A stretch of 64,000 bases of DNA from Paraspadella gotoi (GCA_051294375.1 CM119269.1:7062430-7126429), one strand, 5' to 3'. Counted from the stretch's first letter, positions 1 through 64,000 are shown. Notes: a model not told the origin generated them from the sequence alone. A program made the numbers and translations.

Positions 1-138
1 TTTTAAAATGTTTTTTTTCTTATTTTTGAAAGCAGATTCGAATTCCTAACGAAAAGTTGATAAAAGGAAATATAACACTTTTTAGAAAATTATTTCATTA
101 AGTGGGTCAAAATCCTAAAAAACTGTTATCGTTAACTT
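1..138. mobile_element. Left arm of a second copy of the same foldback MITE family, interrupted by the LTR element
   Basis: Matches 1580-1700 (gcagatt.gaattc, aaaagttgataaaag, ttcattaagtggg). Confidence 0.6.
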
Positions 139-220
139 TGTGGAGGACACTTTACCGAGCCACAGGCCATTCACTTTGGCCGAAGATATTGATGTGAAAT
201 GTCCTCCCTCTCTCTCTCTA

Positions 221-264
<44 letters not shown>

Positions 265-949
265 TCTCTCTCTCTCTCTCTTTGTACACTTGACCAGTTA
301 TTATTATCTTTCCCTCGATTATGCTCTAAGGTCATTGTTTACTTCATTGCCAAATATCTTCTGTAAATAGACTCTCAATCCCGCTCATTACAAGTCGCTT
401 ATCAATTATTTCTATGTCTCTTTATTCGTGAGCCCTTCTCGTAAACATGCAACCTTTTCATTCTCAACTCCCACGCTGCGCTGCCCTTCTACTGACCAAG
501 CGCCACTCAAGCTCACAGTCGCTACCCTTGCAACTGGCCCTTTCATCTACAAAGAGACTCCTTGCGACGAAATATTTTTTCAAATTCGAGATTAGCAAAA
601 TGGGGAAAAAAGAATAAAAAAACGTCTGCCCTTGAAATTCAAAATGTCGGAGCTCCTTCACCGCCGACAAATAATAATAATAATTCTCTTCCACTCCCAA
701 ACTACCAAAAACTCGAGCCGATTATCACTGCCATAAACTCAGAAGTCAAGCTGATCTATGCTTGGAAAAGTTGGTTTAATGAACTTGAAAAACTCGGAGA
801 AAAAGACCCCTTTCCCCCTTTTCCTGAACTTCCAAAGCCTCTCGAAGTTTTGTCATCGTTTCTCACCGCGACCACGCCCATCAAGATGGCTCAACGCAAA
901 CTCTGAACCTTTAAGAAAAAGGGTCATTCAAATCAACTTCAAATAACCC

Positions 950-1421
950 AAAATGGAGTACAAATTCAGAAAGCTGAGCTCCTGGCAATTCAGAAAATGT
1001 ATTCACTTTAAACATTTGATGCATTCTACCCCATTTTATATCGGTTTTAATTATAATCCCTTAGCTAATTACTTATTTATTCACTAGTTAAATGTTAAAT
1101 TTCACCAATGTTAGTTTTCAAACTCCTTATCTTTGTTGTACATTGCAAAAATGTATCTTTATTATTTATTTATCCCTGTTGTTTTGTTTCTCTCTCTCAC
1201 TCTCTCTCACTCTCTCTCTTTAACAAGTTTCACTTCTTTTCACAACTCACTCAATCTGCCCTCACCTTCAACCTGTCCTCACATCTGACCACTATTCTGT
1301 CTTACCACTTTGTTGGAAAACTTTTACCCTCTCTCTCACACTCTTCTTTTGCACAAAATTTATTATTGAATGTCATATGCTGATGAAGGCTTGAAGTAAA
1401 CAAGCCGAAACATGTCCAATA
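950..1421 (+). mobile_element. Penelope-like element 3' fragment (pLTR) ending in a hammerhead motif
   Basis: 1040-1420 is similar to 16090-16540 (shared ctttgttgta, aacctgtcc..atctgaccact, cactttgttggaa, CT tract, then CTGATGA core). The 16 kb copy lies downstream of a GIY-YIG remnant. Confidence 0.55.
1375..1421 (+). ncRNA. Minimal type I hammerhead ribozyme motif (Penelope-type)
   Basis: CTGATGA-A-[GGCTTG aagtaaa CAAGCC]-GAAA-CATGTC has both core boxes, a 6 bp stem II, and a palindromic ACATGT stem III with a GUC site. Stem I is weak (2 bp). Confidence 0.75.
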
Positions 1422-1422
1422 A

Positions 1423-2022
1423 GGCGTAGTGAAAGTTACATACAAAAATTCTAAAAGTCAATTATGAACAACATATTATCATTGAACATTAATTTGTAAA
1501 AAATTAATTTTATATTTTTTTAATTTTCGCAGTAGGCTATATTTATATATAGTACTATCCTTATAAAATCGAAAATTTCAAAATAGGCTTTCTTATTTTT
1601 GATTGCAGATTTGAATTCATCAAAAGTTGATAAAAGAAAATATAAATCATTTTTAAAAATTCTTTCATTAAGTGGGTTAAAAATAAAAAAACTATATTTA
1701 ATATATAAAAGTTTAATTTTCAGTTTAAAATATAGCTTTTTTTAATTTTTGACCCACTTAATGAAGGAATTTTTCAAAAAGAGTTATATTTCTTTTTATC
1801 AACTTTTTATGACGAATCCAAATCTGCAAAAAAATATTAAAAAAAAACTGTTTTGAAATTTTAACATTTATTGGTTTAGTACTAGTATAAATATGGCCTA
1901 CTGCGTAAATTGTAAAATTTATTATATATTTTTTTATTACATAAATGTTTATGTGTATAATGTTGTTCGTTCTTCACTTTTAGAATTTTAATTAAAGTTA
2001 AATTTAGAAATTTTATTACGCC
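1423..2022. mobile_element. ~600 bp foldback MITE, possibly Kolobok-like
   Basis: Imperfect ~290 bp inverted arms (e.g. cgcagtaggc/gcctactgcg, cattaagtggg/cccacttaatg, aaaagttgataaaa/ttttatcaacttt). Termini are (a)taa-GGCGTA and TACGCC-ttaa. Confidence 0.65.
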
Positions 2023-3426
2023 TTAATGTCCAACTATTAATTAAAAATCGTTGTTAAAAATTCAAAATTCTTGAGTTGCAAGTTAAACGAAAAGGCCAAT
2101 CCATCTGATATTTTTTATGAATTTTTTATTACTGAATTAGAAAAATGTAATAGAGAGACATTTTTAAATTTCTTTGAAAATGAAATGTTTTTAAACTTTA
2201 ACCTGAATTCTTTCTAACTGGAACGCGTTTATCAAAATGTCTCTCTATTACATTTTTACAAATGTTTTTAAGATTGCTAATCAAATTTTTAAATCAATAT
2301 TATTGCAGTCGTTTAGGCCGCAACTCTTCAAATTCAGTGTAGATTCATTGTAGCTCAAATTTCTTTACCATCTATTTAACTGAAGATTTTGTTCATGACT
2401 GGAAAACCAACGGAGTAACGAGATTAATTGTTTAATTCTCCCCTTCTAAATTATCCCTTACCGTGTTTTAACTTCTTACCTAGAATTTTTTAACAACCAG
2501 ATTGAAAAACAAATCTTTAAAAATGTGCTTACCCATTTAAAAAAATGATTGAAAACAGATTTTTTTACATAAATAAAAACTTATTTTTATGTGATTACTA
2601 ATGACTACAATGTATTTCTCGATATATTAGCTCTAATACATCAATGATTACGTATTGTTATGCTGAATGACCTTTCTCTTAAATGAGAAATTCACTCAGA
2701 CGACACAAATTTGTGCCATACAGGATTGCAAACAGATCCAGTTTCCAATCCTTCTCCCGACTCGTCTCCTGACCCATCTCCCAACCAATCTCCAAAACCA
2801 TCTTCTAACCGATCTCCTGACCTTTCTCCTGATCCATCTCCAAATCTGTCTCCCGATTATCTAAAACTAAACAACAAAGTCGAGATTTTAAAATCCAAGT
2901 TTGACGTTCTACGTGAAGAAATAAATTCTCTCCCTATAGCCCGCTATGTTCCCCCACACCGCCGAACTTTTCAACCCCAAGTCCAACATACTTCATGGCG
3001 TCGCAAAAATCCTGCTCCTCTAATTCCACGACTCCTGGACCTCAAGCTCGAGCCCTTAAGTTGTTGGAATTGCAGAATTTCCCGACGCTCGTCTCCAAAA
3101 GATTTTCTTCTCCCTCCCAGACAAACAGATCAGGTACACCTTCTTCCCGTGGCGTGCCTAGGGGGGGGATGTGTGGAGGACCCTTCACCGAGCCACAGGC
3201 CATCCACTTTGGCCGAAAATATTGATGTGAAATGTCCTCCCTCTCTCTCTCTCTCTCACTCTCTCTCACTCTCTCTCTTTGAACACTTGACCAGTTATTA
3301 TTATCTTTCCCTCGATTATGCTCTAAGGTCATTGTTTACTTCATTGCCAAATATCTTCTGTAAATAGACTCTCGAATCCCTCTCATTACAAGTCGCTTAC
3401 CAATTATTTCTATGTCTCTTTAACTT

Positions 3427-3755
3427 ATAATTTAATTTTATACGTACACGTATAAAAAATATAGTTTTTTAATTTTTAGCTAATTTAATATAATAATTTT
3501 TGGATCATCATATTTTATATAATATAACTAACTTTTCATGAGAATCTCCGAATCTGCTTTCAAAACCTAAAAATAAAAACTTTTTTCTAAATTTTGACAT
3601 CTTCCATTGTACAGTATAAATAATGGCCGGCATGAAAACATTTAGAAATATCCACAAAACTTTTTTTCTATATATCAAAAAATGTTGTTTAGTACAACAC
3701 TTTCATATGAACAACTATTAAAATTTTGAATCTGCACAACTTTCCACTACCCTTA
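3427..3755. mobile_element. Right arm of the interrupted foldback MITE
   Basis: Resembles 1725-2022. It ends cactaccctta here and cactacgcctta in the duplicate near 28430. Confidence 0.5.
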
Positions 3756-5504
3756 TTATATGTACATATATATGTTCTTTTCGTAATCGCCTATCCACCA
3801 TTGCATTTTTGCTTTTGTATATACAAATGGCAATCCACAAGTCAACTATAGCACTGGTCCGCTGTTCTGTGCGCCCTAAGACTAATTACCACCTGTATGC
3901 AAGACTCAAAAGTTTAATTGCCAATGTTACACATCACATGGATGTGCGGAAGTTTTAATACCTAATATTTATATTACCATTAGTCCCATTTCTCCTTTCA
4001 CATCTATACTTTTTTAAAAAACTCGCTAAGCGCAAAAGAAGAAAAAAAACAACAAGAACCAGTGTGGATCACTCCGATCCTCGATTCCTTAACGCGCGAA
4101 TCTTGCGTCGGACGAGACCGACTTCAGAAGGACCGTCACGCCTAGTCAATACCATGATCTTTCCCGCATACACAATCTTTTCATTGCCTTCTCTAGTCTG
4201 TTTAGTTGACTTCCAAACTTTCTCAGACTTCCGAAATCGATTCCATTCAATTAGACTTTCTCGGCGAAAGCAATCGGCGAAAATTAGATGACAGAGAAGT
4301 TCGCACCTGAACTCATCTTGCCCATCCGAGCATAATTGTCGTCTTCCGCTAATCAACAACTTTAGGAAGGATAAAATGGCATTATGTATATACCGTATGA
4401 ACTTTGACTAAATTGTAAGGAGAAATTCTGTCACAGACCTTGAGTCGATGGTAGCAATAGCTCGCAAGAAGAATACTTAAAAAGCTAAATAAATTTCTGG
4501 TTTAAAGCTTTAATCTGTATCCAGAATCCATCAAAAAATTTTAAGATATCAAAAATGTTTTTTTTTCTTATATATATATTAATAATTTTAATTAGGCTAG
4601 TAACTCGACTCAAACGAATACGACATTGACAAAAAATAATTACTATCAATATCTAATGCTACATGCATAGATTATTTAATGCCTGTATACTTAGCATTTA
4701 TATTCTCACCGCCATATGGCTATACTATATCTATTTTTTGGAAAACAAAGAGAGCATCAATAATCTTAATAATTCATATGCGAATCCAACTTTCGCTTAA
4801 CAAAAAGTCACTGCCTCATGAAGCTCTTTATTGGCTTCAGACTAATTTAGAAGCGTGAAGTGAGCACAAGGGAAATAAACATTTTAACTTAAAATATAAT
4901 TGTCCTGTATTCAATTCTTAACGATCATGATGAACATTATTTCTTGTATTTTTCACATTTTAGAATATTTAAACTTGTCCAAAACCCATTTTTTTATAAT
5001 GAACGTGGGAAAAGAGTGCAAGACACTTATATTTATATCCCATTAAGCCTTCTTAAATTTTTTAAAAAAATTTCTTGCTCTTTCTACGGATGTGTGTTAA
5101 TAGAAGAAATATTATGCAAACTAACCCCTTTAATGACAAGTAAATCACTGGCCAATGTGCAACATCCTCATCGCCACTGTCCAAGTTCACAAAAAAATTT
5201 TTTGTATATAAATTTTTAAAATTTTTTTCCTTGAATAAATTACTTGGTTTACACTTTCGTACAACCAGACTCAAGATTTTTTTTTGTAGTAAAAACAAAA
5301 GTTATTTATATATTCTAGTTGCCTAAAAATCCTAGCTTAATTTAATCAAATTGCAAAAAATAAAATTTTAAATATATTTTTTCAAAATATCTGACCTATT
5401 ACAACTATATTGATTGAACCAATTATTGTTTATATAGATGTAAATACAAAAACTGGGAAAGACCCTAAATTAAAATGGTAAAAATAATTTAATTATTCAA
5501 TCTA

Positions 5505-6323
5505 CAAACTAAGTTGTAGTTCATGCAAACGTGATGTCGCCGGCGATATCACGCACGAGTCGCAGGTGTGGTTCTAATTGGGTATGCAGACTATCGTCAT
5601 AATAGCGATATCGCCAAGGGCCCTGGCGATGTCCGCCAGTCCAACTGGCGGACTCGCCAGTGATAAACCAGTAGCCGCATATAATCAACCGCGCAGCTAC
5701 ACGGGGATCGATCATACGGGCTCTCTCACCATAACCTAAACCAGACCTCGTTACTCTGTTCTCCCCTAACCTAACCGGGCCCGGCGGCTCTGTACATCTT
5801 CGTGCCTAACCCCTAACCTAACCGCCTCGACTGCATCAACCAATGGGCCCCTCCCCCAACCATATCCCTAACCGAGCCTCCTGTTCAAATTCCAGCCTCC
5901 CCCTAACCACTAACCCAGGCCCGGCCTCCCGTACACTCTCCGTCCAGCCAACCCTACACCCCTAATGCGTCTTCGATATATCACCCACGGGCCTCTCTCC
6001 AATCCTAAACCCTACAACCGGCCCCCCAAAGGCTTCAAGGTAACAATCTCCGTGCCTCAACCCTAATACCCTAATGTCCCTCGCCAGTACCTCCCTAAAG
6101 CCCTAATCCTAACGCCGGGCCCTCCTGTCATCCGACACCCTCCCTATCCCCTATCCTAAAATTGACAATTAATATTAGCCTAAAAATCAAACTTAATTCA
6201 ACTAACCCTAAAACTTACTCAACCTAGCCCTAAACTAACTCACTAACCATAACTACACCCAACTCAACCCAACGCTACCTAAAACCAACTTCAACCTACC
6301 CTCAACATCTCAACCCTAACACT
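5505..6323 (+). repeat. Palindrome-rich GC head (5505-5710) followed by a composite CCCTAA array
   Basis: The head ctaagttgtagttca..gtcgccggcgat..gagtcgcaggtgtggttctaa recurs at ~25415, ~30270 and ~31920. It is followed by (CCCTAA)2-like blocks separated by 25-35 nt C-rich spacers. Confidence 0.75.
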
Positions 6324-6507
6324 AATCTGAGTTAGTTTAGGCAAAATCGCCATAAAACTAAGAACGCTAGATGTACGTTCACAGCTAAAACGCCAAATGG
6401 CGGGGCGTCATTGGCTAAGTCACGAATTTGGGTCGATTTTCGCACATGACCAAACATCTCCTGCGTTCTAGTCTATCGGCGATTCTCGCCTAAACTAAAC
6501 TCAGATT
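6324..6507. repeat. ~185 bp inverted repeat (hairpin or MITE-like)
   Basis: aatctgagttagtttaggc..aatcgcc..agaacgc..agatgt is mirrored by acatct..gcgttctag..ggcgatt..gcctaaactaaactcagatt. One arm alone recurs at 17764-17838. Confidence 0.7.
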
Positions 6508-7014
6508 GTAAAATTTATTATAAATCTTTTTTTTACACTATAATGTATAATGTGTTCGTTTTCTCAACTTTTAGACTTTTATTTAAAGTTAAATTTAGAA
6601 ACTTTTACACGGCCTTAGTCCCGAAAGGTTAGGTACCGGGCTTGGGCATTCGAAACGCAGAATCGGCTTCCTACTCCAATGACACCGGTCATCGACTGAA
6701 GGTGTCATGCCCACAGGCGGGGTGAACTTGGGCACGCCCGACTACAATTTGTGACTACCTTAATCACATGTATTTCTCATATGTCATGACATGACATACA
6801 ATGACATGACAAGAATACATGACTACAATAAACCTCCTTAAGCCCGTGTATTTTGACATGGCACATGCACTCAAAATTCCGTCTTTATTCGCTTTATAGG
6901 TATTAGGATTTCCTGAAGGCGACGCAAAGCAGTCCCTAAGATTTGAGTTTATTGTTTGTCTTACCAAATGAGCCAACCAACTATAGTGAAATATTGCATT
7001 TTTAACGTAAGTGG

Positions 7015-7110
7015 GACAAACGACCGACGGAACAGATATACCGACCGATGAGCCGACCCAAAAGTGACTTATAGAGTTGCTTCGGCGAGTAATCGCGGCG
7101 CACTAAAAAA
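7015..7110 (-). mobile_element. End of a DINE-1/Helentron-like element
   Basis: (GACC)n-like tract, aaagtgacttatagagt, a degenerate hairpin and ctaaaaa, in the same layout as 57478-57543. Confidence 0.45.
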
Positions 7111-10100
7111 ACTACAGACCCAACAGGAAGATAAACATTAAACAGTACTTTGACGCGGAAGATTCTCGACAACGACGACGAACGACGAAACGACAAAGAG
7201 AGACGGCTACATTGAACGACACGAGCTTTCATTCATTTGTTCATAATATTTTCCAGAAAAAGTAAAAAAACAAACACCTAATTTTTTTGTAAATAAGAAA
7301 AAAAATATTCAAAATTCATGCAGACCATTTTCAAAATTTACTATAAAAAAATAATTGAATTCGCTCATTAGCATGAGGAAATGTTCGATAACTAAAATCT
7401 TACAAAGCAAATGCTGAACAAATTCTAGAAAAATGCAGTAAGAAAGTTTGAATTTTACTCAGATTTGTAATTCTGAAAAAGACAGGTAAGTCCTTCAAAA
7501 TAAAGTTATAAATTTTTCTGGTTCTTGGATTGTCTAATAAAAGTTATCTTGTCATAGAATCTTAACTATTGTTAATAATATTTATTTAATACTTTCTCTT
7601 TATATTACCTAGCACCGTGGAAGTACTTTACCTGTATAATATAGTATAATTATACAAAATTTATTTTAAGAAATGCATAAGTCCAGATTTGGATTTGGTT
7701 TTTTCTCATCATCCTTTCTCAATTTGTCGTGGACTTTTAATCACTGACATCAAAAAACTTGATCGATCTTCAACTTTACAAATATATTTTCTAGAGTTTT
7801 TTGGGTTGGATCATTATTTTGGGATTCAATGACTTTTCACACAATAACATCGGGTATTTTTCGCTCTTATTGTGAATCAATCAGGCACCGAGAGGAATTT
7901 CAAGGAATTTGGCTCAGGTTGGTGGAGCCAAAGTGGTGACCTTACTTTTTGCTCTTCCTTGGGTTTGGATTTTAGTCCGCCAGTCACTTATGATTCATTT
8001 TTTGGAATGCAAAAATGGGACGGGTTATAAATAAAAACAAAAAAACTTATTGGTGCCTTGATATGATTCAATGTCTGGTGAGAAAGCCTATTCCTCAGTC
8101 CATAATTCAAGGGGTATTTTATTTTCAACGCTTACCCTTGGATGACATGAAGAACAAAAATTTCCTCTTTTTTTAAATTTGAACAAAGAAAAGAAAATTC
8201 CTGCAATCATTCGTACAAAGAGACTGTCTGGATTTATTCACCACACATTGAATAACTAAATAATTAAATAATCTCTAAATCTTGAATTGCCAGTAAAAAA
8301 AATCATTAAAATCAATTTCAAAAGTAAAATCAAAAGATTATTTAAAATTCGGTCCAGTTATATTAGTAGCCGTAATTCACGTCCGTAGTTGACTATAGGC
8401 CAACAAAAATATTTTGTGCAATTACATTGTAATGTTCATAGTAGAAAGGGCAGAATGAACCTTTATCTTTAAGGTTGGTAACGCGGATTAGAATGAATAA
8501 TTAAATTTCGTAAAAAGACCTCAGCAAAGATAACAAGGAATTCAAGAAAGATAAGAGAGAAAGAAAAAGAGAAAGAAAGGAGAGAAAAAGAAAGAAAAAT
8601 CTTTAAAAGCATAAGGATCGAGCCAGCTTCGAATAGTTAAACGCAAATATTGATGCGAATGATAACCAAATATTGATGCGAGATAACCAAATATTGACGG
8701 CGATGATAACCAACTAATTGATGCGATGATAACAAAATGGACTGATGTGATGATAATCAAAATGATTTGAAGCGTATATAGTCATTTATTGATATCAATG
8801 AATAATCATTCATTGATACGAGCTAGTCATGTCATTGGAATGCGATGATAGTAATATCATTGACGGCGATGAATCATTCATCGTAAAATAACACAAACAA
8901 ATGCGTGTATGAGTGAAAGAGAGAGAGAGAGAGCAGAGAGAGAGAGAAGGCTGACAGTTTTCGCGCCGCCAACAGAAGACGAATTTATTAGGTCTCTCTC
9001 GTTTATATAAAAAATAATTCCAGAATTTTTAAGGAAAAAAGTAATGTTTAATTTGAACTATAATTCTCTCTCAACTCCCTATTATCAGATATAATTTGCC
9101 AATAGTGGGCCCAACCGTCCAAAGTTACAAATAATACATAAAAACGTGATGCATGCAATTATATTACAGCGATAGTGGCCGCATATATAATAGGTCCAAT
9201 TAGCTTGATTACATGTGACAATGCATGTCATTATAAGTTTATTCTTCACTTTTTTTAAAAATTATTCACGGAAATCTCGATGTAAAATTTGTGCATTTTG
9301 GGTATGAGAAAAAAGCCCCTGAATAAATGGCGATAATAAAAGTTTTTAAGAAGGAAAAAACCATAATCATAATTTTTTCCAAAAAAGAAATCGATCACGC
9401 AAGAGAAGAGAGAGCCGGAACTAGTTTACTCGTATTACCCGCTCGTCGCCTAGTGACGGTGGTGAAAAAAAAAGTGAATAAAATTTTTTTTGGTAAAAAA
9501 AGAGAGAGAGTAGAGAGAGAGAGAGAACGAGAAACGCGCTTATTAGGTCATGCGCTTCCTTGACATTGTTTACTCGTTGCCCTTTATCGCAATCGGCCGA
9601 CGACAAATCCAGGTCAAATCCAGGAAAAGAGATATAAAAAGCGTGGAATAATATTGGTGATAATAAAAGTTTTTTAGAAAGGAAGAAAAATAATCAGAGA
9701 GAGAGAGAGAGAAGAGAGAGAGAGAAAGAAAAGAAAAACCGAATTTCTTTCAATTAATACTCCGGTTTATCGTTGCCTCTCGCAAGGCGGCGTGATCTCG
9801 GTCAAAGTTGATCTTTTATAACACGTAACGTTTTTCCGTTGCCATCAAAACTGCGTTTTAGGTCATGTTCCTTGACATTGTTTACCTGTTCCCTCAACGG
9901 TCCACAGAAGTCCATGGTTCAAGGAACTAAACAGATGTTATTGCTATATTCACATTTTCTCATAAAAACAAACGCAAAATCCAGATATAAAATTATTGGG
10001 ATTTTGTAATTGAAAAAAAGCGAGTCGGAAAATAATGGCCGATAAATAAAAGTTTTAGAAAGGAAATAAAATAATCAGATTTTTCAAAAAACGAAACGAT

Positions 10101-13100
10101 CACGTAGGACTAAGCTCTGACAAACAAGGCCAGCAGGTTTTTATTTAATATACTTCTATACCGGCCAAGGTAGAAGATGGCAAAATATTGTTTAATTATT
10201 AAGTTCAAAAAAAATCCTACCATAAAAATATCAGAAAATATCAACCAAAATCTTTCGGAAAAGTCACCCCTTCTTTGGAAGATGTTTGCCATATTGGAAG
10301 AATGTTTTACTGATCTGACTCCCTAGGTTGAAAACTTCTTATTTGAATTCCCGATCGTATAGCTCCTCTTTTTACTTTTAACTTTAAATAAAAATTTCAC
10401 ACAAAATGGACTAATATCACTTTCCCATGGTATGCGTATTCATACATAAATCGCATTCTCGATATGGACGTAGTCACGAATAAAGCTAGACCATAAATAA
10501 ATAAGTCCGCCGTAGATGGATATAAATTTTTGAGAGCCTTCAGACATAGGTATGGCATTCACCCTCGCTGACGCGTATGTCACCTCGTAATTTGAAGTTT
10601 ATTTGTAAATTCACAACATATGTTAAATGTCGTGATCATTGTATTGAAGTTGAAGCAAAGGTCCTATATTGTTTTACAAGTAGATAGAGAAATTGCATAA
10701 TCGAAAATATTGATGTCGCGAGCGGACCAGTTCCATTTAGAAGTCTGATGGTTTTGATGTCAAAATGATGGTTAGTTTTGTCAAAGAAGAAAAAAAAAAT
10801 GCGAGCCCTTCAGATCAACCGGAATTCGGAATCGAGTGTTTACATCTATTTTTACCTGATTTTTCCAGCGGGCGTTGTTATCATTATTTGTAGTCAGATT
10901 TAACCGAAAAATCTCCATTTGAAAAAGTCTTCCTCTGATTTCTAAAGAACGACATAGACTCCTAGACTCACGCAAGGAAGATCGTAAGAGAGAAAGAGAC
11001 AGAAAGAGAGAGAGAGAGAGACAAAGAGAGACAAAGCTGGACAGCTGCTGGAAGGCCGGGGCTGTAAAGTCAACTGCAAGAGTCCTGAACTCGTCTATTT
11101 CTAAAAAGAAATATAATAATATACATTTAAAGAAATAAAAAGAAAGGCAAATCTGTTACAATTGTTTACAATTGGAAAATTGTTCCAATTTTTTTCCAAT
11201 TTCGCAGCTTGTAAAAGATTTTTTTTTATTTGTATTAAAAATTAAAGATATAGCTTCTCATTAAGTATTTTGAGTTCCCATTTTTATTATAGGATTTAAA
11301 AATTTTTTTTTGAAATTTCATCTTCAAATATTATGATAATGCAATATGTAAATTAGATTAAAGCATTTCTATAGTACTAATTTGGATATTATAATGAGTA
11401 CTAAATAATCTCATTGCATATTGCAGTAAATCAAATGAAGTGGAAATTTAAACAAAAAACTTATCCTAATATATTAAAAATAATCAAAGCTATTTCAAGA
11501 TGTAAGGAAGCCATAATCTAAATTTTTTACTATACTATGATCGCACACTTTTGTAAAACTTTATCATAATTCATAATAATATTATTTTAAAAAAATGGTA
11601 AGTCCAACCCACCTATAAAAGACGTAGTAGTTTTTATATAAAAATAGCGTGACGCCGACGACGAACCGACGAACGACGTTACAAAAGAAAGGCAATACCT
11701 AAAACATTATAGAGCCCTGAACCGGCTCGGCCGGTCATGGCTCGATAAAAAAGAGAGATAGAAAGAATAAATGAAAGTGTGACTTTTTAAAAGAGTGAGA
11801 GGGTGACAGAAATCGTTCAAGAATTATCGATAAGGGAGAAAAAATGAAAGCAGAAAGATCAACTATGAGTGGAGCTATAACAGTGGTTGCAACGTTTGAC
11901 TAATTATAATAAATTTAGAATTGAAGTAAAAATTTGTTTTGTTGACGGACAATGAATTTTTTTTATTTTTACGTTTTTTTTCTCTGAAAATAAAACAATT
12001 GATAGCGCTGTCAAACAAAAAAAAAATAAATTAATTCTAATTTTTAACCGCGAAAAAAATAGCACGAAAGAACAATGTCTTATCAATAAAATTATAACAT
12101 CGATTTATAACTCATTTTTCACATAAGGAAAACACAGAAGTGAGCAGAAATCGAGAGCCTTCCAAAAATTTAAAGCTTTCGACTAAACAGAAGGAAGTAG
12201 GCGTGTTTTATTAAGGGAAGAAATAGGAAGGAGTTTTATTAGACATAGAACGCGTTAGGAATGATGATAATTAATGTACAGAAATATGTAGATTATGCAG
12301 AGGAGCAGGCAATAAACAATATAACAAATAGTCCATAAAGAGTTTGATGTTTGTTTCTTGAAGGTAAGTTGAAGAGTCCCCATCTAGTCCCCTCTCATCG
12401 TTTCTCTGCGTCGGTTTCCTGAGGGAAAGCCTCCTCTCTGATTGGCTCAACAGAAGACCAGTGGCGGCGCCAATACATGTAAATCCGCTTTCAAGGGCTT
12501 AAGCTGACTGTACTGGTGGAACTAATAATATTTGATACTTGAGAAAATTTTTTTAACTTGCATCAATTTTAGGATTAATAAAACCCGTAAGGTAAATGAG
12601 GAAATTGAATAAAATATGGGTTGTTGATTTAAAGAAGAAAAAGTGTAATGAAGTCTTAAAATAGAATATTGCTTGAATAGCCATAGTCAATGTCAGTTTG
12701 TGCGGGTAATAGTCATTGAAGGATTCGAATCCCAACAAATTCTAATCAAAGTACAGTGAAAAATAAACGCAACTCCCAATCAAAACCACCGCACAGGGCT
12801 CCAAAACTCTAGCGTTAGTTTAGTGTGAGTACATATCTATATGTTTAATACTATATATATGAAAAAGGTATGAGAAAAATTTTTTTAGATGAGCATTATT
12901 ATAACATTTTATAAAAGATAACATTTTAAAATACATAATTAAATATACGGAATATATTTAAATGCTGTACATTTTAAAGATTGTTAATCTATCATTAGGA
13001 GAGAGATGTGGACGCGATCCGGAAAAGCGTAAGCGAACACTGTTGAAGCGGCCGATTTTTGAAGAACCCGAAACCGGGAGGCGATAGAAAAAAATTTGAG

Positions 13101-13264
13101 AATAAAGGATTGAAACCCGGAAGCTAATAATAACCTCTGCGTGTTCGTCCTGGTCATATTGTTTTTTATTTGTTAGAAATGAAAGGTATTTAATGTTATT
13201 GCAAAATCTTGACTGCTCTTTCTTGATTTTTCTTTTAAAAATTTGTTTTAAATATTTATTTCAC

Positions 13265-14545
13265 GGTAGGGGCAAGAGAGGATGTGAAAGAAGACAAAAA
13301 AAGTGCATCTCTGAAACCTATAAAATCTAAAGTATACCCATGAGACACTTTTTGGTGGATAGGTCAGTAAAACGATAAAGGCAGGTTTTTTTTTTTTAAA
13401 CATTTTTTTAATAAAAAAAATTTTGGCAAACAATAAACAATTCCTAAAAATTTTAAGTAGTTTTAATGGAATATGCTTACAATTTGAATGTCTATATGTC
13501 TGTCATTATCCTCAAAACATAAGCTTTAATTTGAAACCACCCAAACTTCTATTACTATTTTGCTATTGAAATATAAGTAAAAATTAATATTTTTTTTTTT
13601 CAAAAGATTAATCAAATTAATACCATTGAACAGATTATTTCTTTAAAATAAAATACAAAATATGTTCTCAAAATACATTTTCTAACTTATTAGGCTTAAA
13701 AATAAGTTTTTTTGTTTAATTAATAATAATTTTAGAAAAAAATATAAAAACTTTAAAATAAAAGAGAGTTTTAAAAAATATTAATATATAGTCTATAATT
13801 AAGTATTAAAGTTAAATCATTATGTTTATTAATATTATTTAACAATATTTTTGTCTATAATAATATTTATCAAATATTGAGTGATTATTATTATAATATA
13901 ATTTATTGAATAAATTTTTTTGTTGATAAATAATAATATATAATGATACTTTTTAAAGCTGGATAGATTTGATTAAAGTGCTCAAACTAATATTTCTGTT
14001 ATTTATTTGAGATTAAGTTTTAATCAAATATCACATATTTTTCTTAAAAAAATAAAATTATCTGTATTATTTATTTTTTAATAATTAATTTATATCAATT
14101 TTTTTTTAAATTTGTTTTTAGGGCTAAATTAAGTAGAACTGCATTTTGAGACCTATTGTACTTTTATTTTTAAAAAAAGAATCCGTTTGAAAAAACTGAT
14201 TGATTATTATTTTTTTTTTAAATTATGATTTTTACTTATAAATTCAATTAACAAAAAAATCCGTAAAAATTGGGAAGAGGTCTGCAAATTAAAGCTTATG
14301 CTCTGTAGATAATGATAGATGTATGAACATTAAAATTGTAAGCATTTTCACTAAAACTATTTAAAAAATTTTATAAAAAAATTAAAAAAACTTTAAGTGA
14401 GCACTTTTAAAAAAAACCTACCTCTTATCGAATTTTACTGACCACTACTTAACGTGTCTCATGGGTAAGTTGGGTATCTTTAAGATTTTATAGTTTCAGA
14501 TTGATGCACTTTTTTTTGTTTCTTTCACAATCCTCCTGCCCTTTC
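13265..14545. mobile_element. ~1.3 kb foldback element or MITE with ~450 bp imperfect inverted arms
   Basis: Mirrored blocks include aaaaaaagtgcatc/gatgcacttttttt, cccatgagacac/gtgtctcatggg, ggtcagtaaaa/ttttactgacc, cataagctttaatttg/caaattaaagcttatg and tgcttacaattt/aaattgtaagca, around an AT-rich centre. Confidence 0.75.
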
Positions 14546-15259
14546 TTGTGTATTTTCAACATTTTTAAAATTGTTTGCTCCTAATTTTTTTTTTTTTCAA
14601 TTTTTCTTATTCCTCTTCTTTTATTTTTTTTCTTTTTATTCTTTTTTTCCCTCTTGTCGAGAAAATCTATGGAAAAAAAAAAAAAAAATATTTTACAAAT
14701 AATTTTTATTTTTTTTAAATTATTCTTTTAATAATTTAAATAAAAATCTGAGCTAAAAAAACGATTCTTTCTATCTGAACAATAACTGTAAATTAAGTTA
14801 AATTAAAAATTAAAATTAACTTTTTAATTCTTATAAATCTTAAAAATTTATTTCTTATATTTTATTATTTTTCTTTAAAATTTAAGTCTCTTTCTTTTAA
14901 TCCATAACCGTTTTTCATGTTACAAACCAAGTTTAAAACAAAAGGATTTGATCTGTTTTATTGCAATATTGCAAAATATTATGCTTATACATACTTAAAT
15001 CTCTAACCACACACTCTCTCTCTATCTTCTTTCTTTTTCCTCCTTGCACTGAACAAAAAAGCAAATTAAAAAAATATATAAAAAAATAAATCAAAATTAT
15101 TAATAAACAAGTTTGAAGCAAACAATGCGGATCTGCCACGATCATAGCGGTAATATAAAATTGATTAATTAATTGAATAAAATAAATTAATTTAAGTAAT
15201 TACATATAATTAATTAAAATAAATAACCATCAAGATAAAAATTCCCAGACCGAACACTT

Positions 15260-15612
15260 CGGAGCCGTCTATTGGGGCGGCCTGTGCAGGGAAGGGCAAC
15301 CACCCTGCACAGCAAATACGTGGCGAGACAGGAAAGGTCTCTGTCAGATCGGTTCAAACAGCACACAAAAGCCATATCGGGACGCCACTGAGTGGTCATA
15401 CTTATCGGCTATTGCTGAGCACAGCGCGACAGCCAACCTCCCCGCCATCCTGTTCAGAGAAACTGACTGTCTCGTGCGTGTCCCATGAGCGCGAAAACTG
15501 GTTTTCACTAGAGTATTAGATGAGGCGATTTACATCAAAGCCTCGAGCCCTCTCTGAATCGTGATGGATGTGAGCGATTCGATCCTCCCTCCAAGATTAT
15601 GATTCGCTAATT
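15260..15612 (+). pseudogene. Frameshifted GIY-YIG endonuclease domain of a Penelope-like retroelement
   Basis: Manual translation across frameshifts gives, in order, GAVY..C..PC..Y.GETG, DRFKQHTKA, SAIAEH, RENWF, EAIYIKAS and LNRDG. This is the motif order of PLE endonucleases. Confidence 0.8.
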
Positions 15613-16570
15613 AAAATGGAGGTGGAACGCCCAGCAACCACCCCACCGCACGGTGATTCCCACTGTTCCCCACTCAACGGTCAGACGGAGCCTCCCACAG
15701 CAATGGAACGCACGATCCTCTCCCAAACCTGCAGCACCTTGGTGTGAAGCTCTTCTCCACAACAGCTGAGCGTCGCCCAAAACGACGGCTGCAGGAGGAG
15801 GGAGAGAGTCTGTATCACTGCAGCAAAGCAAGGCCAGAAAACAGGCATTTGCCCGTCCTATGCCGTCAGGCGAAGAGGAGGGACTTCGGCAGCTTTATTC
15901 AAGGCCAGAGGGATATCAGAGTGTGCATTGGGTCATTTTTCCAGGCGGCCTCGCTTACCAAGTCCTGGACATTCGATCCATGACGATACCTCTCAGCCCA
16001 ATGACAAGTCAATAACCCGATCATGATCATCAAACTCCTGTTTTGCAGGCGGGGGGGGGGGGCAGCTCATTTTGAGCTCTTTATTTTCCTAATTCTACAA
16101 CTTAGCTATCCCAACCTACAATTCTCCTTTTCTCTTCCTTATTCAATCTTAATTAACAAACTAGTTAAAATATTCTCAGTTAAATCTAACTAGTTTAAGC
16201 ATAAGTATATTAATTTATTGAATTATTTTATTCCTTTATCTCTTTGTTGTATCATTACAAAATGAAATATTTTCTCTCTCTCCTTGTCTCTTCATTTCAC
16301 TATTCAACAATTTCACCACTTTCTCTCCTTCTTCTCTCTCCTTACCTTAACCTGTCCATCAATCTGACCACTGTCCTTATTCACTTTGTTGGAAGCTTTA
16401 TCTCTCTCTCTCTGTCCCTCTCTCTCTCTCTCAATCTCTTCTCTTCTCTTCTCTCTCTCTGACTCAATTGTTATAGAAAAAATTTGCCTGATTATTCTAA
16501 CGCTGATTGAAGGCTTATACTTAAAGGCCAGAACATGTCCTATGTAAAAGATAAATCGTTTGTAACATAA
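15613..16570 (+). mobile_element. 3' region and pLTR of the Penelope-like element, ending in a degenerate hammerhead (16503-16539)
   Basis: Follows the GIY-YIG remnant and resembles 1040-1420. CTGATTGA-A-GGCTT..AAGGCC-AGAA-CATGTC is a damaged version of the motif at 1380. Confidence 0.55.
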
Positions 16571-16944
16571 CAAATGAACTTGTCTTCTCTAATAATAACA
16601 TCGACCATTTGGGAGTCTCAAAATGATTGAACAAAGACAACGCGATGAACATCAATGACAAAACGTACAACGAAAGTCTTTGGTACTTTGTGAGCCGTAG
16701 TACAGTAGTGATCAAATAAGTAATGACCTGATCCTCAATCTGATGAGATCCTTTTTCTCAGCCTAATGTAAATACTAAGTTGTTGTTGTTTATTAATTTT
16801 TATCATTTTTTACTTTTTCNNNNNNNNNNNNNNNNNNNNNNNNNTTTTTTGTAGTAAAAACAAAAGTTATTTATATATTCTAGTTGCCTTAAAAATCCAG
16901 CTTTAATTTAATCAAAATTGAAAAAATAAAATTTTAAAATATAC

Positions 16945-18812
16945 CAAGCCTTCCGTTCAACTCTGTGCCTCTCCCTAACCCTAACCCGGGCTCAGCCTCC
17001 CGTACATCTCCAGTGCCTCAACCCTAACCCTAACCGCCTTGATGCATCAACCACGGGCCCCTCCCCCAACCCTAACCCTAAACCAAGCCTTCCCGTTCAA
17101 CTCTGTGCCCTCTCCCTAACCCTAACCAGGCCCAGCCTCCCGTACATCTCCGTGCCTCAACCCTAACCCTAACCGCTTCGATGATCAACCATGGGTCCTC
17201 CCGCAACCCTAACCCTAAACCAAGCCTCCCGTTCAACTCCATGCCTCTCCCCTAACCCTAAACCCAGGCCGGCCTCCGGTACATCTCCGTACCTCACCTC
17301 TAACCCTAATGCCGTTCTGATATATAACAAGGGCCTCTCTCCATCAACCCTAACCCTAAACCGGCAGCCTGCTCGTTCACTCCACCTCAATCCCTACCCT
17401 AATGCCTCGATATAAACCCAGCCGGGGCCTCTCTCTACTGCTCAACCCTAACCGCTAACCGCGTGATAACCCAGGCTCTCGCCCATCCACTAAGGGCAGC
17501 TCGGTACATCTCGCGTGCCTCACCTATCTAATTCCTGCCCATACACGCGGGCTCTTGGTCATCAACAACACCCTCCCCTACCCTATCCCTAAGAATTGGA
17601 CAATTAATAATAAGCCTAAATAAAACTTAACTTTACAACCTACGAACCCTAACCCAACCTAACCCTAAACTATCAACCCTAACCCTAACTACTCAACGCC
17701 TAACCGGCTAACTACTACCTACTCAACCCTAACCCTAAACCAACTCAACCTAACCCTAACCCTAATCTGAGTTTATTTTAGGCGAAATCGCCATAACTAG
17801 AACGCTAGATGTAGTTCAGTGCGAAATCGCCATTTTGCTTAACCCTAACCCTAACCTACACTACTCAACCCTAAACCCTACCTAACTCAAAATCCAAACA
17901 TATCTACTAAAACTACTCAACCCTAACCCTAAAACACAATTTGTAAACTCTCTAACGCCTAACCCATGCTTTGGATAACGATATTCAACCCTAACCCTCG
18001 AGAATCTCATAACGTCAAGCTAAAAAATGCATTTGTAAACTCTCAAACCCTAACCCTAACTCAAAAATCCAAACATATCTACTAAAAACTACTCAACCCT
18101 AACCCTAAAACACCAATTTGTAAACTCTCTAACCCTAACCCATGCTTTGATAACGATATTCAACCCTAACCTCGAGAATCTCATACGTCAAGCTAAAAAT
18201 GCCATTTGTAAACTCTCAAACCCTAACCCTAACTCAAAAAACTCAATACGTCCCTTATTTTTATGTTTTGTAAACTCTTCAACCCTAACCCTAGCTAAAA
18301 AACGCGTTTGTAAACTCCCTACCCTAACCCTAACTCGAAAAACTTAATACGTCCTTATTTTTATATTTTGTAAACTCTTCAACCCTAACCCTAGCTAAAA
18401 AACGCGTTTGTAAACTCCCAAACCCTAACCCTAACTAAAAAAATTCAATATGTCCATATTTTTATATTTTGTAAACTCTTCAACCCTAACCCTAGCTAAA
18501 AACGCGTTTGTAAACTCCTAACCCTAACCTAACTCGAAAACTCAATACGTCCTTATTTTTATATTTTGTAAACTCTTCAACCCTAAACCCTAGCTAAAAA
18601 CGCGTTTGTAAACTCCCTAACCCTAACCTAAACTCGAAAAACTCAATACGTCCTTATTTTTATATTTTGTAAACTCTTCAACCCTAACCCTAGCCAGAAT
18701 CTCATACATTGTATTTATTTTCATTTAAATATCAACGTAAACTGCTAAACCCTAACCCTGTAGTTCAAATATTAGTATTTTTTACCGTGTGTAAACTGCT
18801 CAACCCTAACCC
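16945..18812 (+). repeat. Composite interstitial telomere-motif array with (AACCCT)2 blocks separated by conserved spacers
   Basis: 16945-17760 has C-rich spacers like those at 5720-6320. 17850-18812 has AT-rich spacers, including a ~100 bp two-part unit (..tacgtccttattt..tgtaaactcttc-aaccctaaccct-agctaaaaacgcgtttgtaaactcc..) repeated about 5 times. Confidence 0.85.
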
Positions 18813-19486
18813 GTAGTACAAATATTACTATTTTTGATTTCGTAGTACTTTCTTTGTTGCCTACCCGTGTGCACGCCTAAAATCGGCCTGTACGAGGTTC
18901 CAACGCAATAGGATCCTATGTTAAACGCCTTTCATTGTTTGGCTCCGCGGACAAAAATTTTTTCTCCCTAAACAGAGGTTCTTTATATATTTGGGGAATG
19001 GGTCTGGCTTTTTCTGGAAATTTGAGTGTCTCACCTACCCTTATAAGAGAGCCTCTTTAACGTTATTCCTATTGGGTTGGAACCTCGTAGTGAATCGAAT
19101 TTCCTATGTGTAGAGGCAGGCAGCGGGTATCGGCGCCCGAGCCGTGGCTGGGACTGAGAGCCATCGTTGTCTGCGTCGTCTTTGATCGCCCGGGAGACGG
19201 GCATTGGTCTTGACCGTCACGCCTCCTCGCCAGGATATCCGGGTAGGAGGGGGCAACGACGGGCACGGTCTTTTGGTAGACCATGATGGTTCTTTCGGCG
19301 GTCACCGGCGACCGTCGACCGCAGATTTGAGATTCCCGCCGCTGATCGAGGCTGCGCTGGCCGGGCAACGGTCACGATACGATAGACGGATTTTTCGGCG
19401 ATCCCCGGCGATCGTCGACTGCAGATTTGAGATTCCCGCGGTTGATCGAGGCAAGCGGAGACGGAGACCGGTGTTTAAAAAAATTG

Positions 19487-20060
19487 GTGCATGCGTGGGA
19501 TTCGATCCGTGATTCGCCGTGACTCCGTCAGGGCGATCACGGGGGAAAATTTCATGAAACGGTGAACGTCAGACCCGAGTTCGTTCGCTCGTGCTCATTT
19601 ACGGGTAACGGGGATGTCGTAGGTTAAGAGAAAAGTCGCGGGCCCATGCCTTTTCTCTGTCCCGCGCCGTCGCCAATTATTCGTATATAAATAAGCGCGG
19701 GTATCGAACCTGTGACTCGCCGTGACTCCGTCAGGGCGAATCGCTTCTCTAAGGGAGAAATCTAGGCGATAGGCGATCGGCGATCGGCGATCGGCTCCCT
19801 CGCCGAATTTTCTTCCAATTACGGGTAACGGAGATGACGTAGGTTACGGGAAAAGTCGCGGCCAAGGCTTTTCTCAATGTCCCGCGCCGTCGCCAATTAT
19901 TCGTATTTAAATAAGCGCGGAGGAGGAACCTGTGACTCGCCGTGACTCCGTCAGGGCAAATCGCGGGGGTAAAAAAATATATAAAATATTTTTAAAAAAG
20001 TCGTGCATGCTCGGGAATCGAACCCGTGACTCGCCGTGACTCCGTCAGGGTGATCCCGGA
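19487..20060. repeat. Four copies of GTGACTCGCCGTGACTCCGTCAGGG, most preceded by a reverse-complement tRNA T-arm/B-box-like motif
   Basis: Copies lie at ~19509, 19711, 19931 and 20025. The minus strand at ~20003-20027 reads GGGTTCGATTCCCGAGCATGCA. A ~145 bp duplication covers 19597-19742 and 19818-19962. Confidence 0.8.
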
Positions 20061-20712
20061 GAAAATTTCAGGCCCGAGCGAGCACGGTCGGGAGCGGAAT
20101 GAAAAAAAGTAGTTCCGTCGGCCTTCGGTGAACATCGGACCCGGGTTCATTCGCTCGTTAACCGAAAAGTCAAATAATGCTAAAATATGACAAAAATACC
20201 CGCGAACGATGGAAAAGCCCGGTAAAAATGTCGGATACACACATGTTTCGGGACTGGGTTCTCTCGTTCATGCGCCGCCATTTTGTATTCATCCGCGAAT
20301 CATTTCCCAGTAATAATAAAGAACGGCAAGGAAATAGAGGACGGTAAAGGACGGAATAGTGCAAAAAGCACGAAAAAACGCTAAATGTTGGAATGAAAGC
20401 CTTATACTCGGCCGCGGGGTCGATCTCGGTCTCGTCTTGGTCTCGGTCGGGGAAAAAAAAGGATGGGAAAGCGCGAAAAAGCGCGAATATAGAACGAAAG
20501 TCAAATGGCCCCGGTGTCGGTCTCGATCATCGGGAAGGGAAAAAACGGACGGTAAAGTCAGCCTAAGGTTTCACGCGGGTGACCTTATAAAAATTCGTTT
20601 CTCTACCGTGACCTGAGAAGCGAATAAGCCAGGCAGTAATTGACCATAGTTCACGGTAGGCTATGAGCGATCTCGCAGCAAGGGGATCGATCATTTTGTG
20701 TTTTTGCTAACT

Positions 20713-21066
20713 ATGGATCATTTTACTTGCCTCGAATGTAACAAAAATTACCCACGAGAAACCCGCGGGAAAGGAATAACATGGGCAAAATCCGCGAACG
20801 AAAAATGGGTAAAAATTCGCTGTGGGAAAGAGACTGCTTACCCGTGTCCTAAAAATGAATGCAATGGTTGCAGCGCAACCTATGCACGACTTCGTGAACA
20901 CTTTTGGAACACGCACGGGTTCCGAATGACGACGCTTTCAACTACGGAGGGAGAGGACCTTCGCAGGCGCGCAAGACAAAAACTGTGCGCTATTCTTGAT
21001 GGAAAAAACTGGCCCGATGCCCCTGCATCGCCCGCTAATGAGATCCCACGAGCCCGGAGAAAATAA
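20713..21066 (+). CDS. C2H2 zinc-finger-containing ORF, probably the 5' part of the recombinase gene
   Basis: YPCPKNECNGCSATYARLREHFWNTHG fits C-x4-C-x12-H-x4-H, and there is an additional CLEC near the start. Coding-like sequence continues to ~21209 after a frameshift. Confidence 0.65.
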   Translation: MDHFTCLECNKNYPRETRGKGITWAKSANEKWVKIRCGKETAYPCPKNECNGCSATYARLREHFWNTHGFRMTTLSTTEGEDLRRRARQKLCAILDGKNWPDAPASPANEIPRARRK

Positions 21067-21309
21067 CGACCACGGCCTCGGAGCAGATGGAGGGGTCGGT
21101 AGAGGCGGAACCGGCTGTTGAGACTTCTATGATCTCTCTACCCTTCCAACAGCCCATCTTCTTCCACAACTCGGTCCGGTCTCCTGTGGTTCGTACTCCT
21201 TCTCCTAAGGTAATTCGTAGGGAGGGGAGGGTACAGTAGGTACATGCGCTGGATAAATTTTCGGGAAGGGGCCTGTTCACGGGGTAATAACCTTTTTCCC
21301 TGCTTACAG

Positions 21310-22307
21310 ATTCCGCAAGCTAAACTCCCGGATGATCTACGTAGTTGATGGATGACCGCTACTCTCGCGCTACGGTGTCTGCGTATTCTGTTCACATTGG
21401 CCGGTTCATGGCTTTCTGCCATCCTTTCAGCGCAGAATACGCCTTTGAAGCAAAAAAACTTGAAAAGTTTTTGTCCCTATCGACGGTCCCTACTACGCGC
21501 AGTGTTAGCGGTCTCCAGCCTTGGAAGTCTACGTATGTACCTCGTCGCCCGCCGGAATATGAGCCGTCAGAGATAGATAGGGTGATCTGGGATGACATCC
21601 GGCGCGTGACACAAAGGCAAAACGCGTCAGACAGACCAAGGTTACCCTGACCAAAAACCGGGTAGGACAAGATTTAAAGTCACTACGTCCCCTCTTTCGG
21701 AACCCACGAGACGACCATCGCTTCTTGGATATCTCTCGGTCGGCAAAGAAGCGAGCTATAACACGGACTGAATACAATTTCGTCTCGGCATATGTGGCTT
21801 TTGAAGGTGTTCTCCCAACGAATGCAAAACGGCTGGGAAATCTTGCCCGCCTTACCCTTTCATCAATCTACAAAGCGCGGGGGTGAGCGGAAAGTCCGGG
21901 CCTTGGGTAGTGCAGGTCGAATGGCGACAAAGATTAAAGCTCCGGATGCATATGTCGTAAATGATCCCCTGTCAAAGGGGCTTCTGCTACGTTTTATTCG
22001 CAACATACGTCCTTCTCTCAAAACAGTCGCAGCCTCACGGTATCTATTTCCGCAGTATGATGGCCAGGCTCGGGGAACCTCGGCCTTTGCCGCTATCCTT
22101 CGGACCTTCGCTAGGTCCCGGGGAATTGATGGTTTCAACATAACAACTCTACGGCGTGCTGTGGCCTCGGCAGGCGCTGAGGACGCCGGAACGGACAGGG
22201 CAGCGCTTGCCCAGGCGCTTGGTCACACGCAAGTGATTCAGCGTCAGTTTTTACCTTCGCGATCGGATGCACAAAAAGTCCGCGAATCATCGAAGTTGAA
22301 CGACTAG
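21310..22307 (+). CDS. Tyrosine recombinase (phage-integrase fold), frameshifted in this assembly
   Basis: Contains a core-binding-like segment YSRATVSAYSVHIGRFMAF, a candidate first Arg in FSQR, IRP..YLFP, a box II variant ITTLRR, and LAQALGHT. Removing one T from the T5 run at 22248-22252 gives GHTQVIQRQFY, with the same H-x8-Y spacing as XerD. AATAAA lies at 22477. Confidence 0.75.
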
Positions 22308-22852
22308 TTACTCGCGAATTCGGCCAGGAGAAGTCATGGAAAAAACGTTACGGCCGCGTAAACTTGATCCGTCAGACTCACCAACTGGGTCGGGGGGGTC
22401 GGAAGAGGGTACGGGGATGTAGCTTTGACTGTTTCCTTTTGACTGCCTAAAGATTCATGCCCAATTAATGCATAGTAATAAACATGTATTTTAATTTCCA
22501 ATGTTGAGGACTCCATGGTGAGAGTAACAAAAAGTAGGGTGAAGTCCCGTCCCCGTGTAGCTAGTTTTAAACACGCGGGACAGGCATGAAAAGCAAGACC
22601 GGCCGCGGGGTTGGTCTCGAATGAAAGATGGTATGGAAATAGCTGAGTGGTGTCCCGTGGTGGGACTGCGGCTTCCGAGGCATAGTTATAGCAAAAAACA
22701 AGTTTCACGCCTAGCAGGAAACAGGCGGGACGGGTATATAAAAGCATGGACAGCCGTGGGATTGCTCTAGAATGAAAGATGATATTGAGAAGACCGAGCG
22801 GTGTCCCACAGTGGGACTGCGGCTTCCTAGGCATGGGTATTTGATCGAGAAA

Positions 22853-25360
22853 GCCGAGCGGTGTCCCATGGCGGGACTGCGGCTCCAATTGTCGTAATAC
22901 ATGCGTCGAACCATTGGGTAGTTCGGGTCCCGAGAGTCGACTCGACTACTCTCTACGGGCACGTCTGGGTAAGGGGAAGTTCTTTCTCTGAGCCTAAGTA
23001 CCGCTCTTGGTTGTCCGCGTGTGAAAACATTTCTCAATGGGGGTCGCGGGACCCTTGTGATCGCCAGGCCCACGGTCTGGTCCAATTATGCAAGGGGCCG
23101 AGCGGTGTCCCACGGCGGGACTGCGGCTTCAAAATCGTCGGTAATACACGCGTCGAACCATTGGGTAGTTCGGGTCCCGAGAGTCGACTCGACTACTCTC
23201 TACGGGCACGTCTGGGTAAGGGAAGTTCTTTCTCTGAGCCTAAGTACCGCTCTTGGTTGTCCGCGTGTGAAAATATTTGTCAATGGGGTCACGGGACCCT
23301 CGTGATCGCCAGGCATCCGGGCTTGTCCGATCACGCAGAAGGGGCCGAGCGGTTTCCCACAGCGGGACTGCGGCTTCAAAATCACCGGTAAATGCATGCG
23401 TCGAAACCATTGGGTAGTTCGGGTCCCGAGAGTCGACTCGACTACTCTCTACGAGCACGTCTGGGTAAGGGGAAGTTCTTTCTCTGAGCCTAAGTACGCT
23501 CTTGGTTGTCCGCGTGTGAAAACATTTCTCAATGGGGGTCGCGGGACCCTCGTGATCGCCAGGCCCACGGTCTGGTCCAATTACGCAAGGGGCCGAGCGG
23601 TGTCCCACGGCGGGACTGCGGCTTCCAAATCGTCGGTAATACACGCGTCGAACCATTGGGTAGTTCGGGTCCCGAGAGTCGACTCGACTACTCTCTACGG
23701 GCACGTCTGGGTAAGGGGAAGTTCTTTCTCTGAGCCTAAGTACCGCTCTTGGTTGTCCGCGTGTTGAAAACATTTCTCAATGGGGTCGCGGGACCCTCGT
23801 GATCGCCAGGCCCACGGTCTGGTCCAATTACGCAAGGGCCGAGCGGTGTCCCACGGTGGACTGCGGCTTCCAAATCGTCGGTAATACACGCGTCGAACCA
23901 TTGGGTAGTTCGGGGTCCCGAGAGTCGACTCGACTACTCTCTACGGGCACGTCTGGGTAAGGGGAAGTTCTTTCTCTGAGCCTAAGTACCGCTCTTGGTT
24001 GTCCGCGTGTGAAAACATTTCTCAATGGGGTCGCGGGACCCTCGTGATCGCCAGGCCCACGGTCTGGTCCAATTACGCAAGGGGCCGAGCGGTGTCCCAC
24101 GCGGGACTGCGGCTTCCAAATCGTCGGTAATGCATGCGTCGAACCATTGGGTAGTTTCGGGTCCCGAGAGTCGACTCGACTACTCTCTACGGGCACGTCT
24201 GGGTAAGGGGAAGTTCTTTCTCTGAGCCTAAGTACCGCTCTTGGTTGTCCGCGTGTGAAAACATTTCTCAATGGGGGTCGCGGGACCCTCGTGATCGCCA
24301 GGCCAACCGGGCTTGTCCAATTACGCAAGGGGCCGAGCGGTGTCCCCACGGCGGGACTGCAGCTTCCAAATCGTCGGTAATACACGCGTCGAACCATTGG
24401 GTAGTTCGGGTCCCGAGAGTCGACTCGACTACTCTCTACGGCACGTCTGGGTAAGGGGAAGTTCTTTCTCTGAGCCTAAGTACCGCTCTTGGTTGTCCGC
24501 GTGTGAAAACATTTCTCAATGGGGGTCGCGGGACCCTCGTGATCGCCAGGCCCAGGTCTGGTCCAATTACGCAAGGGGCCGAGCGGTGTCCCCACGGCGG
24601 GACTGCGGCTTCAAATCGTCAGTAATACACGCGTCGAACCATTGGGTAGTTCGGGTCCCGAGAGTCGACTCGACTACTCTCTACGGGCAAGTCTAGGTAA
24701 AGGGAAGTTCTTTCTCCGAGCCTAAGTATCGCTCTTGGTTGTCCGCGTGTGAAAATATTTGTCAATGGGGTCACGGGACCCTCGTGATCGCCAGGCATCT
24801 GGGCTTGTCCGATCACGCAAGAAGGGGCCGAGCGGTGTCCCACAGCGGGACTGCGGCTTCAAATCACCGGTAAAGCATGCGTCGAACCATTGGTAGTTCG
24901 GGTCCCGAGAGTCGACTCGACTACTCTCTACGAGCACGTCTGGGTAAGGGGAAGTTCTTTCTCTGAGGCCTAAGTACCGCTCTTGGTTGTCCGCGTGTGA
25001 AAACATTTCTCAATGGGGTCGCGGGACCCTCGTGATCGCCAGGCCCACGGTCTGGTCCAATTACGCAAGGGCCGAGCGGTGTCCCACGGCGGGACTGCGG
25101 CTTCCAAATCGTCGTAATACAACGCGTCGAACCATTGGGTAGTTCGGGTCCGAGAGTCGACTCGACTACTCTCTACGGCACGTCTGGGTAAGGGGAAGTT
25201 CTTTCTCTGAGCCTAAGTACCGCTCTTGGTTGTCCGCATGTGAAAACATTTGTCAATGGGGTCGCGGGACTCTCGACTCACTTGAGAGGCCGAGCGGTGT
25301 CCATGGCGGGTCTGCGGCATTTGAAGGGCCAAGGGGTGTCCCACGGCGGACTGTGGCTCC
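22853..25360. repeat. Tandem array of about 10 highly similar ~245 bp GC-rich units
   Basis: The unit start gccgagcggtgtccc occurs at ~22853, 23097, 23344, 23592, 23838, 24084, 24332, 24578, 24827 and 25071, with short degenerate copies of the core motif at 25289 and 25328. Confidence 0.95.
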
Positions 25361-25414
25361 CGAGGGATTGAACAAGGCCTAGGTTAGGCTTGACATTGAC
25401 GAAACTCACGTAGA

Positions 25415-26081
25415 ACCTAAGTTGTAGTTCATTCAAATAGCGATNNNNNNNNNNNNNNNNNNNNNNNNNGTCGCCGGCGATTCACGCACGAGTCGCAGGT
25501 GTGGTTCTAATTGGTTGGCGACTTCGTCATAGCGATATCGCCAGGGCCCTGGCGATGTCGCCAGTACCCCCACTGGCGACCTCGCCAGTGATAAAAGTAG
25601 CGAATATAATGAAAAGCGCAGCTAACACGGGGATGAACATCACCTATGGGCTCCTCTCCCAACCCTAACCCTAAACCAGACCTCCCGTTCAACTCTGTGC
25701 CTCTCCCCTAACCCTAACCCGGGCCGGGGCCTCCTGTACATCTTCGTGCCTTAACCCTAACCCTAACCGCCTTCGATGCATCAACCATGGGCCCCTCCCC
25801 CAACCCTATCCCTAAACCGAGCCTCCTGTTCAATTCCATGCCTCTCCCCTAACCCTAACCCAGGCCCGGCCTCCCGTACATCTCCGTAGCTCAACCCTAA
25901 CCCTAATCGTCTTCGATATATATCCCACGGGCCTCTCTCCCAATCCTAACCCTAAACCGGGCCCAGGCCTGCCATACATCTCCGTGCCTCAACCCTAATC
26001 CCTAATGTCCCTCACCAGTACCTTCCCTAAGCCTAATCCTAACGCGGGCCTCCTGGTCATCAACGACACCCTCCCTACCCC
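25415..26081 (+). repeat. Second copy of the palindromic head plus composite CCCTAA array
   Basis: Colinear with 5505-6150. Confidence 0.85.
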
Positions 26082-26091
26082 NNNNNNNNNN

Positions 26092-29000
26092 CTCGATTAT
26101 GCTCTAAAGTCATTGTTTACTTCATTGTCAAATATCTTCTGTAAATAGACTCTCGAATCCCTCTCATTACAAGTCGCTTACCAATTATTTCTATGTCTCT
26201 TTAACTTATAATTTAATTTTAGTACATATAAAAAATATAGTTTTTTAATTTTTAGCTAATTTAATAAGAGGAGGAAGGAGAGAGAGAGCGGGAGAGAGGC
26301 GAGCAGAGAGGAGCGAGAGTGAGGGGAAGAGTGGCCTACTGCCGTAAATTGTAAAATTAATTATAAATTTTTATAATCATAACAGCTAAAAATGCTATTA
26401 CAGATAATACGATTGTAATCGTAATCCCTTCACTTTAGATATTTAAATTAAATAAAATTTAGAACAATTTTACTACGCTCTAAAGTCGCAACTATTAAAT
26501 AATAATCGTGTTAAACGAATTCAAAATTCTTTGCTTTCTCTAAAATATAACCAAATAAAAAGACAATCTAATCTGAACGCCAGACTTGCAAAGTCAACAC
26601 GAAAAAGGCAATCCATCGATTACTTATTCTATGACAATTATTTTCAATTACTCCTAATTCAGACACAATTAATCAGAAGACACTTTTTAACCACTTTACC
26701 TCTGAAAATGAAACGTTTTAAACTTTAACCATATTCTTTCTAACTGGAACGCGTATCTATCAAAATTCCATCATCTATTACATTTACAAATATTATTATA
26801 ACGCATTGCTAACTCAAACTCTTTTTAACATCCAAAATTTACTTGCAAAGTCGTTATACGCCGGCTAAGCAACTCTCTCCATTCCAGTGAGACATTGCCT
26901 AGCTCGATCTCTTCTTCTACCAGCATTCTAACATGAAGATTGCTTCATCAGCATAGAGGAGAAACCAACAGAGTAAACGGAGTTAATTGTTTATTCATCC
27001 CCCTCTAAATTAATCCCTCTACCGGTTTTTAACTTCTTAACCATATTATTTTAAACAAACACAAGATGAAAACAAATACTTAAAAAGGCTTCCTTCTAAA
27101 CACCTGATTAAACAGATGATTTAAATAAAAACTTATTTTGTCTGGCTGATCTACTACATGACTACACCAGTCATATGTCTCGACATATATTAACGCCTAA
27201 TCACATCAAATAGATTAACGCCTATGCTTATCGAACTGACCATCTCCTCTTAAATAGAGCAAAACTTCACCTCAGAAGAACCACAATTTGTCCCATACAG
27301 GATTGCAAACAGCATCCACGCTTCCATCCATCTCCACGAATCGGTACTCCATGCACCCATCTCCCCGGCAACACAATTTCCAAACCATCTCTAACCGATC
27401 TCCCTGACTTTCTTTCTCCAAGATCCATCTCCAAATCTGTCTCCCCCGACTTATCTAAAACTAAACAACAAAGTCGAGATTTTAAAATCCAGTTTGCACC
27501 GCTTCTAACCATCGAACAAAAATCAAATTCTCAATCCCCAACTACGCCAGAAACCGCATATCGTAAACACCCCAACGGCCGTAACTATTTCAACCACCGA
27601 AGTCCACACATACTCAATGGCGTCGCAAAAATCTGCTCCTCTAATTCCACACTCACTGACCTCAAGCAGAATTTCCCGACGCTCCGAACTCCAATAGATT
27701 GTTCCTCTCCTCTCCCAGACAAACTAATCAGCCGATACCTTTCTTCTCCGCATGGCGTGCCTAGGGGGGAATATTGTGGTGGAGACCTCTTCACCGATCC
27801 ACAGCCCCATCCACCTTTGCCGAAGATAATTGATACTGAAATGTCGCTCGTCCTCTCAGTCTCTCTCAATTCATCATCTCTTAATCACTCTCTCTCTCTC
27901 TCTCTCTTTGAACAACTTGACCACGTTATTCATTATCTTTCCCTCCGATAATGCTCTAAGGTCCATTGTTTACATTCATCTGCCAAATACTTCTGGTAAA
28001 TAGAACTCTCCGAAATTCCCTCATCATTCAAGATCCGCCTAACCAATTACTTTCTAATGTCCCTTTAACTTATAATTTAATTTTAAATACGTACACGTAT
28101 AAAAAAATAGTTATTTATTCTTAGCTTCAATTGTAATATAATAATTTTTGGATCATATACATACTTTTTATATAATATAACTCAATTTTCAATGAGAATC
28201 TCCCGAAAGTCTAGCCTTTCANNNNNNNNNNNNNNNNNNNNNNNNNCAAAACTAAAAAAAAACTTTTTTCAAATTTTGACATTTTCCATTGTAAGTACTA
28301 TGTATAACTATGGCCGCATGAAAAAATTTAGAAATTCCCCCAAAAATTTTTTTATATATCAATGTTGTTTAGTACAACACTGTTCATGAACATTGAACAA
28401 CTATTCAAATTTTGATCTGCAACTTTCACTACGCCTTATTATATGTACATATATATGCTCTTTTCGTTAATGCTATCCACCATTGCCATTTGCTTTTGGT
28501 ATATGACAATGGCATCCACAATGTCAACTTAGCACTGGTCGCTGTCCTGTGCGCCCTATAACTAATAACCACCTCTTGCAAACTCAAAAAGTTTATTGCC
28601 AATGTACAACAATGGATGTGGGGAAGTTTAATACCTAATATGAGTTATTACTATTAGTCATTTCTACCATTTCACTCCTACATTTAAAACTCGCGAAGTC
28701 GCAAAAAGGAAAAAAAACAACAACAGTTGGATCAGCTCCGTCCTCGATTCCTTACACGCGGAATCTTAGCGTCGCGACGCCGATTCAGAGGACCGTCACG
28801 CCTAGTGCGATACCATGCCACCTTTCCGCATACACAATCTTTTCTTCCTTCTAGTCTGATTTATTGACTTCCAAACTTTCAGACTTCCTAATCGATTCCA
28901 TTGCAATTTAGACTTTCTCGGCGAAAGGAATCGGGAAATTAGATTGACAGAGAATTCGCACCTGAACACATCTTTGCCCATCCGAGCATAAATTTAGTCG

Positions 29001-32000
29001 TCTTCCGCTATCCAACTTTAGGAAGGACTAAAAATGGCATTTGTTATATACCGCTATAGAAACTTTGACTAAATTGTTAAAAGGAGAAATTCTGTCACAA
29101 CCTTTAGAGTGATGGTAGACAATCACGCCGCAAAGAAGAATACTTAAAAAAGCTATAATAAATTTCTGGTTTAAAAGCTTTTAATCTGTATCCAGAATAC
29201 CATCAAAAAAATTTTAAAGATAATCAAAAATTGTTTTTTTCTTATAATATATTACTTTTTAATAATTTTAATTACGGACAGTAACCACTCAAACGAATAC
29301 GACCATTCGAACAAAAAAATAATTACTATCAAAATAATCTAATGCTCACAGCATAGATTACTTTAATGCCTGTACTAACTTACATATTTATATTCTTCAC
29401 CCGGCCCAATATGGAGCTAAACTATATTCTATTTTTTGGAAAACAAAGAGGAGCATCAAATAATCTTATAATTTCATAATTGCGAATCCCAACTATTCAG
29501 CTTAACAAAAAGTCTCACTGCCTCACTGAAAGGCTCTTTATGCTTCAGACTAATTTAGAATGGTGAGAGTGAGCACAAAGGGAAATAAAAACATTCTTAA
29601 CTTAAAATACATAGTCCTGTCATTCAAGTTTAACGTATCATAGATGCAATCAATTATGATTCTTGTAATTTTTTCAACATTTTAGAAAAAAATATTTAAA
29701 CTCCTGTCCCCAAAACCCATTATTTTTTTTATTAAAATTGAACGTGGGGAAAAGAGTGCAAGACAACTTACTATTTATATCCCCCATTAAGCCTCTTAAA
29801 ATTCTTTTAAAAAATTCTTGCTCTTTCTATCTTGGATGTGTATGTTAATAGAGAGAAATAATTATGCAAACATTAAACCACCTTTATTGACAAGTAAATC
29901 ACTGGCACAATGTGCAACATCCCATTCGCCACTTCCAAGTTCACAAAAATTTTAGTATATAAAATTTTTAAAATTATTTTTCCATTGAATAAATATATCT
30001 TTGGTTACACTTTACGTACAAACCAGACTCAAGATTTTTTTGTAGTAAAAACAAAAGTTATTTAATAATTCTAGTTGCCTTAAGAAATCTAGCTTAATTC
30101 AATACAAAATTGAAAAAATAAAAATTTTATAATATATTTTTTCAAAATATCTGACCTATTCTAACTATATTTGATTGAAACCAATATTGTTTATATAAGT
30201 ATCACAAAAACTGAGGAAAGACCCTAAATTAAAATGGTAAAAATAATTTGAATTATTCACAATCTACAAAACCTAAGTTGTAGTTCACTCAAACGTGATG
30301 TGCAGCCGCGATATCAGCGCAACAGAGTCGCAGGTGTGGTTCTAAATTGCGGTATGCACGACTATCGTCATAAAGCGATATCGCCAAGGGCCCTGGCGAT
30401 AGTCCGCCAGATACCCCCCACCTGCCGGACCATCCGCCAGGTGATAAANNNNNNNNNNNNNNNNNNNNNNNNNGCTATAATTAAATTTCTGGTTTAACTT
30501 TTTATGCTGTATCCGAATCCATCAAAAAATTTTAAGATGTCAAAAATGTTTTTTTCTTTATATAATTATATAATAATTTTAATTAGGCTAGTACCCTCAG
30601 AAGAAAGCATTTTTGACAAAAAATATTTACTACCATAATCTATGCTCATAATAGATTATTTTAACGCTGTATACTTTAGCATTTATATTTCACCGGCTAT
30701 GGCTANNNNNNNNNNNNNNNNNNNNNNNNNNNNNNNNNNNNNNNNNNNNNNNNNNNNNNNNNNNNNNNNNNNNNNNNNNNNNNNNNNNNNNNNNNNNNNN
30801 NNNNNNNNNNNNNNNNNNNNNNNNNNNNNNNNNNNNNNNNNNNNNNNNNNNNNNNNNNNNNNNNNNNNNNNNNNNNNNNNNNNNNNNNNNNNNNNNNNNN
30901 NNNNNNNNNNNNNNNNNNNNNNNNNNNNNNNNNNNNNNNNNNNNNNNNNNNNNNNNNNNNNNNNNNNNNNNNNNNNNNNNNNNNNNNNNNNNNNNNNNNN
31001 NNNNNNNNNNNNNNNNNNNNNNNNNNNNNNNNNNNNNNNNNNNNNNNNNNNNNNNNNNNNNNNNNNNNNNNNNNNNNNNNNNNNNNNNNNNNNNNNNNNN
31101 NNNNNNNNNNNNNNNNNNNNNNNNNNNNNNNNNNNNNNNNNNNNNNNNNNNNNNNNNNNNNNNNNNNNNNNNNNNNNNNNNNNNNNNNNNNNNNNNNNNN
31201 NNNNNNNNNNNNNNNNNNNNNNNNNNNNNNNNNNNNNNNNNNNNNNNNNNNNNNNNNNNNNNNNNNNNNNNNNNNNNNNNNNNNNNNNNNNNNNNNNNNN
31301 NNNNNNNNNNNNNNNNNNNNNNNNNNNNNNNNNNNNNGAAAGAGTGCAAGAACTTATTTTATCCCATAAGCTCTTAATTTTTTTTAAATTTTGCTCTTTT
31401 TTTGGATTGTGTTGTTATAGAAGAAATATTTATGCAAATACCCTTTATNNNNNNNNNNNNNNNNNNNNNNNNNNNNNNNNNNNNNNNNNNNNNNNNNNNN
31501 NNNNNNNNNNNNNNNNNNNNNNNNNNNNNNNNNNNNNNNNNNNNNNNNNNNNNNNNNNNNNNNNNNNNNNNNNNNNNNNNNNNNNNNNNNNNNNNNNNNN
31601 NNNNNNNNNNNNNNNNNNNNNNNNNNNNNNNNNNNNNNNNNNNNNNNNNNNNNNNNNNNNNNNNNNNNNNNNNNNNNNNACAACCAGACTCAGATTTTTT
31701 TTGTAGTAAAAACAAAAGTCATTTATATATTCTAGTTGCCTTAAAAATCCAGCGTTAATTTAATCAAAATTGAAAAAATAAAATTTTAAAATATATTTTT
31801 TTCAAATATCTGACCTATTTAAACTATATTGATTGAACCAATTATTGCTTATATAGGTATACAAAAAAATCGTGGGAAAGACTAAATTAAAATGGTTAAA
31901 AATAATTTAATTATTAATCTAAACCTAAATTGTAGTTCATTCAAATAGTGATGTCGCCGGCGATTCACACACGAGTCGCAGGTGTGGTTCTAATTGGTTG

Positions 32001-32033
32001 GCGACTTCGCCATAGCGATATCGCCAGGGCCCT
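26092..32033 (+). repeat. Error-rich duplicated copies of the ~1.9-5.7 kb segment, separated by N gaps
   Basis: 26335-28220 matches 1895-3560, 28246-30447 matches 3570-5667, 30474-30705 matches 4485-4722, 31338-32033 matches 5008-5625, and 26092-26250 matches 3310-3490. Differences are mostly indels. Confidence 0.9.
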
Positions 32034-34959
32034 NNNNNNNNNNNNNNNNNNNNNNNNNNNNNNNNNNNNNNNNNNNNNNNNNNNNNNNNNNNNNNNNNNN
32101 NNNNNNNNNNNNNNNNNNNNNNNNNNNNNNNNNGTACTAGTAATTGATTGAGGTAATACTAATTGATTGATATAATAGTAATTTATTGATGTATAGCGGA
32201 ATTTGATTATTTGATTTCGATGATAATCAATTATTTGATGCGATGATAGTTCATTCATGCCTTGTGATTGTGATACGTGTCTTCAGTTGATGCGTATGAT
32301 TGTCATTTCATTTTGATTGCGGCATGATTGTCATTCATTGATGTACGATGATAGTCAAATAAAACAAACAAATGCTGTGTATGAGTGTGAAAGAGAGAGA
32401 GAGGAGAGAGCGAGAGAGATAATGAGGAGAGAGAAGAAAGAGAGACGAGATGAGCCGAGGAAAGGAGGAGGAGAGAGAGAGAGGAGGAGAAGAGAAAGAA
32501 AGGAAAGGAATAAATCCACGAAAATCTCGGATGAAAATATGGGGATTGTATTGAAAAAAGCGCGGAATAAATAGCAATAATAAAAAGTTTTTTAGAAGGA
32601 AAAAATTAATCAGAATTTTTTCCAAAAAACAAACGATTCACGCAAAAAGATCGTGACAGATAGGGCAGGACACACACAGAGAGACAGAAGACAGAGAGAG
32701 AGAGAGGGAAATAAGAGAGAGAGAGAGAAGGAGACTAGCCGCTGCAGAGAAAAAGAGCAAGAGGATATATATATAATTTAAAAGCATATATGAGAGCAGA
32801 GAAGCTCTACAGGCCCCTTACTCGTTAAGAATCAGCAAGTACTTATGGCGCCGCACGTTAGCGTGAGCTATTCTCTACCCAAAGGACCCGGGTACGCGCC
32901 CTGTTTTCGCGGCATCGTTTCTACATTAGTGAAACCCACATATATCTAAAAAATTTTTTGTAAAAAAAAAAAAGCAGGAGAGAGAGAAAGAGAGAGAGAG
33001 GAGCAGAAAGAAGCTGGACACGGAACGCTGCAGAGCCGGAATCGTTTTTAGAAAAGGAAGCTAAGTACGGAGAAAAAGAGGAGAGAGAGAGCTACATATA
33101 ATTAAAACGTTTTTGTTTTGTAAATTAAAACATAAACAAATACCAATATTGATATGAAACATTGAGAATTTTTAAAGATTCTTTTGATGATTAGAAGCCA
33201 TATATGAAAATTCACTCCCTAGATATCCACACTTTCAGAAGCCATGATTGCAAAAAAGCGAGACGAAAGCCTAAACGGAAAAAAAATTAGACAGGATGGG
33301 CTTTTGCCCGCCTGCGCCTCGGATAATAGAGAGGATATTTGTTTGGTTTTTGGTAAAATGTAAACAAAACATTTAATAACTGTCCTGACTCCAATTTTTA
33401 AGGACATCGATGATGACAAGCTGAATATAAATTATAATTATTTATTTAATTAATAATTAATTAATCTATTAATTTAATTTAATTTTTAATTAATTAATTA
33501 ATTAATCGTAGCGCAGATACCGACCTATTGTTTGCTCAAACTTGTTTTAATGTATCAAAGATACTATAATTCCATCAAAATGATACTTATTGTCGATATT
33601 TAACAAAAAGAATAGGAAAGGTAATTTGGACATGTTTATGACATAACAAGGCTGAGTAAGTGAGCAAAAGTTCTGAAATTGATGCAGAAACAAAGGAAAA
33701 AAGCGACAGAAAGAGAGTGAGGCAAAGAGTGAGAGCTAAAAGCCAAAGAGGCCACCTTCAAAGTAAGAGAGCAGAATTTCTGATTCTTGGATTAAGGTTA
33801 CGGTTGCACGTTCGAGGTACCACAAATATTTTTTTTTCTTGTAACCAGGAGACGTCAGATAAGAAAAGATTATTGAATGTGACTTTGATGAGTGATTAAA
33901 TAATTAATTAATAGATAAATAAATTTGATTCATTGTGAACAATAACATTGATTAATATGATGATTAATTTAATTATTGATTAATTAATTGATTAATTAAC
34001 TGGTTTTATTTAATTAATTTACATCTTGTATTTTAAGTCGGATCTGCCCACGTCATTATCGGTATTTAATTAATTAATTAATAATTAATTAATAATAATT
34101 TAATTCAAAACATAATTAATTTATTTAATTAATTATATTAAATTTATTCAAGTTTAATTATTTAATTAATTAGCCAAAATAAATTAATATGACCCGATTT
34201 CAAAGACCTCGATGATGAGAAGCTGTATAAATACAACAACAACGACGACGACGCCATTTTATGTGCGAAACCACAGCAAAATCATTGCAAACGCGAGCGA
34301 TAAAATATAAATTTAAATTAATAACTAAAATTGATCTTTATTTTTTTAATTTAAAACCTCACTTACTAGCCTGATTCCGTTGAAACTTGAATTCAGGTCA
34401 ATGAAACTAGTTTTAATCACGGACAAAATTTCAACTCAATTGATTTTATCCAAACAATAAGTAATAAGACTTTTAAAGGTTACGGAGAAAAGATGGACGA
34501 CAGACAGATGGACAGACAAATATTTAAAGTTTTTGATATCAAACGACAGCTTAACAAAGAGATTCTTGACTCGCATTGTTTTTATAAGAGATATGTTGTT
34601 TCACACATTATAGAATAAACCAATCTTTCTTTTTAGTTTTGATTCTGCGGCATTTATGCTTATTTAACTGTATCTTGAGAGCATTACAAGATTTTGCTTA
34701 ATTTTTATACATAAACATTCACGGAGTAATGTATACTAGGATGAGAAAAGAATAAAAAATGAAAAAAATCATATAATGAAATTTTTTTTTTAACTGCATA
34801 GTTTATTCTACGAGACTGTACATCCTTTATTAAAAATGTGATATACTTTTTACCTAGATAGTAGATAGTACTTACACACTTACTGAAAGTAAAATCCCCT
34901 TCCCAAAATTAGAAATATATGGAATGAACAAGTTTGAGCAAACAATGTCGGATCTGCCT

Positions 34960-35482
34960 ACGAGAATTATTTGGTCAACTGGCATAATTTGGTCAACTGA
35001 CATAATTTTGTCAGCTGGCATAATTTGGTCAACTGACATAATTTGGTCAACTGACATAATTTGATTAACTAACATAATTTGATCAACTGACATAATTTGG
35101 TAAACTGACATAATTTGGTCAACTGACTTAATTTTTTTAACTGACATAATTTGTTCAACTGACATAATTTGGTCTACTAACATAATTTGGTCAATTAACA
35201 TAATTTGGTCAACCGGCATAATTTGGTCAACTGGCATAATTTTATCAACTGGCATAATTTGGTCAACTGGCATAATTTGGTCAACTGGCATAATTTGGTC
35301 AACTGGCATAATTTGGTCAACTGGCATAATTTGGTCAACTGGCATAATTTGGTCAACTGGCATAATTTGGTCAACAGGCATAATTTGGTCTACTGGCATA
35401 ATTTGGTCAACTGGCATAATTTGGTCAACTTGCAGAATTTGGTCAACTGGCATATTTTTGTCAATTGGCATAATTTGGTCAA
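34960..35482. repeat. 18 bp minisatellite (GGCATAATTTGGTCAACT) in about 29 copies
   Basis: Direct tandem copies start immediately after a DINE-like end sequence (aacaagtttgagcaaacaatgtcggatctgcc, 34927-34962). Confidence 0.95.
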
Positions 35483-35932
35483 TTTGAGAAAATTTCAAAG
35501 GGGCAAAAAGGAAAATTTCCCTTTAGACGGGGCGGCGTCGAAGGCCAAAACAACCCAGGGAGTCTAGCGTCGGCAAAGAAGACTTAACGTTGGCTCGGAA
35601 ACAAAAGCTCTTGTGGCCAAGGTGCCCCTTGTCTGTAATTGTCAATGAAGGAGACCTCTGTCGGCGTTTGTCATCTAAGGTGCCCTTTGTCGGAGTTTGA
35701 ATGCTCGGGTGCCTCATTTAGGCGTGCGTCGGCTCAGTCCACCGGTGTCGGCGATTGTCGGCCACAACTCTCTCTTTGTCGGCCCCGACCCGTCGGCCAC
35801 GCGATTTTGTCTTTGCTCGAAGGAAAAGAAAAAGATGAAAGATTATATTTTAAACCCGAAGTAGCGGGACACAACTTTTCCAGTTTATGTCGACCGTTGA
35901 GGTTGTCATTTTGAGATGGACAAACACGGAAA

Positions 35933-35969
<37 letters not shown>

Positions 35970-36353
35970 ATTTAATGTTGATTTACGGCTTTCTTTCTTT
36001 CTTCTATTTTTTCTTTCCTTCTTTTATTCTTCTTTTCGGTCTTGTTTTGTTCACCATTATTTTTAAAGTTTTATCTATACATATATTCATTTTTTTTAAA
36101 TTCTTACAATTTTATCTTATTTTTTCTCCTTTTTTTTTCTACCCTTTGAAGTTCAAATGAAATATTTCTTCTGTTCTTCCTATCTTTTTCGAGTAGCATA
36201 TTCTGTGAATAAACTAACATTATACCAATAAACCCATTTTAACGTCAGTTTCTGCTTATTTTGTATTTATCGTATATAATTCATTAACTTCTTTTTTTTA
36301 TCTATCTTTCTTTCTCTCTTTTTCTTTGTTCTCTCTTTTTTTCTTTCTTTCAT

Positions 36354-36433
<80 letters not shown>

Positions 36434-38266
36434 TCATTTTTTCTGTCTTTCCCTCTTTTCTGTTTGTCTCCTTTGTTTTCTTTCTTTCCATTTGAGGAGA
36501 CGACTTCGCGTGACGGTAACCAAATTATGGAAATAGTCGAGGCTAAACGATGGCGACCCACGAGAGAGGAGAGAGAGAAGGGAAGGCGAAGGGAGGAAAG
36601 GGAGGAAGAGAAGAGAAAAGGGAGGGAGGGAGGAAGAAGAAAATTAAAGAAGAGAAGGAGAGAAGAAAAAAGAAGAGAGAAAAAGAGGATAAAGGAAGAA
36701 GCGTGGTAGAAAAGGAGAGAGGGAAAGAGAGGAGGAGGCAGGAGGAGGAGAAAAAGAGAAGATAAAGAGAAGGGAAAACAGAAGAGAAGAGAAGAGGGAA
36801 AAGAAGGAGAAGGGATTAAGAGAAAATGAAGAAAATAAGATACGGAGGAGGTTGCAACGAAGAAAGAAAAAGGAGAGAAAGCGACAGAGAAAAGTGGATA
36901 TACGTAGAAGCGAGGAGGCGAAACATGGGAGCGAAAGAAAAAAAAGATCGTGAAAAAGAGGAGAAATAATTGGAGGCGAGGAAAGAGAAAAATGTGGAGG
37001 AGGAGGAGGAGGAGGAGGAGGAGGAGGAGGAGAAAGGATTTCGAGCGAAAGTGAAGAAGATTTCACGAGCGACAGAAAGAGTGACTGAAGACGATGGTCG
37101 AGACTTGAGAAGGTGAAAAAAAAAACGAGGATGGAAAACGAGAGTGAGACTGTGAGTGGAATCACAAGAATGAGTGAATGTTGAGAGAAGTATGCGAGAG
37201 ACGTTAGAAATGAGGATGATGAAGTTAAAAAGTGGAGAAGTAGAATGTAGCATAAAATGAGGTGTTTTTTTTATTCATATCAAGTAATGATACAGATTGA
37301 TGCACAAATACATTAACAGGCAAATAATATCTAACAAAAACCAAAAAAATAAAACGAATAAGTTTGATAATCAAAGCATTGTTTCCCAGTATGTACAACA
37401 AAACTTTGTTATTTGTTAATACAAGGTTCTCCAAAAATTGTGTCCGTCTTTGATGAAAGATTGTATAAATGTCGGGTTCGTATGCTTTGCCATCTGTTCC
37501 ATCAAAATGGGCATGAAGGAAAAATAGTAAATTTAAATTTAAGAGGTACATTGGAGACTTTATACGGAGAAAAATGATTCAGGGATAAGCTGTATACTTC
37601 TGGTCATGTACAAAGATTGATGCAAAGCATTCTAAAAGACAACCAAATGCTACAGGGCATTCCAAAAGATTCCGAAATGCTGCCGGGCATTTTAAAAGAC
37701 GACAAGATGCTCTTAAAGGATTCCAAAATGCTGAGAAGTGTTCTTAAAGAGGACAAGTTGCTGCGGGGCGTTCAGAGTCAAACAAAGGAACTTTAACTTC
37801 AAGGCAAAAAACTCCTCTGGCCAAAAAAGAAAAAAAGAATAAAAATGAGAGAAACGACATAAACCATCGAAATTGGACTGAAAATGAAAACTGAAGGAAA
37901 AAAAAGTTCTTTAACGTCTCCAAGTAATTTATTGGATTTTGGGTCTTAACCCGATTCCAGCGAATTGAGGGCAATGGCCTGACCCATTAAGGCGCGCCCT
38001 TTGAAACCGGGATGGCACGGTACGACCTTTTTCGAGCGGCCAAGTGTCAAACCCTTTTTCCCTAGTCCCTGCAACCAGAGTCGGGTCAAACACTGCCTTT
38101 AAAAATCTGGTTTCGTGTACTGACCTCCAATCTTTGGTCAGTGGGACGCTGAAAATTTTCACCCTTTCTTATTTTTTGTATGAGTATACTTGCTACTTTG
38201 CTTGCATGTTTGTTTGCTTGTTTTCTTTTTATCATTTCTATTGTTCTTTATTCTTTTCAGTTAGTT

Positions 38267-38302
<36 letters not shown>

Positions 38303-38463
38303 TTTCTTTCTTCTTTCTTTCTTTCTTGTCTTCTTCCTTTCTTTTTCCTTTCTTCAGAAAAATTCATGCGTCATTTGCTGTCCGAAAACCCCACGTGACC
38401 TTTTGAACGCTTCGCCATAATTTGAGAAAAAAATGTTGCAATAGTTGTGATTTTTTTCCAACC

Positions 38464-38500
<37 letters not shown>

Positions 38501-38526
38501 CTCTCTTCTCTCTCTCTCTTCTCTCT

Positions 38527-38569
<43 letters not shown>

Positions 38570-38969
38570 ACACCATGTATTCTCCTTTGACCAAATATCT
38601 CCGGACAGTGTTTTCTTGTCCAACTCGATCTGCCTTTTTCTATTTTTTCTTTCTTCTTTCTTTCTTTTCTTTTTCTTTCTTTCTTTCTTTCTTTCTTTCT
38701 TTTTCTTCTTTTTTCTTTCTTTTTTTCTTTCTTTCTTTCTTTTCAGAAAGAGAGTTAGACTTAGAGAGATCAGGACGGCGACAAATCTGATTACGCCAGC
38801 CGGGCCAAAAAAAAAAAAAAAAGGAAATCTAAACAAAAAAAACTTTCTGGAGAGATAAGAGTCGAAAACGTCAGCTCAATTACTTCAGATTTAATAATCT
38901 TCGCCCAAAGTGTTTTTTCTATTTTTTTTGGTTGTTGTGTCATTGTTGTCGTTTTTTATTCGATTATTG

Positions 38970-39793
38970 TCCTCGGGGTCGTCGTCTTCATAGTCGTCGT
39001 CGTCGTTTTGTTCGTAAAAACAAAAACCGAAAAAAGAAAATAAAATAAAAATGCGCGATCTTTCGAACACAGATTCTTTTGTGTTGTTGTTCTGAAGCGA
39101 ATTCGAGCGAAATTGCGGCTTTGGGTGAGGAAAGAGCGAGGTAAGAGAAAATCGGCGGTAAGGGCATTCGAGGGATGGTGAGTGTTAAGTGAGGAAACAC
39201 CTGAAGAGGAATGGTATAGAAGGGGGGGGAAGGTGACGGGAAAGAGTCACATCAAATTATCTTGAATTTTGGAACGAAAACTCTGCAATGCAGGTTGTCA
39301 AGGAAACTACGCGTATTCTCGCGTTAGTAATTTGTATTAAATAATGAACGTTTTATCCACGACTAAAAATAAAATCAATATCGCACTTTGTTTGTTTTTG
39401 TGTCATCTCAAGAGGCGCGGTGTAAATGGGAGTCGCACGCACGGCGACTCGTTCGTGCACGAAGGAATTGCCAGAAGGATGCACGTCGGTCGTACGTGCG
39501 ATGGAATCGTTTGCGACGAAGAAAAAAAAAAGGCGGAATTTCGGACGATGGAAGACGGAATAATTTTATCGTCCACTTTATCCTCATTTTATCTCTTCTG
39601 ATTCTCAGTTTTCATCCTCTCATCCTCTCTAGTCCTCTTCCTCATTTTTCATTCGTCCTTCTTGATTCCAATTCTTAACATTTCATCCTCTCATGATCTT
39701 TCATTCTTATCCTTTCATCTTCGATTCTCATCCTCTCATCCTCTGATTTTCATCCTCTCATTTACCAGTTCATTATTTCATTCTCAGTATTTC
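38970..39793 (+). repeat. ~830 bp segment duplicated at 41120-41970
   Basis: Near-identical sequence, and both copies abut N gaps. Confidence 0.9.
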
Positions 39794-42700
39794 NNNNNNN
39801 NNNNNNNNNNNNNNNNNNAGACATGATTTTAGGCGACATTCAAGAGTGTTCAATACAATAATGTCTCGCTTTTTCTAATAGAAAAATGACCGTGTGACCT
39901 TAAAATTCGAACGTTGGAGACTTAATATTTGCCACGTTGCGAGTTACAGAAGAGAGAGAGAGAGAGAGAGATCATGGGGAGTGTCGTCCGCACATCCCCC
40001 CGGCGAGAGACACAGTTCCGGTTAGATCTTGTATGCGCCAGGGTGGAGGGTGGAATTCTCTTGCTCGCAGGGATTTGGGAGTGATTTCGCTTACTCAAAT
40101 AGCGCCGCTCATTGATGCCGCCGTAGTTTTAGCGATTCCTCTCTTTATGATTGAATTCGTCAACTAGAACAAAATCTCCATCGATCGAGAAATCTCTATT
40201 TATTCTCCATCTCAGATCAACGATGTTTCATCGCCCTTCGCGTCTTCTCTAACGAAAGAGCGAATATCTCCGAGTACTCCGTTTCCGTTCGCGAGTGACA
40301 CCAAAAAAATCTTTCCTATACTTTAAATATTTGATAAATATAATTATAAGTATATCGTTAGTTGGAGAACTACTGGACGTTTTTTATGTATAAGTTTCAT
40401 TTCATGTTTGATTCATTTACTATTCTATATTAAATTTTTTATCTAACCCAGTAAAATTGGCGAAAAAAAACTATTTTAGACCTGTTCTTGATTGCATTAA
40501 AGAAAAATATTACATCATAAGAAATCCCTATTAATGGCTGAATCAATGTTTTACTTAGAAACGGTTCTGTATTCATTCGTTTTTATGACCAAATCTGAAA
40601 GTTATTTCTACGAGTTTCTAAACTTTTTTTCCTATTTTCTTTCATTAAACATACATTTTGAGCATCTTGTCAACTCATTTTNNNNNNNNNNNNNNNNNNN
40701 NNNNNNNNNNNNNNNNNNNNNNNNNNNNNNNNNNNNNNNNNNNNNNNNNNNNNNNNNNNNNNNNNNNNNNNNNNNNNNNNNNNNNNNNNNNNNNNNNNNN
40801 NNNNNNNNNNNNNNNNNNNNNNNNNNNNNNNNNNNNNNNNNNNNNNNNNNNNNNNNNNNNNNNNNNNNNNNNNNNNNNNNNNNNNNNNNNNNNNNNNNNN
40901 NNNNNNNNNNNNNNNNNNNNNNNNNNNNNNNNNNNNNNNNNNNNNNNNNNNNNNNNNNNNNNNNNNNNNNNNNNNNNNNNNNNNNNNNNNNNNNNNNNNN
41001 NNNNNNNNNNNNNNNNNNNNNNNNNNNNNNNNNNNNNNATTTTCATTGCTTAACTGAGAAACAACTTTTTATTAAATACAAATAAAACTAAAATTCGANN
41101 NNNNNNNNTTCGATCACTGTGGGGTCGTCGTCTTCATAGTCGTCGTCGTCGTTTTGTTCGTAAAAACAAAAACCGAAAAAAAGAAAATAAAATAAAAATG
41201 CGCGATCTTCGAACACAGATTCTTTTGTTGTTGTTGTTCTGAAGCGAATTCGAGCGAAATTGCGGCTTTGGGTGAGGCAAAGAGCGAGGGTAAGAAAAAT
41301 CGGGGTAAGGGGCATTCGAGGGATGGTGAGTGTTTAGTGAGGAAACACCTGAAGAGGAATGGTATAGAAGGGGGGGGGGGAAGGTGACGGGAAAGAGTCA
41401 CATCAAATTATCTTGAATTTGGAGACGAAAACTCTGCAATGCAGGGTTGTCAAGGAAACTACGCGTATTCTCGGTTAGTAATTTGTATTAAATAATGAAC
41501 GTTTTATCCACGACTAAAAATAAAATCAATATCGCACTTTGTTTGTTTTTTGTGTCATCTCAAGAGGCGCGTGTAAATGGCGAGTCGCACGCACGCGACT
41601 CGTTCGTGCACGAAGGAATTGCCAGAAGGATGCACGTCGGTCGTACGTGCGATGGAATCGTTTGCGACCGAAGAAAAAAAAGGCGGAATTTCGGACGATG
41701 GAAGACGGAATAATTTTATCGTCCACTACATTTCATCCTCTTTTCTGATTCTCATCCTCTGATTCTCAGTTTTTCATCCTCTCATCCTCTGATTCTCATC
41801 CTCTCATCCTCAGTTTTTCATTCTCTCGTCCTCTGATTCCAATTCTTAACATTTCATCCTCTCATGATCTTTCAATTCTTATCCTTTCATCTTCCGATTC
41901 TCATCCTCTCATCCTCTGATTTTCATCCTCTCATTTTTACCAGTTCATTATTTCATTCTCAGTATTTCATCCTCTCATCCCCAATTCTGATCCCCTACCT
42001 TCATCTTCTTTCTTTTTCGAGAAAGATATTAAAGAAACGAGTTTTTTGGGGGGGAAAACAGAAGCGATAAATCAAAGATGGCGGAAGAAGGTAAAAGAAG
42101 GGGAAGGGGAGCGGAGATAAGAAGCGGAGAGAGAAAAGGAGCAAAAGTGGAGCTGACGAAAGTTAAAGGAGCAGAAGTGATTAATCAAAGATGGTAATAT
42201 GAGAAAGGAAAAAAAGAAGAGGAGCAAAGAGCGGAAGTTGAAAAAGAGAGAAGTTAAAGATAAAGGATAGAGGAAAGAGAAGTGGAAGGGGAGCAAAAAA
42301 AAGAGATAAAGAGCGGATGTGAAGCGGAAGTAAAGCGGATGTGAAGCGGAAGTAAAGCGGAGGTGGAGCGGACGAAAATGAAGAGGATGTAGCAGACGTT
42401 TTTATCAAATTTATTCCTTTAAAATATAGACCAAATTTCTACTAAGAATGAGAAGAGAGCCATATAAAATAAACCCGGAAGATCCTTCCCACTCGAACGC
42501 TAAAATCCAGGTGAAGGGAATAAAAAATACATTACGCAAATTGTTTCGGCAAAGAAAACAACCATTTTTATGCCGGAAAGAAACAAGGGAAAGTTTTAAG
42601 ACTTTTGGTCGGCGACTCTGCTGAAAAGGTTTCTCTTTAAAATGGGTTTCTTCATAAGTACTACAGCATTGAAATACTTTGTGCTTTCAAATGACTTTAT

Positions 42701-44495
42701 CTGTCCAACAGGCGTCTGAGAAGGAACGAACGATGTAAAGAAGGTACGAACGAACGATGGAACGGAGCTTCTTACAAACAAAATAAGGAACTAGCGAAAT
42801 AATGAAAGAACGAACGCCTCTTTTAATCTCGGCTGTAATTAAAAGGGAGTCTCGAGTTTTAAGAAAATTCCTCGTCAATTTTGTATTCAACATTTAATCC
42901 GCCTGAGGCTGAGATTCTCCTCTTCATATTTTTTTCCTTTAATCTCGTTTCATCTAATTTAATTTTTTATTTTAATTTTAAGCTTCTCTTTCTTCTTTCT
43001 CGTTTCTTTCTTTCTTTTCTTTTCTTCTTTCTTTTCTTTTCTTTTCTTTTCTTGGTCTTGTCTTGTCTTGTCTTGTTTCTTGTTCTTGATCTTGTCTTGT
43101 CTTCTGTCTTTCTGTTTCTTTTTCTTTCTTGTCTTGTCTTGTCTTTCTTTTCTTTCTTTTCTTTCTTTTCTTTCTTTTCTTTTCTTTTCTTTCTTTTCTT
43201 TTCTTTTCTTTTCTTTCTTTTCTTTTCTTTTCATTTCTTTCCTTTCCTTTTTTTTTTCCATATTATTTTTCTTGGAATTTTATTATTTTCTTTTCTTTTC
43301 TTTTCTATTCATTTAATCTTTCCAGTTTCTTCTCTACGTCTTCTTTATACATCTCCTCCTCACTATGTTCCATTTCCCCCCCCCCGATTATACCGGCTCC
43401 GCTTTTTCTTCTATTGCTCTCTTCCTTCCATCCTCCTCCTCCTTTCCTTTCCTCCGAGACTGGAAAACTGAAGAGGAAAGGAGATTTTTATCTCGACTTT
43501 TGACGAGAAGGAAAATAAAAAAACCGAAAAAGGAAAGGAAGGAACGCGCGTCTCTTCTTCCTTTCTTCCTTTCTTTTTTTTCCCTCCTCACTTTTTTTTC
43601 GAGGCTTTTGTTATTGTTATTGTTTTCCTCGTATCGTTCGCTCGTTAGGAGTCGCTTTCGCGTAAACAACGAATCGGTTTTCTTTGTCGTCTTCGGTTTT
43701 TCTTGATGAAAAGAAAAAGTCGAGGAAATAAAATAATATTTATTGAAAAAATGTGTGAAAATAAGAAAAAAATAATAGTATATGTAAAATATCGATAGTA
43801 AAGTTACTTTTTTCGAATTCCTCGCTAGAAATCAAGAACAGGAAATATACGTAATATAATCGTGAGTTGAATAGCTGCTCCGTCTATTATTTTCACAAGA
43901 AAGCGCCGATAGATAACCCTCCCATTAGAAAATTAAATATTTAAAACGTTTTACTTAAATCTCAAAGCTTACTTACGACTTAATTAGATATTTAACTTTT
44001 AAGAATCTTAAAATGTCTTTCTCAAGCTACAAGTTTAATTTTAATAAACATACATTTCGAAAGACAATTTAAATAAACAAATTTTGAATTTATTTGTATG
44101 CAATCATCAAACAGAAAAACTAAAACTCAAATCAAAGGCAAAATTGTTCTTGCTTCCAGCACAGTTGTCTCATAATGAAAAAAGATATTTCATATCATAA
44201 TTTTTTTTCTCTGTTTAAGAATATCTGGCGTGAACATTGGGCTGACTTTCCTCTTTTAGCTAAATGCTAATTGTTTTAAATATTATATCTGAATATAGAA
44301 CGCGATTTTATTAACTTTAACTACATATTTTTTTTCTTTTTTTAATTAATTCTTTTTTTTTTCGTTCCCGCTCGTTTCAATTCTGGAGAATTGGTAAAAA
44401 ATTTTTTGCATTCCAAGTGGATATTATGAATTCACGTAATTAAGACATTAAGGCGCCAATTTCAAAAGCGGAACCCACGTTGTCTTTAATGGAAA

Positions 44496-44553
<58 letters not shown>

Positions 44554-44983
44554 TTAATCTAATATTCCCATGATCAAGTCAACGCCCGGAACCACTGGCG
44601 CTCCTGGCTTGATGCTATTTTTAGATAACCACTTATTCGGAGGAATGCCTTGAACTATCCAAAAAGAATTAATCAACTTGAAATTATTTTAAAAAATCGT
44701 TAAAAGTCAAGAATGACTCTTTTCATAGGTTTACAATAAAGATGAACCGGCGAGAATCTATGTAAATAATAAAATTATACATAGGACATATAGAAAAAGT
44801 TAAGCAAAATAATTGAGAATAATTTTTTTTTATTCTTTTAATCATACTTATACGGTACATATCTTACCGAATCGTGATATATCCCTTCTGATCACGCGCC
44901 GAAGAATTTGGAAGGAAAGAAGAAGTCAGAAGGACCCATGAAGTTTGACCTCTGACCTTCTCCTCTTAACCTTCCATCTAGCA

Positions 44984-45021
<38 letters not shown>

Positions 45022-45324
45022 TTTACTGCGTTTTCTTGCTGAATTTTCTTGGTTGCGTCAACGTCGTCGTCTTCCTTGTTTTTCTCCCACTTTGTTTTTG
45101 TTTTCTTTGTTTCCTTTGTTTTTTAAGTAGCATAAAGTAACCATATTGTCCTTGTCGTCCTCATATTGTCGTCGTTGTCATTGTTGCTGTCGTTTTCTTC
45201 GTTGTCATAGACTTTAATGATAATGCCAGAGAGAATCCCGATGAAGATTAGCGATGTCATCTTTGTCGTCATCCCCCTTTTTATTGTCGTTTTTTTTGTC
45301 ATCATTTCTATCTCCGTCCTCCTC

Positions 45325-45600
45325 GGCTTTGTCATCTTTTTCCTTTCGTTGTCGTCGTATTTTTCTTCTCTCTTCGCCTTCGTCTCCCTTTCCTTTGTCA
45401 TCTTTTTCCTTTCGTCTGTCTCGTCTTTTTCTTCTCTCTTCGCCTCGTCTCCCTTTCCTTTGTCATCTTTTTCCTTTCGTTGTCTTCGTCTTTTTCTTCT
45501 CTCTTCGCCTTCGTCTCCCTTTCCTTTGTCATCTTTTTCCTTTCGTTGTCGTCGTCTTATTCTTCTCTCTTCGTCTTCGTCTCCCTTTCCTTTGTCATCG
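45325..45600. repeat. ~68 bp pyrimidine-rich tandem repeat in 4 copies
   Basis: ctttgtcatctttttcctttcgttgtc..ttcttctctcttcgccttcgtctccctttc is repeated. Confidence 0.85.
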
Positions 45601-46571
45601 TCGTTTTCGTCGGTTTCTTTTTCTTTGTAGTCATTTTGTCATCATCTTCATCCTCATCTTCTTCCTCGTCGCCTATCGTCCTCGTCGTCGTCGTTGTCGT
45701 CGCCATTTTGAAGAAAGATGGCGCGGAAGTAAGAGGCAGTCGGAAATTCCATCATCAAGGAGTCGCTTCCCTTAATCCGTTTAGTCGCGAGTGATTAATC
45801 ACCTTCATTGTTTTGTTTTGTTTTGTTTTTTTTTTTTTAGCAAGATCTTCATTTACTTTTTCCGAAATATAACAGTTATAAACCTAGAAAAACCTTTTCG
45901 TTAGTAAAGATTTGTTATGTTATATTAATCTTAATCTTAGACTTATTAAAAAAAAGCAATTTGTCTTTAACTTTGTTTGTATTTAATTTAATTTAATTCC
46001 GTGACCAAATAATAGGTTTTGAAATCATTTTTTACAAATGTGTTTTTTTTATTAAATAATTAATTGTACCGAGCTTCCACACTGCGTCTACGTATGTAGT
46101 GAATCATATTCGTCGCTGGCATCGATTTTTGCTTGGAGGTGGAATCTTTACATTTTGAATTATTTTATAAAGTCGTTTACGTGTGATTTTAGTGACATTT
46201 TACGCGCCATTTTATCCATATTGACGCGCCATTATAGCGACATTTACGCGCCATTTTAGCGACATTGACGCGCCATTTTCCGGTCATTCACGCACCTTTT
46301 CCAGTCAAAAAGGAGATGAGCCTTTCTCCCTCGAATCAGCAAAGGTTGAACGCGTTAACGGTTGGCTGCGGTTAAGGGGCGTTAACGGGCGTTAACGGGC
46401 GTTAACGGGAGTTTATAGGTGATATCGATAAAAAGTCTTAACGATTTTTTTTTCCTCCGTTGCGCTGCTAAAGACAGGAGAGTAAGAGAACAATAAGCAA
46501 CATGTAGCATAGAGCAACTGATCGATAATCAAGGAAGAGAAAATACCGTCTGTGTTAGAAAAAGCAAGCAG

Positions 46572-46603
<32 letters not shown>

Positions 46604-49203
46604 TGAGGAAGAGAGAGGAGAGAGAGAGAGAGGAGAGAGAGGAGGAGAGAGAGAGACCGAGAGAGATGATGAAGAGAGAGAGAGAGAGAGAGAGAGAAAT
46701 CGACTTTCGTTAGTTTGTTACTGTTTTAATCAGACTTACCACAACAAAGCTTTTATCCTCAATAGGGATACTTAACGCTTTATTACGTCGCCGATCGCCC
46801 TCTAAATCTCTCTATTATTGATTCGTGCTTAGCAATACCTAACGCTGTTTAGCATCGCGAGTCATCCTAAAAGTTTCCCTCCAAGAAAAGGACTTGAATA
46901 GTGCTTATGAGATTTTATCTTCATATACGTACAATATACGCGCCCATATACGCGCCAATTTTTGTCACTTTGAATTTCAGCTTCTTTACTATCACAAGTT
47001 TCATCTAATTTCGAGCCCTTTTTAACTTCACAACTTCTGGCGCCTCCTCACGTCAAACAAAACCACCTCAAGGTCACGTGATGAGGTTACAAATCCGAAA
47101 AATCGACAATGGAACTATGCAATTCTAAAAACTTTCTCGATAATTGGTTCGCAACTGACAGATTCATTGGAGTTCCTGAATTTTAAAGTCGCTGTCACTG
47201 CCGCATACTCTAACAGCGACGTCACCACTGGTACAATTCCCGAGCATAAGGTCACTGACCCACAGATCAAGTTTTACCAAGCGACCAATGCACCTTGGTC
47301 CTTCTATCAAGCAAGAACCAATCTCCTTCTTCGGATTTCTCGGAAATCCGAAATTCCCGATTCCATTTCTCTCTCTTCTCTCGACGTCCTTTCCTTTTTT
47401 CACTCAACTGCCCCCGAACCATCTGCCCCACTTTTTCTGCTCCATCTTTCCGCTCCACCTTCCCCATCTTTCCGCTCCACCTGCCCCACCTCCCATCCTC
47501 GCCGCGCAAAGCAAATCCACGCGAAAAGAGTTTTGTGTCGAAGTCACGTGCGTCTTTTGTTTGTTTTACTCCATTTCTAGTTTCCTTTGGCGGCCGCAAA
47601 CGTCACTACCGTCGTCGCCGCTGCAGCCGCCGCCTCTGACGCCGCTGACGCCGCCGCCGACGTAAATAACGGCCCCACCCTAATAGCCCCTGGACGCCGA
47701 TCTCCTGGCCAATTTTTTTTTCCTCCCCGCGGATAAAGATTCTTGTTCAGTAGTTAACGTTACCATTTTTTTTTTTGATAATTAATTATTATATAAATTT
47801 ACTACCTCTCCCTTTTTTTTAAATCTCCTTTCCTTTTTTTTTCTTCCTCACTCTCCTTTCCTTTCCCCCCCCCCTTTTTTTTCCGTGATTTAATGGTCCC
47901 TGTTGATCACCTGCCCGCGCTCAGGTTTCACTACCTTTCCTTTCCTCCTCTTCCTCCTCCTTTCCACTAATAACTTTTATGGGGGGAATTTTTTTCTCTC
48001 CTTCCGTCTTATTATGTTTGATTTGGCCCAAAGACCGGGATTGCTTTCTCCTGGGCGTGACAGACCTCTTATTGCGCCAGTCCTACCTTTGATGCCACTT
48101 CGGTAAAAGCGCCATTTTGTTATAAAGTGGGTCAGCTTTCGGCATTTAACTCTCCATAAATTCCGCGTTTTTATTATAAAAATAAAATCGATGACCAGGA
48201 TCGAACCCCTAGACCTTTTAGGTTCGGCAAAAAAATATCGTACCTCGTGGGATTTCTTAGAATTCACAAACCAAAATCTCCGGCGCGGCCGACGATGGCC
48301 GAGTGACGACGCGCGTATAAAAACCGACGTTTTCGCCGACATTTTGCCCGACAATTTTGAACGAAATATATAAGATTTGGTTGATGTTTATTTTTATTTT
48401 GTCCATCACTCAGCGAGCGAGAACGGAAATGGCCTCACCACCAACGTCTGTGGCCTCAGCTCACCCTCGGCCGTTAGATGTCTCTATGGATATATCGCGA
48501 CCATAGCTTTCTCTATTTGCGGAGAGAGAGAGAGAGAGGAGAGAGACGAGAGAGACGACGAGAGAGAGAGAGAGAGAGAGATAGTGTGCTTTCATAACGG
48601 TTGAGCTCATGTCTTTCCCCTCAAGAATCGGGTGGTTTAATGTCAAGCAGAAGTCAATGTGTCATTTGTGTCAAATGGGAATCGAGAGATGCATCTGTCC
48701 CGACCTCTTGGTGCCAGACTTCAATTTGAATTGTCACCTTTTTTTTTTTTTTTAAGTAGATTCTCAGAATATTTTCAAATGAAATGTTAACCATTATTTT
48801 AATAAGGAGGAACGATTTTCGTTACAACTGCTCTCAATTGGTCAATGGTCATGCAAAATGCCACTGTTGAAATAAAAACCCCAATGTGCCGATAAAATTT
48901 ACATTTTATGGCTTATAAGACCTTTCGTTTAGTATTAAACTAAACTTAACGCAGTCTTCCGCCGTCGTCATTCTGTATTTGTGTCAGTCTGTCACTTTTT
49001 AAACCTTGTCGAATCCTTTAGGGCATCATTTCCTCACAAACTTCCTTAATAGTCGCTCACCCCGGGTCGCCCTGTGAACCCCTTGGATTTGATTCACCAT
49101 TCTCACCGCGCCTCACCCTTTCCTTACTCTTTTTTTTTTCTGGCGAAAGACGATTTCGCTGAGATTTTTTGACGAACGTTGACGCCGAGTTTTGGTGAGA
49201 ATT

Positions 49204-49298
<95 letters not shown>

Positions 49299-49439
49299 AG
49301 GCTGGTGTCACAGGACGGAATCGGGACGTGAAGACGCGAACGTGGATAAGTGAGTATCAACGCGATGTTGATATGTCACATCGTATCACGATTGTAAAGA
49401 AGAGATGTCACATGTGACAATATTGGCAATATTTCTTAC

Positions 49440-49572
49440 ACAAGTTCGAGCAAACAATGTCGGTAATCAGCTAATCAGATGATAAATCACGATAATTCTT
49501 TCAATTTGTGATCCTAAATGATCATAACGGATCGTACCATACCAAACCAGTGGCTGCGCTAATACATGTACA
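49440..49572 (-). mobile_element. Terminal fragment of the same DINE-like family (other fragments at ~12455, 15105, 33505, 34035, 34927, 51440 and 55290-55656)
   Basis: Shares acaagtt.gagcaaacaatgtcgg and aaccagtggctgcgc.aatacatgta. Confidence 0.65.
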
Positions 49573-50635
49573 CATTGTACACATTGTACAGGGCTGGGAC
49601 CCTATATACCCTATAAACTTAACGTCCTGCCCTGTCTGAATGATTTGATACACAATAATAAAATCAGTGGCAAGAGTTTTTTTGGGCTTTTTACTTTTAT
49701 ATACATTAAAAAAAATTTAGGCAACTACAATGCATCGTGGATGTTTTCAAAACATTGTCGTTTTTATGCCCGCGCATTGTATTGCATACGATAAAAGTAT
49801 TAAAAGCCATATTTGTTAATATCTTTCAGTGGTCGTTTCTGAACATCTTCAATATCTTCAATTCACCACATTTTAACCTTTTCATCACTATCCAAATTAA
49901 ACCTATTTTATTTTTTTAGGTCAGTAAAACAAAATTTTAGGAAGATTATAACGAATATGCTTAAATTGTCAACAACTTTATGTATTTCTTACCTTTTTAA
50001 CGCTTTTATCATGCATTAAGAAATTTTTCATTATGAATTTAATTATGTGAAAATATCGTTAACAAATTTCTTGATAAAAGTAAGTTTTAATAAAAATTAA
50101 ACCACAAATCTTACCTGCTTACTTTAAATTTATTTTAACCAAAATACCATATACACACCTTGCCAGAAGCATTATTATACTAAAGTACTTCCAAAAATAT
50201 TTTTAACTGGTATGTTTTAGAATAAGATTAAACAGTGAGTATTCAAACATTTTTCTTCTAAACCGCGCCGAGAAAACCGAGCAGTTGCCTTTGCTGCATC
50301 AAAAAAAGCAAAATATATCAAAGAATTTGTTAGCCCGGTGGCCACCTCGAAGTTAAGCTTAAGGGACTGCTTATATTGAACGGTTCTGTCACTAACATAT
50401 AACAATAATTACTGTCTCTTCAATTTATTTATTTATGATTTTTTAAACTTTCACATTTTTTTAACTCACTTAATTTTTTCAACTTGCATCATTTTTTCAA
50501 CTCGCATCATTTTTTAAACTTGCATCATTTTTTAAACTTTTTCCCTTAGATTTGGGGTTTTTGAAAAAATTTAAAAAGTTATTAGAAGATTAGACGTCAT
50601 ATTTAAAAATAAACTCAGTTGTAGTGCGAGTGTTT

Positions 50636-51418
50636 CTAATAAATCAAAAAGGCACAAACGAGGGGAAATAGCAAAAAGAGAACGTTAAACTCATCGTAAT
50701 TATAGTATTTCTCTCGATCAATGCATTCGAGAAATTTGTCCAGATGCGTAAGCAATTTTTGTTCAAAACTCCCTGGTAAAAGTATGTATTGAAAATCATC
50801 AATAATAATATCGATTAAAAGAAAAAAAGGTGATTCCGCCGGAGTTTGATCTGACAGTGAAATACGTAATGATTCTATTTCATAACTATTTTTGTACAAA
50901 GACGAAAATGTGTCATAATTTGAGTCATTTTTTTCATCAGAGAATTTCAGCAAGATATAAAAGATAAAGTAAGAAAATGACGTTACTATTACAAATAATA
51001 CTTTTAAGTAATTTTTTTTATTTTTAAAATTTTGCGTGAGAACGAAAAATGTCCAAACGACGACGGGAACCGAGAAAATATTGTAAAAAAGGTAAATAGA
51101 TTCGCTCTTTTTTAACTGTAAAGATAATTGATGATAGAGATAATATCGAAAAAAGAAATATTCTTCACCGAAATAAGATTTGATTGAAAAATCATGTCGA
51201 ACTTTTTCTCGGTCATTTATCGAAGATAAACTGAACCAGGCCCCAAAGGGGATCAGCAAAGCCAACAGTCCCGTCGACATTATTGCAATTTTATCTTTCT
51301 CGCGCAAGATGTTCATGCGTTGTCCAGCGAAAGCCTCCAGAAACGATAGTAGAAATAATATAACGGCCCAGGTGTAGGCGAAATTTGTCAGCATTGTAAA
51401 ACTTCTGTACAGCCGCAT
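50636..51418 (-). CDS. Hydrophobic multi-pass membrane protein ORF or exon, family unassigned
   Basis: 260 open codons in non-repetitive AT-rich DNA, with several hydrophobic stretches, on the same strand as the XK-like ORF. Confidence 0.5.
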   Translation of the reverse strand: MRLYRSFTMLTNFAYTWAVILFLLSFLEAFAGQRMNILREKDKIAIMSTGLLALLIPFGAWFSLSSINDREKVRHDFSIKSYFGEEYFFFRYYLYHQLSLQLKKSESIYLFYNIFSVPVVVWTFFVLTQNFKNKKNYLKVLFVIVTSFSYFIFYILLKFSDEKNDSNYDTFSSLYKNSYEIESLRISLSDQTPAESPFFLLIDIIIDDFQYILLPGSFEQKLLTHLDKFLECIDREKYYNYDEFNVLFLLFPLVCAFLIY

Positions 51419-51508
51419 TTTTGAGATTAAGAGTTCGTTGAAACCAGTGGCTGCGCCAATACATGTAAATCACAAAAGGGTTTAAACTGAACTGTTACTG
51501 CGGTACTA

Positions 51509-52308
51509 CAGTCCTGCGCAAAAAAAAAACGCGCTACTTTATTTCAGACTTTAAAAATGAAGCACTCTCCCGCAAAGCTGAATTTAAAAAAATCTGATTG
51601 ATTTAAGATTAATCTTTATTTTTCTGATATTTTGCAATACTTAAAGTATATTAAAAATGAAAAAAAATTACACTGGACATCCGGAGGGATAGCTGGATAT
51701 CTGGATTGCCCCAAATACTCAAATATTAATCGTAAGGTTATTAAAACATATGATGAAAGACAGGTCCATGTTTCTGAAGCTTTTATACGCATTTCAAATG
51801 GCAGTGAAATGAAATGATCAAATACTGTACCTAAATTATCTGATATAGTAACTTCAGATTTTGTAGTTTTTTATGAAATTGGTACAACCAATATAAAAAT
51901 TATCCATTCATTTAATAAACAAGCTATCTTGCCCCTGACTTTGGACAGGCTTTGGTTGTTTAAGGCCTCCATCACTCTTACAAGTTAAGATATACAAGAT
52001 ATACAAAATATTTTTTAACTCCCAGTAGTCCAGCTTATTTACTTTCTTAGTTATGTGCCCATCAATGACATGATCAAATTTAAAAAAACATATTTTTTGC
52101 ATTGGAATAAATAGGACCTTCCTATTATAAGATATATTTTAATAAAAAAGAAAATGAAATGTTTTAAAATTTTGGTTCATCTTACAGATATATATAAACC
52201 ATTGGTAAGTCGCCTCAATTCCTTTTTTTTTTTTAAGATTTTTTTATATAATTTTGTGTGTCAGGAATTTAAAGTTATAAAGTGGCGCGTTTTTTTGCAC
52301 AGGGCTTT
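51509..52308. mobile_element. ~800 bp TA-flanked MITE (Tc1/mariner-type ends)
   Basis: The left end is ta-CAGTCCTGCGCAAAAAAAAAACGCGCTACTTTAT and the right end is ATAAAGTGGCGCGTTTTTTTGCACAGGGCTT-ta. It interrupts a DINE-like fragment whose uninterrupted form (..aactaataatattt) is seen near 12520. Confidence 0.7.
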
Positions 52309-52883
52309 AATAATATTTTATAAATAAAAACAATATTTTTTTGTTTTGATATATGATATATGATTAAAATTCTTTGATCCAGACATAGAATAAAAAATAG
52401 AATAAAATACAATATAATTTGAAAATATATTCTAATAAAAAATTTTTAAAAAATTGTTATTTTGTTGAAGAGCAGGTGTAAAAAGTTTCCCTCTTATTAG
52501 AGCCCTCTAGTATAAAAGGGTAAAACACCCAAAAAATTTAATTGGACTGTTCTTTTATTTCAGAAAAAAAAGATTAAAACCTATGGTAGATATACTTTAA
52601 CTAAATTTTATTGCTATTTTGTTTTTAAAAATGCTCTCTTGTTTGTACAGACATCTGGTTTATTAATACTAAAACATTTAAAAATTTGCTATTTTGTGTA
52701 AAGCAATGCAAGTGAAGATCTAGTGGGTGCAGACAAGAGCAAATTTCAATAGATAGTAAAGTTAAAATGCTCATAGTAGAGAAAGTAAGAGACAAATCCT
52801 CCTAGTAGGAAGGAAAAGTTATATAGACGAAAAAAAATTTGAAAAAAAAACACAAAAATTTCAGGGGTAAGTAAATCTAATAA

Positions 52884-53336
52884 CTAAAGTGATTTACAAG
52901 TAACGTTCTCGAAACAATCACGGATCCGGAAACTGCAATCAATAAATTTGGAATTGGAACTCAAAATTTCGTGCTTCTTTGTTGCAATCAAATTGACGAA
53001 ACAAATAGACAGTGAACCCAAAGCTGATACGACCAACAACACGAATTTTATAAACTGTTTTCTTGTGAGCAAAACAACGCTGACGTAACCAAATCCTAAA
53101 ACGATATCCAACTGCAAAGCTATCAGAATCGTTAAATGTTGTGGTTCCAGGAATTTGTAATTCCCCAACGCGTAAGTGAGGGGACGGTCGAAAAAGTCTG
53201 AATCGGGTTTTTTCTTGACAATTTTGTTGCAAGGAGGAAGTGGTTGAGATGGCATCATTTCTTCCCATCTCGCGTGATCAGTTAAACCATCTGTGATAAA
53301 ACAGTGATGAACTTTCTCGTTGTTCCTATGATGCAT
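52884..53336 (-). CDS. Probable exon encoding two hydrophobic segments
   Basis: 150 open codons, with a candidate acceptor ttttatcacag|AT at ~53290 and a candidate donor GTAAAT at ~52897. Linkage to neighbouring ORFs is not established. Confidence 0.45.
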   Translation of the reverse strand: MHHRNNEKVHHCFITDGLTDHARWEEMMPSQPLPPCNKIVKKKPDSDFFDRPLTYALGNYKFLEPQHLTILIALQLDIVLGFGYVSVVLLTRKQFIKFVLLVVSALGSLSICFVNLIATKKHEILSSNSKFIDCSFRIRDCFENVTCKSL

Positions 53337-53496
53337 TGAAAAAAAGAGTTATTGTCGACAAACATTGATTCCATATATATATATATTTTTAATCAAGATA
53401 GGTAGGTCATTCTTCGGGAAATTTGAGTGAAATATTTAAAAATATACTTTGTTATGATTCTTTCTTTTCGTTGCGTTTAAATTTAAGAAAATACTT

Positions 53497-53542
53497 AACC
53501 GCTGATGAAGACTCTCAAGACAGAGTCGAAACATGTCCGACT
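53497..53542 (+). ncRNA. Minimal type I hammerhead ribozyme motif (second family)
   Basis: CTGATGA-A-[GACTCT caagac AGAGTC]-GAAA-CATGTC-CG. The downstream 60 nt match the tail at 61551-61603. Confidence 0.8.
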
Positions 53543-53817
53543 TTCTATGTCAATAAAAATTCGTTGTTACATACTAAAAACTGTTTTTCCTTAAAAATAT
53601 ACTTGAAAAAATATTTAATTGCGATAAATCGTCTCCTGGATTTGACTGGAATAGAAAAACCATACCGACCAATAATTATATAGCAGAATGGTTCATTTCA
53701 AATAAGATTTATTTCTGAGGTTAATAGGTTACTAAGTCATTTTAAAACTTCTATGAAAGTATACTTATTATTTAAATCGCGGGAAAAAAAACATCACAAA
53801 CCTATTTAATAGAACCT

Positions 53818-54996
53818 TTAATGACAAATATTTTTTAACGACCTTGGGGAAATCTCCGTTCTTTCAACAAAATTAATGCGAGGCGTCATCATCTCATAAA
53901 GTTCCTTCTCTCCTATTGAGGAATGAAATTTCATAAATTCGCTTTTGTCGATGTTGAAAAAGAAAGAAGCGGAATGCAGAGTCCAAAATATCATCACTAA
54001 ATATTGGGACCAACTTATTTCATTCGTCCGATAAGCGGTTTGTTTCGATTTACTAAGATTTAGGTTCTTGGGCCGATAAAATGCCAAATTTTGAACATGA
54101 TTGCTTAATTCGGAGAAAGTAAATACTCTGAAGATTAACAACGGCATAAAGAGAAGAAGCCAGGGAGAATATTTCAACGACCAGATGTAATATAAGTAGA
54201 TATTGACTACGATGCCTACGATGCCCTGTACGATTCCCAAGACGTCAACCCATAACGATCCATTAAGACTACGGGCTGAAGCTGCAGTCGTGGCCAGACC
54301 GATTGTCGAAAGCATGAAAGAAAGCAAAGTTTGATAATCTTCGAGCTCCCAACTGCAAGAGTACATCATCATCCGCAGTTCCGTCAATCTTGGTGCGCAG
54401 AAGCACGACGTCGCCGAGGGAGACATATTGCCGGTGGAATTCAATTCGTACAGCGTGAAAACTTGATACGTAGCGTTTTCGTACTCGGAAGGATAACAAA
54501 GCTTTGAGGTTCCGCTCGTCATCGTCAGCAGGATGGCCGTTGCTTGCAACAGTATTTGCGGGAAAGATTCCAACAAGAGATGAATCAGGTCAAGCGAATC
54601 AACGAAGCGCTTTTTCTCCAATGAACTTTCTTTCGGTACCAAAGATGATGATGACCATTTGGCGCCGAAAATTGGCCGACCAATGTTGTCCATGTGGTCA
54701 TCGATGGCGACGACCGTATTTGCGAGACCCAAACTGCACAAAACAATCGTCGCCATCTTGCGCCAGATTCCCTTCCAAAGTCGAGGATAAAGTAAAGCGT
54801 CTTTTGAAAAATTCCACCAGACAAATATGGTTGACGAGGCGCCGTGAATTGCCAGAACTATTGCTATTGCAAAGCCAATGTATTGCTCACCGGAAAAATC
54901 TTTTCTTGTGAAGACTAACATCGTGTGAAGGTCCGTGAAAACGTCGGCCACGTTGAGTGAAATCGCGACGAAAGATATGATAATCGCGATGTCCAT
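53818..54996 (-). CDS. Divergent XK-related (Xkr/CED-8 family) multi-pass membrane protein
   Basis: A 392 aa ORF with an N-terminal TM followed by ADVFTD, the family signature LLESFPQILLQ, a later LLSFMLS segment and multiple TM helices. Confidence 0.8.
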   Translation of the reverse strand: MDIAIIISFVAISLNVADVFTDLHTMLVFTRKDFSGEQYIGFAIAIVLAIHGASSTIFVWWNFSKDALLYPRLWKGIWRKMATIVLCSLGLANTVVAIDDHMDNIGRPIFGAKWSSSSLVPKESSLEKKRFVDSLDLIHLLLESFPQILLQATAILLTMTSGTSKLCYPSEYENATYQVFTLYELNSTGNMSPSATSCFCAPRLTELRMMMYSCSWELEDYQTLLSFMLSTIGLATTAASARSLNGSLWVDVLGIVQGIVGIVVNIYLYYIWSLKYSPWLLLFMPLLIFRVFTFSELSNHVQNLAFYRPKNLNLSKSKQTAYRTNEISWSQYLVMIFWTLHSASFFFNIDKSEFMKFHSSIGEKELYEMMTPRINFVERTEISPRSLKNICH

Positions 54997-56127
54997 GATT
55001 TTTTAAACCGAAATAAAGGATTTTCGAAGAAGCCAGGAAAAGAGACAAAATACAATACGACACTGAAAGTAAGAGAAAGAAGAGATAATATATTTATAAA
55101 ATCTTTGTTATCTTTAGCAACTAAAAATATACTGATCCTAATTGATGTAGGATCTTTGATTACAGTCAGAATTATAGGAACGTTCCGCGTTATGTATTTT
55201 TCTCTCTTTTTCTCTTTTTTTTTTCTACAGGGAGGTACAGCTCTAATAGAACTAACTTCAATGCTTGTTTGAGTTGCGATGCGAATTGCGATGCGAGTTG
55301 AAAAACTGATGCTAGTTGAAAAACTGATACGTGTTGAAAAACTGATACGAGTTGAAAAACTGATGAGAGTTGAAAAAATGATGCGAGTTGAAAAACTGAT
55401 ACGAGTTGAAAAAATGATGCGAGTTGAAAAAATGATGCAGGTTTTTAATAGTTAAAAAAAATATTTCTACCATAGTAACAGTTCAGTTTAATCCCTTGCA
55501 AAGGATTAACATGTATTGGCGCAGCTACTGGTTTTGTATGGTCTTTTATGATCAGTTAGGATAACAAAATGAAAGAATCATCGGGATTTATCGTCTGATT
55601 AGCTGATTACCGCCTAAATATCGTAGGCAGATACAACATTCTTTGCTCAAACTTGTTTATATTCACCCATCCAAACGATTTTTTTAAGTTAGTCCCAAAA
55701 CAGCTGGACCTCCCTGTATAGAGCGAGAAAAATAATAAGCAATTTATTCCCATGTCTTATACATGTAAAGGTGAAGAAGATAAGTCATATACATAATACT
55801 AATAACACAGGAATAATAGGTTTTTTTGTTATTACCTGTTTTTTCATTAGTTATATTTAGGATGTATTTATTAAATCTGCTCCTCTTGATCTCTTATATC
55901 TACTATATTCTTTTCCCTTATATTTCTTTTCTTCTCTTTTTTTTCTTCCCTTCTCTTCTTTTCTCTTCTTTTCTTATCTCTTCTCTTCTCTTCTCTACTT
56001 ATCTCTTCTCTTTTCTCCTCTTTATATCCCTTTTCTTTTTACTTCTTTTCTTTTCTTCTGTTCTTTTCTTTTCAACAAGGGAAAAAGTCATAAAATTGGC
56101 AAAGGAAAAATATTAAATAAAAAGAAA

Positions 56128-57364
56128 ACAAGTTTGAGCTAGCAATGTCGGATCTGCATACCATAATTATGCAGTAATCAAGTAATCAGATAATAAATCT
56201 TGATAATTCTTTCAATTTGTGATTCTAACTGATCATACCATAACAAACCAGTGGCTGCATCAATGTAAATCGATTGCAAAGGTTTAAACTGAACTGTTAC
56301 TAAGGTACAATTAATTTTTTTAACTTGAATCATTTTTTTAAAACTTGCATAATTTTTAAAACTTACAACCATTTTTAAACTCGCAATTATTTTTTAAACT
56401 CGAAATTATTTTTTAAACTCGCATCATTTTTAAAACTCGCATCATTTTATCAACTTGCATCATTTTTTTAACTTGCATCATTTATAATCTTGCATCTTTT
56501 TTAAACTTGCATCATTTTTTCAACTCAAATCATTTTTTGAACTTGCATCATTTTTCGACTTGCATCATTTTTTCAACATGCATCATTTTTTCACTTTCAA
56601 CATTTTTCAGCATTTTTGTTTACCTGTATAATTTATTTAAAATAATATTTATAATTTTTTAAATTATGGAATTTTTTAAACTTGCGGAGAGAGCTAGAGA
56701 GAGAGAGAGATAGAGAGAGAAACAAACTTAAAACTCTTTCATTTACGCTCGCAAGATTCCATCAAAACTTTATATTTAGCTAAATCACACACTTTCCTAA
56801 AGATTTTTAATTAAAGATTATTAATTTAAGAGTGGACGATATACGATCAACAATTCATGATGTGCAATTCACGATCGGCATGCTACAATCGATGATTTTA
56901 GATCAATTATAAATTCGAATTATTGACGCGATAATAACGAATAAATGATGCAATGATAATGAATTATTAAAGCTATGATAGTTATTTATTAATAGCATTT
57001 AATGCTATTATAAACATTCATTGATGCGATAATTTTTATTCACGATTGCGATGACAGTCATTCATTGATGCGATAAGATTAATTTATTTATGCTATTATA
57101 ATATGATTGATGTGATTATAATCAATAATTGATTCAACGATAATCCTTCAGGATGTAATGATAATATTCAATAATTCCATCGAAACTTTATATCCAGCTC
57201 AATCACACACTTTCCCAGACACACACAAAGTTTCATCTCAATCCATCTATATTCAACTATAAATAATTGGAATAATTAGGACTAAATATAATTATTCAAA
57301 TTCAATCCACTAATCCAATCACGAGTAATTGGGGGGTTTTTACTAAGAGGGGATGGACGGTCAC

Positions 57365-57402
<38 letters not shown>

Positions 57403-57543
57403 GGACGGACATCATTTTTTGCATAATGTAAGTGTAATGTAAGATTTAAGTGAATGACCGACAAGATTGAGGGGGCGGACCGACGGACCGACAAAGTGAA
57501 TTATAGAGTCGGAATCTGCTGATAAGCAGATCCGGCTAAAAAG
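56128..57543 (-). mobile_element. Apparently complete DINE-1/HINE-like non-autonomous Helentron
   Basis: Subterminal inverted repeats GTCGGATCTGC (~56147) and GCAGATCCGGC (~57527), a hairpin cggaatctgc-tgataa-gcagatccg next to the A-run end, a (GACA/GACG)n microsatellite at 57352-57410, internal ~19 bp tandem repeats at 56320-56600, and an AACAAG terminus. Confidence 0.7.
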
Positions 57544-57577
57544 CCTACATTATTCGATACGAGGACCAAGCTAGGAA

Positions 57578-57870
57578 AGCCGACTACTCCAAGGACGACA
57601 AGGACGACGACTACGCCAAGAAACAACGTCAAACACGCCAAGGACGCCTTATATGTCAATGACGCCAAGGTCAGCGACTACGCCAAGGACGCCGACTACG
57701 CCAAGGACGACAAGGACGCCGACTACGCAAGAAACAACGTCAAACACGCCAAGGACGCCTTATATGTCAAAGAGGCCAAGGTCAGCGACTACGCCAAGGA
57801 CGCCGACTACGTCAAGGACGCCGACTACGCCAAGGACGCCGACTACGCCAAGGATGCAAACTACGTCAAA
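57578..57870. repeat. 18 bp-based minisatellite (GACTACGCCAAGGACGCC) with a ~110 bp higher-order duplication
   Basis: Direct tandem copies immediately after the DINE-like end. Confidence 0.85.
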
Positions 57871-58158
57871 TCCTACGACTCGATTATTTCACTCTCAATC
57901 GTGAAAACTATTTGGTTCTGCGTCGAGGGAAATGAGATCAACGAGTTGGAAGAAGAAGACGATGACAACGACGACAACGATGATGATGACGATAATATTG
58001 ACCGCAACGCTTTGTTTTCTTCTATAATGTTGTCGCGCCGTAATTACGTTTTCATTATTGTGTAAACTTACACTCAAGTACTCGAATCTAGTACAAAAAA
58101 ATTATTGTCTTTCTATAGAAAATCGTTTACGACATCGTCATCCAATTTTGAGACTGCT

Positions 58159-58189
<31 letters not shown>

Positions 58190-58905
58190 TGACGAAGAAT
58201 GCACCATCGCGTGAAAAACCCGAGTGAATAGTGAGCGTGACAGCGGAAAAGACGGGGGGGGGATTAGGGTTGGGGGGGTGTGTCCTTGGTGGCGTAGAAA
58301 GTTGGGAGGGAGGGAGGAGAAAATGGAAGAAGAAGAGTGGGAAAAGAAAAGCTCTTAATATGAGGTTAGGTTAGGAGGGGAAATACATACATACATGTAT
58401 ATAAATATATACACATAATGTATAAGAAGAAAGAATCAGTTGTGTATGTTCAGGGAAGGAGTGAGTATGCTGTAGTGAAGAGACGGAAGAGACTACCAAG
58501 TGCACTTTGGAAAAATGGAAAAATAATTAAGTTTTTTTTTTAATTTTTTTTTTTTAATTAAGTGACAAAGTGGTGAAGTTTCACGAAGATTCAAAAGGCT
58601 AATGAGCTCGCGGGAGAGGAGGGGGGGCGAGAGAGGGGGGAAGAAAAAAAATGTTGAAAAGGCGGGAATATATGAAGAGACTTATTAGTGAGAATGAAAC
58701 CCGGATGTAAGTTGAAAAGAAAATACGAAAGAAAGAATTAGAGAAAAGGGGAAAGGAGAAATCAAAAAGGTTAAAGAGTTAAAGAGTTAAAAAGTCTGAC
58801 AAGTGTGAGAAAGGATTAAGGAGAGAGCAAAAGAAAAAAAACATGTTAGGGACTCGGGAGGGAGAGAGAAGAAAGGATATGATTACGAATGCAATAGAGG
58901 GTGAA

Positions 58906-59044
58906 GAGAAAAGAGAAGGACTTGGTGCAAAAGAGAAGTATAAAAGAGAAGGACTTGGTGCAAAAGAGAAGTAGAAAAGAGAAGGACTTGGTGCAAAAGA
59001 GAAGTAGAAAAGAGAAGGACTTGGTGCAAAAGAGAAGTAGAAAA
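58906..59044. repeat. 33 bp tandem repeat in 4 copies
   Basis: agaaaagagaaggacttggtgcaaaagagaagt is repeated. Confidence 0.9.
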
Positions 59045-59487
59045 CGGACTGAGGAAAACCAAAATGTCGTGGGAGTTTAAGATAGCGATACAAGTTAAAA
59101 GAGAAGAAGACATGGCCCCAAAAAGAGGAGAGAGAAGTAGAACGATATTAACAAATGCCTCTATAAAAGGAGAGAGAAGTAGAAAGTAAAAAAGTTAAAA
59201 AGCCCAAAAAATGAGAGAGATGGAAAAAAGCCCATCGAAAGGGAAAGATGGAAAAATAGCTCAATAGAAAGGAGAGAGAAGTCGAGAAAATAGAGTGGAA
59301 AAAAAATCCCCTATAGAGTGAATAGATAAGTAGAAAAAAAAAGAGAGGGCAAAAAAACCCAATAGAGAGGATGGAAGACTTTTCTTTTTTCTTTTTTCTT
59401 TCTGGTGGATGACGCGACGTGGGCGATTGCGGATTCGGCGGAGCGAGAAACGAGACGACCTCTGGTGGCCGACGAGGGAGAAATATC

Positions 59488-59688
59488 GACGACGACCCCG
59501 ACGACGACGACGACGACGATGATGATGTCGACGACGACGATGGTTACGACGATGGCGACGACGACGACTATGGGGACGATTATGTGAAAGCGACGATGAC
59601 CGCAACTTTGAGTGATTTCTAAGGCAAATTTTATTGAATATTATGATGATGATGATGATGATGATGATGATTATGATGATGATGATGA

Positions 59689-59781
<93 letters not shown>

Positions 59782-59800
59782 CGACAACGACGATGATGAA
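59488..59800. repeat. (GAC)n/(GAT)n trinucleotide microsatellites
   Basis: Visible directly in the sequence. Confidence 0.95.
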
Positions 59801-60665
59801 TGCTTCATTAAACAGGAGTGATTACGATAAGGTTGTGAAACGGTTTAAAGGTTTATTTAAAAGGACGGGCCAAAGGGGCCGTGGGTGGCACAAATGATCG
59901 CACAATAGCACAAAGAATCGCCAATACATATTTGAGTTTACGTTTATTTTAATGTAGTAATAGTAGACATCAGGAAGACAGTTTTAGGAAAAAATACGAT
60001 TAAAGCTGCCGCTCTGCCACTTTGCCGCTCTACGGCTCTGCCGCTCCGCCGTTCTGCCGCTGTGCCGCTGTGTTTCTCTGTCGGGCATTACATAATTTCA
60101 ACCCGCATTCAGTCGTGACCCGGTGACTTAATGACTAATACCATCAATACCATCAGGTCTTGACCATTAGGTACCGGGATCGATCCCCAATGGTACAAGC
60201 TGGAAGCGTGAGGACGGTCCTAAACCCCCTTGGAAGCGTGTAAAACCCTCAAGCTGGGTTCCAAGCCCAGGAATCGTTCCATAGCTTCTAGAGATAGTGA
60301 AAGAAGTTGCGGATTGTACTCTTCAGCCTACTAAGCGCCTTATCCACAACTTAACCACAGTATTGCTATGCAGCTCTGCTTCTCTGACGCTCTTTCTACC
60401 AAAGTACCGTTTTGCAGCAATGCCGCTTCGCCGCTTTGCTGCTTTGCTGCTTTGCTGCTTCGCTTTGCTTTGCTTTGCTTTGCTTTGCTTTGCTTTGCTT
60501 CGCTTTGCTGCTTCGCTGCTTTGCCGCTCTGCACCTCTGCTGCGGAAACGGAAAAGCGAAAGAGACAATCCCTAAATCGGAGGGGAATCGACGACCCGCG
60601 TTCAAAGGTCAAAGGTCAACAGGTTGCTTTTTTTTTTGCCGGTGCCGGTTGTCGGGGTGTTTGAC

Positions 60666-60785
<120 letters not shown>

Positions 60786-61426
60786 CTTTCTCTGCAACCC
60801 GTCACGTCTTCCCGGATTAGCGCCTCCATTTCTTCGGTGAGCAAAGAAAAGTGATGGAATTTTTCACGAAGAGAGAAGAGATTCCATCTCCGGGATGGAA
60901 AGTCGAAAAGAGATTTCGGTAGTGATGGAACCGAGGGGATATCAATGGTAAAATACACTTTGATGGTCTTGAAAATTGAGTGGGAAAAAAGAGACAATTA
61001 AAAAGACAAAAGTTAAAGAAAAAATCAATAGCAAAAATATAAGATATGAAGAAGAAAAGAAAAGAAAAGAAAAGAAAAGAAAAGAAAAGAAAAGAAAAGA
61101 AAAGAAAAGAAAAGAAAAGAAAAGAAAAGAAAAGAAAAAAGAGAAGAAAAGAAAATCGATTTCTTGAATTCAAATCAAAAATTCTTCTCGAGGGAAAGAA
61201 AAAACTGGAAAGAAAATTCTCTCTGAAAATGAACTTTATCTAACTCACCTTGGGGGGGTCAAGATCTAAAACATCTGGGGGTCAAGCTTTTTAATCACCT
61301 GGAGGATCAAGATCGCAATTGCTTGGATGGTCAAGATCTCAATAATCTGGAGGGTCGACATGTTAAGATGTTAATCAATTATAGGGTCAAGAACTTAAGA
61401 TGTCAATCAGGCTGTAATTCTATTAT

Positions 61427-61603
61427 TTTTATGAAAAACAGTTTTTGAATTGTTACAACGATTTTAATGACATGATAAGTCGGACATGTTTCGACTCTTT
61501 AGTTTTAGAGTCTTCATCATCTAAAACTGTCAAGAGACGAAACATGTCCGCCTTATCATGTCATTAAAATCGTTGTAACAATTCAAAAACTGTTTTTCCT
61601 AAA
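61427..61603. mobile_element. Inverted pair of hammerhead-bearing Penelope-type termini
   Basis: ~70 bp arms (61427-61498 and 61533-61603) are near-perfect reverse complements. The minus strand at 61481-61519 reads (a)TGATGA-A-GACTCT aaaactaa AGAGTC-GAAA-CATGTC-CG. Confidence 0.75.
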
Positions 61604-63480
61604 TCCTAACAAAAACGAAAAGAAAGTCTATACACAATATAATTTTTTTTATATCACCAAAGCTATGATGAAACTGATTTCACCTAGTACCTCAAAATCA
61701 GTTTCATTCAAACCGCTTCAAATTTTAACCCTTTCCATTTTTCTATAAAATTCTATAAAATTCTATACATATGATCCATTCTTTACAGTTGAATATATTA
61801 GCTATCTTGCTCCTGACGATGACCAGGATATCCCATCATCAAAGTTTGCCACCATCTCATATTTCGATGCCATATTTCGGTGCCATCGCATCAAATTCCG
61901 GCCTCAACATATTAGAGTCCCACCCGCGGTGACTCGAGCCATAGTCATCGTTGCCCGAGATAAATCTCTTTCGGGAAGGAAAATCTCCTCTCTTATTCCA
62001 GAGGGAAAACTGCGAGGTCACTCGGGGTCAAAGATCAAAACCCTCGAGTCGAAATTCGGGTCGAGAGGTCAATTGACGGGTTTCAAAGATCAAATCTCGG
62101 ATCCGAGGTCAAAAAGTTTTTACGCGACGATTTTTCTATCTCTGTCTGTCTGTCTGTCCTGTCTGTCTGCTCTGTCTGTCTGGTCTGTCTGTTGTCTGTC
62201 TGTCTGTCTCTCTCTCTCTCTCCCCTCTCCATATCTCTCTCATCCCTCTTCTCTCATCTCTTCTCTCTCTCTCAACTTGTTTTTCATTGTTGTCATTGTT
62301 TTGCACCTCATGAAACGGATTTTGGCAAAAATCAAACTGCGAATGGAGAGGAAGAATTGGGGTCTCAATGGGGTGTCGTCGTCATCGTCGTCGAAGTCGT
62401 CGTCATCGTCGTCGTCATTAACGCGACATCATCGTCGTCGTCATCATCGTCGTCATTATCGTTTTTGACGCCCGTTCCGTTTTAGGGTTATTTTCCGCTC
62501 AATTACCATCGAGGGAACAAAACAATTTTCTCTCTCGTCAATTGTATTATTAGAATATTAAATCGCTTATCATTTCGCACTGATTTTTGGCAAAATGGAA
62601 AGAAGGATAATAGTATAACCGGCCTCATTGTCTCCGTTTGACATTCGGTGATTAAAAATTTAATAACCGTTCGTCTCAAGATCAGGCGAAATCGGATAAC
62701 CGTTCGTCTTTTTGATTATGCGACTCGATTCAAACGCCTGATCCTGATTCAAACGCCTGATCCTGATTCGAACGCAATCCCGCCTGATAGACGGGAAAAT
62801 TCTGGGAAAAAATAAAAAGGGAGCAAATTTTGTCGCTTCGTTGCGTGACGAAATGCAATCAAGTCTTTTATTTGCCATATTTTTTGAAAACCGCCCGATT
62901 TCAGTAAAAATTCATAATTTTATCAGGTTAGGGATTTAATTGAGGATTTGGTGAGAAGCATTGGGTATCAAGCATTAGGATTAGCATTAGCATTAGGATT
63001 AGGGTTTTGATTAAAACTAAATTTCAGGCATTAAGAGTAGAAATGGAGCGCTTTCAGAAAATAGTGTCCTATTCTACTATTATTTTAATTTTCTCAATTT
63101 CGGACTTTGATTGCCTCTTCTCGCTGCTCTTTAAGGTCGTCGGGGGAAGGTTTAGATGTGGTCGTTGGTGACGTCGTCGTCGTCGTCGTCCTCATCGTCG
63201 TCGTCATCATCGTCGTCGTCGTCGTCATCGTCGTCGTTTTCTTTTGTCAATCGAAGTCGTTACGAGCGACAATAAACGCAGATTGTCTGGCCACCAAAAT
63301 TTGACGAGGGTCGTCGTCGTCGTCGTCGTCGTCGTCGTCTTAGTTGTTGCCTTTGCTTCCTTTAGCCACTTCCGCTTTATATTTAGCAAAGGGCGGATCT
63401 TTCTTTTGTGAATAAAAGGACTTTTAAAGTTTTTTTTCTTCTCAAAGTCGTTGTTACCAAATCGTCTTTATTTTTGGCCG

Positions 63481-63511
<31 letters not shown>

Positions 63512-63727
63512 TATTATTATCTTTTTCTTAACGACAAATGAATGTCATGTACTTCGATTTTTAATTTGAATATTTTTTTAGTTTTGAAAAACCTTGGAAT
63601 ATAATATGTGGATGTGGAAGTGATAAGGTTTTTCGTCCGTCCATTGGAGAGCGCAAGAACTAAGAAGCCTCGAAGGAAAAGCGGCAGGGCGTCCTTCTTG
63701 ATTTGTGTGTGAGAGAGGAAAGAGAGA

Positions 63728-63776
<49 letters not shown>

Positions 63777-64000
63777 CATGGGTATACTCGAGATTTGCGG
63801 CGAGGAAGCCATGGTGTCTCGCCCAGGCCCGAGCCCTTTGTCCACCATGGCCGGACCACGTCGGCCGGCCAATCTTTGCCGCCGGGACTCGAGGTCGCGG
63901 ATCGAGAGAAAAAAACTCTGATCGGGAGAAATCCGCGGATCAACAGGACGACGTCCGGAAATCGTGGTCGCGGACATTGTTTTTCTTTTCTCTTTGGGTG

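What the first reader, a model, noticed from the sequence alone, without database searches (positions are those of the whole stretch)
17764..26081. Zinc finger plus tyrosine recombinase element embedded between telomere-motif arrays and carrying its own structured tandem array
Seen: the order is composite CCCTAA array, tRNA-arm-like repeats, C2H2 ORF, YR fragments, ~10 x 245 bp array, palindromic head, then another CCCTAA array. Established: eukaryotic YR elements are mainly DIRS/Ngaro/VIPER (with RT) or Cryptons (YR only, often with introns). Inference: this is a YR-only DNA element whose combination of ZnF, long structured array and telomere-motif flanks I do not recognise. It may target or carry CCCTAA arrays, and the YR-less head plus CCCTAA modules at 5.5, 30.3 and 31.9 kb could be non-autonomous derivatives or empty sites.
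Basis: partly seen in the sequence, partly recalled or inferred. Interest (0 to 1): 0.85.

Follow-up and report, generated by a model that had tools for sequence, protein, structure and literature searches.

The report
Recombinase transposon carrying telomere-like repeats
This is a repeated, likely young jumping gene with one predicted-spliced zinc-finger recombinase gene and built-in arrays of telomere-like and 246-base repeats; it shares sequence with a roughly 15-fold more abundant short repeat and likely moves as a DNA circle, which makes it an unusually built relative of Crypton transposons rather than a telomere-homing element.

Summary
The layout is real. The 'ORF plus fragments' is one gene: C2H2 finger, predicted 100-nt intron, SAM-like domain, tyrosine recombinase. 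No RT, capsid or polymerase frame was seen. Contigs from three studies cover it; two single contigs span it at over 99% identity, and the listed contig indels fall where the window's frames break. About seven 246-bp units go with each gene copy; they fold no better than shuffles. The CCCTAA arrays are internal composite satellites, never more than two pure units, not telomere tracts. The 'head' is 10-15 times deeper than the gene: an abundant short family (S). The modules at 5.5, 30.3 and 31.9 kb look like re-reads of one S insertion. Best reading: a Crypton/CryptonV-like element sitting at the left junction of a resident S copy. Its left end is unresolved and telomere targeting is unsupported. 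C2H2-SAM-YR architecture is published for nimavirus integrases; membership was untestable. The scan noted similar telomere-associated YR elements in other genomes (unchecked). New variant of a known kind.

The parts
16845..16943 (.). Remnant of flank X, the same A/T-rich flank that precedes the head at 5.5, 30.3 and 31.9 kb; joined straight to array A with about 150 nt of flank and the head missing (real deletion or assembly splice, unresolved)
   Evidence: 98% to 31697-31795, 93% to 5280-5377, 90% to 30036-30136
16943..17763 (+). Array A of the long element: 137-bp composite units with CCCTAA doublets, then a degenerate CCCTAA run; a different copy from the array A at 25.6 and 5.7 kb
   Evidence: 29 sites unite 5.7 kb with 25.6 kb against it; 3-4 the other way
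17764..17836 (+). 'Arm': diverged, same-orientation internal look-alike of the joined ends (TAGAAC-N6-TGTAGTTCA at 17798)
   Evidence: 4 matches, 0.13 expected; pattern chosen after seeing two of them; score 41, best of 3035 background tiles 36; left half alone not significant
17837..18830 (+). Array B: 173- and 101-bp units interleaving CCCTAA doublets with TTGTAAACT; a third TGTAGTTCA at 18759
   Evidence: its last units are joined to the unique body in contigs at gene-level depth (records 9, 17, 25)
18891..19089 (.). 23-nt inverted repeat pair, 153 nt apart; 19056-19121 is shared with another abundant repeat
   Evidence: I1; depth peak and loose ends at 19056-19121
19474..20070 (-). Four copies of a ~45-nt core ending in a B-box-like word, two followed by T runs; Pol III-like look only, no tRNA call
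   Evidence: negative
20713..21209 (+). Predicted exon 1: ATG, C-x2-C word, C2H2 finger (20845-20916), linker; frame broken in the window
   Evidence: contig indels
21210..21309 (+). Predicted GT-AG intron with pyrimidine tract; splicing not observed
   Evidence: all listed contigs that cover it run through it
21310..22307 (+). Predicted exon 2: SAM-like domain (21345-21500) and YR catalytic domain: Arg 21830 and Lys 21930/21936 (assigned from recalled motifs), Thr in place of the His of H-x-x-R, Arg 22152, His 22224, Tyr codon 22252 in the neighbouring frame; AATAAA at 22477
   Evidence: a contig of run X3 departs from the window at 22251
22569..25275 (+). Degenerate lead-in units and the 9.8 x 246-bp G+C-rich tandem array (22853-25275)
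   Evidence: depth 4.6-6.9 times the gene in X5, 6.7 times in X8
25276..25417 (+). Right end of the YR-bearing body, ending in GTAGAAC
   Evidence: records 1 and 17
25411..25431 (+). End-to-head junction; shares AAC plus CTAAGTTGTAGTTCA with the flank-to-head junctions
   Evidence: depth steps up at 25413
25418..25650 (+). Palindromic head of the abundant short family S; the 25-N gap inside it has zero true length
25640..26081 (+). Array A of the resident S copy (same copy as 5.7-6.15 kb)
5511..6508 (+). S without the YR body: flank X, head, array A, CCCTAA run, then arm-loop-inverted arm (6326-6508 hairpin); noisy raw-read quality
   Evidence: hairpin z -7.98
30274..30448 (+). Flank X-head junction again, cut by a gap; likely re-read
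31926..32033 (+). Flank X-head junction again, cut by a gap; likely re-read

Best explanation
A multi-copy DNA element with one predicted-spliced zinc-finger tyrosine-recombinase gene and internal telomere-motif and 246-bp arrays sits head-to-tail against a copy of a much more abundant short repeat, and it likely moves Crypton-fashion as an excised DNA circle. Shown: gene pieces in collinear order, near-identical copies in three studies' contigs, linkage of gene, 246-bp array and the end of array B, the abundance of the head, and the shared junction word. Inferred: the element (about 8.5-9 kb) begins with its own head, now lost at the 16943 join; the recombinase joins the right end (..GTAGAAC) to the left end across a short AAC/CTAAG core; the circle recombined with the flank-head junction of an older resident S copy, turning X|S into X-L-S; the finger and SAM-like domains bind the repeated TGTAGTTCA / TTGTAAACT words; S is a non-autonomous partner moved in trans. 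The CCCTAA doublets are passengers or host-protein sites inside the element, not its target.
For: YR hits in four libraries at the right model positions, with the SAM-like piece matching integrase N-termini; ESM neighbours 0.96 (a 'Tyr recombinase' cluster) and 0.97 (unnamed chordate and mollusc clusters, then DUF3504 and DUF3435 as weak leads); homologue P0001 is named integrase and has Tyr nine residues after the LGH His. Single contigs of 2116 nt (X5) and 2196 nt (X8) span 20477-22582 with 11 and 16 substitutions. Array depth about 7 times the gene, so no large pool of arrays without the gene. Head contig 1946 against gene contig 130 in X5, 508 against 48 in X8. Depth steps up at 25413, and 2 contigs of X1 carry other flanks ending just before 25414. 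The array A right of the body is the same copy as the one at the X|S site, the one left of it is not. Crypton model and non-autonomous partners: PMC3212892, PMC9977147.
Against: The left end was not seen: no contig was laid on 16845-18700 and the 16943 join is unexplained. The end-head junction is one assembly contig; contig cover across 25376-25412 is clear only in X1 (about 189, read from bin depths), thin in X3 and X8, absent in X5, and no listed record bridges 25414. Everything right of 25444 lies beyond an N gap and may have been scaffolded there. S does not end like L (it ends in a hairpin), which is atypical of a deletion derivative. The His of H-x-x-R is Thr (also Thr in P0001 and P0003). 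Folds were uninformative (pLDDT 46.5 and 40.4). No tree was possible, no circle was observed, and no RNA holder was listed.
Confidence: 0.6

Rival explanations
1. The YR element is only the stretch from the arm or array B to 25417. The head and array A belong to an unrelated abundant repeat (MITE- or Helentron-like) that it happens to abut, uses as a landing pad, or was scaffolded beside.
For: S is 10-15 times more abundant and ends differently; the window's head differs from the main family contig at 7 of 151 sites while the YR body differs at 11 of 2106; gaps on both sides.
Against: The arm and the TGTAGTTCA word are shared by S and L; array B continues the same unit family as the run before the arm; the arm resembles the end-head junction; end and head are contiguous left of the gap.
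Confidence: 0.22
2. The element targets telomere-type repeats, like nimavirus integrases, TATE or some CryptonV families, and the arrays are decayed targets or subtelomeric satellite.
For: C2H2-SAM-YR architecture matches telomere-specific nimavirus YRs (PMC10871703); CCCTAA motifs on both sides of the arm; earlier scan notes describe such elements elsewhere (unchecked).
Against: No pure tract over 2 units; flanks seen at the head are A/T-rich; array B ends are fixed to the body at gene depth; that this host uses TTAGGG telomeres was not tested.
Confidence: 0.08
3. The element persists partly as an episome or concatemer. Its telomere nonamers, interleaved with its own binding words, would recruit shelterin-type proteins as at the EBV origin, and the 246-bp array would act as a tether.
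For: 32 nonamers interleaved with 13 TTGTAAACT words, none of the latter elsewhere in the window; head-to-tail junction; high homogeneity of copies; EBV precedent (PMC13223232 abstract); nimavirus concatemers or episomes.
Against: No direct evidence for circles; depth ratios fit a few integrated copies; subterminal repeat arrays are common in DNA transposons (own knowledge).
Confidence: 0.07
4. It is the integrase end of a larger endogenous virus (Polinton-like or nimavirus-like) cut short in this assembly.
For: The nearest ESM clusters of the C-terminal piece are Preplasmiviricota.
Against: Both sides run into S sequence and flank X; no other long coding frame in 16.8-26.1 kb outside the array; the Arg-motif piece is nearest to animal clusters; three viral-contig scans gave no true relative.
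Confidence: 0.03

Closest known systems
CryptonV (Kapitonov and Jurka 2012, Repbase Reports; seen only as one sentence and a reference in PMC8869645 and as table entries in PMC5753468 and PMC4455052)
   Same: YR-encoding DNA transposon of animals associated with simple repeats; no RT.
   Different: Here the repeat motif is inside the element and the flanks seen are not microsatellite. No CryptonV sequence or structure description was available to compare.
Cryptons A/I/F/S (PMC3212892: abstract, sections 5 and 8, passages; PMC9977147: passages)
   Same: Single YR gene, intron, no TIRs, short shared core at junctions, proposed circular intermediate, more abundant non-autonomous partners.
   Different: No DUF3504 hit in Pfam for the six frames scanned (ESM lead only, 0.85); N-terminal C2H2 finger; long internal arrays; the short family does not share the right end.
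Telomere-associated nimavirus integrases (PMC10871703: passages)
   Same: C2H2 + SAM-like + YR domain order; telomere motif next to the junction; concatemer or episome hints.
   Different: Those sit in 278-580 kb viral genomes flanked by (TAACC)n tracts; here one gene in under 10 kb, no viral genes, no pure tract. Sequence kinship untested.
TATE / VIPER, DIRS, Ngaro (PMC6681497: passages)
   Same: YR; TATE forms tandem clusters in telomere hexamers; the same-orientation internal junction look-alike recalls split direct repeats.
   Different: They encode RT/RNase H and Gag; no such frame here, and the internal junction copy is only about 60 nt and diverged.
EBV oriP (PMC13223232: abstract only)
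   Same: Telomeric nonamers beside sites for an element-encoded DNA-binding protein.
   Different: Analogy only; unrelated protein, no evidence of episomal replication here.

Membership tests
Crypton (broad) | Encodes a tyrosine recombinase with the R-H-R-Y set | tested here: met
   Arg, Arg, His(III) and Tyr present, His(II) is Thr; first Arg assigned from a recalled motif; Tyr is in the neighbouring frame at a point where a contig departs from the window
Crypton (broad) | No reverse transcriptase or other enzyme needed; gene may have introns | tested here: met
   no other long non-array ORF in the span; intron predicted only. The assembly is noisy, so a broken second gene is not fully excluded.
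Crypton (broad) | No TIRs; short (4-6 bp) terminal direct repeats or none | tested here: inconclusive
   no terminal inverted repeat among the 25 longest of 28 pairs; AAC shared by right end and flanks, but the left end of L was not seen
Crypton (broad) | Multi-copy, dispersed, with empty sites | tested here: inconclusive
   multi-copy and homogeneous; dispersal of L not shown; X|S versus X-L-S looks like empty versus filled but rests on a gap-filled scaffold
CryptonA/I | YR of the DUF3504 type | tested here: not met
   no PF12012 hit at E up to 1 for the pieces scanned; ESM similarity 0.85 with 112 of 256 features is a lead only; pieces were short
CryptonV | YR falls in the CryptonV clade | not testable with these tools
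   no reference sequence could be fetched; three word-based searches found nothing
CryptonV | Insertion into microsatellites (stated for some families) | tested here: not met
   flank X and the flanks of 2 X1 contigs are A/T-rich, not microsatellite; few flanks seen, and they belong to the head family
DIRS / Ngaro / VIPER / TATE | RT-RNase H and Gag ORFs | tested here: not met
Nimavirus telomere integrase | C2H2 + SAM-like + YR domains | tested here: met
Nimavirus telomere integrase | Lies in a large viral genome flanked by pure telomere tracts | tested here: not met
Starship | DUF3435 captain leading cargo genes | tested here: not met
   no DUF3435 Pfam hit, ESM 0.84 only, no cargo frames

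The most novel reading that the evidence does not exclude
A minimal animal 'integrating plasmid': one zinc-finger recombinase, an oriP-like module of 32 telomere nonamers interleaved with its own binding words, Pol III-like small-RNA repeats and a tether array, which cycles between episome and chromosome and homes to the junctions of its own ~100-fold-amplified short partner as a safe landing site.
Probability: 0.1. Interest if true: 0.85.

Novelty: new variant of a known kind. Interest (0 to 1): 0.47.

Why it matters
Animal YR-only transposons are thinly described: CryptonV appears in only 3 papers of the library, in a sentence or a table. This one looks young and comes with defined candidate sites (end-head junction, internal arm, X|S site), so the circle model could be tested directly, and a eukaryotic spliced site-specific recombinase with a known att site would be in hand. 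The shared C2H2-SAM-YR layout points to a possible small-transposon source for nimavirus integrases. The built-in telomere nonamers raise a testable question: whether a transposon borrows shelterin-type proteins.

Tried and rejected
Word-based protein searches for longer relatives found none (weak evidence). phmmer over 1.84 billion representatives gave 3 hits: P0001 and P0003 are short true-looking fragments, P0002 is a repeat protein matching an out-of-frame stretch and was dropped. Viral and metagenome contig scans were empty; L001 matched antisense to a phage integrase and is taken as chance. Both AlphaFold models were low-confidence and Foldseek gave nothing at E up to 0.001. Rfam gave only chance-level matches in four scans; relaxed ARAGORN calls were not credited. 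No RNA holder listed; X8 was guessed RNA but runs through the intron. The idea of a YR-linked head variant at gene depth was dropped: the residual depth is a sum of low-depth diverged contigs. No CpG depletion signal in any part. Scan look-ups by sequence, relatives and nearby place were blank. Supplements of PMC10871703 were listed, not read; they and Repbase entries may describe related YRs.

Full report
Setting. The window is a gap-filled eukaryotic scaffold with eleven N runs. Block 1894-5667 recurs at 26332-30448 at 78% identity with 315 gap openings against 309 mismatches, the profile of uncorrected long reads. Earlier scan notes call the host an invertebrate animal; I did not test that, nor that its telomeres are TTAGGG.

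Observation. The span is 50-58% G+C outside array B, against about 30-35% around it. Three descriptions fail. The 246-bp unit folds no better than shuffles (z -1.18, +0.17). The tRNA-like arms give no ARAGORN or Rfam call; they are four copies of a short core with a B-box-like end, two with T runs, and B-box words are at chance level window-wide. The CCCTAA arrays are composite satellites whose longest pure run is two hexamers, though 32 of 34 TAACCCTAA nonamers and all 13 TTGTAAACT words of the window lie inside. The head is truly palindromic (z -5.66).

The gene. Three-frame reading shows ATG 20713, a C2H2 finger at 20845, a GT-AG stretch of 100 nt at 21210-21309, a SAM-like piece and a YR catalytic domain. 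The SAM-like piece matches integrase N-termini weakly (Pfam E 0.16; integron integrase positions 10-52, E 0.018) and the last piece matches C-terminal YR positions (Pfam E 0.0033, PHROG E 1.9e-4, NCBIfam E 0.0014), all below curated cut-offs but collinear. The alignment to XerA places Thr at the His of H-x-x-R, keeps the Arg and the LGH His. A Tyr codon lies nine residues after that His in the neighbouring frame, where one X3 contig leaves the window; P0001 has Tyr at that spacing. ESM neighbours are Preplasmiviricota YR clusters for the C-terminal piece (0.95-0.96) and unnamed chordate and mollusc clusters for the Arg-motif piece (0.94-0.97). Only 2 of 3 phmmer hits are credible, both short fragments at 41% and 44%. 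No fold test succeeded. I put the YR identity at about 95%.

Independent contigs. Nine of 11 listed runs hold the stretch, from 3 studies; I laid 4 of them, and one may be the assembly's source. Single contigs span 20477-22582 in X5 (11 substitutions, 18 gaps) and X8 (16, 27). The table lists 12 of 58 indels; those at 21346, 21553, 21618 and 21917 fall where the window's frames switch, so the breaks are most likely assembly errors, but the full frame was not rebuilt. Contig depth is not a copy number; within a run, however, the array is 4.6-6.9 times (X5) and 6.7 times (X8) the gene, and contigs from 18753 join the last array B unit to the body at 158 (X5) and 56 (X8) against 130 and 48 for the gene. 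So gene, array and the end of array B travel together. A 253-nt deletion variant (20223-20477) appears in all four runs and a replacement at 19776-19864 in three, so there are at least two subfamilies. If the shallowest X5 contigs (8-21) are single copy, the gene has roughly 6-17 copies and the head 90-250; this is a rough inference.

The short family and the junction. On 25305-25650 the head contig is 1946 deep in X5 against 74.5 for the element end, and depth steps up at 25413. Two X1 contigs bring other A-rich flanks to 25414. The same word, CTAAGTTGTAGTTCA after AAC, stands at flank-head joins (5.5, 30.3, 31.9 kb, with small read differences) and at the end-head join. All four heads in the window share alleles at 25510 and 25531 that make up 0-0.4% of laid depth in the four runs, and three share flank X, so they are one locus read several times or a very local duplication, not separate derivatives. 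Array A right of the body is the same copy as at 5.7 kb, and array A left of it is another (29 sites against 3-4). The scaffold therefore shows X|S and X-L-S. An internal look-alike of the junction lies at 17798 in the same orientation; in S the arm is followed by an inverted arm forming a 180-nt hairpin. I looked for this after reading scan notes on Crypton-type elements with internal junction copies; there the copy is inverted, here in L it is direct, and only its right part is significant.

Mechanism. Most likely (0.6) the recombinase excises L as a circle by joining right end to head across a short core, and reinserts it at similar sites, here the left junction of an older S. This follows the Crypton model (PMC3212892, passages) supported by live insertions in Chlamydomonas (PMC9977147, passages). 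Against it: L's left end is missing at an unexplained join, no listed record bridges 25414, cover just left of it is clear only in X1, the part beyond 25444 follows a gap, and S ends differently from L. Rivals: unrelated neighbour or landing pad (0.22), telomere targeting (0.08), episome (0.07), viral fragment (0.03).

Comparison. It works like a Crypton. Membership of CryptonA/I is not met (no DUF3504 hit), DIRS/Ngaro/VIPER/TATE not met (no RT), CryptonV untestable; its description was visible only as one sentence (PMC8869645, passages) and table rows (PMC5753468, PMC4455052, passages). The C2H2-SAM-YR order is published for telomere-specific nimavirus integrases (PMC10871703, passages; supplements unread). 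PMC6681497 and PMC9156397 were read as passages, PMC13223232 as abstract. Ten full-text searches showed no small YR element with internal telomere-nonamer arrays, a long tandem array and Pol III-like repeats; Repbase Reports and subscription papers are outside that library.

Verdict. Real, young-looking, unusually built YR-only element with an abundant short associate; new variant of a known kind; interest 0.47. The boldest reading not excluded, an oriP-like episomal element, has probability about 0.1.

Noticed in passing
window 1894-5667, 26332-30448, 30474-32033: The same 3.8-kb A/T-rich block occurs three times at raw-read quality; redundant gap filling or a local tandem duplication. Its start also resumes right after the S hairpin at 6505-6605.
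   Followed up: partly
window 19056-19121: A ~65-nt stretch is about 10-fold deeper than its neighbours in X5 and X8, with loose ends on both sides, one ending in a TATA-like word: a module shared with another abundant repeat, overlapping one arm of a 23-nt inverted repeat.
   Followed up: no
window 25546-25619 (records 8, 22, 29): A 542-nt contig family about 86% alike to the head's second hairpin, with different neighbours: a sister family of S.
   Followed up: no
window 6606-6760: G+C-rich insert just after the S copy; on the minus strand a word resembles a twister core (recalled). Rfam gave no match. Scan notes report twister mini-LTRs in this genome.
   Followed up: partly
window 53818-55002 (-) and 50636-51469 (-): Long hydrophobic ORFs (394 and 277 aa) with no real Pfam hit; probable multi-pass membrane protein exons.
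   Followed up: partly
window 34969-35482: 28.6 x 18-bp tandem array, open on the minus strand as a six-residue repeat; related 18-bp arrays at 50438, 55290 and 56314.
   Followed up: no
window 57526-58065 (+): 179-aa ORF of A/D/K/Y repeats on 18- and 111-bp tandem units; low-complexity Pfam hit only.
   Followed up: no
window 2687-3367 and 27214-27951 (+): Two versions of a Pro/Ser-rich frame in the duplicated block, also partly at 139-424 and 26092-26266; a repeat family of unknown kind.
   Followed up: no
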